DNA of 64,000 bases from Candidatus Eiseniibacteriota bacterium (GCA_965224245.1 OZ245046.1:3104001-3168000); one strand, 5' to 3'; positions 1 through 64,000 are shown, numbered from the stretch's first letter. The notes: generated from the letters alone by a model not told the origin. Program-made: numbers and translations.

Positions 1-2
1 AC

Positions 3-860
3 ATCCTCGACGGAGAGCTCGACCGCCCTGCGCTGCCGCTCGTGCCGGGCCACCAGATCGTCGGGCGCGTGCTCTCGCTCGGTCCCGGCGCCACGGGCGC
101 CGCCGTCGGCGATCGGGTCGGCGTCCCCTGGCTCGGCAGCACCTGCGGCCACTGCGAGCACTGCCGGCAGGGACGCGAGAACCTGTGCGCGAACGCCCGC
201 TTCACCGGCTACGACGTGGACGGCGGGTTCGCCGAGCGCTGCGTGGCCGACGCGCGGTTCGCGTTCGGGGTCCGGGACGATCTCCCGGCGGCAAGCGCCG
301 CACCGCTTCTGTGTGCCGGACTGATCGGGTACCGTGCGCTGCGGTTCGCCGGCGAGGACGCGAGCCATCTGGGCCTCTACGGGTTCGGCGCGGCCGCTCA
401 CATCCTCACTCAGGTGGCGCGTCACCAGGGGCGCGACGTCTACGCGTTCACGCGACCGGGGGATGATGCGGCCGGGCGTTTCGCCCGTGAGCTCGGCGCG
501 GTCTGGGCCGGTGGATCCGACGAGTCCCCGCCGCATCCGCTCGACGCTGCGATCCTGTTCGCTCCGGTCGGCGATCTGGTGCCGAGGGCGCTCCGTGCGG
601 TTCGCCCGGGAGGCCGCGTCGTCTGCGGCGGGATCCACATGAGCGACATTCCGTCGTTTCCGTACTCGATCCTGTGGGGCGAGCGCTCGATCCACTCGGT
701 CGCGAACCTGACGCGGGCCGACGGCGTGGAGCTCCTCGCGCTCGCACCCACCGTTCCCATCGAGACCACCGTTCACACGTACGCGCTCGAGGATGCCAAT
801 CGCGCGCTGGACGACCTTCGGCACGGTCGCTTCGACGGCGCCGCGGTGATCCTGCCGTGA
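3..860 (+). CDS. Zinc-dependent alcohol dehydrogenase (MDR family), 5' end outside window
   Basis: Frame open from the window edge ([18 protein letters not shown]). GHQIVG motif, structural-Zn CGHCEHC..ENLC, APLLCAG, and GLYGFGAAA Rossmann motif. Confidence 0.92.
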
Positions 861-918
861 CCACGCGCATGCCGAGACCGGGACCGCCCCGGCGCACGAG
901 CCATCGGAGGATTCACTC

Positions 919-2166
<1,248 letters not shown>

Positions 2167-2182
2167 GGCGTCCGGCGCCGCA

Positions 2183-3793
2183 TCACCCGGCCGCGTCGCT
2201 CCCTGGTCGCGTCAGCCGGGGCGCCAGCAGCAGCAGCAGCCCGATGACGAGGTACGCGGCCGCCCACGGGCCTGTCGGGCCGAGGTCCATCACGGTGTCG
2301 CCCGGCGTGAACCGGTAGGCGTGCATCAGACCCACCGCGGACAGGGCGGCGCCGCCCAGCGCCCACAGTCCCGCCTTCACGAAGTCGCGCTCGATCACGT
2401 AGACGGTGATCGTCGACCAGATCATCGCCGAGAAGATGAACCCCTGCTCGAGTGCGAAGGCCCCGTGCGCGGCCACGTCCAACCGCGCGAGGACGCCGAG
2501 GAGGTCCGCCGAGAACGGCGCATCGGGCGTTCCCATCCCGGCCGTCCGGAGGCCGTTCTTGAGCATTAGCGTTCCCCAGGCGGCGACCCCGGGCAGCATC
2601 CCCACCACGACCGCCGGTGCATGCCGCGTCGGTGTCGCCTCGAACGCCTGCGACGCGATCACGATCCCGATCCAGAGCACGATGGCCATGCCGGCCTCGA
2701 TGGGCACCGCCCACGCGACGAGGCTCAGCGTGCCGCTCAGCGCCACGATGGTGAAGAAGACCGCGTTCAGCACCGAGTAGCCGGCGCGCGCGCCGAGCGC
2801 CTTCCATCCGGGGTGGCCGATGTAGATCGTCGTCGGAAAGCACGAGCCGAACAGCCCCGCGGCCAGCGTGCCGGCGCCGTTCATGGCCAGCGACGGTCGG
2901 GTCCGGTAGCGGTCACCGGCGGCCTCGGCCGACTCGATGTTCTGGAGCGAGCCCACGACGTTGAAGAGCCCCATGGGCAGGATCACGCTGAGGTACGTGA
3001 GCCCGCCGCCGCCGCGAAAGGCCTCGACGAGATCGCCGATCACGGGAACCGGCGGGAACAGATCCGGAGACTGGACCGACACGGTCGTCGGGGCCAGCCC
3101 GAGGAGCCACGCCAGGATCACGCCCAGCGCCACCGCGACCAGCCCACCGGGAAGGTTGCCCCGGAATCGCACGCGCCCGAAGTACGTGATGAGCACGATG
3201 CCGAGCGTGGCGAAGCCCACGATCGGGTGCGCGAACGTCCGGAACAGGAACCCGAGCGAGATGAAGCCGAGGGCGATGCCCGACAGCGTCGAGAGCAACG
3301 CGGCGCGCGGTGCGACGCGACGCAGCCTCTCGGCGACGAACGCGCCCCCGAACTCGATCGCCCCCGAACCGAGCGTCGCCACGAGCCCGGCCTGCCAGGC
3401 CACGCGGGCCGGATCGGCGGCGCCCGCGCTCTCGGCGGCCAGCTTGGCCGGCAGCATGACCAGGAAGACGTGTGCGAACAACGAGACGGTGTTGATGCCG
3501 TACGGCAGCGCACACGCGTCGGATCGCCCTTCGGCCCGGCCCAGGCGCACGGCCTGGCGCGCGTAGTAGAGGTTCCCGACCAGGAGCGAGATGGCGACGC
3601 CGGGCAGCACGCGGCCGTACAGCAGCGCGCCGTCGAACCCGAGGACGGTCCGGCAGAGAACGTCGATCAGGAGCAGCTGGACCAGGTTGTCCAGCGCCAG
3701 CCCGAAGAAGCCGTCCACGTCCCCTCGGACGAACCACCCCATCGGGCGGGCGGACGACCCTCGAGGAACGCGCGGTGGTTCAGACCTCATCAC
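2183..3793 (-). CDS. NCS2/AzgA-like nucleobase permease
   Basis: GDVDGFFGLALDNL, ALPYGINT, NIESAEAAGD and PTTIYIGHPGWKALGAR motifs with many TM segments. Start may be 3742. Confidence 0.85.
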   Translation of the reverse strand: MMRSEPPRVPRGSSARPMGWFVRGDVDGFFGLALDNLVQLLLIDVLCRTVLGFDGALLYGRVLPGVAISLLVGNLYYARQAVRLGRAEGRSDACALPYGINTVSLFAHVFLVMLPAKLAAESAGAADPARVAWQAGLVATLGSGAIEFGGAFVAERLRRVAPRAALLSTLSGIALGFISLGFLFRTFAHPIVGFATLGIVLITYFGRVRFRGNLPGGLVAVALGVILAWLLGLAPTTVSVQSPDLFPPVPVIGDLVEAFRGGGGLTYLSVILPMGLFNVVGSLQNIESAEAAGDRYRTRPSLAMNGAGTLAAGLFGSCFPTTIYIGHPGWKALGARAGYSVLNAVFFTIVALSGTLSLVAWAVPIEAGMAIVLWIGIVIASQAFEATPTRHAPAVVVGMLPGVAAWGTLMLKNGLRTAGMGTPDAPFSADLLGVLARLDVAAHGAFALEQGFIFSAMIWSTITVYVIERDFVKAGLWALGGAALSAVGLMHAYRFTPGDTVMDLGPTGPWAAAYLVIGLLLLLAPRLTRPGSDAAG

Positions 3794-3829
3794 GGCTCGA
3801 CCCGGCAGCTCGACTGGACGAGGCGCCCG

Positions 3830-4612
3830 CTAGCGGTACAGCGCCTTCACGCTGCCCCAGGACGTGGTCTCGACCGGTACGGCGTCGTTGAAGTCCAGAT
3901 CGACGTTCTCCACGACCTCACCCTCGGTGAGCGTGATCGTCGTGGGCGACTTGCACGTCGGATCTCCATGGCAGATCCGGAGCGAGCCGCTCATCGTGTT
4001 CCCGTCGGCACTCACGCAGTAGGTTCCCGCATAGACGCCGTTGATCGCGTAGGGACCGCCCGCGAGCAGATAGGTGCCGGGACGGAACCCCTCCATCATG
4101 CACGCGAGATCGGACGAGACGTCCACGCGCGCCTCGACCTGTTCGAAGACGAAGGTGATCGTGCCGCGAATCTCCCCTCGCGGCAGCGAGAAGTCGAGCC
4201 CGGACTGCGACGACGCCGACGAGACGGCCGCCGGCATCATGCCCTCACCGTACCACCCGAACACGTCCGCTCCGCCGACGTCGTCGAGGCCGCCGCCGTC
4301 CACATCCAGGAACGACGCGATCAGGAGCTCGGCGCTGGCGCCGGAGTTGTCGAAGTCGAGCGAGTAGGCATGACTGAACGGAGGCGGATCCGCCGCGATC
4401 GCCGCGACGTCGAGAAGGGTCACGTCCTCGACGCCGACGGTATCGAGGACGGCCACGTACAGCGTGTCGCCGGCGTGCGCCCCGGTGTACGAGATCGTGC
4501 CGGAGAACGTCACCGGGTCCGCCGTGACCGCGGACGGAAGCGGCACGAGCCCGACGACCAAAAGGAACAGGATGACGGCCACCGCGGCCCTCGCCCGGAT
4601 CGATCCACGCAT
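3830..4612 (-). CDS. Secreted protein with carboxypeptidase-regulatory-like beta-sandwich domains and a C-terminal SWGxxKxxYR tail
   Basis: ATG at 4612 with GGAGG RBS, signal peptide MRGSIRARAAVAVILFLLVVGLVPLPSAVTA, ends VPVETTSWGSVKALYR*. The longer track ORF (to 5593) overlaps the next gene. Confidence 0.75.
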   Translation of the reverse strand: MRGSIRARAAVAVILFLLVVGLVPLPSAVTADPVTFSGTISYTGAHAGDTLYVAVLDTVGVEDVTLLDVAAIAADPPPFSHAYSLDFDNSGASAELLIASFLDVDGGGLDDVGGADVFGWYGEGMMPAAVSSASSQSGLDFSLPRGEIRGTITFVFEQVEARVDVSSDLACMMEGFRPGTYLLAGGPYAINGVYAGTYCVSADGNTMSGSLRICHGDPTCKSPTTITLTEGEVVENVDLDFNDAVPVETTSWGSVKALYR

Positions 4613-4734
4613 CGCGCCCTCCGTGAAGCGGGTTGGTCGTGACCGCGTCCTGCGATCGCGCGCCATCCTATCCCCATTCCGATGAGCAGACAACCGACGC
4701 GAGGGTCGCCCCGAGCCGGTGGAGATCGACGGCG

Positions 4735-5430
4735 TCAACCCAGCCGGAATCGATGGGCGATCATCCGGGCCGCCTCGTCGTGCGACATCCGCGCCGTGTT
4801 GAGGACGCAGTCGTACGTCAGCACGTCCTCGATGTCGGTGCCGAAGTGCTCGCGCACGTACGCCGCCCGGTCCTTGTCCACACGCCTCAGGTGCTCCTCG
4901 GCTCTCCGATCGTCGAGTCGATGCAGCGCCTTGATGCGCTCGAGCCGGGTGTCGTGATCCGCCACCAGCCGGACGTGGAAGCCGCCGGTGAGCTGTCGCG
5001 TGAGCAGGTTGGCGCCGCGCCCCAGGAGGACGGCGTTGCCCAGCTGTCCGAGAGTCAGGATGGTCTCGTTGGTCTTCTGGACCAGCTCGAACGACGAGGG
5101 ATGCCGTCCGAGCACGGTCTGAACGGTCTCCTGAAACGCGCGGATCCCCGCCTCGGTCATGTAGCGGGACAGCTCCTGGGGTAGGTTGTGCTTCTCCAGG
5201 ACCGCATCGACGAGCGAGCGATCGAAGAGCGTCCACGGCACGTCGTCGCGCTCCGCGTTCAGGAGATCCACGACGCGCTGACCGACGGACGTGCCACCGG
5301 CCCCCGCCTGTCGCGAGATCGTCACGAAGCGTGGGTGGTCGGCGCCGCGTCGGCGCGAGGGGCGAGTGGGTGAGATGGCCTGGGCGGCCAGATAGGCGTT
5401 CACGGCCGTCAGGGTGCGTTCGGGCGTCAT
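4735..5430 (-). CDS. Cytidylate kinase-like family protein
   Basis: VTISRQAGAGG P-loop-like start, AVLLGRGA, HVRLVA, DKDRAAY and YDCVLNT. GGAGG RBS. Confidence 0.85.
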   Translation of the reverse strand: MTPERTLTAVNAYLAAQAISPTRPSRRRGADHPRFVTISRQAGAGGTSVGQRVVDLLNAERDDVPWTLFDRSLVDAVLEKHNLPQELSRYMTEAGIRAFQETVQTVLGRHPSSFELVQKTNETILTLGQLGNAVLLGRGANLLTRQLTGGFHVRLVADHDTRLERIKALHRLDDRRAEEHLRRVDKDRAAYVREHFGTDIEDVLTYDCVLNTARMSHDEAARMIAHRFRLG

Positions 5431-5691
5431 GGGACACCTCCGGTCCTCGGGTCATGGAAGCCGGTTCGGCTCCAATACCGTCCACCCGACGCCGCGACGC
5501 GCGCCCGCTCCGCCTTCCGGGGACGGACTCGAGGTCGGGCGGCACATCTTCATTATCCGCCGAACTCGACGCCAGGACCAGCGCCGAACGCACTCACGCG
5601 TCCGGCGAAACCGGGCACTTGCACTCGGCGAGCGAACGTCGGAGACTTCGAGCGTTCGACAGGTAGTCCCAACCCCGCCGAGGAGACCCTC

Positions 5692-6474
5692 ATGCTGACC
5701 GTCGTCACGTCGCTCGCCGTTCTGCTCCTGGCCCTGGCATCGACCGCTCCGGCCGCGGTCGTGCACGAGGTCGTCACGTACGAGCACGACGGCGTGACCT
5801 TCGAAGGGTACGCGGCGTGGGACGACGCGCTCACCGGGCCGCGCCCCGGCGTCCTCATCGTCCACCAGTGGCTGGGACTCACCGACAACGAGCGCATGCG
5901 GGCCGACATGCTCGCCGCGATGGGCTACGTGGCGTTCGCCGTCGACGTCTACGGGCGCGGCGTCCGACCGGCCGACGCGGCGGAGGCGTCGGCCGAGGCC
6001 GGAAAGTACTACGGTGACCGCGCTCTGTTCCGGTCCCGGATCGCCGCCGGGCTGGCCAGGCTGAAGGGCCGTCCCGACGTGGACGGATCGCGCGTGGCCG
6101 CGATCGGTTACTGCTTCGGGGGCGGGGGCGCCCTCGAGCTGGCACGCTCGGGAGCCGACATCGTCGGCGTCGTCAGCTTTCACGGGAGCCTCGACACGCC
6201 GCTTCCCGCCCGGGAGGGCGACATCCGGGCGAAGCTCCTGGTATGTCACGGCGCGGCCGACCCGTATGTGAAGCCCGAGGCCGTGCGCGGGTTCATCGAC
6301 GAGATGGAGGCGGCCGAGGTCGACTACCAGCTCATCATGTACTCGGGTGCGGTTCACTCGTTCACGCAGAAGGCCGCCGGCGACGACCCGTCGAAGGGCG
6401 CGGCCTACGACGCCGCCGCCGATCGCCGATCGTGGCAGGCCATGCAGACCTTCTTCGCCGAGGTCTTCGAGTAG
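5692..6474 (+). CDS. Dienelactone hydrolase family protein, probably exported
   Basis: Signal peptide; IGYCFGG nucleophile Cys, HGAADP and AVHSFT triad motifs; GAGGAG RBS. Confidence 0.9.
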   Translation: MLTVVTSLAVLLLALASTAPAAVVHEVVTYEHDGVTFEGYAAWDDALTGPRPGVLIVHQWLGLTDNERMRADMLAAMGYVAFAVDVYGRGVRPADAAEASAEAGKYYGDRALFRSRIAAGLARLKGRPDVDGSRVAAIGYCFGGGGALELARSGADIVGVVSFHGSLDTPLPAREGDIRAKLLVCHGAADPYVKPEAVRGFIDEMEAAEVDYQLIMYSGAVHSFTQKAAGDDPSKGAAYDAAADRRSWQAMQTFFAEVFE

Positions 6475-6514
6475 ACCCGTCACGGCGTCGGTCCGGTGCG
6501 CGTGAGGAGGAGCC

Positions 6515-7468
6515 TTGGCCACGGACGAGACGGCCCGCCTGGAGGGCCTTCGGAAGTACCGGATCCTCGACACCGACCCCGAGCAGGCGTTCGACGATCT
6601 CACCCTGCTCGCCTCGCAGATCTGCGGGTGCCCGATCGCGCTGATCAGCCTCGTGGACGAGGATCGACAGTGGTTCAAGTCGCGCGTGGGAATCGAGGCG
6701 CACGAGACCACGAGAAGCGTGTCCCTCTGCGCGCACGCCATCCGGCAAACCGGCCTCTTCGTCGTGCCCGACACGCGCTTCGACGAGCGCTTCCGGGACA
6801 ACCCACTGGTCGTCGGAGAGCCCTACCTGCGCTTCTACGCCGGCGCGCCGCTGGTGACCCGCGACGGCGACGCGATCGGCACGCTGTGCGTCATCGATCG
6901 CCGGCCGCGGCACCTCACCAACGATCAGCTCGAAGCGCTCAGCGCGCTCCGCCGACAGACGCAGGCGCAGCTCGAGCTGCGTCGGAATCTGGCCGAGCTG
7001 CGTCTCGCGCTGACCGGCATCGAGCGACTGGAGGGCCTGGTGCCGCTCTGCTCCACATGCGAGCTCGACATCGTGATCCCCGCCGACGTGGACGCCATCC
7101 CGTCGATCAGTGACGGGCTGAGCGAGCTCCTGCTCAGCAAGGGATGGGCCGACGACGACGTGCGTCAGGTCGAGCTCGCCACTCAGGAGGCGCTGTCGAA
7201 CGCGATCAAGCACGGCTGCAAGGGCGACGTGACGAAGAGCGTGCAGTGCCTCGTGACGCTCGACGCCGGCGGAGAGGTCGTCATCGTGGTCCGCGACCCG
7301 GGGGCCGGATTCGACCCGACCCGGGTACCCGATCCGCGCACGCCGGACAACGTGACGAAGCCCGGCGGACGCGGGGTGTTCCTGATCAACCGGCTGATGG
7401 ACACGGTGGAGTTCACCGACGAGGGCCGACAGGTGTCGATGCGAAAGCGACGCGATCGGTCGTCCTGA
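6515..7468 (+). CDS. GAF domain fused to an RsbW-like anti-sigma serine kinase (HATPase_c)
   Basis: N-terminal YRILDT..FDDLT..LISLVDEDRQWFKS..RFYAGAPL GAF signature. C-terminal EALSNAIKHG, VRDPGAGFD and GGRGVFLI motifs. TTG start with GAGGAGG RBS. Confidence 0.88.
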   Translation: MATDETARLEGLRKYRILDTDPEQAFDDLTLLASQICGCPIALISLVDEDRQWFKSRVGIEAHETTRSVSLCAHAIRQTGLFVVPDTRFDERFRDNPLVVGEPYLRFYAGAPLVTRDGDAIGTLCVIDRRPRHLTNDQLEALSALRRQTQAQLELRRNLAELRLALTGIERLEGLVPLCSTCELDIVIPADVDAIPSISDGLSELLLSKGWADDDVRQVELATQEALSNAIKHGCKGDVTKSVQCLVTLDAGGEVVIVVRDPGAGFDPTRVPDPRTPDNVTKPGGRGVFLINRLMDTVEFTDEGRQVSMRKRRDRSS

Positions 7469-7544
7469 CCCGCGACGTGCACCCGGGTCCGGACACGCCG
7501 ATCACCTCGGCCGCTGACGCGCCCGCCCTCGGGAAGCGGCTGGC

Positions 7545-10157
7545 TCAGTCCCCACCCGGCTCGATCGCGAGGCGGGCGCGCACCTCCGCCGTGATGCCGT
7601 GGGTCGGTCCGAAGACCCGCTCGGCGATCGCCAGCGCGCGCGTGAAGCAGGCGACCGCGGCCGGCTCATGCCCGCCGGCGCGCTCGATCTGGCCGAGCAC
7701 GTCCAGCTGCCAGATCGTCGTCCGGTTCTCCAGCCCGAGCGAATCCAGAATCGCCAGCCCGCGCTCCGAGAGCTCCCGCGCGCGGTCGACCCCGCCCCTC
7801 GCCAGCGTGAGCTCCGAGATCGCGGTGAGTGCCTGCGCCACGCGCTCGTGCCGATCTCCGTACGCCACCCTGTAGATCCCGAGCGCGCGTTCCGCCAGGG
7901 TCAGGGCGCGCGTCGTATCACCGGCGGCGGCCTCGAGCATCGACAGGTTTCTCACCGCAACCCCGACCTCGGGGTGATCGGGCCCCAGCGTCGCCTCGAG
8001 CCGCTGCACGACACGAGCCTGGATCTCGCGCGCGCCCGCGAGATCGCCGGCCTGATTCAGCGCGCCGGCCTCCGCGGCCAGCACCTGAATCGTGCGTAGG
8101 TGATCGGGGCCGTACTCGCGGCTGAAGATCCGATGCGCGTCGCGAAGGTACGTGAGCGCGGTCTCCGGCTCCCGGAGGTGAAGGTGGAGACCGCCCAGGT
8201 TGAACACGGTCGACCCGAGCTCTGCGTGATCCGGCCCGTAGGCCGCGGTCTTGATGGCGAGCGCTCGCTCGAACGCGGCCCGGCTCGAGTCCAGCTCCCC
8301 GATGGCTCTCAGCCCGAGCCCGATGTTGGTCAGGCTCTGTGCGACCTCGGGGGCGTCGGGCGCGAAGGCCCGCTCGCGAATCGCGAGCGCTTCGCGGTGT
8401 GCCTCGAGGGCCGCCCGGGGATCGCCGGCGGCCCCCAGCATGGACGCGTAGTTGTTCAGTGCCACCGCGAGGTTGTGATCGCTCTCGCCGGGCGTCTCGC
8501 GCTTCAGCCGGAGGCCGGCCTCGTGCAGGCGCCGGGACTCCGCGTAGAGCCCGAGTCCCGCATACGTGTCACCGAGCGTCCCGAGAAGCCGGGATCGGAC
8601 GAGCGGCTGGTCGGCCAGCTCCGTGTCGACACGCTCGACCGCACGATCCAGAACCTCGCGCGCGGTCAGCGGCGCCGCCTCGGCGTGCTCGGGGTTCGAC
8701 ACGCGAAACAGCGTCATCATGAACTCCGACACCTCGTCGGCGGCCTCGGCCTCGGCCTGCGCGATGGCTTCCGCCTCCGTCGCCCGCGCGAGATTCCGCT
8801 GTGAGCGACGGTAGAGAACGCTCATCGAGACCGCGAACGCAGCCAGTGACACGAGCAGAACCACCCCGGTGGCGACCGGAACGACGTTCCGGGCGGCAAA
8901 CCGGCGAGCACGATAGCCGAGCGTCGCGGACCGCGCGAGCACCGCGAGCCCCCGGCGATGGCGCGACACGTCCGCTCGAAGTTCGTGCACCGATGCGTAT
9001 CGATCCTCGGGATCGGTGTGCATGGCCTTTCTCACGATCGCGTCGAGGTCTCCGCGAAGTCGGCGCGCGAGACGACGTGGCGTCGTGTCACGTGCCCGCG
9101 CGATCCCCTCGCCACGCGGGTCGGCGGCGTTCACGGTCGCGCTCGGGGTCGGCGGATCCTCCTCCGCCGCCGGCGCCGCGACATCGGACGCGCGCGCGCC
9201 GTCGCCTCTCGGGGGGCATCCGGCCAGGAGCTCGAACAGGAGCGCTCCGAGCGAGTAGACGTCGGTCGCGGTCGTCGTGGGTCGGCCGCGGACCTGCTCG
9301 GGCGACGCGTAGGCCGGTGTGAGGAAGCCGCGCGTGGCCGCGTGAGCCCGCGACGAGGCCGGGTCGGGCGACGACGAGAACGAGTCGGGGGATGATGGGG
9401 GGCCCGACCCGGCGGCCTCGGATTCATCCTCGGCAGTCCAGGTCTCGGGCGCCAGGATCTTCGAGACGCCGAAGTCGAGGAGCTTGACCGTGCCGTCGTG
9501 CGTGACGAGCACGTTCCCCGGCTTGAGGTCCCGGTGGATGACGAGATTCCGATGGGCGTGGGAGACCCCGGCACACACCGCGTCGAACAGCGCGAGCCGG
9601 GCGTCCACGTCGAGACGACGGGCGTCGGCGTACTCGGTGATGGGACGTCCCTCCACGTACTCCATGACGAAGTACGGGGCACCGTCGGCCGTGGAGCCGC
9701 CATCGTACAGCGATGCGATGTTCGGGTGACGAAGACGGGCGAGAATCTGCCGTTCGTGCCGGAACCGGAGGTGAACGGCGTCTCCGCCGCGTCCGGCGCG
9801 GATGATCTTCAGCGCGACGCGCTGCTCGAACTCACCGTCGGCGCGCTCCGCGAGGTAGACCTCGCCCATCCCGCCACGGCCCAGACGTTCGAGAACCCGA
9901 TAGGGCCCGATGCGAAGGCCTGGATGGGCGCCGGCCGGGTCCTCGTCGGTCGCTAGGACGGGACTGGCCAGGCTCTCCAGCGAGCGATCGAGCACCCCCT
10001 CGTCGGCGCCGGCGGCGAGGAGGGCCTGCACGTCGTCTCGAAGCTCGGCATCCTCGCCGGCGAGCGCGCGGAGCGCCGACGACCTCTCCTCCGGTGGGCG
10101 CTCCAGCAGCTCGTCGAGGATCCGTTCGATGCGCGCCCAGCGCTCCCGCGACGTCAT
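7545..10157 (-). CDS. Membrane Ser/Thr protein kinase with extracytoplasmic TPR repeats
   Basis: GRGGMGEVY, VALK, HRDLKPGN, DFG and YASPEQ motifs, one TM helix, then TPR_10/12-like repeats (GPDHP..). ATG at 10157 overlaps the sigma stop (ATGA). Confidence 0.92.
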   Translation of the reverse strand: MTSRERWARIERILDELLERPPEERSSALRALAGEDAELRDDVQALLAAGADEGVLDRSLESLASPVLATDEDPAGAHPGLRIGPYRVLERLGRGGMGEVYLAERADGEFEQRVALKIIRAGRGGDAVHLRFRHERQILARLRHPNIASLYDGGSTADGAPYFVMEYVEGRPITEYADARRLDVDARLALFDAVCAGVSHAHRNLVIHRDLKPGNVLVTHDGTVKLLDFGVSKILAPETWTAEDESEAAGSGPPSSPDSFSSSPDPASSRAHAATRGFLTPAYASPEQVRGRPTTTATDVYSLGALLFELLAGCPPRGDGARASDVAAPAAEEDPPTPSATVNAADPRGEGIARARDTTPRRLARRLRGDLDAIVRKAMHTDPEDRYASVHELRADVSRHRRGLAVLARSATLGYRARRFAARNVVPVATGVVLLVSLAAFAVSMSVLYRRSQRNLARATEAEAIAQAEAEAADEVSEFMMTLFRVSNPEHAEAAPLTAREVLDRAVERVDTELADQPLVRSRLLGTLGDTYAGLGLYAESRRLHEAGLRLKRETPGESDHNLAVALNNYASMLGAAGDPRAALEAHREALAIRERAFAPDAPEVAQSLTNIGLGLRAIGELDSSRAAFERALAIKTAAYGPDHAELGSTVFNLGGLHLHLREPETALTYLRDAHRIFSREYGPDHLRTIQVLAAEAGALNQAGDLAGAREIQARVVQRLEATLGPDHPEVGVAVRNLSMLEAAAGDTTRALTLAERALGIYRVAYGDRHERVAQALTAISELTLARGGVDRARELSERGLAILDSLGLENRTTIWQLDVLGQIERAGGHEPAAVACFTRALAIAERVFGPTHGITAEVRARLAIEPGGD

Positions 10158-10720
10158 GACCTGCTCAGCTCGCGGTGGAGAAACGCGCGCGCCTTGAACC
10201 AGTCTCGCTCGACGGTCCGGACCCCCACCTCGAGCACCTCGGCCGTCTCGTCCACCGTGAGCCCCCCGAAGAACCTCAGCTCCACGACCCGGGCCAGTCG
10301 CTCGCTCACGTCGGCGAGCCGTCCCAGCGCCGCATCGAGCTCCAGCACACGCAGCACGTCCAGGTCCTCCGGAGTGCCCACGTCCCCCGGACCCTCGATC
10401 GGCATCGGGTCCACGCCGGCACCCCGCTTCTGCGCGTGCTTGCGCCGTGCCGCATCCACCAAAACACATCGCATCGCACGCGCGGCGACCGCCATGAAAT
10501 GAACCCGGTCGTTCACGGAGAGCGAGCGCCCGGCCAGGCGGAGATAGGCCTCGTTGACCATTGCGGTGGTGCTCAGGGTGGCCTCGGGCTGGCTGCGCAG
10601 ACTCGAGCGCGCGGCGCGGCGGAGATCGTCGTAGACGATCTCGAAGAGGCGGCTCCACGCCTCGTGCCGCCCCTCCCGGATCCCGTCCAGGAGCTGTCGG
10701 GTCTCGTCCGTGCTCGGCAT
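10154..10720 (-). CDS. ECF sigma factor, kinase-associated ECF43/TIGR02999 type
   Basis: VYDDLRRAA, TLSTTAMVNEAYLRL, HFMAVAARAMR..LVDAAR, VELRFFGGL and TVERDW..ARAFL motifs; coupled to the kinase. Confidence 0.9.
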   Translation of the reverse strand: MPSTDETRQLLDGIREGRHEAWSRLFEIVYDDLRRAARSSLRSQPEATLSTTAMVNEAYLRLAGRSLSVNDRVHFMAVAARAMRCVLVDAARRKHAQKRGAGVDPMPIEGPGDVGTPEDLDVLRVLELDAALGRLADVSERLARVVELRFFGGLTVDETAEVLEVGVRTVERDWFKARAFLHRELSRS

Positions 10721-10966
10721 TCGGCTGCCCCCGGAAGGGTCGGTCGCGGCGGGTCGCAATCCTCCGAGGGTATCAGAAACCCTGGCGGGTTCCGGCGCCC
10801 GATCGCGATGTCCATCGGTAGAGCGTGTTGCCTGCAGCGCACGCGGTCTCCCGGTAGGTCGCGGTGATCTCGCCCGCCAGCCGTGACCGACGAGGGCCGG
10901 TTCCTGACTCCTCGTCACGTCGCTACCGACTCGACCGTGTCTGCGTGAAAACGAGGAAGGAAGCGG

Positions 10967-11851
10967 ATGGACGGTAACCACGACATCGGCGTGCGAACGG
11001 TCACGACGATCCTGCTGGTCGGAGTCACGCTCTGCCTGGCTCCTGCCGGCGCGTCGTCACGAGAGGCCTCTGGACGCGTCATCACCCGCTGGGACGCCGG
11101 ATGTAGCGGCGGGACCCGGCTCTGGTGGGACGACATGGTTCGGGAGTGGTACGACGCGATCAGCGACGGGTCCGTGATCTTCGGCCACGGCTCCCAGGCG
11201 TACGGTCGGGCAGGGCTGAAGGTGAACGGCACCATCGTCGACAGCGATTTCGTCGACGCCAACGCGGTGTGGTGGGGCAACGACGGCGGCTCCGGTCGGC
11301 CCGACGCGGTCGACGCATTCATGCTGGGCATGCACGGGGTCGAGCAGTCTCCGACCCAGCGCTGGATGGGCCGCGTACGGGTCGACGAGCCCGGCTGGGG
11401 CAACTGCAATGCCTATCAGGCGGCGATGCAGTTCGGGGACGGCGATCTGGAGTTTCTCCACCTGTCGTCCTGCCTCAGCATGGATCGCGAGGACTGGTGG
11501 AGCGACTGGAGCCGCTCGTTCGACGGCGCGCACCAGATCGACGGCTTTCACGGGTTGATGTGGATCGGTTCGGGTCTCGTGGATGACTACGGCGACTTCG
11601 CCGACGACGCATTCTGGGTCAGCATGTCGAGCGCGTGGATCGACAACATGTACCGGCCCGAGGTCAGCGGATCGTTCGATCAGTGCCCGGTCGCTCGCAA
11701 CGTCGGCGTCACCTCGGGCGATGCCTCGCTCCGCATGAGCTACGAGCGCTACAACCTCGTCTTCCCCGATCCGCCGGGTCTGGGCCAGAGCCGGCGACAT
11801 CGGGTGCGATACGTCAGCGGCTGCGATCCACAGGCAAAGGGGCCACTATGA
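10967..11851 (+). CDS. Secreted DUF6345-like protein (putative clan CD His/Cys hydrolase)
   Basis: Signal peptide; DAFMLGMHG, FGDGDLEFLHLSSCLSM and W..SFDGAHQIDGFHG resemble DUF6345; GAGGAAGG RBS. Confidence 0.65.
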   Translation: MDGNHDIGVRTVTTILLVGVTLCLAPAGASSREASGRVITRWDAGCSGGTRLWWDDMVREWYDAISDGSVIFGHGSQAYGRAGLKVNGTIVDSDFVDANAVWWGNDGGSGRPDAVDAFMLGMHGVEQSPTQRWMGRVRVDEPGWGNCNAYQAAMQFGDGDLEFLHLSSCLSMDREDWWSDWSRSFDGAHQIDGFHGLMWIGSGLVDDYGDFADDAFWVSMSSAWIDNMYRPEVSGSFDQCPVARNVGVTSGDASLRMSYERYNLVFPDPPGLGQSRRHRVRYVSGCDPQAKGPL

Positions 11852-13293
11852 GCATCCGATGCACGGGCGGGTGGATCACGACGGCCATCTGCCAGATCTG
11901 GACCTCGATGGCGGCGGCCGCCGGGATACCGCCCGTCTGCGACGCGGGAGGACCCTACCTCGCCGCCGAGGGCGAGGAGATCCTGTTCGACGCGACCGGG
12001 TCGATGGACCCGGACGGCGAGATCGTCGAGTACGTGTGGGACTTCGGAGACGGCACCGGCGGCAGCGGCGCCGTGGTCATGCACATCTATGCCACGGCCG
12101 GCATCTACACGGTCGTGCTGGGCGTGGCCGACGACGACGGGAACGTCGCCTCCTGCGAGACGACGGCCGACGTCGAGGGCGAGATACCCGACCTCCCCCG
12201 GGACCAGACGCTGGAGGACTACGTCGTGCAGGTCGACCGCGGGCTGCCCCCGTTCGACTCCATGATCCTGGACGCGCCGCCGGGGCCGGACTGGATGGAG
12301 GACATGAGCGTGGAGCGGGTCTCGGCGAGCATGAACGACGAGGTGCCGGGAACGATCCTGACCGAGGACCCGGTCTGGATCGCCTACGACACGCCCGACA
12401 GCACCAACACGCGCTACGTGAAGCTCGACTTCCAGCGGGGCTACGTCCGATACCTGAGCGAGCCACGCCAGTTCGAGTGGGGCGATCCGGAGATGAGCGT
12501 CCCCGACGACGTTGCTCTGAACGTCTTCTCGGAAGCGATGGACGCACTGGGGCTCCCAGGCCAGGAGTGGAGCGCCCCACGGGTCGATCTCGTGCTCGAG
12601 ACCGGATTCGACGACGATACCGCCGAGGAGTCGACGCTCGAGGTCGAGCGGCTCGTCACGCTGCCGCGGGAGGTGAACGGGTATCCCGTGTTCGGATCCA
12701 TGGCGCGGATGGCCGTCTCGAACCGAGCCGAGGCCGCGCGCGCGCTCGTCCGATGGCCGATGTTCCGCCTCGTCGAGGATCCCGAGCTCATGACGCGAGA
12801 CGAGGTCGTGCAGGAGATCGCCCAGCGGATCTGGCAGGTGGAGACCGGTGTCGACGTGCACCTGGACATGCGCATCGGCTACGCGCCCACACCGGCGGGC
12901 TACGTTCCGGTGGCCCGCGTCGGCATCACCGATCGGGATGGCGTCCTGGAGGGCGGCGCGATCGAGCTCGTTCCACTGATCACGTCCATCGCCGCCGGCA
13001 CGCTGGATGGCGCCACGCCGACGGCGGCATCGCTGCGGGTGCTGGCGAAGAGCGGTGGACGGGTCCGCGTCGAGTTCGTGCTTCCCGCCTCCGAGCGCGT
13101 CGTCCTCGCCGTGTACGACGTGGTCGGACGCCGGGTGCGCACCCTGGTCGACCGCGACCACGAGGCCGGTCCTCACGCGACGAGCTGGGACGGTCACGGC
13201 GAGAGCGGCCTGCGACTGGCATCCGGCGTGTACGTCGTTCGACTGGAAACCGGACGAGACACACTCTTCCGCAAGCTGACGTTGCTCTGGTAG
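11848..13293 (+). CDS. Secreted PKD-domain protein with propeptide-like middle domain and FlgD/T9SS-like CTD
   Basis: ATGA overlap with the upstream gene. PKD motif DAGGPY..FDATGSMDPDG..YVWDFGDG, then REVNGYPVFG, then CTD YDVVGRRVRTL..WDG..GVYVVRL..RKLTLLW. Confidence 0.8.
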   Translation: MSIRCTGGWITTAICQIWTSMAAAAGIPPVCDAGGPYLAAEGEEILFDATGSMDPDGEIVEYVWDFGDGTGGSGAVVMHIYATAGIYTVVLGVADDDGNVASCETTADVEGEIPDLPRDQTLEDYVVQVDRGLPPFDSMILDAPPGPDWMEDMSVERVSASMNDEVPGTILTEDPVWIAYDTPDSTNTRYVKLDFQRGYVRYLSEPRQFEWGDPEMSVPDDVALNVFSEAMDALGLPGQEWSAPRVDLVLETGFDDDTAEESTLEVERLVTLPREVNGYPVFGSMARMAVSNRAEAARALVRWPMFRLVEDPELMTRDEVVQEIAQRIWQVETGVDVHLDMRIGYAPTPAGYVPVARVGITDRDGVLEGGAIELVPLITSIAAGTLDGATPTAASLRVLAKSGGRVRVEFVLPASERVVLAVYDVVGRRVRTLVDRDHEAGPHATSWDGHGESGLRLASGVYVVRLETGRDTLFRKLTLLW

Positions 13294-13613
13294 ACGAGCC
13301 AGCCGCCGCCGGACCTCCCGCGTCCGGCGGCGGCACGTCACGACCCACCGACTCCGCCTCGGCCCCCGGCGAGCGGTCGCGCGCACCGCCACACCCGAAC
13401 GCCGAGCGGCGCATGGAGCTCGCTCGGGGATGGGCATATCCCGAGACGACCGCCGCACCGGGATCGTTCTGACGGTCTGGGTGCTCACTCCGGCCGCGTT
13501 TCTCGTCTCTTCCCCCGAGAGGGTCCACGCACCGGGAGGGCCGCCCTCCGTCGCCGCGTGGACCGTTGAGCCCATCCATCCGAGGCTGAACTGCCCGGGA
13601 AAGGACGACGCAC

Positions 13614-16217
13614 ATGCCCATGCGACCCTCAACTGCAGATCGCCTCGTGGATCGAGCCCGCCGGACCGGTCCGGCGCTGGCGATCCTCGCGGTCACCTGG
13701 AGCCTCCCCTGCCACGCGCTGGACCCCACGATCACCGACGGGATCGAGGCGCGGAGCGGCGGCGGGACGATCGAGCAGACGATCTACTTCGAGGACTTCG
13801 AGGCGGGGCCCGGGGGCTGGATCGCGTCCACGCCCACCGAGGGCGTCCGGTGGTTTCCCACCACCGAGGACCTCGGCGACGGACCCCGCGCGGTATGGCG
13901 CCTCGGCCAGGACAACCCGTGCTTCGCCGGCGGAGACGGCTACGGCAACTACTGGTTCCAGCGCCTGGCCAAGGCCTTCTCGCTCGGCACGGCGCCGATC
14001 CAGCTCGACGTCGTGCACCAGTACGACACCGAAGCCGGCTACGACATCTGCGCGATCACCGTGACCGATCTCTCCGGCAACGTCCTTCAGTCTTCGTACT
14101 ACAGTGGAAACTCGGGCGGCTACGTCGCCGACTCGATCGATCTCTCCGCCTTCGCGGGGCAGACGATCGAGATCCGCCTGGACTTCACCTCCGACGGCGG
14201 CTGGTCCGACGAGGACGGCTTCCTCGACACGAACGGTCCCTGGCGGGTCGACTCGGTCGGGATCTCGGGGGTGGGGACCGACACGTTCGACTCCGGTGGT
14301 GACGGCTGGACCGCCTCGCGTCCCTCGCTCCCCACGGAGGCGCCGATCCAGTTCGCGCTCGAGCTCGACCCGCCGTGCGATTCGGGCATGTTCCTGAACT
14401 GCTTCGACACCGACCATGCATGGACCGCGCGGAACGCCGTCCTCGATCGGGTCCCGGAGATCATCGACGACACCGTGACCCGCTCGCCGATCCTGGCCTC
14501 GATCACGTCCCCGCCGATCGCCGTGCCCACGGACGCGACGCAGCTCCTGCTGGAGATGGACGTGTTCTCGGACACCTACCCGGACGCCGGAACGCTGCAC
14601 GACACGTTCTATCTCTATCGCATCCTCTCGACGGGCTCCGACGGCTGCGCCCGGGCCGCGAGCGACGGCTTCGTCTACTACAACGGACTCACCGGCTGGC
14701 TGCATCGATCACACGACATCACCTCGCGGATTGCGCCCGGTGCCACCGAGTTCCAGATCGAGCTGTGCCTGTTCGACGCAACGCCGATCCTGGCGAGTCG
14801 CGGGATTCCCGAGAACACCGAGCCCCAGCAGGGCCCGTACTTCGACAACGTCGCCGTCATCGAGTGCATCCCCGCGGGCGCGATCACGGTGTCCGGCGTC
14901 GTCCGCTCGGGATGCGGCGAGGGTCCGCTGGCCGGGGTCGACGTGACGCTGGTGGACGGAGACGGGGTGTCGACGACGATCCAGACCGCGGCCGACGGGA
15001 GCTACGCGTTCGACGACGTCACGCAAACCACCGCGAACGGCACGGTGTCCGTCGTGGCCCCGTTCGGCTTCGACCCCGCCGTCCCCGCCGTGGTGGTGCT
15101 CGACGCGGATCAGGCCGGTGTCGACTTCGACCTGGCCTGCCAGTACGTGGACGTCTCGGGCGTGATCACCTCGGACTGTGGTGGCCCGCTGCTCGGAGTC
15201 ACCGTCGACCTCGACTTCGATCCCGTGAACCCCGGCGTGACCTTCTGGACCGTCGCGACCGACGAGACGGGCGCCTATGCGTTCGAGGACGTCCGCGTCG
15301 GCGCGGACGACGTCGAGATCACCGCCGTGGTTCCACTCGGCTACCAGGCGATCGACCCGTCGGACGCCGACCTGCTCGTGTCGCGAACGTCCGACGCCGT
15401 CGTGGACTTCTCGCTCGCCTGCCTCGACCCCACGGGATCGGTTCGCTCGAAGGGCTACTGGAAGCACCAGGCCAAGGTGTACCTGAAGAACCACGGCAGC
15501 GCCCAGGAGTCCGAGACCGACATGGCCACGACCTATCCGGGTCTCATCTTCGACCACTTCCACGACAACGAGCTCAGCGCGGTGGTCGTGGAAGGGATCA
15601 CCTACGAGCTGGACGGAGCGGACCACGTTCCGCTCAGCCTGGAGACCGTCCACGCCACGCTGATCGAGAAGCAGGACATGCTCGATCGCGCCCGCCAGCA
15701 GTACATGGCTCTCCTGCTCAACATCGCGTCGGGCAAGCTCCTGACGTCATCGGTGATCTCCGACGATGGCGGCACCGCGAGCCAGGCGCTGCAGCAGATC
15801 GCGGCCTACCTCGAGGACGGTGATACCAGCAACGACGAGCTGGCCAAGGACATCGCGGACACGATCAACAACGCGACGCAGGTCGCCGCCGGCGTGATCG
15901 ATCTCTCGTACGGCGACGTCGCGTACCGGCCGGGCGTGGCGCCGGCGAGATTCGCGGTGGCGCTGGTCGCCAATCCGACTCCGGCACGCGCGACCTTCCG
16001 GCTGATGCTGCCCGAGGTCACGGCGTACCGGCTGTCGATCCACGACGCGGCGGGACGCCTGGTTCACGAGCAGGTCGACCAGGCGGGGCCCGGCGTCACC
16101 CCCCTGGTGTGGGACGGTCGTGGCGCCGACGGGCGACCTTCCGGAGCCGGTGTGTACTTCTATCGGGTGACGGCCGGAGACCGGCTCGCGCGAGGGAAGC
16201 TGACGCTCGTCCGCTGA
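13614..16217 (+). CDS. Large secreted multidomain protein (jelly-roll/InhA-like domains, two carboxypeptidase-regulatory-like domains, FlgD/T9SS-like CTD)
   Basis: Signal peptide; YFEDFE..GW, YDTEAGYD and DLSAFAGQTIEIRLDFTSD motifs; repeated VSGV.S.CG.PL.GV.V units; RSKGYWKH; CTD ending GKLTLVR. Confidence 0.78.
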   Translation: MPMRPSTADRLVDRARRTGPALAILAVTWSLPCHALDPTITDGIEARSGGGTIEQTIYFEDFEAGPGGWIASTPTEGVRWFPTTEDLGDGPRAVWRLGQDNPCFAGGDGYGNYWFQRLAKAFSLGTAPIQLDVVHQYDTEAGYDICAITVTDLSGNVLQSSYYSGNSGGYVADSIDLSAFAGQTIEIRLDFTSDGGWSDEDGFLDTNGPWRVDSVGISGVGTDTFDSGGDGWTASRPSLPTEAPIQFALELDPPCDSGMFLNCFDTDHAWTARNAVLDRVPEIIDDTVTRSPILASITSPPIAVPTDATQLLLEMDVFSDTYPDAGTLHDTFYLYRILSTGSDGCARAASDGFVYYNGLTGWLHRSHDITSRIAPGATEFQIELCLFDATPILASRGIPENTEPQQGPYFDNVAVIECIPAGAITVSGVVRSGCGEGPLAGVDVTLVDGDGVSTTIQTAADGSYAFDDVTQTTANGTVSVVAPFGFDPAVPAVVVLDADQAGVDFDLACQYVDVSGVITSDCGGPLLGVTVDLDFDPVNPGVTFWTVATDETGAYAFEDVRVGADDVEITAVVPLGYQAIDPSDADLLVSRTSDAVVDFSLACLDPTGSVRSKGYWKHQAKVYLKNHGSAQESETDMATTYPGLIFDHFHDNELSAVVVEGITYELDGADHVPLSLETVHATLIEKQDMLDRARQQYMALLLNIASGKLLTSSVISDDGGTASQALQQIAAYLEDGDTSNDELAKDIADTINNATQVAAGVIDLSYGDVAYRPGVAPARFAVALVANPTPARATFRLMLPEVTAYRLSIHDAAGRLVHEQVDQAGPGVTPLVWDGRGADGRPSGAGVYFYRVTAGDRLARGKLTLVR

Positions 16218-16236
16218 ACGCCACCGACCACGGACA

Positions 16237-16268
16237 CCCCCCGGACCTCACGGTCCGGGGGGCGTTTT
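16237..16268 (+). terminator. Rho-independent terminator
   Basis: CCCCCCGGACC-TCAC-GGTCCGGGGGG 11-bp stem followed by CGTTTT, 20 nt after the stop at 16217. Confidence 0.75.
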
Positions 16269-16320
16269 CACGTTCATCGACGGCGCTCCGTGCCGTCGTT
16301 CCGTGCACACCGGTCTCACG

Positions 16321-17307
16321 TCACCGGGTGCAGCGAAGGGCCAGCATGGTCAGATCGTCCTGAAGCCGGGGCGCTCCGACGAACTCCGCCAGGTCCTCGC
16401 GAATCGACCGGAGGATCGTACGCGGATCCCGGCTGGCCCAGCCGGCTACCGCCCGCTCGAGTCGTTCGCACGCGTACTCGTCGTCGTTCGGTCCACGCGC
16501 CTCGGTGAGGCCGTCGGTGTACAGGAGCAGCGTGTCGCCGTCACCCAGCCGATGCGTCGTGACACCGTACAGGCGACCGTCCAGCACGCCGACCGGAAGC
16601 CCAGTGGCCCCGAGCGTCTCGACGCCAGCGTCTCGCACGATGAGAGGCGGACAGTGGCCCGCATTCACGAGCTCGATCCTGCCCCCGGCCGTGGCTCGGC
16701 CGCAGGCGAGCGTGGCGTAGTGTGTGGGGAGGCTCGCCTCGAGCAGCTGACGGTTCACCCGCTCGACCACCTCGTCGAGGGGCACGCCGGCGCCCAGCAG
16801 CGAGCGAAACGCGGCCTGGATGTGCGCCATCAAGAGCGAGGCGGCGACCCCCTTGCCGGACACGTCGGCCACGGCGAAGAACATCGCGTCCGGATCGTCG
16901 GGGTGGATCCACAGATCGCAGTAGTCTCCGCTCACCACGCCCGCGGGCTCGTACCGGTAGTGGGACGTCCAGCCCGGAATCGCGAGATCCAGCGGAGGGA
17001 GCAGGCCCGCCTGCAGCCGACGGGCCAGTCCGAGGTCGTGTTCGAGGGCACGCTGCTGGGATGCCGTGAGTCCGCACAGGCAGTACTCGAGCAGCGGGTT
17101 CGCCACGAGGTCGTGATCGGTCACCGACTCGTTGCAGATCAGACACGTGCCATACGCACCGGTGTCGAAGCTCGAGAGCACCTGATCGACCTGGTCCAGG
17201 AGCTGGGTGACGAGCTCGTCGGCGCCGCCGGTGGAGATCGCGTCATGCAGCCGTGCGCGACGATCCTCGAGCCGTCGGCGAAGCTCGGTGCGTACGGTGG
17301 TGTCCAT
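16321..17307 (-). CDS. SpoIIE/PP2C phosphatase with N-terminal DksA/TraR-like Cys finger
   Basis: GAYGTCLIC..NPLLEYCLC at the N-terminus; ARRLQAGLLP, VSGDYCD, ADVSGKG, NAGH, LYTDGLTEA and DDLT motifs. ATG at 17307 with GGAGG RBS. Confidence 0.9.
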   Translation of the reverse strand: MDTTVRTELRRRLEDRRARLHDAISTGGADELVTQLLDQVDQVLSSFDTGAYGTCLICNESVTDHDLVANPLLEYCLCGLTASQQRALEHDLGLARRLQAGLLPPLDLAIPGWTSHYRYEPAGVVSGDYCDLWIHPDDPDAMFFAVADVSGKGVAASLLMAHIQAAFRSLLGAGVPLDEVVERVNRQLLEASLPTHYATLACGRATAGGRIELVNAGHCPPLIVRDAGVETLGATGLPVGVLDGRLYGVTTHRLGDGDTLLLYTDGLTEARGPNDDEYACERLERAVAGWASRDPRTILRSIREDLAEFVGAPRLQDDLTMLALRCTR

Positions 17308-17327
17308 GATCGATCCTCCCGGCCGCA

Positions 17328-17807
17328 TCAGGCCGACGTCGCGGTCGCGGTCGCGACGCGGCGCAGGATGGCGATCTGTCCGGCATGGTAGACGAGGTGC
17401 TGAAGCTCCCCCGTCACGAGACCATACCATGTGTCCTCGAGGCCGGGACGGCGCTCGGTCAGCTGTGCGACCGGAAACGCCGAGATGGCGTCGCACAGCG
17501 CGCGGCCGCTCTGGAACAGTCGATCCCGCGCCGCGTTCCAGGCCGCGGCGTCGGCGAACGAGGCCTCCGCCCAGTCCTCCGCGTCGGACACCTGGGGCGT
17601 CTCGCCGGCGAGTCGCTGCCGCACCACCTCCAGCCACGTCACGGTGTGGAGCACGATCTCGGCGATCGAGTGCGCGCCCCCGCTCGCACGCTGAACCGCC
17701 ACCGTCACCGACACGTCGTCCAGCACGTCCCGGAACGACGGACCATGCCAGGCCCCTCCGTTCAGCGCGCGCTCGTACTGCTCGGCCAGCCGCTCACACT
17801 CGTTCAT
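17328..17807 (-). CDS. DinB family protein
   Basis: AWHGPS, HSIAEIVLH and QHLVYHAGQI His motifs; GAGGAGG RBS before ATG at 17807. Confidence 0.88.
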   Translation of the reverse strand: MNECERLAEQYERALNGGAWHGPSFRDVLDDVSVTVAVQRASGGAHSIAEIVLHTVTWLEVVRQRLAGETPQVSDAEDWAEASFADAAAWNAARDRLFQSGRALCDAISAFPVAQLTERRPGLEDTWYGLVTGELQHLVYHAGQIAILRRVATATATSA

Positions 17808-17820
17808 GGGGCACCTCCTC

Positions 17821-17899
17821 TTGACCATCAAAAACAACTATGATGGTTAGGAGCTTAGGGCTTGCCCAATCGTCCAGTCAAGTGTATTTTGATGGTTAG
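17821..17899. promoter_or_regulatory. Divergent promoters with a palindromic operator
   Basis: TGACCATCA-N10-TGATGGTTA inverted repeat (17822-17849) and a second TGATGGTTAG at 17890-17899. Plus strand TTGCCC-N17-TATTTT; minus strand TTGACT-N18-TAAGCT. Confidence 0.7.
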
Positions 17900-17919
17900 A
17901 TGAGCAACGGGAGCCTCAC

Positions 17920-18546
17920 ATGGCCGTCACGTTCGAAACCCCCTGGCACGGCGTCGAGACCGCCGGTCGACTCTGCCTGAGCTTCGTGAACACGCTCGAC
18001 TGGCGACTTCGCGAGTCGCCCGAAGAGCTTCTCCACTCGGCCGAGGACCTGCTGCGCTGGGCGCGGACCGCCGGCGCACTGACCGGCCCGGAGGCCCGCC
18101 TTCTTCGCCGGGAGGTCGCCGCTCATCCCCGGCGCGCGGCACGCATGTTGGCCGAGGCCGTCGAGGTCCGTGAGGCCATGGCCGCGGTCTTCCTGGCCCT
18201 GTGCCGGGACGAGCCCATTCCGCCGCGCTCCCTGAAGCGCGTGAGCGACACCTGCATCGCCGCGGTGGCGGCCCGGGAGCTGCAGCCCGACGCCGCCGCG
18301 GTCGGGTGGGGATGGAGGCGCGACGTCCCCGAGCTCGAGCGCCCGACCTGGGCCGCCGCCCTCGATGCCGCCGATCTCCTGTCGTCGGGGTCCCTGGATC
18401 GGCTCCGGCTGTGCGACGACGATGCATGTGGGTGGCTGTTCATGGACACGTCGAAGAACCGCAGCCGCCGCTGGTGCTCGATGGCGGATTGTGGAAACCG
18501 GAACAAGGCGCGGAGCTTCTATCGGCGCTCGCGCGCGCGGGCGTGA
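17920..18546 (+). CDS. ABATE/CGNR zinc-finger protein
   Basis: LCLSFVNT at the N-terminus; C-terminal RLRLCDDDACGWLFMDTSKNRSRRWCSMADCGNRNK. Confidence 0.92.
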   Translation: MAVTFETPWHGVETAGRLCLSFVNTLDWRLRESPEELLHSAEDLLRWARTAGALTGPEARLLRREVAAHPRRAARMLAEAVEVREAMAAVFLALCRDEPIPPRSLKRVSDTCIAAVAARELQPDAAAVGWGWRRDVPELERPTWAAALDAADLLSSGSLDRLRLCDDDACGWLFMDTSKNRSRRWCSMADCGNRNKARSFYRRSRARA

Positions 18547-18665
18547 GGGGCGGGCCTCCTCGGTTCATCGCGGTCGCACCCTGACGTCGGGCGGACCCGG
18601 CCGGGACCGGAGAGGATCGGGAGCTGGCCCGGGGATCTCCCTCGTTCCAGCTCCCGCTCGATCGA

Positions 18666-20180
18666 TCAGCGCAGGTACGTCATCCAGGCCGCGGCGGCCG
18701 CCTGGCCGTCTTCTCGCTCCAGCCGTACGAGGTAGCGTCCCGCACCGACGACCTGCCCGCTCTCGGCGCGTCCGTCCCAGTCCAGCTCGACGGGAAGCGA
18801 CTCGATCCGCCCGGACCAGAGGTCGCGCACCCGGCGTCCGGAGAGATCGTACACTCGCAGCGTGACCGCCCCCTGGAGATCCACGTCGGACGGAACCGAG
18901 ATCGACAGTCGCCCGTGCGTGGGGTTCGGCTGGACGCCCAGGTGCACCGGCCCGACGACGGTGCGCTCGCGCGATCCGAGACCTCCCCCGTCGGGACACG
19001 CCGGGAGATCGGTGGCGAGCGCCTCCGCGACCCCGAGGCCCTTGTCGTACGTCTCACCCTCGCCCCAGTAGTACATGCGCAGGACGTCCTCGCCCTCGGC
19101 GCTCTCCTCCCAGGTGTAGGACGTGACGTAGTAGTTCTTGTCGTCCCAGGCTCCGCTTCCCGCCGGCGGGTGATCGAGCACGGGACTCCCGGTCTTGCAC
19201 CACGTCTTGCCGCCGTCGGTCGAGACCGCGTGCGCGACCTTCGCGCAGCCCCGCGTGGTGCCGCCTCCGCTGGGCGTCTCGAACCATCCGGTCCCGGTGT
19301 AGAAGAGATGCAGCGTCACCCCGTCCGGATCGGCCACGAGCTGGCCGAGCGCGGTGGTCCCCACGTCGAACGATCCGCAGGGACCGGGAACGACGATGGG
19401 GTTGTTCACGCTCTTGCGCCAGTGGATGCGATCGGCGGACGTGGCCAGGTTGAGCGTGGCGAGCTGAAACGGCGCACCCGCTCCGACACACGTGAGGTTG
19501 TAGACCATGTAGTATCGACTGCCCACCTTCGCCACCGACGGGGTCCGGACGTTGTAGCCGGGCGTCTCGCTGGTCAGCACCGGCGCGCCGGAGTCCACGA
19601 ACGTGCGTCCGTTGTCGGGCGACGTCGCGTAGCCGATGCCGTTCCCCGCCCCCTGGAAGAACAGGTACGTCTCGCCGGTGTCGGCGTCCCGATGCACGTC
19701 GGGGCAGATGATGCTCGGATACCAGGTGCCGGAAGACGGGAACGCGAGATTGCCCGGGGTCCAGTCGATGCCGTTCTGGGATATGGCGTTCCGGAAGCCG
19801 GCGGGCTCGCCGGTCTGCTGGTTGGCCGGTGCCGCGTGCAGATGGTAGTAGAGCGTATCGGTGAACTTGGCTATGGAGAAGCAGTAGGACCCTGGCACCT
19901 GCGGATCGAAGATCGGCATCGATGAATAGGCGGCAGGCCGGACGAACACAGTGTTCTCTTCGAACGTCTCGCAATCGGTGATCGGCGTGCAGGGTGGCTC
20001 GGGACAGCTCCCCCGGGCCGTCTCCCACGACACCGAGCCCCAGGTGGCGCTGAACCGCTCCTGGAAGAGGCTCGGCTTCCGGTAGGGATCGCACGCACGC
20101 GCGCACTCGGGTGGAGACAGGAGCGATGCGGTCGTCACGAGGACGAGGGCGAGGACGAACGTCGATCTCGATGCGTGCAC
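18666..20180 (-). CDS. Secreted glycoside-hydrolase-like five-bladed beta-propeller protein with FlgD/T9SS-like CTD
   Basis: GTG start after GGAGG; signal peptide; blade repeats (SQNGIDW, GIGYATSPDNG, ATSADRIHW..NPI, AHAVSTDGGKTW..PVL); CTD QPNP..YDLSGRRVR..WDG. Confidence 0.72.
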   Translation of the reverse strand: MHASRSTFVLALVLVTTASLLSPPECARACDPYRKPSLFQERFSATWGSVSWETARGSCPEPPCTPITDCETFEENTVFVRPAAYSSMPIFDPQVPGSYCFSIAKFTDTLYYHLHAAPANQQTGEPAGFRNAISQNGIDWTPGNLAFPSSGTWYPSIICPDVHRDADTGETYLFFQGAGNGIGYATSPDNGRTFVDSGAPVLTSETPGYNVRTPSVAKVGSRYYMVYNLTCVGAGAPFQLATLNLATSADRIHWRKSVNNPIVVPGPCGSFDVGTTALGQLVADPDGVTLHLFYTGTGWFETPSGGGTTRGCAKVAHAVSTDGGKTWCKTGSPVLDHPPAGSGAWDDKNYYVTSYTWEESAEGEDVLRMYYWGEGETYDKGLGVAEALATDLPACPDGGGLGSRERTVVGPVHLGVQPNPTHGRLSISVPSDVDLQGAVTLRVYDLSGRRVRDLWSGRIESLPVELDWDGRAESGQVVGAGRYLVRLEREDGQAAAAAWMTYLR

Positions 20181-20431
20181 GGTGACCTCCATGTTTACGA
20201 CCGAGGTCCGTGACGCCGGTGCGACGATCGGACCTCCGGTCCACGCGTGGGCGACGTTGCGCGCACGTGGCGCGCCGACCCGGAGACTATCATCTGACGC
20301 CACCGGTCGCCGCCACGATCCGCACGGACCTCGGCGAGGCTCGAGCACAATCAGGAATCGAGACATAGTGGTTTCGTGTTTCGCGGAGAGGCGACGTCGG
20401 GGATCGCCGATGTACCGAGGCGCGACCCCGC

Positions 20432-23400
20432 CTAGTCGCCACCGCGTTCGACGCGCGTGAGCCTTCCCGGAAAACCGGCGCGGAACGGCGCGTCCGCCTC
20501 GGCCCACTGGTCCGCGAGCCGCCGGCGCCAGGCGGCGGCCGCGTCGAGATCTCCGCGGTCCTCGTGGAGCTCGACGAGACGCTGGAGGATGAGGCCTCGC
20601 CAGAAGTGGTCGGTGAAGAGACGGCGCGAGGCCGGAGCGCGAAGATAGCGCTCGTAGATCGCAATCGCCGAGTCGGGCATCGCCATCGCGTCGTAGGTTA
20701 GCCCCAGCCAGGCCAGGGGCCACACCACGGTTCGCCCCTGCTCGACGACGGCGCGACGGAACGCCGGGACCGCATCCTCGTATCGGCCGTCGAAGAACGC
20801 GACCCACGACGGCAGAACGTCGTCGAGGTCTCGCGAGTCGCGCAGCGAGTCCGGGAGCGAGCTCCGCGCCGCCAGAAGCGCTCGCGCCTGGTCGACGTCC
20901 CCGAGCAGTCCGCGAACGGCCACGCGCTTCGCGTAGTGTCGCTCGGACGCAGGTAGCTCCGCTGGCGTGCACTCGCGGAGGGCACGCTCGAGCGTCGCGC
21001 TGGCGCCGTCGACGTCTCCCAGCGTCATCACCTGCACGATCGCCTTGTCGAGGAGAAGATCCAGCATCGCCTCCTTCTCGTCGCCTCGCTCGTATCGATC
21101 GAGCACGGTCTCGACGTGCCGGAATGCCTCCTCCAGCTTTCCCCGAACCACGAGGCTCGCCCACAGGGTCCAGTCCGCGTCGTCCATCGCGTCCTCGCGG
21201 GCCTCCCGGCGGTGCTCGCGTGCGATGGACTCGACGCTGGCGAAGTCCTCGTTCCGCAGCGCGAGTCCCATCGTCAACCACCAGTGCCACTCGTGCCCGG
21301 TTGCCCGGGAGTAGCGGACCATCGTGGACTCCGCCAGGGCGGTCTCGCCCTGCGACATCTGCCACCAGGCGAGATTGCCGACGTTCAGCGCCGTCGGCTG
21401 CTCGGCGGCCGCGCGCTCGAAGTACGTCATGGCGCGCTCGGCGTCGCCGTGCTCGGCGAGCAGCAGCGCGCAGTTGTTGAGCGCCCAGTTGTCGCGTGGG
21501 TTCAGCTCGATCAGGCGCTCGTAGGTGAGGATGGCGCGGTCGACGTCGTCCCGGAAGGTGTAGCAGGAGGCCTCGGTCAGGAGTCGCTCTCGCTGGGTCA
21601 GGCGATCGCGATGGCGGAACGCAGCCTCCAGCGCACCTCCTGCGTGATCGCTGCCCCGGTTGCTCAGGATGACGCCCTTCTTCCGGTAGGCCATCGCGAA
21701 CGTGGTGTCCGCCGCGATCGCCTCGTCGAGGAGCACCAGGGCTTCGTCGTCCTCGCCGTCCTCCGCCAGCTGGACCGCCTGGGTGTACGCACGCAGCGAC
21801 GCGAGCGATCGCGTCGTGACGTCCTCGAGGCGGGCGTCTTGACGTATCGACCGGAGCGACTCCCCGATCCCCTCCCGGACACGACGCGAGAGCCGGTCCA
21901 GCGCGACGATCACGTCGTCCTCCGAACGCGCGCTCTCGCGCTCGGCCAGCAGGACCTCGTCGTCGGTCGGATCGGACAGCCGGAGCGAGAGCACGAACCC
22001 CGATCCCGCCGGGCTCACGAGCCCCGAGAGCACCGCCGGGATCCCGTCGCGCAGGGCGACCTCGCGGGCGGTCTCGGGCGTGAGCGGCGTGGCCGGATCG
22101 CGACGCATGCGCGCGAGGAGATAGCGGACGCGACCAGGAGGGACGACGTGCACGATGGATGACTGTGCGAGATCGATCGCGAGCGCCTCGGCGATCACGG
22201 CGCCCAGCATCGGATCGTCGGTGGCGTTCTCGATCTCGGCGATGAGAACGCGCGCGTCCGCGTCGAGGACCCCGGCCGAGACGAGCGTGGCGCCGGGTCC
22301 GACTCCGCTGGCGCGCATCCAGAGCATGGCACCGACCGTCAGGGCCAGGGCGCCGAACGCGCCGACCCCACCCGACAGCGCACGGCGCCACGTGAAGAGC
22401 GAGCGACCGCCTCCACCCCGGGGGTCGCGCGGTCGGGACTGTACGACCGCCGTGGTGAGCACGATCGGCAGCCCGACCCCGAGGAGCACGATCGCGGCGG
22501 GCAATGCCCATGCCGGGAGCCCCACGCGGTCGTCGACGAGCCAGACGCCCCCGAGGATGACGGCACTGGCGACCAGGAAGATCGCGGTCACGGCAGCGGC
22601 GCGCGCGGTGGCGCGAGCCGGCGGTACCGGCTCGATGTCGGCCGACGTGCCCGAGTGCGAGTGCGTCACCTCCTCCTCGAGGTCGCGAAGCGCGGCCTCG
22701 ACGTCGGCGGCGGACTGGAACCGCTCCTCGGGGCGCTTGGCCAGGCAGCGCTCGACGATCCGGCCCAGCTGACGCGGGAGCGCCGACCGCACGTCGGCCA
22801 GCGATCGCGGCTCGTCGCGGAGAATGGACGCGACGCGCGATGCGGTGGTGTCGCCGTGGAACGGGTTCATGCCCGTGGCCATCTCGTAGAGCACGGTTCC
22901 GAACGAGAAGATGTCCGAGCGAGCGTCGAGCCGCTTGCCCTCGGCCTGCTCGGGCGACATGTAGGCCAGGGTTCCGAGAACGCGTCCCTCCCTAGTGGCG
23001 TGGTCCACCGTCGTGTCGTCGGTGGCCGGGCGCGTCGGCGACTGCGAGTCGACGGCATCGGTGCCACCGCGGCCGTCGTCGCGCTTGGCCAGCCCGAAGT
23101 CGAGTACCTTGACGTTGCCGTCGCGGGTCACCATCACGTTCTCGGGCTTGAGATCGCGATGGGTCACGCCGCTCCGGTGCGCGGCGGCGAGTCCGGAGGC
23201 GAGCGGGATCGCCAGCGACAGGAGCTCGCGCGGCGGGAGCCCGTCGGAGGGAATGCGCTGTCGTAGCGAGATCCCGTCGACCCGCTCCATCGTGATGAAG
23301 AGAACGTCGTCGTCCTCCTCGATGGCGTACACGGTGACGACGTTGGGATGGCTCAGCCCCGCGAGCGCTCGCGCCTCGCGCTCGAGTCGCCGGCGGCGGT

Positions 23401-23545
23401 CGGGATCGCTCACGAAGTCGGCGGAAAGCACCTTCAGTGCGACCTCGCGTCCGAGCTTCTCGTCCCGGGCGAGGTAGACCTCGCCCATGCCTCCGCGACC
23501 GAGGCGCCCGAGGATGTGGTAGTGCAGGAGCCGTCCGCCGATCAT
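20432..23545 (-). CDS. Membrane Ser/Thr protein kinase with TolB-N/FlgO-like and TPR domains
   Basis: GRGGMGEVY, VALK, HRDLKPEN, DFG and YMSPEQ motifs; about three TM helices; IAEIENATDD.. domain; TPRs. Confidence 0.92.
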   Translation of the reverse strand: MIGGRLLHYHILGRLGRGGMGEVYLARDEKLGREVALKVLSADFVSDPDRRRRLEREARALAGLSHPNVVTVYAIEEDDDVLFITMERVDGISLRQRIPSDGLPPRELLSLAIPLASGLAAAHRSGVTHRDLKPENVMVTRDGNVKVLDFGLAKRDDGRGGTDAVDSQSPTRPATDDTTVDHATREGRVLGTLAYMSPEQAEGKRLDARSDIFSFGTVLYEMATGMNPFHGDTTASRVASILRDEPRSLADVRSALPRQLGRIVERCLAKRPEERFQSAADVEAALRDLEEEVTHSHSGTSADIEPVPPARATARAAAVTAIFLVASAVILGGVWLVDDRVGLPAWALPAAIVLLGVGLPIVLTTAVVQSRPRDPRGGGGRSLFTWRRALSGGVGAFGALALTVGAMLWMRASGVGPGATLVSAGVLDADARVLIAEIENATDDPMLGAVIAEALAIDLAQSSIVHVVPPGRVRYLLARMRRDPATPLTPETAREVALRDGIPAVLSGLVSPAGSGFVLSLRLSDPTDDEVLLAERESARSEDDVIVALDRLSRRVREGIGESLRSIRQDARLEDVTTRSLASLRAYTQAVQLAEDGEDDEALVLLDEAIAADTTFAMAYRKKGVILSNRGSDHAGGALEAAFRHRDRLTQRERLLTEASCYTFRDDVDRAILTYERLIELNPRDNWALNNCALLLAEHGDAERAMTYFERAAAEQPTALNVGNLAWWQMSQGETALAESTMVRYSRATGHEWHWWLTMGLALRNEDFASVESIAREHRREAREDAMDDADWTLWASLVVRGKLEEAFRHVETVLDRYERGDEKEAMLDLLLDKAIVQVMTLGDVDGASATLERALRECTPAELPASERHYAKRVAVRGLLGDVDQARALLAARSSLPDSLRDSRDLDDVLPSWVAFFDGRYEDAVPAFRRAVVEQGRTVVWPLAWLGLTYDAMAMPDSAIAIYERYLRAPASRRLFTDHFWRGLILQRLVELHEDRGDLDAAAAWRRRLADQWAEADAPFRAGFPGRLTRVERGGD

Positions 23546-25593
23546 GCGGGATCTCCTCCGGAACGTTGTAGAGCGGCCGTCGGCTCGGACCCACCCGCCT
23601 CCTCCGCGGGCTCGATCCCTTCGAGCATGGCCCTCGCCCGGCCGAGCGCATCCGGTGAACCCGACACCGCCAGCACGTCGTCGGCGCAGAGCCGCTCGTG
23701 TCCCGTGGGAAGCGTCGTGGTCGTGTCGTCGCGGCAGATCGCCACCACGGTCGCGCCGGTGCGACAGCGGAGATCGAGCTCGGCCAGGGTACGGCCGTCG
23801 GCCGGGCCCCCCGGGAGAACGGGTATCGGGTGGTAGTCGAGCCCCGCCAACGGTCCTGCGTCCAGGCTCGCGAGCAGGTCGGCATCGTCCGAACCGCCGC
23901 GGACGTGACCGGCGATGTCCAGCGCGATGCGGGCGACGCCCGACGTGTGCCTACCGTGGACGCTCCCGAGACGCATTCCCAGTACGACGAGTGCGATCAG
24001 GAGTGCCGCCACCAACGCGGCCTCGACCCACGGTCCTTCGACGACGGGTCGCATCAGCGCGAGCGTCGGCAGGCCGATGCCGAGCACGACGGTGAGGAGG
24101 GCCACGGCCTCCACGGCCTTGGCACGTGGTGTGGGGCCGCCGCGACCGCGACTGCGCGTGCGGATGCCGGCCGCCAGGTGCGATCCGCTGCGAAGGAGGC
24201 CGACCACGAACGGCGCCGCGATCACCACGGACACGACGTTCACGGCCAGCACCATGTTCGCCTCCACACGCGGCAGGACCGTATGTCGAACCACGAAGGT
24301 GACGATCAGCGCCGACCAGTCCAGGAGAACCGCGGTCGCCGGGCGCCGAAGCGACGGGCGTTCGCCCGGTTCGCGCGCGCCCCGCAAGAAGGCCTGGTAC
24401 GCGGCGAGCACCTGCTGGATCCGATCGGGTAGCCGGCGATCGATGGTATCGACGATCCTCAGCGCTCGGCCGAGCAGCAACGGGGTCGTGAACGCCGTGA
24501 TCGTGGCGACCGTGACCAGCACGGGAAGCGTCTCCTCGGGGACGATTCCGCCGGCGATCGCGATCGTGGCCAGGATGAACGAGAGCTCGCCGACCTGCCC
24601 CAGCGCCAGACCGGAGTAGACCCCGCGCCGCAACGAGCTCCCCGTGAGCACGGTGGACACCGTGACCGAGGCGAACTGCATCCCGACCACCACTGCACAC
24701 AGCACCAGCGCGAGCGGCATGCTTCGCCAGGCCACGACCGGATCGACCGTCATACCGATCGAGACGAAGAAGATGGCCGAGAACAGCGCCCGCAACGGCT
24801 CGATGGCCTTCTCGATGTCGTGGCCGCGGCCCGACTCGGCGACGGCCATCCCCGAGATGAACGCGCCGAGCGCCACCGAGTAGCCGAACTGGTTCGCCGC
24901 CAGCGCGAGACCGAAGGCCGCTCCTCCGACCAGCACGACCAGCACCTCGGTGTCCGCCTCGGCCAGCGCGACCCTGACCAGGCGCGGCAGGATCAGGAGG
25001 CCGATCACGAGCATCCCCACGACGGCGGCGGCGAGCTGCCCGATCAGGAGCCCCAGAGACCGCGCGGCGACGGCCTCCCCCGCCGCGAGTGCGGTCACGA
25101 CGGCCATCAGCACGATGGCGACGACGTCCTGCACGATCAGGATGCCGAACACGTGGGAGCGCACGTCTGGATCGACCGGCCGTGCGCGGAGCACGGCGCT
25201 GACCACCATCGTGCTCGAGATCGCCAGCGTCGTCCCGAGACACACGCTCGCGGTGGTGGACCACTGCAGGAAGGACCCCACGGTGAAGCCGGCCCACCCG
25301 AGCGTCGCGATCTGAACCACCGCGGTCAATCCGGATACCGGGAGAATGTCCAGAAAGCGCTGAATCCGGAACTCGAGCCCCACCGCGAACATGACGAGGA
25401 CGACGCCGACCTCGGCGAGCTCTTCCATCCGGTGCGGATCCGCGAACAGCGGGATCGGGATGTACGGCCCCACGATGAGCCCGGCAAAGAGATAGCCCAG
25501 GATGCTGGGCTGACCCATGCGCCGGGTGAGCATGCCGGTGATCGCGGCGACGACGGTCACCACCGCGAGATCGGCGATCAGACTGCCGTGCAA
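23542..25593 (-). CDS. CPA2-family cation:proton antiporter with C-terminal RCK_C (TrkA_C) domain
   Basis: PSILGYLFAG, GVVLVMFAVGLEF, ISSTMVV, LIVQDVV, FFVSIGM and GQVGELSF motifs; C-terminal GRTLAELDLR..GATVVAI. Likely TTG start at 25593 after AGGAGG (track start 25650). Confidence 0.9.
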   Translation of the reverse strand: MHGSLIADLAVVTVVAAITGMLTRRMGQPSILGYLFAGLIVGPYIPIPLFADPHRMEELAEVGVVLVMFAVGLEFRIQRFLDILPVSGLTAVVQIATLGWAGFTVGSFLQWSTTASVCLGTTLAISSTMVVSAVLRARPVDPDVRSHVFGILIVQDVVAIVLMAVVTALAAGEAVAARSLGLLIGQLAAAVVGMLVIGLLILPRLVRVALAEADTEVLVVLVGGAAFGLALAANQFGYSVALGAFISGMAVAESGRGHDIEKAIEPLRALFSAIFFVSIGMTVDPVVAWRSMPLALVLCAVVVGMQFASVTVSTVLTGSSLRRGVYSGLALGQVGELSFILATIAIAGGIVPEETLPVLVTVATITAFTTPLLLGRALRIVDTIDRRLPDRIQQVLAAYQAFLRGAREPGERPSLRRPATAVLLDWSALIVTFVVRHTVLPRVEANMVLAVNVVSVVIAAPFVVGLLRSGSHLAAGIRTRSRGRGGPTPRAKAVEAVALLTVVLGIGLPTLALMRPVVEGPWVEAALVAALLIALVVLGMRLGSVHGRHTSGVARIALDIAGHVRGGSDDADLLASLDAGPLAGLDYHPIPVLPGGPADGRTLAELDLRCRTGATVVAICRDDTTTTLPTGHERLCADDVLAVSGSPDALGRARAMLEGIEPAEEAGGSEPTAALQRSGGDPA

Positions 25594-26077
25594 CGAGGCC
25601 TCCTGCATTCGATGATCGGCCATTCGTGAGCGGTCCCCGGCCGTGCCCACGAGCGTGCGACCGGCGGAGCCCGCGTGTCCGTCGGGTCCTCTCGATCGCC
25701 GGAGGGTGCCGCACGCGTCGCCGACGTCACGGCAACCCTGCCCTGGCCGCCTGTCGTGCCGATGGAGATCGCAGGCTGATACAGTACAGGCTCGAACCCC
25801 GCGGTACTAATGCAGCGTCCCCTCACGCTCGTGTTCGTGGACATCGGCCCGTGCGCGGCATCGGCTTCCGGGTGACGACCCTTGCCGACTCTTCGTACGG
25901 CGAGACCCGTCGGATCGGCACGGGCGCCACGACCGTATCTCCGCCGAGCCGTTCCGGCTCGACACGACGGCCGACGCGGGGGATGCCTCCCGCGCCTGGC
26001 ACTTCCGGGGTGACCCCAGTCGGTTCGGCGCGCGGCCGACATCACTCGTGCCGTCGGCCGCCCAGCGAGTCGACGGT

Positions 26078-29000
26078 CTACTCCCCGGCGCCACGATCGG
26101 ATCCTCGGGCACGCCGCGGATCGCCGAGGTAGATGAAGGGGGCCCAGTAGTAGGGGTGAGGGTGGATCGTCGCGAAGCGTCGCTTCGCGCTCGCGATCGT
26201 CCCGAGGACGTCGCGCTCGCCAGACAGCACCGCTTCGTAGATCTCGCCCATGAGCTCGGCGTTTCGGCTGTCGTCGACCTGCCACTGACTGGCCAGCACC
26301 GCGTCCGCCCCGGCGTGAAGGAACCCCCACGGCAGACTCATGACCGTGTCACCGACCCGAACGCCGTGTCCGGAGTGGCACGCCGACAGGACGACGAGCT
26401 CGCATCCGGAGAGCCGGCCGACCCAGCTGCGGAGGAGATCCTCCAGCCGCAGGAATCCGATGTCGTCCACCGACGGGAGCTCGGGCGGGGTCAGTGCCAG
26501 GCTGGCATCGTAGGGCTGCGTGCTCGAGCCTGCGATCCCGTGCGTGGCGATGTGCAGGAAGCGCGCACCCGGCGCCGCCGCTTCGACCGCGGGCACGGTG
26601 GCGCGCGCACCGAGGAGGAGCGTCGTGGGCAGCCCCGCCGTCTCCGCGACGCGGCGGATCCGGGTCGCCTCCTCGCGGGAGCCGGGCAGCGGCGCGAGCC
26701 GCCCCCCGTAGAGCCGGATGTCGTCGAGCGAGAGCAGCTCGACCTCGGACAGACCTGCACGCTCGGAGGGCACGGTCGAGGCGAGCAGGTCCTCGCCGGC
26801 CGACGCGCGACCAAAGTCGGGATCGGCCACGATGACGAGATCGCGTGCCCCGGCCGCCGCGTCGAGCTTCGACCCGGCTCGACCCCGCTGATGGACGAAC
26901 TCGGTCGCGCTCTCCACGTACACGACGTCGGGCCCCTCGAAGAGCCAGAACTCCTCGGGTCGGGCGACCGTCGTGTCCACCGGGCTCTCCGTGGGAATCA
27001 GTGCTTCGAACGGTATGTCGCGGAGCACGCCATCGCGCGCGAGGATCAACCGGTCCGCTGCCATCGCGCGATCGCGGATCTCCGGCAGCAGCGCGAGGTC
27101 GAACGCCTCGCGGAGGGCTCGCGACAGCTCGGACGACATCGTCCCGGGCGCGAACGGATCGGGGCGCCGCTCGAGCTGCCCGCGCAGCCGGGTCAGACGC
27201 TCGCGAAGCACCCGCATCTCATCCCGCGCCCGGATCGACGCGGTGGTGATCGGCTGCGCGGACTCGGGGGTGACCAGCGTCGCCACGATGATCGTCCCGC
27301 CCCAGAGGTAGTCGAGGTACACCTCCCCCGGCTCCAGCGCGGCACGCAGGTCGTCGAACGAGATCGCCGACGCGATCTCGTATTCCCCGGCGTGACTGCT
27401 GCCGCGGAGCTCCGCCTCCTCGGCCCTGAGCTGCGCTCGAAGGTCGGTGACGCGATCGCGCTGACGAGCGATCGCCTCGTCGCTCGAGCCGTCCAATCCG
27501 TCATCCGGATCCACGAGACGCATCAGCTCGGACTCGGCCTGCACGAGCTGCTGGCGACGCGATCTCACCCGACGCTGGAGACTGTCGGCGCCGGCCGCCT
27601 CGGCGCCGGCGCGCAGGAAGTCGAGAAACGCACGGGAACGGCCGCGCTCACGGTAGTGAAAACACGCGGCCGGATCGTCCAGGTGGTACGACGACAGCGC
27701 CGCACGGCGGCACATCGCGTCGTGCCTCAGCCGGCCCGCCCGTCGCGCTCGCCAGCGCTCATCGCCCGACGTCTCCCGGAGGATCCTCTCCGCGTGAAGA
27801 ACCGCCTCGACCGCGGCCGCCCGGCAGGCCTCGTAGTCGGGCGGGATCGCGGCGACCATCATGCTCAGACCGTCCAGTAGCTCGATCAGCACCGGGTGAT
27901 CGGCGTCGAGGGAATCTCTGGCGAGCCGGGCGGCGTCCCGGAGGGTGGCGATCGCCAGATCGATCCGGTGGTTGTTGGAGCAGTGCTGTGCCAGAGAGCG
28001 CATGAGCCGGATGCGCGACACGAGGCTCCCGGGTTGCTCACGCTCCACGAGCTCGATCCGGCTCTGCATGACGGCGACGGCGCCGTCGGGATCGGTGTCG
28101 CGAAGAGCCCCTGCACGCATCAGCAGGAGGTCGAGCTGGACGTCCACGGGATACTCGTGCCATTCATCCACCGGCAGCCTGGCGGTGGCATACGCCATCG
28201 CGGAGTCCGCACCGACGTCATAGTAGAGGGTCGCCGCGTGCAGCCCGACCGCATTGATGTAGGCCGTGCGTCCCTCATCGGTGTCGGATTCCGCGCGCCG
28301 CATGATCTCGGCCACGACGTCCCGCGCGTCGTCGCGGCGGCCCCCGAGGTGATAGATCATCCCGACGTTGTGGAGAGCCGCGAGCGTCTGGGGACTGCTC
28401 GGACCCGTGTTCTCCTCGAAGTGGCGAACCGCCTCCCGAAGTAGCGCCGCACCGGTGGTGACGTCCCCTTTCCACCGATAGCTGACCGCGAGCTCGTTGC
28501 ACGTGGTCGTCAGGTCGATGACGTGGCCGCCGGCGGCCTCGAAGATCTCCCGTGCACGCATCAGGACCGGAAGCGCCGCGTCGAACCGGCGCTCGATGTT
28601 GAGCAGCGCTCCGTAGAGCCTGAGCGTCCTCGCGTGCTGGGGGTGCTCGGGGTGCACCGCGACCTCGTCGATGCGCAGCGCCTCGCTCACCGGCTCGACG
28701 GCCAGGTCCGCCCGATCGCGAGCGATGAGTGCCTGGCCCAGCGCGCACAGAATGCGTGAGAGCTCTCGGTGATCGGAGCCGAGGTGCTCCCTCCACACCT
28801 CCGCGGCACGGGCGAGTCGCGCCACGAGGACCTCGGGAGCGTCGTACTCCCCGGGCCAGAGCTCGTCCTCGGTCAGCTCGGCCCGGACGACGTCAGCTCG
28901 GATCGAGTCGGGCAGTGCCGCGATCGTGCCCAGCGTCTCGTCGAGATCGGCGAGCTCGAGACGCCGCCACGTCGGCGTGTCGTCGGAGAGGTTGGACCGG

Positions 29001-29221
29001 GCCCGGGAGACGAGCTCGCGTGCCTCGACGTAGCGTCCCTCGATCCTCAGTCGTCGGATCGTGCCATCGAGCGTGTCGGCCGGCGACACGGCCACGATGG
29101 CGTCGCGGCCGCCACCGGATCCGGTCGGCTCGGAGAACTCCGCGTCCTTCACGTCGCAGCCGATGAGCACGAGCCCCGCCAGGACGGTCATCACGATCGG
29201 ACGTCGCCGACGCTCAGCCAT
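26078..29221 (-). CDS. Lipoprotein TPR-CHAT (caspase-fold) protease
   Basis: MAERRRRPIVMTVLAGLVLIG-C lipobox; TPR repeats; ERGRSRAFLD; CHAT motifs LRDIPFEAL, PLPGSREE, FLHIATHG (His), LVVLSACHSG (Cys), ASQWQVDD and HPYYWAPFIYLG. Confidence 0.9.
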   Translation of the reverse strand: MAERRRRPIVMTVLAGLVLIGCDVKDAEFSEPTGSGGGRDAIVAVSPADTLDGTIRRLRIEGRYVEARELVSRARSNLSDDTPTWRRLELADLDETLGTIAALPDSIRADVVRAELTEDELWPGEYDAPEVLVARLARAAEVWREHLGSDHRELSRILCALGQALIARDRADLAVEPVSEALRIDEVAVHPEHPQHARTLRLYGALLNIERRFDAALPVLMRAREIFEAAGGHVIDLTTTCNELAVSYRWKGDVTTGAALLREAVRHFEENTGPSSPQTLAALHNVGMIYHLGGRRDDARDVVAEIMRRAESDTDEGRTAYINAVGLHAATLYYDVGADSAMAYATARLPVDEWHEYPVDVQLDLLLMRAGALRDTDPDGAVAVMQSRIELVEREQPGSLVSRIRLMRSLAQHCSNNHRIDLAIATLRDAARLARDSLDADHPVLIELLDGLSMMVAAIPPDYEACRAAAVEAVLHAERILRETSGDERWRARRAGRLRHDAMCRRAALSSYHLDDPAACFHYRERGRSRAFLDFLRAGAEAAGADSLQRRVRSRRQQLVQAESELMRLVDPDDGLDGSSDEAIARQRDRVTDLRAQLRAEEAELRGSSHAGEYEIASAISFDDLRAALEPGEVYLDYLWGGTIIVATLVTPESAQPITTASIRARDEMRVLRERLTRLRGQLERRPDPFAPGTMSSELSRALREAFDLALLPEIRDRAMAADRLILARDGVLRDIPFEALIPTESPVDTTVARPEEFWLFEGPDVVYVESATEFVHQRGRAGSKLDAAAGARDLVIVADPDFGRASAGEDLLASTVPSERAGLSEVELLSLDDIRLYGGRLAPLPGSREEATRIRRVAETAGLPTTLLLGARATVPAVEAAAPGARFLHIATHGIAGSSTQPYDASLALTPPELPSVDDIGFLRLEDLLRSWVGRLSGCELVVLSACHSGHGVRVGDTVMSLPWGFLHAGADAVLASQWQVDDSRNAELMGEIYEAVLSGERDVLGTIASAKRRFATIHPHPYYWAPFIYLGDPRRARGSDRGAGE

Positions 29222-30050
29222 CACCGATCTTGATCCTGAACGGGAGTCGGGCCGCCGGGCGAGCACGATCCGGTGGTGTGCCCACCCAGATCTGGAGCTC
29301 CGCGTCCGTGTCGGCGTCGGGGCGGGGAACGCGCACGACCAGCACGTCCGGCTCCTCCAGGTGAGGCGTCTCGATCACCACCGCGTCGCGGTCCGTCACG
29401 AGGGCCAGCGTCCAGTCGGCTCGCCTCGGAACGAGCTCGGCCGGAAGCACGATCACGATCTCCGGGTCGCTCTCGGACGCCGTGACCTCGGCGACCTGCC
29501 CCCGGACCGAGTCCAGCCGGACCCAGGGCACCACGCTCGCCTCCGGTGCCGGCGACTCCTCACCGAGCCGCACCACCAGGAGCACGGCACAGGCGGCCGT
29601 CGCGACCAGGGCCCATCCGGCCGCCAGACGCGATCCCAGCGCCGGCCACCGGCGGCGACGCACGTGCCCGGTGGCGGCCGGGTAACGCGCATCGCCGGTC
29701 GTACCGAGAGCCGTGACGACCGCGTCCGATGCCGTGTGAGTGGGTCCGGTCGGGAGCTCCAGGGCGCCACGGCACAGGGCACAGCGCTCGAGATGGCGCT
29801 CGGCGATCTCTCGCTCGACTCGACCCAGACGATCCCGGATGCGTGGCCAGGACGCGAGGAACGCGACGGGGAGATGCTCGCCGGAGAACGCGTGAGGCTC
29901 GGCCGCCTGCGCGGCGAGCACACGATCGTAGAGCTCGCGGCAGTCGTCGTCCTCGAGCAGCAGGGCCTGGAATCGCTCGTGGTCGCGATCGGAGAGAAGA
30001 CCGCTCTCGTACCCGATCACGTGATCACGGAACCACTCGCGGTCGCTCAC
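29214..30050 (-). CDS. Membrane-anchored zinc-binding (ZAS/zf-HC2) anti-sigma factor
   Basis: GTG start overlaps the sigma stop (GTGA). H-x26-HLERCALC ZAS motif, TM helix LAAGWALVATAACAVLLVV, extracytoplasmic beta-rich domain. Its stop overlaps the CHAT start. Confidence 0.8.
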   Translation of the reverse strand: MSDREWFRDHVIGYESGLLSDRDHERFQALLLEDDDCRELYDRVLAAQAAEPHAFSGEHLPVAFLASWPRIRDRLGRVEREIAERHLERCALCRGALELPTGPTHTASDAVVTALGTTGDARYPAATGHVRRRRWPALGSRLAAGWALVATAACAVLLVVRLGEESPAPEASVVPWVRLDSVRGQVAEVTASESDPEIVIVLPAELVPRRADWTLALVTDRDAVVIETPHLEEPDVLVVRVPRPDADTDAELQIWVGTPPDRARPAARLPFRIKIGDG

Positions 30051-30622
30051 GCCAGCGCCTCCCTGAGAATCTCCGAGAGCATCGTGAGCTCGTCGTCGCG
30101 ATCGATCCTCGTACGCAGCGTGCTCAGACACCGGGACCAGCGCTGTCGGAGCGCCGCGTGGGTCGAGTCGAGCTCCGTCGCCACGTCCTTCCAGGTGCGC
30201 TTCGCGAAGTACGCCTCGGCCAGGCGGTGACACTCGGTCCCGCGACCGAGCGCTTCGGCGACGAGGAAGCGGACCCAGGCGATCGCATCCAGGTCGTTCG
30301 CCGGCCTCGCACTCGCCGTCGCGCTCTCGTGCTCGGTCAGGGGCGACGTGTACTTCGACACCACCTTCGAATGACGGAGGAACGAAAGGGCCTGACGCTT
30401 GGCGACCGTCGTCATGAAGGCCTCGTGGTTCTCGATCGCCTGCGTGTCCATGCTTCGGTAGACCCCGATCAGTGCTTGCTGGGTCACGTCCTCGATCTCC
30501 GCCGGATCCCGCCCCCGCAGCGTCCGGGCCACGACGTCACGAATGAACCGCCGTGCCCAGGCCCAGTCGATTTCGGGCTCCGGATGCCTCCGAGGGCCGG
30601 ATGACGGATCGATGGGGAGCAT
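30047..30622 (-). CDS. ECF sigma factor (divergent)
   Basis: EIEDVTQQAL region 2.2, FMTTVAKRQALSFLR region 2.3-2.4, and WKDVATEL..ALRQRWSRC region-4 HTH. GGAGG RBS; directly upstream of an anti-sigma. Confidence 0.8.
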   Translation of the reverse strand: MLPIDPSSGPRRHPEPEIDWAWARRFIRDVVARTLRGRDPAEIEDVTQQALIGVYRSMDTQAIENHEAFMTTVAKRQALSFLRHSKVVSKYTSPLTEHESATASARPANDLDAIAWVRFLVAEALGRGTECHRLAEAYFAKRTWKDVATELDSTHAALRQRWSRCLSTLRTRIDRDDELTMLSEILREALA

Positions 30623-30725
30623 GAGGTACCTCCGGCTGGCGGCCGCAACGAGCTGTCGTGGCGCAGCTTAGCAACCGGGGAGGATCTTGCTCCACCCGAA
30701 ACTCATCTCCAACGACGCTCCGCCG

Positions 30726-30776
30726 CTCCCGGTGTGACGCGATCTCCCGGTGTCACACCGTCCTCCTCCTCGCGTC
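30726..30776. promoter_or_regulatory. Repeat element and putative ECF-type promoter between the sigma and radical SAM genes
   Basis: CTCCCGGTGT direct repeat (30726, 30744); CGGTGTGAC-N13-GTCACACCG inverted repeat (30730-30760); TGTCACA-N15-CGTC facing the radical SAM gene. Confidence 0.45.
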
Positions 30777-30844
30777 GTTTCGGCCAACGCGCTGCCCCGG
30801 CCGGGAGCGGCGACTCGACCCACGCACCAACATCGGAGGCCGTC

Positions 30845-31972
30845 ATGTCAGTCCCCGTCGTCGAACCGTCCCAGACCGCCCGGCTCTCGCGCCTCATGGC
30901 CGAGGATCCGGCGCTCGGCGCTCGCTTCCGCCGGCTCCGGCGCTTCTCGGCGCGCGTTCGCGTCTCGGAGTACCACTTGACCAACGCCTGCAACCTGCGG
31001 TGCCGCGGCTGCTGGTTCTTCGAGTTCGGCCACGACCGCGACAGCCGCGAGGTGACCGATCTGGGACGCCTCGACGCGTTCGTGCGCTCCGAGCGCGAGC
31101 GTCGCATCAACACCGCGCTCCTGATCGGGGGCGAGCCGACCCTGGTCCCCGAGCGAATCGACGTGTTCAGGCGGCACATGACCCACGTGACGATCTCCAC
31201 CAATGGGCTGCATCCCCTTCCGTACGACGGATACGAGGACGTCGCGATCGGGGTGACGTTGTTCGGAGGTGGTCCGCTCGACGACGAGCTCCGAGCGATC
31301 CGACCCGGAGGACGCCGCTTCCGCGGCCTGTTCGATCGCGCGCTCACGAGCTATCGCGACGATCCGCGCGTGGGGTTCATCTACGCCGTCACCGAGAACG
31401 GCATCGACCACGTCGAGGACACCGTCGCGCGCATCGCCGACAACGGCAACCGGGTCACGTTCAACTTCTACAGCGCCTACGGGACGGACGACCCGCTGGC
31501 GATGACCCAGCAAGCGCGACTTCTCGACGAGCTGCTGCGCGTGCGATCGGCGTACCCGGACGTGGTCATGAGCCACCCCACGTACATACGTGCGCTCATC
31601 ACCGGTCGCACCTCATGGGGGACTTTCGGCTACGAGACCTGTCCCTCGATCAGCGTCGACCACCCGGCGCACGCCGAACGCATCCGGAACGGCAACCCGG
31701 TCCTCCCCCGTTTTGCCACGTGGGGGGCCGATCTGGAGACCCTCAAGACGTGCTGCACGTCGGGACATTGCGACGGCTGCCGGGACAGCCAGGCGGTTCA
31801 GAGCTGGCTCCTCGTGAGCAGCCGTCACTTTCTCGATGACCTCTCCACTCTCCGGACGTGGGTGGAGCTGGCGGAGTCCTACTGGAGCCAGTTCGTGTGG
31901 AGCCCGTGGAGCCCACACCACCGAGATCACGTCGTTCGCGTCCCGCAGCTCGTCCCGGAGTGTGGCGCATGA
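30845..31972 (+). CDS. Radical SAM protein with C-terminal Cys cluster (SPASM/twitch-like)
   Basis: CNLRCRGC, GGEPT and STNG motifs; C-terminal ETCP..TCCTSGHCDGC. ATG at 30845 with GGAGG RBS. Confidence 0.88.
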   Translation: MSVPVVEPSQTARLSRLMAEDPALGARFRRLRRFSARVRVSEYHLTNACNLRCRGCWFFEFGHDRDSREVTDLGRLDAFVRSERERRINTALLIGGEPTLVPERIDVFRRHMTHVTISTNGLHPLPYDGYEDVAIGVTLFGGGPLDDELRAIRPGGRRFRGLFDRALTSYRDDPRVGFIYAVTENGIDHVEDTVARIADNGNRVTFNFYSAYGTDDPLAMTQQARLLDELLRVRSAYPDVVMSHPTYIRALITGRTSWGTFGYETCPSISVDHPAHAERIRNGNPVLPRFATWGADLETLKTCCTSGHCDGCRDSQAVQSWLLVSSRHFLDDLSTLRTWVELAESYWSQFVWSPWSPHHRDHVVRVPQLVPECGA

Positions 31973-32460
31973 GGAGACATGACACGTCCCCGACCCGAGA
32001 AAGCGTCCGGTCCCCCGGCACGCAGGCGCTCGCTCGCATCGAGGCGCTGCCGATCGTGAAGCACCTCGGGCTCGAGATCGGGCTCGACGACACCGGCACC
32101 GCGAGGGCGTGGCTGTCGAGCGTCGAGCCCTTTCACCTGGGCGGACTCGAGGAAGCGGTGCTGAACGGCGGCATCGTGCTGTCTCTGCTCGACGCGGTCG
32201 TCGCGTCGGCGGCTCTCGTCCACGTGGGTCGAGGACGGTGCGGGACGGTCCAGCTGAACGCGCAGATCGCACGTCCGGTTCCGGCGCGTCGCAGCGTCGC
32301 CGTCGGACGCATCACCGACGGCGGCCGCCGGCTGCTGTTCGCCGAGGCGTGGATCGAGCACCCGATCCACGGAGTCATGGCCCGCGCATCCGCGGTTCTC
32401 GCCCGGCTGCCGTGTCACACCCGGGCGGGCGAGGAGACGTGTCAGATGAGGCCCGAGTAA
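31969..32460 (+). CDS. PaaI/hotdog-fold thioesterase
   Basis: ATGA overlap with the radical SAM gene; HLGLEI, LNGGIVLSLLD, TVQLNAQIARP and GRRLLFAEA motifs. Confidence 0.82.
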   Translation: MRRHDTSPTRESVRSPGTQALARIEALPIVKHLGLEIGLDDTGTARAWLSSVEPFHLGGLEEAVLNGGIVLSLLDAVVASAALVHVGRGRCGTVQLNAQIARPVPARRSVAVGRITDGGRRLLFAEAWIEHPIHGVMARASAVLARLPCHTRAGEETCQMRPE

Positions 32461-32490
32461 CGACACGCGACCCTTTCCAGGAGGACACCG

Positions 32491-34050
32491 ATGCAGAACG
32501 CGAGCTCATCACCCGCTTCGGCCATCCAGCGCCCGACGAGCGCCCCGGAAGCCTCGAGATCTCTCATCCGTGCCGGCGGCGTGCGGGTCGGCCTCGTCCT
32601 GAGTGCGATCGCGCTCGCCGCGGCCGTGCCCACGCGAGGGCGCGCCGAGATCATCCACGTCCCGGCGGACTACCCGACCGTGGCCGGCGCGCTGCTCGCC
32701 GCGCAGGCCGGTGACGAGATCGTCCTGGCCTGCCAGGAGCACGTGGGACCGGCCGTTCTCGGTCCCGACCGGGACGGCGTGATCATCCGCGCCGCCACCG
32801 ACGGGTGTGCCACGTACACCGGTCGGCTCGAGCTCGAGTCTTCCGTCACCATCGAAGGCCTCCTGTTCGACGCCGGAGACGTCTTTCACGACGGATCGAT
32901 GGAGCCGATCGAGCTCCGGATCCGTCGGACGCGCTTCACGGGCGCTCCGCAACCGATCTGGGTCGGCTCGGCCGACGTCGACCTGACCGACGTGGTCGTC
33001 GATCAGGGCGGGCTCACGATCCAGGCGGGTCGTGTCCGGATCTCCGGGAGCACGTTCATCACGCACGGCGTCATGGCGCCGTCGCTGAGCTCGCTAACGA
33101 TCGAGAACAGCACGTTCGGAGATGGTCGGACCCTCTGCCAGTCCTACATGGGCCTGGACCCCGAGGGCACGTTCGAGATCTCCGACTGTCACTTCCAGCA
33201 CTCCACGGTGCAGATCAACCCGGACACGAGCTCTGACGCCCCCGTGATCACCTTCCGCGGATGCACGTTCGAGGACGGGAGACAGGGGCGTCGTGCGATC
33301 CATGCGACGTACGTCGGAGCCGTCTTCGAGGACTGCTCGTTCCTCGGCAACGCCGGGGTCGCGGTGAGGATCGACAGGGCGAGGCACCCGGTGCAGCTCG
33401 ACTCCTGTCGTTTCGTCGGCAACGGTGAAGCACTGCAGATCTTCTCTCCGTTGCAGCCCGTTCAGCTCCGATCCTGCGTGTTCCTGGAGAGCGATCGGGG
33501 CGCCGTCCACCTCGGGCTGGGGGCGACCGGTGAGGCGTCCTTCGTCGGCTGTACGTTCTCCCGCAACGTCGGCTCAGCGGGCGCCATCGCCAACGGATGG
33601 TACGGACTGGCGGGTGGTCGGATCCGGATCGAGGAATCGACGTTCTTCGAGAACGCGGCCAACAGCCAGTACGGCGTCGCACACATCAACGCCCGAGACG
33701 CCGAGCTCGTCATGTCGGAGTGTGTCGTCTACGGGGGCACGGGAACCTGCAGCGTCGCGACCGGCGAGGGTGCGGTCGACGTCTCCTGCACGGACATCTA
33801 CGGGATCGAGAACGGACACGACTGGACCGGCTGCAGCGCGTCCCTGGCCGCCCAGCTGGGCGCGCACGGAAACGTCTCGTCGGATCCGATGTTCTGCCGC
33901 GAGGACCCGCACGGGGCGGAGGACTGGAGCGTGGACGAGGCCTCGCCCACCCAGGTCGACGGGTGCGCCATGGGCGCCTGGCCGGCGTCGAGCTGCGTCG
34001 TTCCGATCGAGAGCGTGTCCTGGGGTCGGCTCAAGTCCAGCTACAGATGA
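32491..34050 (+). CDS. Secreted right-handed parallel beta-helix protein with SWGxxKxxYR tail
   Basis: IIHVPADYPTV..AGDEIVL start; repeated C.F..N turns; GNVSSDPMFC..SP..MGA; ends VPIESVSWGRLKSSYR*. Confidence 0.82.
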   Translation: MQNASSSPASAIQRPTSAPEASRSLIRAGGVRVGLVLSAIALAAAVPTRGRAEIIHVPADYPTVAGALLAAQAGDEIVLACQEHVGPAVLGPDRDGVIIRAATDGCATYTGRLELESSVTIEGLLFDAGDVFHDGSMEPIELRIRRTRFTGAPQPIWVGSADVDLTDVVVDQGGLTIQAGRVRISGSTFITHGVMAPSLSSLTIENSTFGDGRTLCQSYMGLDPEGTFEISDCHFQHSTVQINPDTSSDAPVITFRGCTFEDGRQGRRAIHATYVGAVFEDCSFLGNAGVAVRIDRARHPVQLDSCRFVGNGEALQIFSPLQPVQLRSCVFLESDRGAVHLGLGATGEASFVGCTFSRNVGSAGAIANGWYGLAGGRIRIEESTFFENAANSQYGVAHINARDAELVMSECVVYGGTGTCSVATGEGAVDVSCTDIYGIENGHDWTGCSASLAAQLGAHGNVSSDPMFCREDPHGAEDWSVDEASPTQVDGCAMGAWPASSCVVPIESVSWGRLKSSYR

Positions 34051-34163
34051 CGGCCGGTCACGCGGCGCCCCGGCGCCAGGAGCCCGGCGCGGCGCTCTGT
34101 TCGGCAGGAGCAGCGAGAATCGGATCTCGCAAACCATCACCACGTTTCCACGGAGTGTCACAC

Positions 34164-34706
34164 ATGACCCGCACACATCCACCGATCTCCTCGGGCCCCT
34201 CACGCCGCGTCCGCCGACTCGGCCCGGTGGTCTTGCTCGTCGCGATCGCACTCTGCAGCTGTGAGAAGAAGCCGAGGATCGCCGAGCCCGATCCCGAGTC
34301 GTTTCGGATCTGGGTCGACGGCGAGCGAGCCGACATCGTCCACCGCGAAGTGGGCGTCTACGGTGGGTTCCAGGTGTCCGGTGTGATCCGGCTCGCCGAC
34401 GACTTTGCACAGTTCGGGTTCTTCACCCCCCTGATCGAGCCCGGCACCTACGTGTTCGACACCGACTCGCTGGTCGGGGGACTCGGGATCATCGAGCCCG
34501 GGGAGGACGCACCGCGCGTGCTCTACTCGACCTGTGCGCTCCCCGATCCGGGCTCGATCACGATCGAGTCGGTGGAGGACGGTCGGTACACCGGCTGGTC
34601 GGAGTTCGACGCCGCGGAGATCGACGGTGCCGGAGGCTGCATGCCGGTCGGAGATCGACGCGTCCGGGTGAGATGCGAGTTCGACGTCACGGCTCGGACC
34701 GAGTGA
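34164..34706 (+). CDS. Hypothetical lipoprotein
   Basis: GGAG RBS before ATG at 34164; VVLLVAIALCS-C lipobox; beta-rich mature domain (PGTY..GSITI..YTGWSEF). Confidence 0.6.
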   Translation: MTRTHPPISSGPSRRVRRLGPVVLLVAIALCSCEKKPRIAEPDPESFRIWVDGERADIVHREVGVYGGFQVSGVIRLADDFAQFGFFTPLIEPGTYVFDTDSLVGGLGIIEPGEDAPRVLYSTCALPDPGSITIESVEDGRYTGWSEFDAAEIDGAGGCMPVGDRRVRVRCEFDVTARTE

Positions 34707-34955
34707 GCCTGTCACGTCGCACGTGGTATACAGGCCGACGGGATCGGGTCGAGGCCGGTGTGCCTCGACCCCAAACCGCTGTTCGGTCGAATGGCCCGGA
34801 GCCCGGGCCTCCCTACCGTCGAGACAAGCCGCCCCCGATGATCGAAATGTGACCCCTCCGTGAGGAACTGACGCCATTCGATCTCTAGGCTGCGAAGCGG
34901 TCTTGAAACGAGACCCGTGCTTTGCCGTCGTTCAACCGATCCCAGGAGGTACCAC

Positions 34956-36656
34956 ATGTCTCGCACGATCGTGGCCGTTCTGATGGCGAGCCTGTCGCCC
35001 GCGGTCTTTACGCCGGCAGCAACGCAGGCGGCCGTCGAGTACGACTACGAGACCACCCTGCCCGGCTACTACCTCGGTCGGGGTCTGGACGTCGTCGTGG
35101 ACGATGCCGGCGACGCGTTCGTGAGCGGGTCGTACTACGCGGACGAGCACACGCTCGACATCCTGATCGCCAAGCTCGATGCCGACGGAACGCCGCTCTG
35201 GAGCGTCCCCGTCGGGGCGGACAACTCGGTTCACGACCACGCGGGTGGCATCTGCCTCGATGCGGCGGGCGACCTCTGGGTCGCGGGGTGGACCTCGTCC
35301 GAGAGCTTTCCCACCACGCCCGACGCCCTCGACGACACGCCGTCGTTCGCGGGTGACGTCTTCGTCATGAAGCTCGCGTCCGCGGACGGCTCCATTCTCT
35401 ACAGCACGCTCATCGGCGGCGACTACGTCGACCGCGGCTACGACATCTGCATCGACGACGCGGGCGCGATCTACGTGACGGGGTTCACCGGCTCCACGGA
35501 CTTCCCCACCACACCCGATGCCTATCAGCCCGAGCCGAGCGCGCCGCTGTACATCTTCCAGGACGCATTCGTCGTCAAGCTCTCGCCGGACGGCCGGACG
35601 CTCCTCTACAGCACGTACTTCGGCGGGTTCGAGGACGACTGGGGCGAGAACATCGCCGTCGACGCCGACGGGAACATCGTGATCTCCGGAACCACCGACG
35701 CCGAGGACTTCCCGCTGGCCAACCCGATCCAGTCCACCCCGGACCGCATCTTCGTCTCCAAGCTCTCCGCGGACGGCAGCGAGGTGCTCTTCGGCACCTA
35801 CTTCGGCGGGGAGAACATCGACTACCTGCGCGGCATGGACCTCGATCCCCTGGGCAACGTGTACCTCACGGGCACCACCCGGTCGGTCTCCTTCCCCACG
35901 ACCGCCGGCGCGTTCCAGGAGGACTTCGTCGGCGAGATCAACGGCTGCGAGGAGGGCTTCCCCGGACATCCCGTGAACTGCTTCGACGGATTCCTGGCCA
36001 AGCTGGCCACCGACGGCAGCGGCCTCCAGTACGGGACCTATCTCGGTGGCAGCCTCCACGACGAGCCGTCCACGGTGGTGGTCGACCCGTCGGGAGCCGC
36101 CCACGTCGTCGGCTACTCCGGCTCCCCCGACTACCTGGGATCGGGTAGCAGCTCGGCGTCCATCTTCGTGGCCGGGCTCGACGCCGGCGGAAGCGCCGTG
36201 GAGTACGTCGTCACGAAGGCCTCTCCCAGCGCCGGGGCCGGCCACGGGATCGCACTCGACGCGACCGGCGACGTCTACTTCACCGGCGCGCTCGGTGTCC
36301 CGTACGACATCTACATCGCGAAGCTGGGCATGCCGGCCATCGTCTCCGTCGGCGACGCCGGCACCGGGCCCGGCTTCCTCACGCTCGGTCCGAGCACTCC
36401 GAACCCGTTCCGGGCGTCCACGCAGGTGACGTACTCGGTCAACGGCGTCGACGACGTGCACGCTCGGCTTCGCGTCTTCGATGCGTCGGGGCGCCTGGTG
36501 CGCACGCTCGTCGACGGCGTCGTGACCCCCGGCGCGCACTCGGAGACGTGGGACGGCACGAACCAGGCAGGGGGACGCGTGTCTCCGGGCGTGTACTTCT
36601 ACCGGCTGGAGGCGCGCCAGGCCAGCACCACCGGTCGCATGTTGCTCGTCCGATGA
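34956..36656 (+). CDS. Secreted SBBP-repeat beta-propeller protein with FlgD/T9SS-like CTD
   Basis: AGGAGG RBS; repeated VTGxTxSxDFPTT..DAFVxKL..LLYSTYFGG; CTD PNPF..FDASGRLVRTL..WDG..GVYFYRL. Confidence 0.88.
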   Translation: MSRTIVAVLMASLSPAVFTPAATQAAVEYDYETTLPGYYLGRGLDVVVDDAGDAFVSGSYYADEHTLDILIAKLDADGTPLWSVPVGADNSVHDHAGGICLDAAGDLWVAGWTSSESFPTTPDALDDTPSFAGDVFVMKLASADGSILYSTLIGGDYVDRGYDICIDDAGAIYVTGFTGSTDFPTTPDAYQPEPSAPLYIFQDAFVVKLSPDGRTLLYSTYFGGFEDDWGENIAVDADGNIVISGTTDAEDFPLANPIQSTPDRIFVSKLSADGSEVLFGTYFGGENIDYLRGMDLDPLGNVYLTGTTRSVSFPTTAGAFQEDFVGEINGCEEGFPGHPVNCFDGFLAKLATDGSGLQYGTYLGGSLHDEPSTVVVDPSGAAHVVGYSGSPDYLGSGSSSASIFVAGLDAGGSAVEYVVTKASPSAGAGHGIALDATGDVYFTGALGVPYDIYIAKLGMPAIVSVGDAGTGPGFLTLGPSTPNPFRASTQVTYSVNGVDDVHARLRVFDASGRLVRTLVDGVVTPGAHSETWDGTNQAGGRVSPGVYFYRLEARQASTTGRMLLVR

Positions 36657-36674
36657 TCTGAACGAGTCCGATCG

Positions 36675-36715
36675 GGGCCTCGCTCCCGTCTCGCGAGAGA
36701 CGGAGAGCGAGGCCC
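36675..36715. terminator. Hairpin between convergent genes (likely bidirectional terminator)
   Basis: GGGCCTCGCTCCCGTCTC-GCGA-GAGACGG(A)GAGCGAGGCCC: an 18-bp stem with one bulge and a GNRA loop; no U-tract. Confidence 0.6.
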
Positions 36716-36724
36716 ACGACGGCG

Positions 36725-38140
36725 TCAGCGCGCGAGAACGGCCTTCCGCGACCGGACGCCGGTCGCGGTGGAGAGCGTCACGACGTAGGTTCCGGCGGGG
36801 AGCCGCCGGCCGGCGTCGTCGTGACCATCCCAGCCCACCACCAGCGCTCCTCCGGTCGACCTCGAGTGAACGAGCCGGACGCGCCTCCCGGTCACGTCGA
36901 AGACCGCCAGACTGACCGGCCCCGGCGAGACCGAGCCGGTGAACAGCGTCGACGTGTGGAACGGATTGGGCATCGGCGGATCGAGCCGGCTGACGACGGG
37001 TTCGATCACAGGGTCGCCGACACCGATCGCGGGTGGCGCCAGCCAGGAGTAGTAGAGTCTCGAGCCGCTCCTCTCGTCCACATACGAGACGTGTGGACGC
37101 CCCGCCGAGTCCAGACCGAGGGACGAGTGCTTCCCGACCGTCCCCACGGTGGCGACGCGCGTCTCGTGCCAGACCGTACCGTCGTGCCGGAGGTAGACCA
37201 GGTCGGCGGCGCCCTCGTCGTAGGTGGAGATGTGCGGCCGATCGTCCCCGTCGAGCGCCAGCGCGTTGTACGCCCCGATGTCGCTGCTTCCGGCGTCGAT
37301 CGAGACGTCCTCCCAGTCCGAGCCGGTCCATCGGAGGTACACGATCCGTCGGTCGGGGTAGAACTTCCCGCAGGCCACGTGCGGGTTGTCGTCCGAATCG
37401 ATCGCGATCTGCGGCCAGTGGCCGGCGCTCACGGACTCGAGCAGCTCGAGGTCCCAGAACCCGTCGGAGCCGAGAACGGCATACCAGAAGTCGTAGGTGG
37501 AGTAGTTGCAGTACGCGATGTGCGGCATCCCGTCGCCATCCACGGCGATCGACGACCACCCCGTGAACCCGAAGTCGACCTCCGTGACGTGCCACGTGGC
37601 GCCGTCCCGGGTCGCGTACCGGAGGTCGCCCTCGCTCTCGACGTCCGCGTAGGAGATGTGGGGACGTCCGTCTGTGTCGACGGCGATGGAGGGAAACTCG
37701 CCCAGCGTCCAGTCGGACGACGAGTCCACGGTCTCGATGCTCCAGTCGACGCCGTCGAAATGCGCGTACCACAGGCCGTCCGCGTGGTAGGCCACGTGCA
37801 GTCCGTCGTTCGCGTCGATGGCCAGCGAGATCCCGAAGCCGACCGGCGAGACGTCGACGATCTCCGTCTGCCAGGTTCCCCCCGGGGTCTTCCAGGCGTG
37901 CTTGAGCGCCTGCTCGAGCGTGGAGCGGTACGCGACGTGCGGCTGATCGCTGGAATCGAGGACGATGGACGAGTACTCGCCCGTGTACGGCTCGACGTCG
38001 ACGAGTTCGGTTCGCCAGCCGGCCTCCGCGGGGACAGCCAGGAGAACGACGCACATCGCCGGCAGCCAGCGCGGGCGCAACCACATGGACCTGGGATTCA
38101 CTCCCGGGGACGTTGCGGCGCGGGGCTCGTTCACCGTCAT
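36725..38140 (-). CDS. Secreted beta-propeller repeat protein with FlgD/T9SS-like CTD
   Basis: About seven repeats of SIA(V/L)Dxx(G/D)xPH(I/V)(S/A)Y..L.Y..W..E.VD; CTD PNPF..FDVTGRRVR..WDG..GTYVV..RKAVLAR. GGAGG before ATG at 38140. Confidence 0.82.
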   Translation of the reverse strand: MTVNEPRAATSPGVNPRSMWLRPRWLPAMCVVLLAVPAEAGWRTELVDVEPYTGEYSSIVLDSSDQPHVAYRSTLEQALKHAWKTPGGTWQTEIVDVSPVGFGISLAIDANDGLHVAYHADGLWYAHFDGVDWSIETVDSSSDWTLGEFPSIAVDTDGRPHISYADVESEGDLRYATRDGATWHVTEVDFGFTGWSSIAVDGDGMPHIAYCNYSTYDFWYAVLGSDGFWDLELLESVSAGHWPQIAIDSDDNPHVACGKFYPDRRIVYLRWTGSDWEDVSIDAGSSDIGAYNALALDGDDRPHISTYDEGAADLVYLRHDGTVWHETRVATVGTVGKHSSLGLDSAGRPHVSYVDERSGSRLYYSWLAPPAIGVGDPVIEPVVSRLDPPMPNPFHTSTLFTGSVSPGPVSLAVFDVTGRRVRLVHSRSTGGALVVGWDGHDDAGRRLPAGTYVVTLSTATGVRSRKAVLAR

Positions 38141-38261
38141 GCCGGAGCCTCCAGAAGGGTCGGGCAGTCCCGTGCGCCGGGACGGGCACGGTCGCTGGAC
38201 GGCCACCGCGTGAGTCTACCAGGCCCGCGCCGTTCGCCGACACCACGCGGACGACGGACAC

Positions 38262-38303
38262 TTGACTCGCGGCGCCGGGTCGAGATACTTTGTATCGTAA
38301 AGT
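38262..38303 (+). promoter_or_regulatory. Sigma70-like promoter overlapped by an ACTTTG-N5-TAAAGT operator
   Basis: TTGACT at 38262, -10-like GATACT/TACTTT at about 38284-38291, palindrome ACTTTGTATCGTAAAGT at 38287-38303. Confidence 0.65.
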
Positions 38304-38326
38304 CATGCCACCCGGAGAGAGGGCCC

Positions 38327-38938
38327 ATGCAGCTCGACGAGGCGCTCCGTCAAATCTCCGACATTCGCGAGCAGATGGCGCGAACTCGCGCGTTCCGCGG
38401 CTATCGCTCGATGACCGTCGCCTTCTCCGGCGCGATGGGGCTGGCAGCCGCCGCGCTCCAGCCGCACTGGGTCGCGACGCCGGAGACCAACCTCGGGCGA
38501 TACCTCGGACTGTGGCTCGCCGTCGCGCTGATCAGCTTGCTCGCCGCCTGTCTCGAGCTGTACCGGCGCGCCCGAGACGACGGATCGGACGTGGCCCGTC
38601 AGCGGACGATGCACGCGGTCGAACAGTTTGCGCCCAGCGTCGTCGTGGGGGCTCTCCTGACGCTGATCATCCATGGCCGGGCACCCGACGTGGCCTGGAT
38701 GCTGCCGGGTCTGTGGTCGTCGATCTTCGGGCTGGGGATCTTCGCCTCGCGCCGGCTGCTGCCGCGGCAGGTCCGCTGGGTCGGCACGTTCTACGTCCTG
38801 TGCGGAGGTGGTTGCCTGTTGTGGGGACGCGGTGACAACGTCCTGTCTCCGTGGTTGATGGGCATCAGCTTCGGCGGCGGCCAGCTGCTGGGCGCGGTGA
38901 TCCTGTACTGGATTCTGGAGCGGGCCGATGCCGCGTAA
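38327..38938 (+). CDS. Hypothetical integral membrane protein (about 6 TM)
   Basis: ATG at 38327 after GGAGAGAGG; EALRQISDIREQMAR amphipathic N-terminus then hydrophobic helices; overlaps the downstream regulator. Confidence 0.75.
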   Translation: MQLDEALRQISDIREQMARTRAFRGYRSMTVAFSGAMGLAAAALQPHWVATPETNLGRYLGLWLAVALISLLAACLELYRRARDDGSDVARQRTMHAVEQFAPSVVVGALLTLIIHGRAPDVAWMLPGLWSSIFGLGIFASRRLLPRQVRWVGTFYVLCGGGCLLWGRGDNVLSPWLMGISFGGGQLLGAVILYWILERADAA

Positions 38939-39344
38939 CCGAGCGGGTGAGATCGATGGCGCCCGGAACGCCGCGGCCCGGGCGGGCCGGTTCTCGTACG
39001 ACGGCCTCGATCGTGTCATGCACGAGAAGGCCCGGTTGAGCATCCTGGCCTCCCTCGCCGCCAACGTCGAGGGACTCCTGTTCACCGACCTGAAAGAGCT
39101 GTGTGCGCTGACGGATGGGAATCTCAGCCGCCATCTGGCGGTTCTGAGCGATGCGGGGCTGGTCGACGTCTGGAAGCGCGCGGCGGGATCGCGACCCCGG
39201 ACCCTGTATCGCCTGACCGCCGATGGCCGGCGCCGGTTCGCCGCCTACATCGGCGTGCTGGAGAGGGTGGTGACGGATGCACAGGCGGACGAGGCAACCG
39301 CCACGCGCCGGCGCCGGTTGCCGGAAGGCTGGTCACCGGCCTAG
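38928..39344 (+). CDS. Winged-helix (ArsR-like/HTH_34) transcriptional regulator
   Basis: LDRVMHEKARLSILASL..FTDLKE..LTDGNLSRHL..L..AGLV..RT.YRLT..GR..F..Y. Confidence 0.88.
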   Translation: MPRNRAGEIDGARNAAARAGRFSYDGLDRVMHEKARLSILASLAANVEGLLFTDLKELCALTDGNLSRHLAVLSDAGLVDVWKRAAGSRPRTLYRLTADGRRRFAAYIGVLERVVTDAQADEATATRRRRLPEGWSPA

Positions 39345-39376
39345 CGACGCCGTTCACTTTACTTTTTTGACTCTTT

Positions 39377-39393
39377 GCTTTGCAGCGCAAAGT
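39377..39393. promoter_or_regulatory. Second copy of the operator (GCTTTG-N5-CAAAGT)
   Basis: GCTTTGCAGCGCAAAGT in an AT-rich patch upstream of the serine hydrolase; matches 38287-38303. Confidence 0.65.
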
Positions 39394-39448
39394 CCCGACG
39401 AATGGTGAGGACCGACCGGATGACGACGCACATCGGGCCGTCGCACGC

Positions 39449-40696
39449 ATGAGAGCTCCGCTGCTGATCGCGGTCGTCGCCGGCGTGCCGCTTGTCGTCA
39501 TCGTGATCGTGACGTGGGTGTGGATCACGATGCCGCCCGCGCTCGATCCGGACGCGCTGCCCGCACGCGTGCTCGAGCCCCCCTCGCCGGCATGGCGAGA
39601 CGCCGTGGAGGAGGGGCGATCCCTCGCCCGCGCGGCCGTCGCCGAGGAGAAGCTGCCGGGGCTCTCGGTGGCGGTCGCGGTGGATGGCGCGATCGTCTGG
39701 GCGGAGGGGTTTCGCTGGGCCGACATGGAGAGCCAGACGCCGGTGACGCCCGCGACGCGGTTCCGGATCGGCGGTATCTCCGCCACCCTCACCGCCGCCG
39801 CCGTCGGGCTCCTGTCCGAGCGGGACCTCCTCGATCCAGACGCCCCCGTGCGGCACTACGTTCCGAGCTTCCCCGAGAAGCGATGGCCGGTCACCACACG
39901 CCAGCTCATGTCGCACACCGGCGGCATCACGCCCTTCCGCGGTGAAGGCGGGATCATCCGGGGACCCGGCTGCGAGAACGATGCGGACCGCATCGCGATC
40001 TTCGCCGGCGATTCGTTGCGATTCCGGCCCGGAACGGATCGTCGCTACTCGACGTACGGCTGGGTGCTGGTGGGCGCCGTGGTTGCCGCGGCGGCGGACG
40101 AGTCCTATCTCGGCTTCGTCCGACGTGAGATCCTCGAGCCGCTGGGCATGGAGAGCACCGGTCCCGACGCCGCCGGCGGGACCGAGTCCGACCGCGCGCG
40201 GTTCTACTACCCCCGGATGATGCTCAGTCCGCGCTACGGCCTGCAGGACGCGCCGGTGGTGGATCTATCCTGTCACCTGCCGGCGGTCGGCTTCCTGTCC
40301 ACGCCTTCCGACCTCGTGCGCTTCGGCGCCGCGATGATGCGTGATCGACTGCTGAGTCGAGAGACGGTGGCGCAGCTGGAGGAACCGTCGCGGCTCGAGT
40401 CGGACGCACCGGCCGAGCAGGCGCTCGGCTGGATCGTGCGCACGATCCCGATGGGCACGGACTCGATCGCCACGCGGATCGTGGGCCAGGGCCTCGGGGA
40501 GGTCGTTCTCAGGAGACCGCTCTCGGTCCAGACCACGGGCGGCCAGGTCGCCGGGAGCACGGCATCGCTCATCCTCGTCCCCGAGCACGACGTCGCGGTT
40601 GCCGTGGCGAGCAACGTGACCGGCGCCGAGAGCGTGCCGTCGCTCGCGACCGAGCTCGCCGACCTCGTCGTCCGCCGTCTTCGATCGCGCCGATGA
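39449..40696 (+). CDS. Beta-lactamase/AmpC-fold serine hydrolase homologue lacking SxxK
   Basis: N-terminal TM; PGLSVAV, LDPDAPVRHY, TTRQLMSHTGG, PGT..YST and ILEPLGM motifs. The SxxK position reads FRIGGISAT. Confidence 0.85.
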   Translation: MRAPLLIAVVAGVPLVVIVIVTWVWITMPPALDPDALPARVLEPPSPAWRDAVEEGRSLARAAVAEEKLPGLSVAVAVDGAIVWAEGFRWADMESQTPVTPATRFRIGGISATLTAAAVGLLSERDLLDPDAPVRHYVPSFPEKRWPVTTRQLMSHTGGITPFRGEGGIIRGPGCENDADRIAIFAGDSLRFRPGTDRRYSTYGWVLVGAVVAAAADESYLGFVRREILEPLGMESTGPDAAGGTESDRARFYYPRMMLSPRYGLQDAPVVDLSCHLPAVGFLSTPSDLVRFGAAMMRDRLLSRETVAQLEEPSRLESDAPAEQALGWIVRTIPMGTDSIATRIVGQGLGEVVLRRPLSVQTTGGQVAGSTASLILVPEHDVAVAVASNVTGAESVPSLATELADLVVRRLRSRR

Positions 40697-40874
40697 TCCC
40701 GTGCATCTCGCACCATGCGACCGAGGAGGCCCGCCGGATGACGACGCGCCGCGTTCCCGGAGCCAGGTCGAAGCGGGACGCCGTGCGACCGCTCCTCCAC
40801 GGACTCCCGCGCTGGCGCGCCTGTTCGCGCGACCGGCGGCGCCGGCCGACGAGCCGGGCACCGAGGCGCCCCCG

Positions 40875-43800
40875 TCACGGGTGGAGAAACGACTCCAGTG
40901 AACGACGTCGCCCACTCTCCCACGCCGTCTCGTACGTCGTGTCCCCGAGGGTCCGCCGCACGCGCGCCAGCAACGGGTCGAGCTCGTCGGCGTGGCGCCT
41001 TCGCTGCCGAGGGTGGGGCCATCGTTCGTCGGCGGCGGCGAAGTGCTGAACGGCGCCCGTCAGGTCTCCGCTCGCCTCGGCCACGAATCCGAGCTCCACG
41101 AGCGTGATGGGGCAGGCGCGAGCATCGCCCAGCTCGTACTGCACGCGAAGGGCGCGCATGAGAAGCGCGCGCGCGTCGTCCAGGCGTCCCTGCCGGCGCG
41201 CGAGGCCGCCCAGGTCGGTCGCGCACAGGGCCTGCACGTAGGGGCTCTCGAACTGCTCGTCGTCACCGATGGCCTCCTCGAGCAACCGTCGCGCTTCGTC
41301 GAGTCGTCCCTCGGCCTCCGATGTCGCCGCCAGGTTCCTCAGGCAGTACTTCACCAGCTCCCGGAGATCCGCCTCGCGCGCCAGCGCCAGCCCTTCCTCC
41401 AGGTACCCTGTCGCCTCCGGGTAGCTCTCTCGCCCCACGGCCAGAACCGCCAGATTCACCAGGGTCTGCACGATGCCGTGCGGTGTACCCAGCCGCCGCC
41501 GGACCGCCAGTGCCTCGGTCAGGAGCTCCTGCGCTGTCTTCGTGTCGCCCCGGTCGATGGCCAGAATCGCGACGTTGTTGAGTGTCTGTGCGGTGGCCGA
41601 GTCGTCGCCGAGCTCTCGAAACAGCGTGAGGCTGGCGCCGAGGCGGCGCTGCGCCTCCTCTCGATCCCCCTGAGCCGCCGCGAGGTTTCCCACCGTGCGC
41701 AGAACGGGCGCGTGATGCCTCGGATAGCGCGCGGCGTCGGGATGATCGGCCAGCTCACTCCCGAGCGTACGGGCCTCGTGCCAGTGGCCACGCCGCTCGA
41801 AGTACCCGGCGAGATTCGCGACCATTTCGAGGGCCGTGCCCACGTCCCCGGATGCGCGGCAGCGCCGGAGCGCGGCTCGGATGTTGTCGAGATCGCGATC
41901 CATGCGGTCGAGAAGATCGGGCTCGTAGCCGCCCGGCCCACGGTGCGCCACGTTCCGCGCCCGATCCAGAAAGTGCGTCACGTGCCGACGGTCCACCGCG
42001 GAGCGAGGCTCCTCCTCGGTCAACCGCTCGGCGGCGAAGCTCCGGATCGTGTCGAGCATGTGGTAGCGCGTCCACCGCGAGGTGGTGTCCAGCGTGATCA
42101 GAGAGCGAGCCACGAGCTGATAGTGCAGGCTGGGGACATCCGATGCGTCCAGCGTATCGTCCGAGCACACGTCGGTCGCCGATTCCACCGTCCACCCGCC
42201 CGAGAAGACCGAGAGTCGACGCAACAACGTGCGCTCGGCACGACTCAGGAAGTCGTAGCTCCAGCCGACCAGCGCGCGCAGCGTCCCGTGGTGTGGCAGC
42301 GTCCCCGTGCCGGGATGGCCGAGATCCAGAAGGCACTCGTCGATCAGGCGGGCGATCTCGTCGATCGGCAGCGTCGCCGTGTACACGGCAACCAGCTCGA
42401 TCGCCAGCGGTATCCCATCGACGCGGCGACAGATCTGCGCCGTGCTCGTCGCGTTCGCCTCCGAGAGTGCGAAGCGACCGTCCGCAGCTCGCGCGCGATC
42501 GGTAAAGAGACGGACCGACTCCACCGTTCGCACGTCACCGAGCCGTGGACGCTCGGGATGCGGGAGCTCGAGCGGCGGAACGACGGCGGATACCTCGCCC
42601 GGCACGCGCAGCGCCTCGCGGCTCGTGGCGAGGATGCTGACGTTTTGCGTCGCGTGCACGATCCGTCCGACCGCGTCGGCGCAGGCGGCGGTGACGTGCT
42701 CGCAGCCGTCCAGAACCAGGAGCGCCCGGCGATCGGCGAGGAACGTGATGACGGCATCCAGCAAGGACTCCGTCGCGACCGGCTTCGCTCCGATGGCGCC
42801 CGCGATCACCGATGACACGAGACGCGGATCCGCGACGTGGGTGAGCTCGACGAACCAGACGCCGCCGGGAAACCAGGAGGCGGCGGATCGCGCGATCTCG
42901 ACGGCCGTCCGCGTCTTTCCGCACCCGCCCGTTCCGGTCAAGGTCACGAGTCGACGCTCGCGGATCGTCGCTCCGACGTCCCGGTGCAGCCGCTCACGTC
43001 CGACGTAGCGGGTCAGAAACCGCGGAAGAAACGGCTCGACCCTCGTGTCCGAGCCCGCGATCTCACGCGCCTTCTCGAGCGCCGCCGCCATCTCCCCCGC
43101 GCTCTCCCAGCGAGCCGTCGGATCGTGGGCGAGTGCGCGATCGATGGTGTGCGCGAACGCTTCCGAGAGCTCGGGCCGGCGCTCCCGGACGCTCGTCGTG
43201 GTGCGGGTCGCCAGCGCCGAGCGCAGCTCCTCCATGCTCGACGCTCGCACCGGGTACTCGCCGGTCACGAGCAGGTGAAGAAGGACGCCCAGGCTGTAGA
43301 GGTCGGAGCCCGGAGTCGCCACGCCACGTTCGAGAACCTCCGGCGCGACGTAGAGCGGGGTACCGACGACCCCCTGCGGACCGGATCCGCCGTCGCTCGC
43401 GTGATCGATGCCGGCCCCGAGGTCCATGAGCACGATCCGTCCGTCGGCGTCGCGCATGACGTTCGTCGCCTTCACGTCGCGGTGCAGGAGTCCGGCCTCG
43501 TGCGTGGCCGTCAGCGCGTGGCAGATCGCCAGCCCGACCTCGACGGCGACGCTCTCCGAGAACGTCCCGTCCGTCTCGAGAAGCTCGGCCAGGGTCCGTC
43601 CCCGGATGAGCTCCATGCGCAGTCCGATGAGGTCCTCGTGCTCGTCGATGCAGATGACGCGCACGATGTTGGGGTGTCGCAGGCGTGCGAGCCGGCGTCC
43701 CTCCTCGACGAGACGACCGACGACGCCGCCGCTCCCGGGCCGAAGGACCTTGACCGCGACGTGCTCGTCGAGGAGCAGGTCCCTGGCACGATAGACCGTG

Positions 43801-44075
43801 CCGAACGTCCCGCGACCGATCGTCGACTCCAGTCGAAGCGAGCCCCAGGCCGCCGGTACGGGTGTGCCGTCCGCGAGCACGTCGAGGGACGCATCCGGTG
43901 ATGCCTCGGCGAGCCTCGAGACGCGGGCGATGAGCTCCAATGCGTCGACGACCCCCGCGTCCTCCGACCTCGACGATCGTTCGCGCGGCCAGTCGACGTT
44001 CACCCCGTCCGCAACGGACTCCGCGAGTGGATCGACCGGTTCGTCGCGACGCGACGCCTCGCTACGCGCGGTCAT
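40875..44075 (-). CDS. Cytoplasmic Ser/Thr kinase - STAND (NB-ARC-like) ATPase - TPR protein
   Basis: GRGTFGTVY, HRDVKATN, DLG and GTPLYVAPE kinase motifs; Walker A GTGGCGKT, Walker B LLVLDGCEH, DGIPLAIEL; C-terminal TPRs; no TM seen. Confidence 0.9.
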   Translation of the reverse strand: MTARSEASRRDEPVDPLAESVADGVNVDWPRERSSRSEDAGVVDALELIARVSRLAEASPDASLDVLADGTPVPAAWGSLRLESTIGRGTFGTVYRARDLLLDEHVAVKVLRPGSGGVVGRLVEEGRRLARLRHPNIVRVICIDEHEDLIGLRMELIRGRTLAELLETDGTFSESVAVEVGLAICHALTATHEAGLLHRDVKATNVMRDADGRIVLMDLGAGIDHASDGGSGPQGVVGTPLYVAPEVLERGVATPGSDLYSLGVLLHLLVTGEYPVRASSMEELRSALATRTTTSVRERRPELSEAFAHTIDRALAHDPTARWESAGEMAAALEKAREIAGSDTRVEPFLPRFLTRYVGRERLHRDVGATIRERRLVTLTGTGGCGKTRTAVEIARSAASWFPGGVWFVELTHVADPRLVSSVIAGAIGAKPVATESLLDAVITFLADRRALLVLDGCEHVTAACADAVGRIVHATQNVSILATSREALRVPGEVSAVVPPLELPHPERPRLGDVRTVESVRLFTDRARAADGRFALSEANATSTAQICRRVDGIPLAIELVAVYTATLPIDEIARLIDECLLDLGHPGTGTLPHHGTLRALVGWSYDFLSRAERTLLRRLSVFSGGWTVESATDVCSDDTLDASDVPSLHYQLVARSLITLDTTSRWTRYHMLDTIRSFAAERLTEEEPRSAVDRRHVTHFLDRARNVAHRGPGGYEPDLLDRMDRDLDNIRAALRRCRASGDVGTALEMVANLAGYFERRGHWHEARTLGSELADHPDAARYPRHHAPVLRTVGNLAAAQGDREEAQRRLGASLTLFRELGDDSATAQTLNNVAILAIDRGDTKTAQELLTEALAVRRRLGTPHGIVQTLVNLAVLAVGRESYPEATGYLEEGLALAREADLRELVKYCLRNLAATSEAEGRLDEARRLLEEAIGDDEQFESPYVQALCATDLGGLARRQGRLDDARALLMRALRVQYELGDARACPITLVELGFVAEASGDLTGAVQHFAAADERWPHPRQRRRHADELDPLLARVRRTLGDTTYETAWESGRRRSLESFLHP

Positions 44076-44679
44076 GGAGCGCCCTGGCGAGCCGGGACAC
44101 CGCGCGACTCACGGCCTTGCGTGCCGCGATGGTGGACGGCTTTCCCAGTATGTCGGCCACGTGCTCGTAGGGAAGACCCATCTCGAGGCGGGCGATGATC
44201 GCCTCGCGATCGACGTCGCGGAGCGCGCGGAGCGCCTTCTCGTACCGGGCCATCTCGTCCTGCGTGACGACGTGGTCGAGCGCGTTCGGCACGGACGGAC
44301 CCGCTGCGTCGTCCGCGAGCGGCAAAGAGGTCGGGCGGCGTCCGAGTCGACGGGCCTCCTCCCTCACCCGGTTGTGGAGTGTCGTGCGGAGGTAGGCGAG
44401 GAGCGCGCCGTCGCGCCGGTGCTCGAATCCGGAGAGGTTCTTCAGCGTCCGGACGATCGTCTCCTGGACGAGATCGTCGGTCTCCAGCATGCCCCGCGCG
44501 CCCGCCGGCACCCGACCCCGCGCCCAGCGCTGGAGCATGGGCAGATATCGGTTGCAGAGCCGGTCGAGGGCCGCGGCGTCGCCGAGCTGGGCCTTGTGCA
44601 GGAGCTCGACCGACGACTCGGTGCGAGTCCTGGTGCGTCGTGAGGCATGCTCTCGCGGGTTGCCGCTCTCGACCTGCAT
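44062..44679 (-). CDS. ECF sigma factor, kinase-associated
   Basis: LLHKAQLGDAAALDRL..RY, MLETDDLVQET, YLRTTLHNRVRE and YEHVADILG..ARKAVSRA motifs; overlaps the kinase start. Start at 44679 or 44700. Confidence 0.88.
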   Translation of the reverse strand: MQVESGNPREHASRRTRTRTESSVELLHKAQLGDAAALDRLCNRYLPMLQRWARGRVPAGARGMLETDDLVQETIVRTLKNLSGFEHRRDGALLAYLRTTLHNRVREEARRLGRRPTSLPLADDAAGPSVPNALDHVVTQDEMARYEKALRALRDVDREAIIARLEMGLPYEHVADILGKPSTIAARKAVSRAVSRLARALHDRA

Positions 44680-44756
44680 GGCTGCTCCCGTGTCGCGCAC
44701 GCCGTTCGCGCACGTCGCCGTGGTGGGCGCCTCCTCGGCCGCTGCATGACGACATG

Positions 44757-44765
44757 ACTATATCA
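44757..44765 (-). promoter_or_regulatory. Extended -10 element (TGATATAGT) upstream of the ECF sigma gene
   Basis: TGnTATAGT on the minus strand in an AT-rich patch about 60-80 nt before the start. Confidence 0.45.
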
Positions 44766-44943
44766 AAGAACGGTGCCGGCACCGCCGTTTGCCGCGATCA
44801 CGGCGCGGGACGCTCTTTTGGGGGGCGGCAGGGGGCTGTCGGGTCGGCACATGTGACCGGTCGAGCCCGCCGCGCGCCGGAAGGCGCGGGCGAGCTTGGG
44901 GTGGACCCCCGGCTCGCGGATCAGCCGCGGAGACGCTCGGCCG

Positions 44944-47900
44944 TCAACGGAGCACGGTGAGCTTGTGGGTCGATCGGAGCCCGGGCACCGTGACCTGGTA
45001 GAAGTACAGGCCGCTCGAGAGTCCGTGGCCGTCCACCCGGATCCGGTGCGTGCCCGCCGCGTGGTGTGCGCGGCTCAGCGTGCGGACGAACCGTCCCCCC
45101 GCGTCGTAGAGATCGACGGTCACCCGGCCCGCCACGGGAAGCTCCAGCCCGATCCACGTTGTGCCGCGAAGCGGGTTCGGCGCGGCCGGACGTACGGCAG
45201 CCACGACCGGCGCCAAGGTGGGCGGGTCGGACGACGCGAGGACCACGGGCCACGACGCCAGGCCGACTCCGCCATGAAGGTAACCGAGGAACGTGGTGTA
45301 CTCGCCCACGACGTTCACTTCGTAGAACCCGACGCCGTCCACACCGTAGATCGTTCCATCCGACGCCGCCGCGAGATCCACGATCTCGGTGGAGAACTGC
45401 GCGATCAGCGTGAAGGCTCCCGTCTCTCGATCGATCTCGAACACGTACGTACTGGTGAGGGCGGCCACGCTCAGCAGACGATCGAGCGCCGGGTCGTAGA
45501 CGAGCCCCGTGGCGAGGTACATGAGCCCTTCGAAGGGGACCGTAACCACGAGCGTGACCGGATCCACCTGGTAGAGCGTGCCGCCGGTAATGCCCACGCC
45601 CCAGAGCGTCCCCGTGTCATCGAACGCCAGCGACCCCAGGGGACTGCCGGTGCCGAGGGAGCCCAGGTCCATCGAGGCACCCGATTCGCCATCGAGCCGG
45701 TAGAGGTGATCGTTCGCGTTGCTCGACGCGAAGATGGCGCCGGTGGGGTCGATCGCCAGCCCCGGGAGATACCCCGGGACCCCCGTGTGGCCGATCGGGT
45801 CGGCGATCTCGCCCCCGAGCCGCGGAATGCTCGCGAAGTCCACCACCACGAGCTCGACGCCGATCGCGGTGGATCGAGTGGCGATCGCGCCGTCGATCGG
45901 CGCGGGGCCCACGACGTCGCCGACCGTGACGGTGAGTGGCACCGCGACCTCGGGCTGCATCGGGTCGCTGCTGGTGATGGTGAGCGGGCACTCGTACACG
46001 CCCGTCGTCACTCCGGCCGCGTCGAGGGTCACGGTGAGGGTCTCGGAGTCGCCCCCGACGATGGTGCCGGCGGGCGGGGAGACCGAGATCCACGGGCAGG
46101 CCGCGTCCACCGCCACCGCCCAGCCGAGAGGCGGCGAGTCGGGCGCGTTTTCGAGCTCGAGCGCCAGCGCCGAGACGAAGCCCTCGGGCAGCTCCGCCTC
46201 CAGCGAGTCGGGACCGAACGTCATGACCGCGGGCGGCTCGACGAGCGCGATGCGCTGATCCACGGTCGGGGTCTCCACGCTGATCGCCCCCGACGGCCAC
46301 CGCACGCGCACCTCGTCGATCGTCGTGTTCGCTCCCAGTCCGAAATGCGCCACGAGGTCGTTCTGGGCGAGATACCCCTCTCCCGCGGACACCATTCGCG
46401 TCTGGGTCACGCCCCCCGCGGTGAGCTCGACGCGCGCCCCGATGGCGGCCCTGTTCGAGGTGACACCCTCCAGTGAGACCTGCAGCCAGTGCGCACCGGT
46501 GTCGGTGTCGTTCCGGAGAAGCTGGTTGGCCCCGATCGACCCCACGTAGACGTCGACGTCCCCGTCCAGGTCGTAGTCGCTCACCGCAGCGGCAACCGGA
46601 ACGCCGCTGAACGCGATGCTCCCCATCTGAACGGGAACGAACACGCCTCCACCCTCGTTCTCGAAGAGCTGGCTGTCGGACGCGTCGAGCAGAAGGACGT
46701 CGAGGTCGCCGTCGTTGTCGAAGTCCAGCCAGACCCCGCCGCGGTTTCCGTTTCCCATCGTTCCCTGCAGCAACCCCGCCGTGACGTCCCTGAAGATGCC
46801 GTACCCGTCGTTTCGGAACAGCCGATCGGCTGCGAGGCTGTTCACGACGTGCAGGTCGAGATCGCCGTCGTTGTCGTAGTCGATCCAGCTGACGCCGCGC
46901 GTGCCGTCGGTGTCGTCGAGCGGGCCCCCGGTCGCGTCGGCGAAGCTGCCGCCTCCGTCGTTTCGCAGGAGCACGTTCGTCGAGGTGCTGTTGTTTCCGA
47001 CGTAGAAGTCGAGGTCACCGTCGTCGTCGTAGTCGCCCCACGCCCCGCCGCGGGCCGATCGCGTGTCACCGATCGGTCCGGCGGTGACGTCGCTGAACGT
47101 CCCCGCGTCGTTCCGGAGGAGCAGGTTGGCACCGGTCCGGAGTACGTAGAGATCGACGTACCCGTCGTCGTCGTAATCCCCCCACGGCGCGAAGCGGGAG
47201 GGACCGGAGTCGTCGAGCGGGGCCACCGTCACGTCGGCGAAGACGTGACTTCCGTCGTTACGAAGAAGCTTGCTGGGCTCATTGAAGTTCACGAGGTAGA
47301 GATCGAGATCGCCGTCGTTGTCGTAGTCGGCCAGGGTGGTGCCGCTTCCCTCGCCGGCATCTCCTGCGGGGCCGCTGGTGACGTCGACGAACGAGCCGCC
47401 ATCGTTGCGGAAGAGCAGGTTGGAGCTCGACAGGTTCGTCACGTAGAGATCGGCGTCACCGTCACCGTCGGTGTCTCCCCACGCGACGCCGCGCGCCGAG
47501 GACGCGTCGTCGATCGGTGCCGCGGTGGCGTCCGTCCAGTCGGTGACCTCCATCGCCTCGGTGACGACGATCCGCTGATCCACCGAGGGGGTCAGGTCCT
47601 GCACGAGCCCCGAGGGCCACCTGACGCGCAGGAGGTCGACCGTCGTGGCGCTCCCCAGCCCGAAGCTGACGGTGTAGGGAGATTGACCGTGGGCGCCGGT
47701 GTCGGCGCGCACCTCGCCGACCTGCATCACCCCACCGGCGGTCAGCTCCAGTCGCGCCCCCACACCGAAGTGATTCGAGAGCACACCCACCAGATCGACC
47801 TGAAGCCAGTGATTCCCCGGGCTCTCGTCGTTCCGGAAGAGACGGTTGACGTCCCCGTACGAGGCCTGGAAGAGATCGAGGTCACCGTCCCCGTCGTAGT

Positions 47901-49923
47901 CGATCGGGACGATGGACTCGGACTGGTCGGGGTCGTCGAGCGGGAAGCGGGAGAGATCGACGAACGTGCCACCGTCGTTGCGGTAGATGGCGTTCCGCTC
48001 GTCGTATCCGCTGATCGCCAGGTCGGCGTCCCCGTCGAGATCGAAGTCGGCCCAGGCGGGGCTCACCGCGGAGAGCGTCGTCCCGAAGCCCGGGTACGCC
48101 GCGAACGCCCCACCGCCGTCGTTCCGCAGGACGGTGGTGCTCGCGAGGACGACGTTGGCCAGCGCGAGATCGAGATCCCCGTCACCATCCGGGTCGCCCC
48201 ACGCGATCCCGTCGCCCGAGCCCACGTCGTCGAGTGGCGGAGTGGTCACGTCCACGAACGTTCCGCCGTCGTTTCGAAAGAGCTGGTTCGGTGACAGCTC
48301 GTTCGTGAGGTAGAGGTCGGGGTCGCCGTCGAGGTCGACGTCCGTCCAGGCGGCCCGGTATCCCTCGACGATCGTGTTCATGATCGCGGGGGTCGCGTCG
48401 ACGAACGTACCGCCGTCGTTGCGGAGCAGGCGATTGTCGGCGTCGTGATTGGCGAGGAACAGATCGACGTCACCGTCCCCGTCGTAGTCCGCCGCGGCGG
48501 TGCCCACGGTCTCGCTCGGATCGTCGAGAGGGGCGACCGTGGCATCGACGAACGTGGCGCCGTCGTTGCGGAAGTAGTGGTTCGTTCCTGCGTTCGAGAC
48601 GTAGAGATCCAGGTCGCCGTCGTCGTCGAGGTCCACCCAGAGCGAGCCCCAGCTGAACAGACCGTCGTCGAGCGGGGCCACGGTCGCGTCCACGAAGGTG
48701 CCGGCGTCGTTGCGCAGAAGCTGGTTCGGCGTCGCGCCGCCCCCCGAGAGGTACACGTCGGCGTCGCCGTCTCCGTCGTAGTCGCCGGCGGACACCGCCA
48801 CGCTTCGATCCTGACTGGCCACCGCGGCATTGGTGACGTCGGTCCAGAAGGGAAGCGGGCTCCGCCAGGCGAGTCCCTGCGACGCCACGCCGTCGACCGA
48901 GGAGAACTGGCCGCCCACGAAGAGATCCCCTCCGCGCACGACCACGTGCCATGGCAGACCGGACACCGACGCCTCTTCGGCCCAGGCCACGCCGTCCCAT
49001 CGCGCGAGACCGTCGAGCGAGGTGCCTCCAGAGCCGGTGAAGGTCCCGGCGGCGAGAAGCTCGGTGCCGTCGCTGGTGAGGCCGACCGGACCGAACCCAC
49101 CCTCGAGACCGTCCCCCATCGCGTGCCAGTCGATCCCGTCGAAGCGCACGATACCCTCGATGGGCTGCCCGTTTACCTCGTCGAAGGTTCCACCCACGAC
49201 GAGATCTCCGGCGAGCTCGGCCAGCGACCAGATGGTCGGCTCGAAGCCGTTGTCGAGAAGGGTTCCGAGGAAGCTCCAGCTGGTCCCGTCCCAGCGCCGC
49301 AGGTCGGTCCCGAACCCGCCGCCCACGATCAGGTCGCCGTCCCAGGGGAGGAGCGCGAGCACGTCGCCGGTCACGCTGCCGATCGACGACCAGACGGCGC
49401 CGTCCCACCGGGCGATGTTGCCCACCGCGACACCACCCGCCGAGGAGAAGAACCCGCCCACGATCAGATCACCACCGTAGGTGGCGAGGGCCAGCCCCTG
49501 CGTGGGAGAGCCTCCGGTGAGGCCGGATCCGAACGCACTCCACGTCGTTCCGTCCCAGGCTGCGATGCCGTTCGCGGACACGCCTCCAATGCTCGTGAAC
49601 TCGCCCGCGGCGACGAGGAGATCGCCGTACATCATCAGGTCGAAGACCGCGGGGCTGGACCCTCCACCGGCATCGCCGAGGTCGCGCCAGCTTCCACCCG
49701 CCCACACCGCGATGCTGCGGATCGACTCGGATCCCGCCATCGTGAAGTCCCCGCCCACGGCGAAGCCGTCGCCGTACTCGATCATGGCGTAGACCGAGCC
49801 GTCGATCCCGAGCCCCGAGGGCGGGGCATCCAGCAGCGTGTTCCAGGAGTCGGCACTGGAAGAGAGCGGCACCGCGACGAGGGCCGCGACGATCGGTTGG
49901 GAGACGGAGCGAGCTCGAAGCAT
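44944..49923 (-). CDS. Giant secreted protein: WDG-repeat propeller + two FG-GAP/ASPIC-UnbV modules + BACON-like + propeller + CTD
   Basis: AGGAGG RBS before ATG at 49923; L.VGG.F...IA.WDG repeats; many DYDxDGDxDLY..N.L.RNDG repeats; two HWLQV.L.G..SN..GAR ASPIC/UnbV motifs; CTD ending HKLTVLR. Confidence 0.88.
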   Translation of the reverse strand: MLRARSVSQPIVAALVAVPLSSSADSWNTLLDAPPSGLGIDGSVYAMIEYGDGFAVGGDFTMAGSESIRSIAVWAGGSWRDLGDAGGGSSPAVFDLMMYGDLLVAAGEFTSIGGVSANGIAAWDGTTWSAFGSGLTGGSPTQGLALATYGGDLIVGGFFSSAGGVAVGNIARWDGAVWSSIGSVTGDVLALLPWDGDLIVGGGFGTDLRRWDGTSWSFLGTLLDNGFEPTIWSLAELAGDLVVGGTFDEVNGQPIEGIVRFDGIDWHAMGDGLEGGFGPVGLTSDGTELLAAGTFTGSGGTSLDGLARWDGVAWAEEASVSGLPWHVVVRGGDLFVGGQFSSVDGVASQGLAWRSPLPFWTDVTNAAVASQDRSVAVSAGDYDGDGDADVYLSGGGATPNQLLRNDAGTFVDATVAPLDDGLFSWGSLWVDLDDDGDLDLYVSNAGTNHYFRNDGATFVDATVAPLDDPSETVGTAAADYDGDGDVDLFLANHDADNRLLRNDGGTFVDATPAIMNTIVEGYRAAWTDVDLDGDPDLYLTNELSPNQLFRNDGGTFVDVTTPPLDDVGSGDGIAWGDPDGDGDLDLALANVVLASTTVLRNDGGGAFAAYPGFGTTLSAVSPAWADFDLDGDADLAISGYDERNAIYRNDGGTFVDLSRFPLDDPDQSESIVPIDYDGDGDLDLFQASYGDVNRLFRNDESPGNHWLQVDLVGVLSNHFGVGARLELTAGGVMQVGEVRADTGAHGQSPYTVSFGLGSATTVDLLRVRWPSGLVQDLTPSVDQRIVVTEAMEVTDWTDATAAPIDDASSARGVAWGDTDGDGDADLYVTNLSSSNLLFRNDGGSFVDVTSGPAGDAGEGSGTTLADYDNDGDLDLYLVNFNEPSKLLRNDGSHVFADVTVAPLDDSGPSRFAPWGDYDDDGYVDLYVLRTGANLLLRNDAGTFSDVTAGPIGDTRSARGGAWGDYDDDGDLDFYVGNNSTSTNVLLRNDGGGSFADATGGPLDDTDGTRGVSWIDYDNDGDLDLHVVNSLAADRLFRNDGYGIFRDVTAGLLQGTMGNGNRGGVWLDFDNDGDLDVLLLDASDSQLFENEGGGVFVPVQMGSIAFSGVPVAAAVSDYDLDGDVDVYVGSIGANQLLRNDTDTGAHWLQVSLEGVTSNRAAIGARVELTAGGVTQTRMVSAGEGYLAQNDLVAHFGLGANTTIDEVRVRWPSGAISVETPTVDQRIALVEPPAVMTFGPDSLEAELPEGFVSALALELENAPDSPPLGWAVAVDAACPWISVSPPAGTIVGGDSETLTVTLDAAGVTTGVYECPLTITSSDPMQPEVAVPLTVTVGDVVGPAPIDGAIATRSTAIGVELVVVDFASIPRLGGEIADPIGHTGVPGYLPGLAIDPTGAIFASSNANDHLYRLDGESGASMDLGSLGTGSPLGSLAFDDTGTLWGVGITGGTLYQVDPVTLVVTVPFEGLMYLATGLVYDPALDRLLSVAALTSTYVFEIDRETGAFTLIAQFSTEIVDLAAASDGTIYGVDGVGFYEVNVVGEYTTFLGYLHGGVGLASWPVVLASSDPPTLAPVVAAVRPAAPNPLRGTTWIGLELPVAGRVTVDLYDAGGRFVRTLSRAHHAAGTHRIRVDGHGLSSGLYFYQVTVPGLRSTHKLTVLR

Positions 49924-50126
49924 GGGGATCCTCCTGAGATCTGGCGTCACCCTCCCCAATGCCGGCGGGACCGAGGTGTGACACCCTCCCGGCCGTGCCG
50001 CGCCGGCTCATCGGCCCCGGCGGCTGGTGCCGTTGCTCGTCACCCCCCGGCCCATCGGCGCTCTCGTCTCGAGTGTCCATGCCGGCTACACTCTCCAGCC
50101 GTCGACGAGCCGGAGAGAGGAGACCC

Positions 50127-51008
50127 ATGCGACCGACCACGTCCCTCGGGTGGATTCCGCTGGCGGCAGTGCTCGCCGCGGCGGCCGACCCCCACGAGAC
50201 CCCTCTCGCGGTCCGCGAGGCGACCGATCGAGCCGGAACGAACGCCGCGGCCATCGAACGGGTGTGGCGCGAGACCTCCCCGGCCCATCGCCCTGGAGTG
50301 GAGTTCCTCCTCCGGCACATGCCGCGCCGGGACATCACGTCACTCCCGGCGGCCTTTCTGGAGGAGAACGTCCGCCTCGCCTATGCGGCGTACGACAGCG
50401 CACCGTGGCGGAACGAGATCCCTCAGGAGATCTTCCTGAACGAGATCCTGCCCTACTGCTTCGTGACCGAGGAACGGGCCCCCTGGCGAGCCGAGCTGGC
50501 CGAGCGTTGCCGCCCGCTGGTGGCCGGCGCCACCTCACCCTCGGAGGCCGCCGCCCGGCTCAACCGGGAGATGTTCCCGGCGTTCGGCGTGACGTACTCC
50601 CAGGAGCGGTCCCGGACCGACCAGAACGTGCGCCAGGTGCTGGACGAGGGCTTGGCCACCTGCACCGGGCTCTCGGTGCTGCTCGCGAGCGCCTGTCGCT
50701 CGGTCGGGGTGCCGGCTCGGCTGGCCGGGACACCGATGTGGCCCGACAGCAGCGGCAACCACACCTGGGTCGAGATCTGGGACGGAGAGTGGCACTTCAC
50801 CGGCGCCGCCGAGCCGACGGGCGCGGTGCTCGACAGCGCCTGGTTCGTGGAGCGAGCCCGGACGTGTCCGGAGGACGTGCCCGGGCACGCCATCTACGCG
50901 ACGAGCTACGCTCGCACCGACACGCCCTTCCCCATCGCCTGGGCCGACTCCGTGAAGGACGTCTGGGGCGTGAACGTCACGCAGCGCTACGCGCAGGATC
51001 GGCCGTGA
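50127..51008 (+). CDS. Exported transglutaminase-like protein
   Basis: GAGGAG RBS; ATCTGLSVLL..ACRSVGVPAR (Cys), GNHTWVEIW (His), NVTQRY. Confidence 0.85.
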   Translation: MRPTTSLGWIPLAAVLAAAADPHETPLAVREATDRAGTNAAAIERVWRETSPAHRPGVEFLLRHMPRRDITSLPAAFLEENVRLAYAAYDSAPWRNEIPQEIFLNEILPYCFVTEERAPWRAELAERCRPLVAGATSPSEAAARLNREMFPAFGVTYSQERSRTDQNVRQVLDEGLATCTGLSVLLASACRSVGVPARLAGTPMWPDSSGNHTWVEIWDGEWHFTGAAEPTGAVLDSAWFVERARTCPEDVPGHAIYATSYARTDTPFPIAWADSVKDVWGVNVTQRYAQDRP

Positions 51009-51064
51009 CCATCACCGGCTGATCCCGTCCGCTCCGCCCGCCGTGCGCCGGAGCTTGGTGGCGG

Positions 51065-52786
51065 TCAGGGCGCGACCCAGCGATGCCGTCTATTCGTCTC
51101 CAGATCGGTGTGCAGGGTCGACGCGCCGTCCGGCCACCGGACCCGCACGGAGTCGACGACCGCGCAGTCGCCGAGCCCGAAGTGGAGCCGAAACGAGCTC
51201 TGCGACTGATACGTCGAGCCGCTCCGAACCTCCCGGACCTGCTGCCTCCCGGCGGCGTGAAGCGTCGCGAGCGCGCCGATCGCCGCGCTCCCCCGCGCGT
51301 CGACGAGGTCGAGGACGAGCCAGCGCCCCGATCCCGACGCATCGTTGCGAAACAGGAGCGGGCGGCAGTCCATTCCGGTCACCACGGCATCGACGTCGCC
51401 GTCGTTGTCGTAGTCGCCCATCGCGAGCCCGCGGCCGGAGATGGGGAGTCCGAGTCCCGGAACGTCCGAGGCATCGACGAACGCCCCCGCGTCGTTCCGG
51501 AACAGGAGCGGCGCCTGTGCATAGGTCTCGTCCAGCTCGGCGACGTCGTCGACCTGAGGGAAGATGTGGCCGTTGATGATCAACAGGTCCAGGTCCGCGT
51601 CGTTGTCGTAGTCGAAGAACGCGCAGCCCCAGCTCAGCGGACGGTAGGAGACGCGATCGATGTCGTGTCCGGCCGTCACGTCCTGGAAGAACAGACCTCC
51701 GGCGTTGTGGTAGAGCGTGGAGTGATCGAATGCGAAGTTCGTGACGAAGATCTCCTGCAGACCGTCGCCGTCCACGTCCCCGGCGTCGACGCCCATCCCC
51801 GCCTGAGCGGATCCATGGTCGCTGAAGCCCGCTCCGCTCCAGGCGCCGACGTCGGCGAAATGCCCCGAACCGTCGTTCCGATAGAGGAAGTTCTGGTTGG
51901 AGTCGTTGGCCACGTACACGTCCACGTCTCCGTCGGCATCGAGGTCCGAGGTGAGCACGCCGAGGCCGTACGCCTCGGCGTCGTCGGTGAACCCGCTCTC
52001 GTCGGTGGCGTCGGTGAACGAGCCGTCTCCCTCGTTCCGGAAGAACCGGTCGCGTCCGCCACGGAGCCCGAACGGGCCGATCATGACGTCGACCTTTCCT
52101 TTCCAACGTCCCGTTCGTTCCGCGCCGTGGACGTCGTCCTCGGAGCAGTCGATGTAGTTGGCCACGTAGAGATCGAGATCCCCGTCGCCGTCGGCATCGA
52201 AGAACGAGGCCCCTGCGCCCCATCCGGGCTCGTCGACGCCGGCGCCGGCTGCACGCTCCTCGAAGCTCCCGTCACCGCGGTTGCGATAGAGGCGATTGGG
52301 TCCGAAGTTGGTCACGTAGAGGTCGACGTGACCGTCGCCGTCGTAGTCGCCGGCGCACACGCCCGCGCCCCAGAGATCGTCACCGACCCCGGCCTCCGCG
52401 GTCACGTCCTCGAACAGATGCCCCTCCCAGTTTCGAAACAACCGGTTCTCGCCCCGGATCGCGACACCGGAGGGGGACTCGTCGAGACGCCACGCGTTGA
52501 CCACGTAGAGGTCGAGCCAGCCGTCGGCGTCGTAGTCCACGAACGCGACCCCGGTGCCGACGGACTCCAGGATGTGGTCCTTGTCCCGACCTCCGGCCCA
52601 GGTCGTCACCTCGAGACCCATCGGCTCGGCGATCTCGACGAAACCCCCCGTCCCCGCGGGGATCGGGGACGGCTCGTCGCGCGCGCAGGAGATGGAGAGC
52701 AGCGCCCCGACGACGAGAGGGGCGCCCACCCACGATGCCGCACGGGTATCCGGAACGCGGATCGGCCCGCGCCGTCGATGCCGCAA
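51065..52786 (-). CDS. CRTAC1-family FG-GAP/ASPIC-UnbV lipoprotein
   Basis: LLSIS-C lipobox; DYDADGWLDLY repeats, AQAGMGVD, GRGLAMGDYDNDG, AIGA..SQS..LHFGLG..VRWPDG. Confidence 0.9.
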   Translation of the reverse strand: MRHRRRGPIRVPDTRAASWVGAPLVVGALLSISCARDEPSPIPAGTGGFVEIAEPMGLEVTTWAGGRDKDHILESVGTGVAFVDYDADGWLDLYVVNAWRLDESPSGVAIRGENRLFRNWEGHLFEDVTAEAGVGDDLWGAGVCAGDYDGDGHVDLYVTNFGPNRLYRNRGDGSFEERAAGAGVDEPGWGAGASFFDADGDGDLDLYVANYIDCSEDDVHGAERTGRWKGKVDVMIGPFGLRGGRDRFFRNEGDGSFTDATDESGFTDDAEAYGLGVLTSDLDADGDVDVYVANDSNQNFLYRNDGSGHFADVGAWSGAGFSDHGSAQAGMGVDAGDVDGDGLQEIFVTNFAFDHSTLYHNAGGLFFQDVTAGHDIDRVSYRPLSWGCAFFDYDNDADLDLLIINGHIFPQVDDVAELDETYAQAPLLFRNDAGAFVDASDVPGLGLPISGRGLAMGDYDNDGDVDAVVTGMDCRPLLFRNDASGSGRWLVLDLVDARGSAAIGALATLHAAGRQQVREVRSGSTYQSQSSFRLHFGLGDCAVVDSVRVRWPDGASTLHTDLETNRRHRWVAP

Positions 52787-52794
52787 GGCCTCGC

Positions 52795-53334
52795 CTACTC
52801 TTCCGGAGCGAGGGCGGCCTCGACCAGGGCGTCGAGTGTGCTCCGGGCTTCGGCGATCTGCTCGGCGGTGGCGGAGGCCCCGAGCCGAGCCACGGCGCCG
52901 GCATGGTCGAGCAGCGCTTTCTTCTCGTCGGGGTCGACGAAGACGTAGTCCGCCTCGCTCTCTGCGTCGCTGTGGTGATGGTGGTGATGATGGTGCCCCG
53001 CCTCCGTCAGGGCCTGCCGCACGGCCTGCACGGCCTTCCCTCCTTCGGTGGCGACCTTCGTGATCTCACCGGCCGCCGCTTCGAGGTTCTTGGCGACGTC
53101 CTGACCCGCCGTCGCCCGGGCGAAGTAGTGGACGGCCATCATGTGGTGGTTCGTCAGAATAGTCGCGACCAGTCCGTTCTCGGCCTCGCGGAGCTCGATC
53201 AGCGACCTCGCGAGGTGCTCGTACGTTTGCGCGAGAACGGCTTCCTCGGGGTTCTCGTCGGCGGCGATCGACGAGCCGGCAACCGCGACCATCAGCAACA
53301 CGACAGAGAAAAAAACGGCGATGGGCTTCATCAC
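52795..53334 (-). CDS. Exported helical protein with a His8 tract
   Basis: Signal peptide, GAGGAG RBS, AGHHHHHHHHSD encoded by mixed CAC/CAT codons; ends 8 nt before the CRTAC1-like gene. Confidence 0.78.
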   Translation of the reverse strand: MMKPIAVFFSVVLLMVAVAGSSIAADENPEEAVLAQTYEHLARSLIELREAENGLVATILTNHHMMAVHYFARATAGQDVAKNLEAAAGEITKVATEGGKAVQAVRQALTEAGHHHHHHHHSDAESEADYVFVDPDEKKALLDHAGAVARLGASATAEQIAEARSTLDALVEAALAPEE

Positions 53335-53643
53335 GTGCTCCTCTCGGCAATCGCCCCGGCCTCCGATCCATCCGGCGGGCGTGGCCCGCCGCGGATCTGT
53401 TGAACGATACCGGCGACTCTATTCCCCGGAAACCAGCCGCTTCAAGCCGGTTCTTGCCGGGTTTCGATTGCGGCGCGGTTGCAGCCGCGCATCGCGACGA
53501 GACCGGCGGTCCGAAGCCGATCGTCGCTCGTGTCGCCGAACGCGACGCGCGAAGGGCGTCGAAGAAACCGCTGGCGCCCGCCGGTCACCACGGGTACCGT
53601 CCTGAGCCCCGTTCCGGTTCGACCGCCATCGTTGGAGATCGCC

Positions 53644-56460
53644 ATGAACCGGCACGTCCGCTGGCTGCTCCTCTCGGCCATGCTCGTCCCGATCCGATCC
53701 GCCTCGGCGGACGAGTCCACGCTGCGCCTCGGGGGCCGGGTTCCCGCCGTCGACCGTCTCCTCGCTCACGTGACGTCGGAGTCCGTCGACGAGCCGGCGA
53801 CGATCGACGTCGTCGTCTTCTGGGCCTCCTGGTGTCCCAACAGCCGCGACGTGCTCACGCAGCTCGACGCCCGTCGGGCGGAGCTGTCGGGCGCACGGAT
53901 CCTGGCGGTGGCCACCGAGCCCGAGTCCGTCGTTCGCACCTTTCTCTCGACGGCCCCGTGGTCACGGCTCGACGTGACCGTCGACGACGATGGCGTCCTT
54001 CGCCGAACACTGATGGACGCCGCCGGCCACGACGGACCACTGCCGTTCGGCTTCGTCATCGAGCGCGCGGAGTCCCGTCTCCTGTGGCACGGTCCGCTCC
54101 GCCGGCCCGACGATCCCGATCCCGACGAGGCCTTTCTCGACGTGATCGAGCGGGTGCTCTCGGGTCGCTACGACCTCGACGCCGCCATCTCCGACGCGGA
54201 GCGTCGGGCGGCGTTCCGCGATGCGATCGCGTCCCTCGAACAGGCTCACGAGGCATCCGACGTCGACGCCGCGGTCGAGGCTCTTCGCGGCGCGTTCCCG
54301 GCGCCGCCGCGCGACCTCTCGCGCGAGGCCATCTCGGCGCTGAACGGCGTCGCCTGGAGCCTCGTCACCTCCGAGGGGCGATCGCCCGAGGATGTTGCCG
54401 CGGGGCTCCGCGCCATCGAGCTGGCGATGAGGTTCGGCGCCGACTCCGATCCGCTCGTCATCGACACCCATGCCCGCGCGGTGTACGAGACGGGCGATCT
54501 CTCACGGGCACACGAGATCCAGAGTCGAGCGGTCGCGCTGTCGCGCGGGCAGCCGGTCGAGGCCGAGCTCTCGGCCACGTTGCGGGCCTATGCCGCCGAG
54601 CTTGGGCTGGAGCCCGATCCCCCGAGCGCGACGCCGGAGACTCCCGAGGCACCGTCAGCGTGGACGGGCTCCATCAACCTCGTGTTCGACGCGTTCGAGA
54701 AAGCGACGTCGATGACGATCGTTCGTCCGGCCCCCGGGGATTCCACCGAACGCGCGGCCTGGGACGAGGAGATCCAGGCCCTGACGTCGCGGCTCTTCGA
54801 CGGCGTCCCGGTCACCGGAGCCGCCGAGCTGTCCATGGTCGATCGCGAGGAGCGCGTGCTCGTCCTCTACGGAACACCCGGATCGAACCCGGTGATGCGT
54901 GAGGTGCTCGATCATCATGGCATCGTGCTGGAGGCGGACCACGTCTCGTTCGGGGATCAGACCGTTCACGCCCCGTCGGCGTCGCTGATCGCGGCACTGC
55001 CCTCGCCGTGGAACCGAACACTTCCGCTCGTTCTCTATGCGGGTCATGCCGACTCCGCCGCGCACGGGCTCAACCGGATCTTCCACGGTCCGACGGCCGT
55101 GTTCGTGGGCTCCGGCGCGTCCGGGCGTCCGGGTGCCGTCCTGTCCGCGAACGTCACGCTCGATGCCGACGGCCGGGTGACCGCCCTCGCCATCGGTCCG
55201 CGAACGCTGTCCGCCGGCGAGGCGATCGCGGATCTCGCACAGCTCCACGAGCTCCTTCGGGCCAGCTACGCGGGGTACGACGACATCGCCTGGCAGCTGC
55301 GCTCCGCCGGCTCCTCCTGGACGGCCCGCACCGACACCTTCCGAGAGGACCTCGCCACGCGCGATCGCTGGAGCTGGACCGAGGTGTTCGACCGGCTCGA
55401 GGCCTATCTCGACCCCGTGCAGGACTATCACTTCCACATGCGCGGCACCGGCGATTCCGACCGCGGCGTGGTCGAGCGGGATGCGCATCGGGTCCGCTCG
55501 TTCGTCGCCCGGTTCACGGACCTCCGGGTCCACGTGGTGGATGGCACGGCCCGCGTCGCGGTCGCTCCCGACTCGCTCGCCGCCGTCATCGGATCGACGC
55601 TGCCGGACGTGGAGGTGGTGGGAACGCCGATCGAGGTCGCGCCTCTTCGGCCCTATCTGTTCCCCACGCTCCCCGCCCCGGGAGAGCCCGACGACGCGAC
55701 CTTCCTGCTCGGCGTGCTGGCTCCGGTCGAGGAGGATCCGCCGGCGACGGTAGAGGTCGCGCTCTCCCGCGAGGGCGACGCCCAATCGTGGGCGATCCCC
55801 CTGCATCGCGGTCGCGTGCGCTTGCCGCGGCAGCGCACCGCCTGGAGCGTCCAGGTTCCCCCGGATGCCCCGCTGCCGACGCTCTCGGTGCGCACGATGC
55901 ACGCTCCGAGCCTGGCCGGGCTTCCCGGATCCGCCGACTCGCTGCGCGTGCTGTCCGAGCTCGTGCTCGACCTCCGCGCGAACGGTGGCGGATCGGATAC
56001 CCCCGCCATGCAGTGGTGCTCCCGCCTCAGCGGGCAGCCGTTCCGCTGGGAGTGCGGCGCGTCGATGAACGTGGCCGAGCCGGACCCCCGACGGCGCTGG
56101 ACGTCTCACCTGGACGGCTGGCTCACTGGCATCGAGCCACGGGCCCCCGAGCCGTACGGCGGCCGGCTCCTCGTGATCATCGACAACGGGGTCGCCTCGT
56201 CGGGTGAGACGTTCGCGATGCTGGCCGGTCAGATCGAGGGAGCCGTGATCGTGGGCGAGAACACCGCGGGCTGCACGAGCTACGGCAACGTGGGCACCCA
56301 TGGCCCGCTCGCGAACAGCCGGATCTCGCTCTCGTTCGGGCGAACCCGGTTCGTTCCCGAGTGCATCCGCCCCACGCGCGAGGGCGTGGGGATGTTCCCC
56401 GACTACTGGCTCGACGATCCCCGACCCCTCGAGGCGCTGGCGCGCCGACCGCCGCGCTGA
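53644..56460 (+). CDS. Exported TlpA-like redoxin - TPR - S41 peptidase fusion
   Basis: Signal peptide; VVFWASWCPNS; LNGVAW..IDTHARA TPR-like segment; C-terminal LVLDLRANGGG, VASSGE, GENTAG and GVGMFPD S41 motifs. Confidence 0.78.
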   Translation: MNRHVRWLLLSAMLVPIRSASADESTLRLGGRVPAVDRLLAHVTSESVDEPATIDVVVFWASWCPNSRDVLTQLDARRAELSGARILAVATEPESVVRTFLSTAPWSRLDVTVDDDGVLRRTLMDAAGHDGPLPFGFVIERAESRLLWHGPLRRPDDPDPDEAFLDVIERVLSGRYDLDAAISDAERRAAFRDAIASLEQAHEASDVDAAVEALRGAFPAPPRDLSREAISALNGVAWSLVTSEGRSPEDVAAGLRAIELAMRFGADSDPLVIDTHARAVYETGDLSRAHEIQSRAVALSRGQPVEAELSATLRAYAAELGLEPDPPSATPETPEAPSAWTGSINLVFDAFEKATSMTIVRPAPGDSTERAAWDEEIQALTSRLFDGVPVTGAAELSMVDREERVLVLYGTPGSNPVMREVLDHHGIVLEADHVSFGDQTVHAPSASLIAALPSPWNRTLPLVLYAGHADSAAHGLNRIFHGPTAVFVGSGASGRPGAVLSANVTLDADGRVTALAIGPRTLSAGEAIADLAQLHELLRASYAGYDDIAWQLRSAGSSWTARTDTFREDLATRDRWSWTEVFDRLEAYLDPVQDYHFHMRGTGDSDRGVVERDAHRVRSFVARFTDLRVHVVDGTARVAVAPDSLAAVIGSTLPDVEVVGTPIEVAPLRPYLFPTLPAPGEPDDATFLLGVLAPVEEDPPATVEVALSREGDAQSWAIPLHRGRVRLPRQRTAWSVQVPPDAPLPTLSVRTMHAPSLAGLPGSADSLRVLSELVLDLRANGGGSDTPAMQWCSRLSGQPFRWECGASMNVAEPDPRRRWTSHLDGWLTGIEPRAPEPYGGRLLVIIDNGVASSGETFAMLAGQIEGAVIVGENTAGCTSYGNVGTHGPLANSRISLSFGRTRFVPECIRPTREGVGMFPDYWLDDPRPLEALARRPPR

Positions 56461-56598
56461 CGACGGGCAATGGCGCGCCAGACACGGAGGCCCACCGGCA
56501 TCCGCCGACTCCGGGCCGACCGGCGATGCGCGTTCAAACCCTTCCACCACCCGCAACGTCTCACCGATCGGTGGCATTTGGTGGAGGAGGGTCTGCCC

Positions 56599-57828
56599 GT
56601 GGCCTCGTCGGTCCTTACACGCATCGTGCTCGTCGGAGTCGTCGTGCTGAGCGGTCGGTCCGCCGCGGCGGACTCCTCCGGGAGTGAGCTCTCGCCGGAA
56701 CGACTCGACCCCGTCCAGCGCCTGCTGGAGACCGCCGTCAACGACGGGCGCATCACCGCGGCCGTCGCGCTGGTCGCTCGCGATGACGAGGTGATCTGGC
56801 GGGGAGTCGCCGGCGAGATGTCTCCCGGGGTTCCCATGCGCGCGGACGCCATCCTCCCGCTCGCGTCGGTGGGGAAGATGTTCACCGCGACCGCCGCGAT
56901 GATCCTCGTCGAACGGGGCGTGATCGCTCTCGACGATCCCGTGAGCACGTACATCCCGGAGCTCGCGAACGTGAGGATCGAGACCGGAGGCGAGAGCGGC
57001 GGGACATCCGTCGTTGCGCCCGAACGCCCGATCACCGTGTACCACCTGCTCACGCACACGGGCGGCCTCTCGGTGACCGGCGACGCGTTCTGGGCGGACT
57101 GGGACGCCAACGTGGGCAAGACCACGACGACACACCTCGCCCGGGCGCTGGCCGCGCGACCGCTGTTCGCGGCGCCCGGAGACGCGTTCATGTATGGGCC
57201 CACCGGTGCGTCGTACGAGGTGCTCGGGGCGGTCATCGAGATCGCCAGTGGGCGGTCGCTCGAGGCGTTCATGACCGAGAACGTCTTCGAGCCGCTCGGT
57301 CTGTCCGACAGCTACTTCTACCTGCCGGAGGAGAAGTCGAATCGACTGCCCGCCGTCTACCGGAGAGTCGACGGCGCCTTGCAGCTGGACCGAGCGGCCG
57401 GCCGGGACTTCCCGCGCTCGACGTTCTTCCACGGCGGCGGAGGTGTGCGTTCCTCACCCGACGACGTCTTTCACTTCGCGCGGCTCTTCCTGGACGAGGG
57501 ATCGGTGGACGGCGTGCGGATTCTCGAGCCCGCGAGCGTCGAGATGATGATGACGGACCAGCTCGGAGACCTGGCACCCGACGAGTGGCGAGCGCTCGGC
57601 CTCAGCTGGGGATACGGAGCGGCCGTGAAGGTCTCGGAAAGCGCCGATGGCTCGCCCGTGGTCGAGCAGTACGGCTGGGTCGGCGGCGGGTTCGCCAAGC
57701 TCTGGATCGACCCGCGCGAACGCCTGATCGCGTACCTGAACGTCCCGCTGATGCCCCCCGGGGACAAAGCGCTCCTGGACGCGTTCGAGGAGCGGGTGTA
57801 CGCCGCCCTGGCGCCCCGGCCCCGGTAG
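56599..57828 (+). CDS. Beta-lactamase-family serine hydrolase
   Basis: GTG start after GGAGGAGG; LASVGK (SxxK), LDDPVSTYIP, LLTHTGG, PGDAFMYG, EPLGL and YGWVG motifs. Confidence 0.88.
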   Translation: MASSVLTRIVLVGVVVLSGRSAAADSSGSELSPERLDPVQRLLETAVNDGRITAAVALVARDDEVIWRGVAGEMSPGVPMRADAILPLASVGKMFTATAAMILVERGVIALDDPVSTYIPELANVRIETGGESGGTSVVAPERPITVYHLLTHTGGLSVTGDAFWADWDANVGKTTTTHLARALAARPLFAAPGDAFMYGPTGASYEVLGAVIEIASGRSLEAFMTENVFEPLGLSDSYFYLPEEKSNRLPAVYRRVDGALQLDRAAGRDFPRSTFFHGGGGVRSSPDDVFHFARLFLDEGSVDGVRILEPASVEMMMTDQLGDLAPDEWRALGLSWGYGAAVKVSESADGSPVVEQYGWVGGGFAKLWIDPRERLIAYLNVPLMPPGDKALLDAFEERVYAALAPRPR

Positions 57829-58021
57829 CGGAGCGGCACATGCGGGACGGTCGCCCGCCGGCAAGGAGACGGTCCGGCTGCCGGCGGCGGCGCGTGTATC
57901 ACCTCGCGAGCGCGCGGGGTCTGCCCTCGAAACGTCCTCATCGGCGCGCCGGCACGCAACGGAGATCCACGCGACGTCCCGAGGCGACCGGCGCTCGAGC
58001 CCGTACGTCAGGAGGTACGCC

Positions 58022-59875
58022 GTGCTCCGTGCGCTCCTCGTCACCTCCGGGGCGCTCGCGTTCGGATCCGCCCCGCTCCGGGCCGCGCCCGATCTCCGCA
58101 CGATCCTGGTCACCGGCGATCCGGTTCCCGGCGGTCCCGAAGGGGAGACGATCCGGTGGATCGGCAGCCCGCCCTCCACCGGAGACGCGCTGGCCATCAC
58201 CGGCGACCGGGGCGACGTGGGGTTCGTCGCGGGCTGGGGCGCCAGCGTGTTCGAGCCTCACGGCGTGTTCGTGGACGAAGGTGGCCTCGTGCGGCGGATC
58301 GCGGAGCGCGGGGAGATGGCCCCGGGGACCGCCGTCCCGTTCGACTTCTTCCCGGGGATCTTTCCCGCGTCGCCTCACCCGAGCGGCGGGCGGGTTGCCT
58401 TTGCCGGTGGAGTCACACCCGACACGACGCCGATCTCGGGGCTCTGGTCGGACCGGACCGGCTCCCTCGAGCTCGTCTTCCTCGACACCGATCATCCCCC
58501 GGACACGCCACCGGGGTACGGATTCTTCCAGTGGGTGCACGCGCTGCGCGGCGACGCCATCGTGGTCAACGCGCGGTACGGAACACACATCAACGAGCAC
58601 GGCTTCTGGCGTGATCCCGGGACCGGCTTCGAGACGATCGCGCTCACGATGACCCATGCACCGGGGACGCCCGAAGGCGTGGTGTTCGGCAACGGGACCG
58701 AGCTGGCGCTCGGCGCCTTCCAGAACTGGGACCTCGACGACGCCGCGCGGATCGCGTTCCACGCGATGATCATGGGATCGGGCGTGGGTGACCTGAACGA
58801 CGAGGGGATCTGGTCGGAAGGGGCGGCGGGACTCTCGCTGCTCGCGCGCGAAGGCGACCCCGCGCCCGGAGATCCCGGCGCGGTCTACCTCGGCTATCAG
58901 GGCTTTCGAACCTTCGGTCACGGCAACGTCCCCGGCGTCCTGCGTTCCGGTACGGGTTACACCGTCTTCGGCGCACAGACCGACGTGCCCGGCAACACCT
59001 ACCCCGGTGCCGGGATCTACAGCGATCGCACCGGTACCGTCGAGCGCATCGCGCTGGGACGTCCCGCGGCGGAATCGCCCGACGGCGAGGAGGCGCCGGG
59101 CTTTCCCGCCGGCGTGACGTTCACCACGTTCCTGGCCGCGCGCATCACGGATGCCGGCGTGGTCGCCATCAACGGCGGGACGACGTCGGGCGCGCTCGCG
59201 ATCTGGTGGGATCTCCACGGCGCGCTCGAGCGCGTGGTCACGACCGGCGACGGAGCCACGGGCCTCCCGGCGGGCTGGACGCTCACGCTGCCGGTCCTGA
59301 TCGGGGTCACGGATCCGGGCTACATGTACGTGTCCTCGAGCCTCGACACTCCTTCAGGCACGCGCGCGGGGGTCTTCCTCGTCCTCCCGACCGGCGAGGT
59401 GCAGCTCGTCGCGGCGACCGGACTGGGCTACGAGGTGCGCCCGGGCGACGTTCGGACCGTGGGCACCATCAATCGTGGAGCCGGGATCGGAGACGGGGGC
59501 CAGATCACGCTCGAGCTCGAGTTCGGCGATGGGAGCGAGGCGTTGATCCAGGCGGCTCCTTCGGAGGTCGTAGCGGTGTCGGACGGAACGCCGAGCGCTC
59601 GAAGAGTCCCGGTGAGCGTGTACCCGAATCCGTTCCGTTTCGAGTCGGTGATCACGATCCGCGGCGAAGGAGCCGGGCCGCTGGTCATCGCGGTCTTCGA
59701 TGCGACCGGACGCCGCGTCCGCACGCTCGAGTCGACCCCCTCGACCGAACGCGAGGTGCGAGTCTTCTGGGATGGACGCGACGACGCGGGACGGCGGCTC
59801 TCGCCCGGCGTCTACTTCGTGCGCACGCAGCGTGGCGCGGCGGCTACGGTGACGAAGCTCATCCTCTCGCGGTGA
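58022..59875 (+). CDS. Secreted repeat protein (NxxGxxAF/DUF7453-like) with FlgD/T9SS-like CTD
   Basis: AGGAGG RBS; repeats G.VAF..GIWS..L.L.AREGDPAPG; CTD YPNPF..FDATGRRVRTL..WDGRDDAG..GVYFVR..KLILSR. Confidence 0.78.
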   Translation: MLRALLVTSGALAFGSAPLRAAPDLRTILVTGDPVPGGPEGETIRWIGSPPSTGDALAITGDRGDVGFVAGWGASVFEPHGVFVDEGGLVRRIAERGEMAPGTAVPFDFFPGIFPASPHPSGGRVAFAGGVTPDTTPISGLWSDRTGSLELVFLDTDHPPDTPPGYGFFQWVHALRGDAIVVNARYGTHINEHGFWRDPGTGFETIALTMTHAPGTPEGVVFGNGTELALGAFQNWDLDDAARIAFHAMIMGSGVGDLNDEGIWSEGAAGLSLLAREGDPAPGDPGAVYLGYQGFRTFGHGNVPGVLRSGTGYTVFGAQTDVPGNTYPGAGIYSDRTGTVERIALGRPAAESPDGEEAPGFPAGVTFTTFLAARITDAGVVAINGGTTSGALAIWWDLHGALERVVTTGDGATGLPAGWTLTLPVLIGVTDPGYMYVSSSLDTPSGTRAGVFLVLPTGEVQLVAATGLGYEVRPGDVRTVGTINRGAGIGDGGQITLELEFGDGSEALIQAAPSEVVAVSDGTPSARRVPVSVYPNPFRFESVITIRGEGAGPLVIAVFDATGRRVRTLESTPSTEREVRVFWDGRDDAGRRLSPGVYFVRTQRGAAATVTKLILSR

Positions 59876-59929
59876 CGCTCGACGAGGCTCCGATCGAGTC
59901 GTCGGACTCGGTGAAGGCCACCGTCTCCG

Positions 59930-60523
59930 TCAGTCGTCGGACGGCTCCCCGTCCAGCACGTCCGCCCAGTAGCTCGACCACTCGCGCAGCATCACCCGAT
60001 CGTCGAGCCTCGGCGGCAGCGAAGGCGTCCCGCGCTTCGTCAAGTAGAAGAGCCATCCGCCGAACACCGTCACCGCCAGCGCATCCCGTCGAGCCCGTGA
60101 CATCCGGCGTGCGTGGGGCTTGCGGCGCAGCCAGTCCGAGAGGGCGCGAAGAAGATCCACGCTCACGCGTCGCTCGAGGTCCTGGACCTGCGGGAGATTG
60201 CGCGTCTCGGCGATGAGATCCGCCAGTGGCGCCTGCCGCTCGGCGGCCCGCAGATAGCCTCGGGCGATCACCAGCAGCTCGGATCGCGTGTCCTCGAGCG
60301 GAAGCACGTCCTCGAACCCCAGCTCCTTGCGACTCTCGATGATCGAGGTCTCCCCGATCTCCGCGACGAGATCGGCCTTGCTGGCGAAGTGCCTGTAGAA
60401 CCCACCCGCACGCGGCGCGAGCCCCGCGGCGCGTTCGATGTCGGCGATGGACGTGCCGGCGTAGCCCTTCTCGATCATCAGCTCGAGGGCGGCCTGGCGA
60501 ATGCGCTGGCGAGTGTCGCTCAT
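59930..60523 (-). CDS. TetR/AcrR family transcriptional regulator
   Basis: TRQRIRQAALELMIEKGYAGTSIADIERAAG..FYRHFASKADL. Confidence 0.92.
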   Translation of the reverse strand: MSDTRQRIRQAALELMIEKGYAGTSIADIERAAGLAPRAGGFYRHFASKADLVAEIGETSIIESRKELGFEDVLPLEDTRSELLVIARGYLRAAERQAPLADLIAETRNLPQVQDLERRVSVDLLRALSDWLRRKPHARRMSRARRDALAVTVFGGWLFYLTKRGTPSLPPRLDDRVMLREWSSYWADVLDGEPSDD

Positions 60524-60572
60524 CGGAACGGCCTTGTCGGGATTCGTGAAACGGCGACGGCGTCCCCACGTA

Positions 60573-60615
60573 CAATAACGCTGTTATTGATAATCAATAA
60601 CACTATGTTTGTCAA
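60573..60615. promoter_or_regulatory. Tandem palindromic operator and promoter between tetR and the CPBP gene
   Basis: Perfect CAATAAC-GCT-GTTATTG at 60573-60589; degenerate copy CAATAACACTATGTTTG at 60595-60611; TTGACA on the minus strand at 60610-60615. Confidence 0.75.
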
Positions 60616-60655
60616 GGTGACTCCGATCCCGGTCCCCTACCGAGGAGGGCTCGCG

Positions 60656-61540
60656 ATGACGTCCCGGCCTCCGAAGCTACTCGATCTCTGGCGACGGGTT
60701 CCGCTCCCGATCCGCGCGCCCATCAACGGGCTGCTCGTGTTTCTGGTCCTCCAGGCGGGCGCGAGCTCCCTGCTCGTTCTGAACGTGCACGCGCTCCCCC
60801 ACGTGCCGTGGAGCGTCCCGATCAGCCTCTTCTACCTCTGGATCGTGTTCCGATGGCTCGGAGGGCGGTGGGCACCGTCGTCCACGGCCGACGCGAGGCG
60901 CAACGGCCTGCGCGCACGGGGCATCGGCGCGGCCGGATGGAGAGACGTGAGTCAGGTGGTGGCGCTCCTGGTGGTGTTCATCCTCGCGGTGGCGATGCTC
61001 AACTACCGGATCATCGCCGTCCCCGAGGATCCCGACGTGCTGCCCTCCCTGCCGTGGTGGACGCTCCTCCCGATGCTGATCATGGTGTCGATCGTGGCGG
61101 GAGTCTCCGAGGAGTCCGGCTTCCGCGGGTACATGCAGGGACCGCTGGAGAGCCGGTACGGACCCGGCCTCGCCATCACCGTGACGGCCGTGCTGTTCTG
61201 GGTGGCACACCTGAACCACCCATCGGGCCCGGCGCGCTTCCCCTCGCTCCTGACCATCGGGATCACACTCGGGGCGCTCACGTACGTCGTCAGGTCCATC
61301 GTGCCCGCCATCGTCGCCCATGCCGTGGCGGACACCATCGCGTTCGTGGGGAGCGCGTTCGAGATCGGCCCTCGATGGCTGTGGCACCCACCGATGCTGC
61401 GAGACTCGGGCGTCGACGGCGGACTCGTGGGTACGGCGGCGGTCGCGGTGATCACCGGTGTGGGTCTGACGATCGCGCTTCGCCGGCTCGCGGCTCCGAT
61501 CCGAGCTGGCGCCATCGCTGGCTCGGGCGGTGCGATCTGA
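60656..61540 (+). CDS. CPBP (Abi/CAAX type II) intramembrane metalloprotease
   Basis: GAGGAGG RBS; EESGFRG, FWVAH and AHAVAD motifs; multiple TM helices. Confidence 0.9.
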   Translation: MTSRPPKLLDLWRRVPLPIRAPINGLLVFLVLQAGASSLLVLNVHALPHVPWSVPISLFYLWIVFRWLGGRWAPSSTADARRNGLRARGIGAAGWRDVSQVVALLVVFILAVAMLNYRIIAVPEDPDVLPSLPWWTLLPMLIMVSIVAGVSEESGFRGYMQGPLESRYGPGLAITVTAVLFWVAHLNHPSGPARFPSLLTIGITLGALTYVVRSIVPAIVAHAVADTIAFVGSAFEIGPRWLWHPPMLRDSGVDGGLVGTAAVAVITGVGLTIALRRLAAPIRAGAIAGSGGAI

Positions 61541-61615
61541 CATGGGCGCCGGGTGGTCGTGCTCGCCGGGGCGAAGGCCACGCGGCGACAGGTCGAACCG
61601 GCACCGGGAGTCCGA

Positions 61616-61641
61616 GACGGTGCGGCTCGAGCCGCACCGTC
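61616..61641. terminator. Perfect 26-bp palindrome between convergent genes
   Basis: GACGGTGCGGCTCGAGCCGCACCGTC is its own reverse complement and lies 6 nt past the stop at 61648. Confidence 0.6.
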
Positions 61642-61647
61642 ACGCGG

Positions 61648-62901
61648 TCAGAAATACCGGGTGAGTCGAAGCGTCACGTGTCGGTCCCGTCGCAGCACGT
61701 CGACGAGGCCGCCCGGCTCGGTGTTCATGAACCATCTCGCCTCGACCTCCATCGTGAAGCCATGACGGAGCCGGCGCTCGGCCTCGACGAGGACGATCGT
61801 CTCGCCCGTCTCGTAGTCGACGATCGGTCCCCCGAGAATCGACGTGTCGTCGACGTCGTTCAGTGCCCAGCGAAGGCCCACGAAGACGTCGTGATCGAAC
61901 GCGGTGGCGGGCGACCGGCGCCCCCGACCGTCGACCATGAGCTCTCCCACGACCCCCAGATCGGCCGGACCGGGCCCCAGACCGAAGAACGTGTGCTCGA
62001 CACCCGCCACGGCCGCCGCGAACGTCTCGCCGTGCCCGGCGCGGCGGATCGCCTCGAGCTTGACGAGCCAGGGCCCGGTCGTGAGCTGCGCCTCGAGTCC
62101 GCTCTGCTCGATCAGATCGTAGTGCGGCCGGAAGAGTCCGCCGTCCGCTCCGCGCTCGGCCACGAGCCGGGGCTCGCGACTCGTGCCGGAGAAGTGCGAG
62201 AGTGCGACGTCCAGATCGCCCCGCGTGCTCGACCACCGGATCGCGACATCGGGGTGCCATCGACCCCTCGACGATTCGTAGACGGACGGGCCGCTTACGC
62301 GAAGCGGCCCACGCAGCCTGCCGTCGGAGCCCGGGAACGTGCGCGCGCGGAAGACCGGCAGATAGAAGAAATCCACCGACCCCCACGAGCCGTCCAGCGT
62401 GAGGTTCACCATCGGCTGGCCCAGCTTGTCCTCCCCGTCGACGTCCTCCACGCCGTCCGTCTGGTTGACGACGTCCACGAGGTGACGCGCCTCCGTCACC
62501 CCCCAGAACACCTTCCCGACGCCGGCGAGCAGCGACCACCGTGACCCCGTGGTCAGCCAGCTCGCCTCTCGCAGGTCCAGATGCGTTCGCTCCGGGTCGT
62601 GTGCATCGACCCGGAGAAAGGGCCGGAGCGTGAGCACGTGAGCGCCTCGTGACCACTCGTGCACGATCTCCGGCTCCAGCTCGACCGACGGTGAGACGCT
62701 CGCCGCGCTCTGCCCCGCGAAGCCGGGGTCCGCCGGAAACTGCCGCGTCTCCAGCGCGACCTCTCCCGTGATCTCCAGCGCCGGGGCGATGCTCGCTCCG
62801 ATCAGCGCCGTCAGAGCCAGGCCCATGCCCGCTCGCGCGAGACGCGCGAGCGACGCGCCTCGCGAAGTCCGGGTCCGCTCGTCGAATGCCCTGCCGAACA
62901 T
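61648..62901 (-). CDS. Putative outer-membrane beta-barrel protein of an MMPL/LolA-like operon
   Basis: Signal peptide; RTHLDLREA, KVFWGVTEARHLVDVVNQTD and KLGQPM motifs; C-terminal LRLTRYF aromatic end. Confidence 0.72.
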   Translation of the reverse strand: MFGRAFDERTRTSRGASLARLARAGMGLALTALIGASIAPALEITGEVALETRQFPADPGFAGQSAASVSPSVELEPEIVHEWSRGAHVLTLRPFLRVDAHDPERTHLDLREASWLTTGSRWSLLAGVGKVFWGVTEARHLVDVVNQTDGVEDVDGEDKLGQPMVNLTLDGSWGSVDFFYLPVFRARTFPGSDGRLRGPLRVSGPSVYESSRGRWHPDVAIRWSSTRGDLDVALSHFSGTSREPRLVAERGADGGLFRPHYDLIEQSGLEAQLTTGPWLVKLEAIRRAGHGETFAAAVAGVEHTFFGLGPGPADLGVVGELMVDGRGRRSPATAFDHDVFVGLRWALNDVDDTSILGGPIVDYETGETIVLVEAERRLRHGFTMEVEARWFMNTEPGGLVDVLRRDRHVTLRLTRYF

Positions 62902-62903
62902 GA

Positions 62904-63731
62904 CTACCTCACTCTCTTGAGACGAGAGGCGGTGAAGTCCTCCTCGCCGAGCCCGATCTCGAACGTCCAGTCCTCGAACGACAGGAGCGTCGACTTGCCG
63001 GTCTGATGATTGACCATCTCCAGGAGGTGCGGCCGCCAGAACCGATCCAGGTACTGCACGTATCCGGCGTACGTCAGCGTCTTCAGGAGATCGTTCTTGC
63101 GGTCGTAGAAGTCGATCCGCTGGTACCGATACTCCGCCGCGTCGAACCAGACCACCTGTCTGGTGTAGCCGGAGTTCTCGTAGCGCGGTATGCGCTCCAC
63201 GACGAAGCAGTCGACGCCGTCGAGGCGCTCGTCACGCAGCCAGCGATACTCGTACTTCTCCACCTCCTGCGAGAGCAGGTCCTCGTAGGCGAACTCGCTC
63301 CCCACGAAAGGGCCGGACTTGTTGGCCGACGAGATTCGCTTCACGCGCTCGATCGCGGGCAGATACAGCCATTGATCGTCGGGTTCGAGAACACGGGTGT
63401 GAGACAGGAACGCCGTGCCCTTCACGTCCCGGGGCGAGTCGAAGATCACGACGCTCTTCTCACCGTGCCCGGGCTCGGGGTCCTCGAGCGCTCGCCGGCG
63501 CAGCTCACGGCGGCTCTCGTCGCCGTTCCCGTTGCGGAGCACCATCCGGAGCGTGCTCTCGGTGTCGTGCCACCCGCTGTCCCGCCTGAACGCCTCGACG
63601 GCGATCGCGTGTCCTCTCCGAGCCGGATCGACCGCGCCGATCGACGCGTCGCCGGCCGACGGGCTCGGCTGCGCCAGGACGGCAGAGGCGCCGACCGCCG
63701 TCGTGAAGATCAGAAACAGCATCGTTCGCAT
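62904..63731 (-). CDS. Outer-membrane lipoprotein-sorting (LolA-like) protein
   Basis: AAGGAG RBS before ATG at 63731, signal-peptide-like start; FDSPRDVKGTAFL, DDQWLYLPA..VKRI, FVGSEFAYED and FYDR..LLKT motifs. In frame with the upstream MMPL sequence. Confidence 0.88.
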   Translation of the reverse strand: MRTMLFLIFTTAVGASAVLAQPSPSAGDASIGAVDPARRGHAIAVEAFRRDSGWHDTESTLRMVLRNGNGDESRRELRRRALEDPEPGHGEKSVVIFDSPRDVKGTAFLSHTRVLEPDDQWLYLPAIERVKRISSANKSGPFVGSEFAYEDLLSQEVEKYEYRWLRDERLDGVDCFVVERIPRYENSGYTRQVVWFDAAEYRYQRIDFYDRKNDLLKTLTYAGYVQYLDRFWRPHLLEMVNHQTGKSTLLSFEDWTFEIGLGEEDFTASRLKRVR

Positions 63732-64000
63732 GGCAACTTCTCCTTTTGCAAGCAGGGGGGTAACCGACCGAAGGGGCTTCTGGAGACGCTCGCGCACGCG
63801 CACGCGCCGGCGATCGAGCGCCATCAACAGCGTCGGGAGCAGAAGAAAGTCCACCGCCATCGCGCACACCACGGTGAGCGCGGTCAGCAGCCCCATGTAA
63901 GACGTGACCCGGAACGTGCTCAGTCCCAGCATCGCGAAGCCCGTGGACACGATGAGGGTCGTCCCGAGAATGGCGCTCCCGACCTGGCGAAACGCGGCCT
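63732..64000 (-). CDS. C-terminal end of an MMPL/RND-family transporter (5' end outside window; no stop before the LolA-like domain)
   Basis: AAFRQVGSAILGTTLIVSTGFAMLGLSTF..MGLLTA..AVDFLLLPTLL is a typical pair of final MMPL TM helices. Confidence 0.82.

Follow-up and report, generated by a model that had tools for sequence, protein, structure and literature searches.

The organisation closest to that of the locus described here is DdvS/DdvA of M. xanthus, in which an ECF sigma factor is paired with an anti-sigma factor that carries a periplasmic TPR-CHAT domain (PMC11506125). According to the accessible portions of that report, CBASS and CRISPR-Cas genes are under DdvS/DdvA control, the signal is argued by the authors to be a protein, and the proteolytic mechanism is itself only proposed for DdvA. 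The same portions describe the type III-E CRISPR craspase, where the target cut by the TPR-CHAT protein Csx29 is Csx30, a protein containing an RpoE-like sigma factor (PMC11506125). A third point of comparison is the ECF41 type of sigma factor, for which the accessible part of the relevant report gives the promoter signature TGTCACA-n16+/-1-CGTC (PMC3426412).

The window analysed, a stretch of 64,000 nucleotides from a Candidatus Eiseniibacteriota bacterium (GCA_965224245.1 OZ245046.1:3104001-3168000), contains two divergent gene sets. The minus strand encodes an ECF sigma factor, a putative ZAS-type anti-sigma factor and a TPR-CHAT lipoprotein, while the plus strand encodes a radical SAM (rSAM) enzyme, a hotdog thioesterase, a beta-helix protein and a small putative lipoprotein. 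The sigma factor and rSAM genes are separated by an intergenic gap of exactly 222 bp (30623-30844). The gene content and coordinates given in the initial annotation hold, as do this gap and the ATGA coupling of the two enzyme genes. Its remark that it knew of no described system with this layout does not wholly hold, as DdvS/DdvA, to the extent that it is described in the accessible text, is close (PMC11506125).

The sigma factor (191 aa, 30047-30622, minus strand) matched Sigma70_r2 at 34.3 bits (cutoff 24), in agreement with the ECF plan of regions 2 and 4, no region 3 and about 190 aa. ECF models aligned to residues 26-176 yet stayed below their family cutoffs, TIGR02937 (sigma70-ECF) reaching 31.8 bits against 42.9. 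The second gene (29214-30050, minus strand) encodes a putative single-pass anti-sigma factor of 278 aa with a C-terminal domain of ~110 aa; an HxxxCxxC motif (HLERCALC) and a single hydrophobic span, both found by eye, fit such a function. This protein gave no Pfam, NCBIfam or PDB match (PDB chains searched by phmmer). The TPR-CHAT lipoprotein (26078-29266, minus strand) matched Pfam CHAT at 9.7e-44 and TPR_12 at 7.3e-24; its ORF extends to 29266, and the GC3-based gene call places the likely start at 29194. Inspection of the translation by eye revealed a signal peptide with the lipobox LIGC, as well as a caspase-like His (FLHIATHG) and Cys (LSACHSG). A phmmer search of PDB chains returned no CHAT-domain match for this protein, and its TPR matches were to kinesin light chains only.

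In the accessible account of DdvS/DdvA, as in the present locus, the gene after that of the ECF sigma factor encodes a known or putative anti-sigma factor with a zinc-type HxxxCxxC N-domain and one membrane span, and a periplasmic TPR-CHAT unit of ~1000 aa carries a His/Cys dyad (PMC11506125). DdvS also autoregulates and drives neighbouring promoters, for which the motifs described below are the candidate counterparts. However, DdvA is one polypeptide, whereas here the anti-sigma factor and the TPR-CHAT lipoprotein are encoded by separate genes, and the likeness is one of architectural analogy only. The promoter motif differs as well (GTAA-n16-CGT for DdvS against TGTCACA-N15-CGTC here), and the probable output next to the module is here an operon for the rSAM and thioesterase instead of CBASS/CRISPR. 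The craspase, as far as the same text describes it, likewise links a TPR-CHAT protease genetically to a sigma factor and putative anti-sigma factor, but it is cytoplasmic and RNA-guided, and the present locus has no Cas genes; the CAS_III-E_sigma model gave a negligible match of 16.9 bits (cutoff 100; E 0.0048).

The sigma/anti-sigma/CHAT set is a multi-copy paralogous unit, unlike DdvS/DdvA. For nine of the 15 CHAT ORFs in the genome, a sigma ORF is present on the same strand no more than 6 kb upstream, giving at least nine ECF sigma-to-CHAT operons; three are clear sigma/anti-sigma/CHAT operons. The three closest sigma-CHAT copies carry a ZAS-type anti-sigma gene between the sigma and CHAT genes. 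Paralogues of the sigma factor (29-32% identity) head two other CHAT operons, and the putative anti-sigma factor has a paralogue (36% identity over 97 aa) that is encoded next to a paralogous sigma factor and CHAT gene at C1:4.96 Mb. An rSAM gene adjoins only one of the 15 CHAT ORFs, the one described here.

The rSAM enzyme (375 aa, 30845-31972, plus strand) is preceded by GGAGG 6 nt before its ATG and is present in a single copy in the genome. Its membership of the radical SAM superfamily follows from a PF04055 match of 35.9 bits (cutoff 29.5) together with the CxxxCxxC cluster motif CNLRCRGC, whose cysteines C49, C53 and C56 are invariant in the rSAM alignment (A1). Five C-terminal cysteines (C266, C303, C304, C309 and C312) are invariant in the same alignment, which suggests an auxiliary cluster. 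No SPASM/twitch model of Pfam or NCBIfam reached its cutoff. The AF2 model (pLDDT 79.4, low confidence over residues 304-323) found its nearest folds among the SPASM/twitch-type enzymes anSME, ChlB, AbmM, CteB and SkfB (Foldseek E 1e-8, TM 0.41-0.50), but at an identity of just 12-20%. The two groups also differ in context, as the rSAM relatives occur with thioester chemistry and the structural matches belong to peptide or sulfatase maturation. Assignment as a prokaryotic viperin (pVip) was rejected, with NF038283 scoring 30.3 bits against a cutoff of 180 and covering residues 41-122 only; the PADLOC pVip model aligned at profile positions 3-79 of 257.

The hotdog-fold thioesterase (163 aa, 31969-32460, plus strand) overlaps the rSAM gene through ATGA at 31969-31972. 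It matched Pfam 4HBT (PF03061) at 23.9 bits (cutoff 20.6), and its acidic residue D75, which in this fold would be the catalytic residue on the central helix, is invariant in 11 hotdog proteins of the cassette described below. The positions invariant in the hotdog alignment (A2), namely H32, H56, G58, G59, N66, G67 and D75, are all kept here. The 4HBT family therefore holds, but the earlier label "PaaI thioesterase" is too specific, as TIGR00369 reached 21 bits against a cutoff of 36.6. The sole PDB sequence match was the uncharacterised protein 4rmm (E 0.015).

Homologues of the rSAM protein, of which 813 were found, are highly conserved: it is 55-66% identical to relatives across phyla, and the best 120 of the 813, from which the window's own protein was excluded, show 59-66% identity and represent several phyla. 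Among 96 loci elsewhere that contain an rSAM ORF, 85 have a PaaA-like gene, 36 a class-I/II aminotransferase and 24 a hotdog gene, which follows the rSAM gene and is orthologous to the one described here. Pfam analysis of 84 neighbouring proteins identified CoA ligases, ACP, KS, KASIII, NRPS, PKS, and AurF-like and Rieske oxygenases. The hosts include Streptomyces, Kitasatospora, Burkholderia, Tistrella, Marinobacter and Myxococcota, and Streptomyces venezuelae ATCC 10712 carries one cluster with the rSAM and the PaaA-like diiron protein. As judged from these neighbourhoods, the rSAM is elsewhere part of a widespread, uncharacterised biosynthetic cassette of thioester type, and our literature search found no published work on the cassette or on the function of its rSAM. 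An acyl or aryl thioester is a plausible substrate of the rSAM-hotdog pair, because the clusters of its relatives also hold CoA ligase, ACP, ketosynthase and NRPS/PKS genes. A family so conserved, and almost always found with a PaaA-like diiron protein in biosynthetic clusters, is a good target for natural-product enzymology.

Relative to this cassette, the present locus retains the orthologous rSAM followed by the hotdog gene, and lacks the PaaA-like gene. In other organisms the cassette consists of a PaaA-like diiron protein and the rSAM, with or without the hotdog enzyme, a class-I aminotransferase, and a CoA ligase, ACP or KS, and of these the present locus has the rSAM and hotdog genes only. 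PF05138 had no match in the window or in the whole genome (97.4% completeness), and the window has no aminotransferase, CoA ligase, ACP or KS gene. Because the PaaA-like partner is missing, the pair may have no activity, or another one, in this organism. Its gene order and translational coupling are the same as in proteobacterial loci. In a FastTree tree, read without support values, the rSAM groups with loci L028, L100, L091, L003, L001 and L002, and the larger group around it takes in every hotdog-linked locus except two (L022 and L039). We consider that the pair probably reached this genome horizontally, out of a cassette of proteobacterial type, and that the locus would consist of two units of separate history placed back to back, the minus-strand ECF/CHAT genes and the plus-strand rSAM operon.

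The intergenic region contains a motif facing each unit. TGTCACA-N15-CGTC is present at 30751-30776 (plus strand; TGTCACA at 30751-30757, 15 nt, CGTC at 30773-30776), so that the ECF-like promoter proposed earlier as facing the rSAM gene is borne out as a motif, with its GTCACA starting 93 nt upstream of ATG 30845. The candidate autoregulatory promoter lies at 30714-30739 (minus strand; cGTCACA at 30739->30733, 15 nt, CGTC at 30717->30714), with its start 116 nt ahead of the sigma factor's initiation codon. These near-identical copies mirror each other through the inverted repeats I3 and I4. The rSAM-facing copy agrees with the ECF41-type signature, having the same -35 heptamer and the same CGTC at -10, with a spacer of 15. 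In ECF41 systems, as far as the accessible text goes, the motif likewise precedes both the sigma gene and a neighbouring target (PMC3426412). The ECF41 sigma factors of that text have a fused C-terminal regulatory domain and no anti-sigma factor, whereas the sigma factor here has 191 aa and a putative anti-sigma partner. The promoter reading is made from motifs alone, and a palindrome serving as the operator of a dimeric regulator or as a hairpin would give the same two "promoters". An rSAM start at the upstream GTG 30734 would place the motif inside the gene; ATG 30845 is preferred because of the preceding GGAGG, the GC3-based gene call and the alignment.

ECF control of the rSAM-hotdog pair is plausible because the mirrored ECF-type motifs lie in the shared intergenic region, which is probably a two-way promoter common to the enzyme pair and the sigma-CHAT module. 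From the palindromic pair of back-to-back candidate ECF-type promoters we infer that the rSAM operon is most likely a member of the regulon, and hence an output, of the adjacent sigma factor. The reading that we favour, with somewhat better than even confidence, is that a transferred rSAM-thioesterase fragment is the output of a split DdvS/DdvA-like ECF module. The minus-strand unit would be a split version of the M. xanthus design. By analogy with DdvA, an envelope or protein cue would activate the periplasmic CHAT protease, which would remove the periplasmic part of the anti-sigma factor; intramembrane proteolysis would then free the sigma factor. Once free, the sigma factor would direct transcription of both its own operon and the divergent rSAM-thioesterase(-beta-helix-lipoprotein) operon. 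The predicted role of the enzyme pair is to alter an acyl or aryl group carried on CoA or ACP and to set it free as the acid. To our knowledge, DdvS/DdvA is the only studied relative of the split ECF/anti-sigma/CHAT modules, and the mirrored TGTCACA-N15-CGTC pair offers a concrete candidate regulon for one member of this large, unstudied family.

The strongest competitor, which we judge unlikely but worth serious weight, is chance adjacency without a regulatory link, whereby the transferred pair landed beside one of ~90 sigma genes and the palindrome is the operator of another dimeric regulator or a structural element. With 92 sigma-type ORFs in the genome, about 1 per 75 kb, many genes will have a sigma gene as a neighbour. 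Moreover, the two copies of the motif together make up a single imperfect palindrome, of which each is one arm, the genome has no further instance of the exact bipartite boxes, and the canonical AAC-N15-18-CGT promoter is absent from both strands of the region. Against this, the motif GTCACA...CG[TA]C is found at -123 and -96 of the two closest paralogous sigma genes, in a single orientation and with no palindrome, which is more in keeping with a promoter than with an operator. Counting both strands, the 6.94-Mb genome has 99 instances of the loose pattern GTCACA-N14-16-CG[TA]C, so that only ~0.0016 occurrences are expected by chance per 222-nt strand. A structural element is also disfavoured by the RNA fold of the region, which was ordinary (z -1.48 and -0.06). 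Counting against the favoured reading, six of the nine sigma-CHAT modules lack the motif under the pattern used, and it is thus not general to the module family.

The circuit proposed in the initial annotation appears very improbable; spelled out, it would have the rSAM and thioesterase produce a diffusible acyl signal and the TPR-CHAT lipoprotein sense it and destroy the anti-sigma factor, whereupon the sigma factor induces more synthase. Part of it is supported, in that the pair plausibly acts on thioesters and hotdog enzymes release free acids, with ECF control plausible; the divergent layout with mirrored ECF-type motifs would permit feedback, and one relative, L028 (Ramlibacter), a single case, has a LuxI-type autoinducer synthase ~2 kb away from its rSAM-hotdog pair. 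The proposed receptor and quorum-sensing loop is unsupported and fails the co-occurrence check proposed beforehand, as the result named there as refuting, homologous rSAM-thioesterase pairs lacking CHAT/ECF neighbours, is the one observed. An HMM built from the 15 CHAT ORFs of the genome found a CHAT ORF in 0/97 rSAM loci of other organisms, and three broad sigma HMMs (85-91 own-genome matches each) found a sigma-like ORF in 1/97, a marginal hit at the end of L041 (E 6e-4 to 2e-3). By tblastn, the CHAT, anti-sigma and sigma proteins of the window were found in 0/79 rSAM loci. The rSAM was detected in 1/41 related genomes and 1/206 genomes of the phylum, in both cases the window's own, whereas CHAT proteins are common (28/41 related genomes); nine sigma-CHAT modules share the genome with only one rSAM. 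The co-occurrence across genomes that marks the synthase and receptor genes of a quorum-sensing pair is thus not seen. TPR domains usually bind proteins, which also counts against the circuit, as do the missing PaaA-like partner and the lack of a match between the enzymes and any known autoinducer synthase family in Pfam and NCBIfam. The protein signal favoured by the DdvA authors, in the accessible text, points the same way (PMC11506125). A caspase-fold quorum sensor would be striking, but the evidence leads to the more ordinary picture of a transferred enzyme pair under a candidate ECF promoter.

A version of the favoured reading in which the split DdvA-like module captured the transferred pair under the mirrored promoter, turning an envelope or phage cue into a small acyl or aryl acid, and in its boldest form the product feeds back on the CHAT protease, is improbable; the product as a ligand of the CHAT protein, with positive feedback through CHAT, is pure speculation. 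We give hardly any credence to a defence island, in which the module would switch on an antiviral output as DdvS/DdvA does with CBASS and CRISPR-Cas genes (accessible text of PMC11506125) and the rSAM would act like a prokaryotic viperin, since, although the best NCBIfam and PADLOC matches of the rSAM are viperin models, these cover only the general Fe-S/SAM core, no other protein of the locus matches PADLOC, and the rSAM relatives lie in biosynthetic clusters rather than defence islands.

The enzyme pair is followed by two putative envelope or secreted proteins, which had no homologue in 79 rSAM loci by tblastn. The small putative lipoprotein (34164-34706, plus strand) is single-copy in the genome and gave no Pfam, NCBIfam or PADLOC match. 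The secreted right-handed beta-helix protein (32491-34050, plus strand; Beta_helix 2.6e-19) appears typical of this genome, with at least 11 paralogues at 24-33% identity. It ends in the C-terminal tail of the lineage, ...PIESVSWGRLKSSYR, a motif that 35 ORFs of the genome carry no more than 5 residues from the C-terminus.

Because the window has a G+C content of 70%, its gene content was established from ORF lists combined with family scans and a GC3-based gene call. These recovered every gene named in the initial annotation. The minus strand encodes an ECF-type sigma factor (30047-30622; Sigma70_r2, 34.3 bits), a 278-residue protein (29214-30050) and a TPR-CHAT protein (26078-29266) with a CHAT match of 9.7e-44 and the lipobox LIGC. 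Family scans gave no match for the 278-residue protein, which was read as a putative anti-sigma factor because it carries an HxxxCxxC motif (HLERCALC) and a single hydrophobic span. On the plus strand, beyond an intergenic gap of 222 bp (30623-30844), lie the radical SAM enzyme (rSAM, 30845-31972), with GGAGG 5' of its ATG, a 4HBT hotdog thioesterase (31969-32460), a beta-helix protein (32491-34050) and a small putative lipoprotein (34164-34706). The ATGA overlap between the rSAM and hotdog genes (31969-31972) is real.

A homologue search with the rSAM protein returned 813 sequences. Excluding the window's own protein, the best 120 of the 813 showed 59-66% identity, originated from Streptomyces, Tistrella, Sulfurifustis, Trinickia, Ramlibacter and many metagenomes, and bore no functional name; the protein atlas likewise used only 'radical SAM protein'. 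The motif CNxRCxGCWFF was invariant in the alignment, which also showed a set of C-terminal cysteines, C266 and CCTSGxCxxCRDSQA. In the PDB sequence search, SkfB was the sole match (7.6e-5). The AF2 model (pLDDT 79.4) was closest in fold to the SPASM/twitch enzymes anSME, ChlB, AbmM, CteB and SkfB, with TM scores of 0.41-0.50. Assignment as a viperin was rejected, as the viperin matches were confined to the Fe-S core, and PADLOC matched no protein of the locus apart from this rSAM core.

The neighbourhood of the enzyme in other organisms was analysed in 97 loci drawn from the 813 homologues, 79 from species genomes and 18 from metagenomes, with flanks of 8-10 kb where the contig was long enough. 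None of the 79 species-genome loci gave a tblastn match to the CHAT, anti-sigma, sigma, beta-helix, lipoprotein or SBBP protein of the window; the window's hotdog was found in 20 of them, directly 3' of the rSAM gene in 19. An HMM built from the 15 CHAT ORFs of the window's genome matched in none of the 97 loci. A narrow sigma HMM (5 matches in the window's genome) was too specific and was replaced by three broad ones (85, 87 and 91 matches), which detected a single ORF in one of the 97 loci (L041, positions 1-372, E 6e-4 to 2e-3). Iterated HMMs recovered the rSAM ORF in 96 of the 97 loci. Among these 96, a PaaA_PaaC-like gene of about 250 codons was present in 85, mostly directly 5' of the rSAM gene and frequently with a 4-bp overlap, a class-I/II aminotransferase in 36 and the hotdog in 24. 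In five of the 11 loci lacking the PaaA-like gene, the sequence 5' of rSAM is shorter than 1.2 kb. An example of the pairing is found in Streptomyces venezuelae ATCC 10712 (L055, 7021-9056). It is unusual for an oxygen-using diiron protein to be combined with a radical SAM enzyme.

Pfam analysis of 84 neighbouring proteins identified CoA and AMP ligases, ACP, KS, KASIII, an Sfp-type transferase and thiolase, together with NRPS, PKS, type-II thioesterase, AurF-like, Rieske and P450 oxygenase families. This context places the rSAM in a widespread biosynthetic cassette based on thioesters, for which our literature search found no paper and no published function. The hotdogs linked to the cassette belong to one subfamily, in which H32, H56, GG, NG and D75 are invariant; the window's hotdog keeps all of them. 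It is reasonable to view the enzyme pair as thioester-linked. The name 'PaaI' given to the hotdog is too precise, since its TIGR00369 score of 21 bits falls short of the cutoff of 36.6. In locus L074, the gene directly after rSAM encodes another kind of hotdog (4HBT_2 type). In the FastTree phylogeny, printed without support values, the window's rSAM grouped with those of loci L028, L100, L091, L003, L001 and L002, and this clade was nested in a larger group with all hotdog-linked loci except L022 and L039. In L028, a Ramlibacter MAG, the rSAM-hotdog pair likewise lacks a PaaA-like gene; about 2 kb downstream, this locus encodes a LuxI-type autoinducer synthase (11118-11699, minus strand; PF00765, 5.4e-35), a single case.

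The initial annotation had proposed that the TPR-CHAT protein senses a product of the two enzymes in a quorum-sensing-like loop. It had itself named rSAM-PaaI pairs lacking CHAT and ECF neighbours as grounds for rejection, and such pairs were what the loci showed, with CHAT in none of the 97 and a sigma-like ORF in one. The thioester link of the enzymes stays reasonable; nothing in the analysis spoke for the sensing loop, which is very improbable.

Within the lineage, the rSAM was found in one of 206 phylum genomes, the window's own, and likewise in only this one of 41 related genomes. CHAT proteins, by contrast, are common, with matches in 28 of the 41. PF05138 (PaaA_PaaC) had no match in the window's genome, which is 97.4% complete, and aminotransferase, ligase, ACP and KS genes are all absent from the window. 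On these sequence grounds, the rSAM-hotdog pair is concluded to be a putative horizontally acquired fragment of the cassette without its usual diiron partner. At least 11 paralogues of the beta-helix protein are encoded in the same genome, and its C-terminal tail is common to 35 ORFs there; the protein is therefore part of the host's secretome, outside the transferred unit.

The sigma/anti-sigma/CHAT arm resembles DdvS/DdvA of Myxococcus xanthus. DdvA is a single anti-sigma factor in which a ZAS domain and a membrane helix are joined to a periplasmic TPR-CHAT region; its authors propose that a signal causes CHAT to cleave itself and that RseP proteolysis then follows, and the signal, they argue, is a protein (PMC11506125). 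Unlike DdvA, the window encodes the anti-sigma and CHAT proteins separately. Searching PDB chains with phmmer gave no match for the anti-sigma protein and, for the CHAT protein, only TPR matches to kinesin light chains and none to its CHAT domain; the likeness to DdvA is therefore architectural. Nine of the 15 CHAT ORFs in the genome, near 187k, 947k, 1070k, 3134k (the window), 3576k, 4262k, 4902k, 4964k and 5477k of the window's contig (C1), are preceded within 6 kb by a sigma ORF on the same strand. Clear sigma/anti-sigma/CHAT operons number three: the window's, C1:4965303-4961068 and C1:1070994-1075146. Sigma-type ORFs total 92 per 6.9 Mb. Split ECF/anti-sigma/TPR-CHAT modules are thus an expanded family in this genome.

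The intergenic region contains an imperfect palindrome, AACGACGC (30711-18), N11, CGGTGTGAC (30730-38), N13, GTCACACCG (30752-60), N11, GCGTCGTT (30772-79). It comprises two back-to-back candidate promoters: TGTCACA-N15-CGTC toward rSAM, with GTCACA starting 93 nt 5' of the ATG, and cGTCACA-N15-CGTC toward the sigma gene, starting 116 nt 5' of its ATG. The ECF-like promoter proposed to face rSAM is thus real as a motif. An earlier reading of the palindrome as AAC-N16-CGG promoters with coincident starts was replaced by this one; canonical AAC-N15-18-CGT was absent from both strands. The exact boxes AACGACGC-N11-CGGTGTGAC occurred at this locus only and thus revealed no wider regulon. The looser GTCACA-N14-16-CG[TA]C had 99 matches genome-wide on both strands, an expectation of about 0.0016 per 222-nt strand. 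The two closest paralogous sigma genes carry GTCACAC-N14-CGAC at -123 and GTCGAT-N14-CGAC at -96, each in a single orientation and non-palindromic, and the pattern was not matched at the remaining six sigma-CHAT modules. Published work gives TGTCACA-n16±1-CGTC as the ECF41 signature (PMC3426412) and GTAA-n16-CGT for DdvS promoters (PMC6061681); the architecture of this sigma factor argues against ECF41 membership.

Judged from these motifs, co-regulation of the rSAM and sigma operons is plausible, and ECF control of the enzyme pair may hold, with the chances about evenly balanced. Most likely, the transferred rSAM-thioesterase fragment would be wired as the output of one of the many split DdvA-like ECF modules.

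A riboswitch or attenuator was dropped, as Rfam (30500-30950) gave two chance-level matches only (E about 5) and folding of 30690-30850 was unremarkable (z -1.48 on the plus and -0.06 on the minus strand). A scan of 25500-37000 returned no sigma-70 promoter and one terminator-like site, within the rSAM gene, and was uninformative. A perfect 12-nt inverted repeat, CGCCGCTCCCGG / CCGGGAGCGGCG (30721-30732 and 30801-30812), crosses the promoter palindrome; the spacer of the candidate promoter toward the sigma gene recurs in the right arm of this repeat.

The region around the rSAM operon is rich in secreted and envelope proteins. The tail shared by the beta-helix protein follows the motif P-x4-[ST]WG-x-[ILVM]K-x(1-2)-[YF], usually succeeded by R and the stop codon. 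Of the 41 ORFs in the genome that match this motif, 35 have it at most 5 residues from the C-terminus. The tail occurs at 34006-34050, the end of the beta-helix gene, and in the gene at 3830-4582 (minus strand). No family model names it, and it resembles a sorting signal specific to this lineage. Two further ECF sigma genes, 10154-10720 and 44062-44679, each precede a gene for a large Ser/Thr kinase-TPR protein (7545-10157 and 40875-44075, all minus strand); these ECF-kinase pairs are a second type of sigma module within the window. In many secreted proteins of the window, the C-terminal domain is FlgD_ig or Por_Secre_tail, a tail of the type IX secretion type (11848-13293, 13647-16217, 18666-20192, 34917-36656, 36725-38140, 44944-49959 and 58022-59875).
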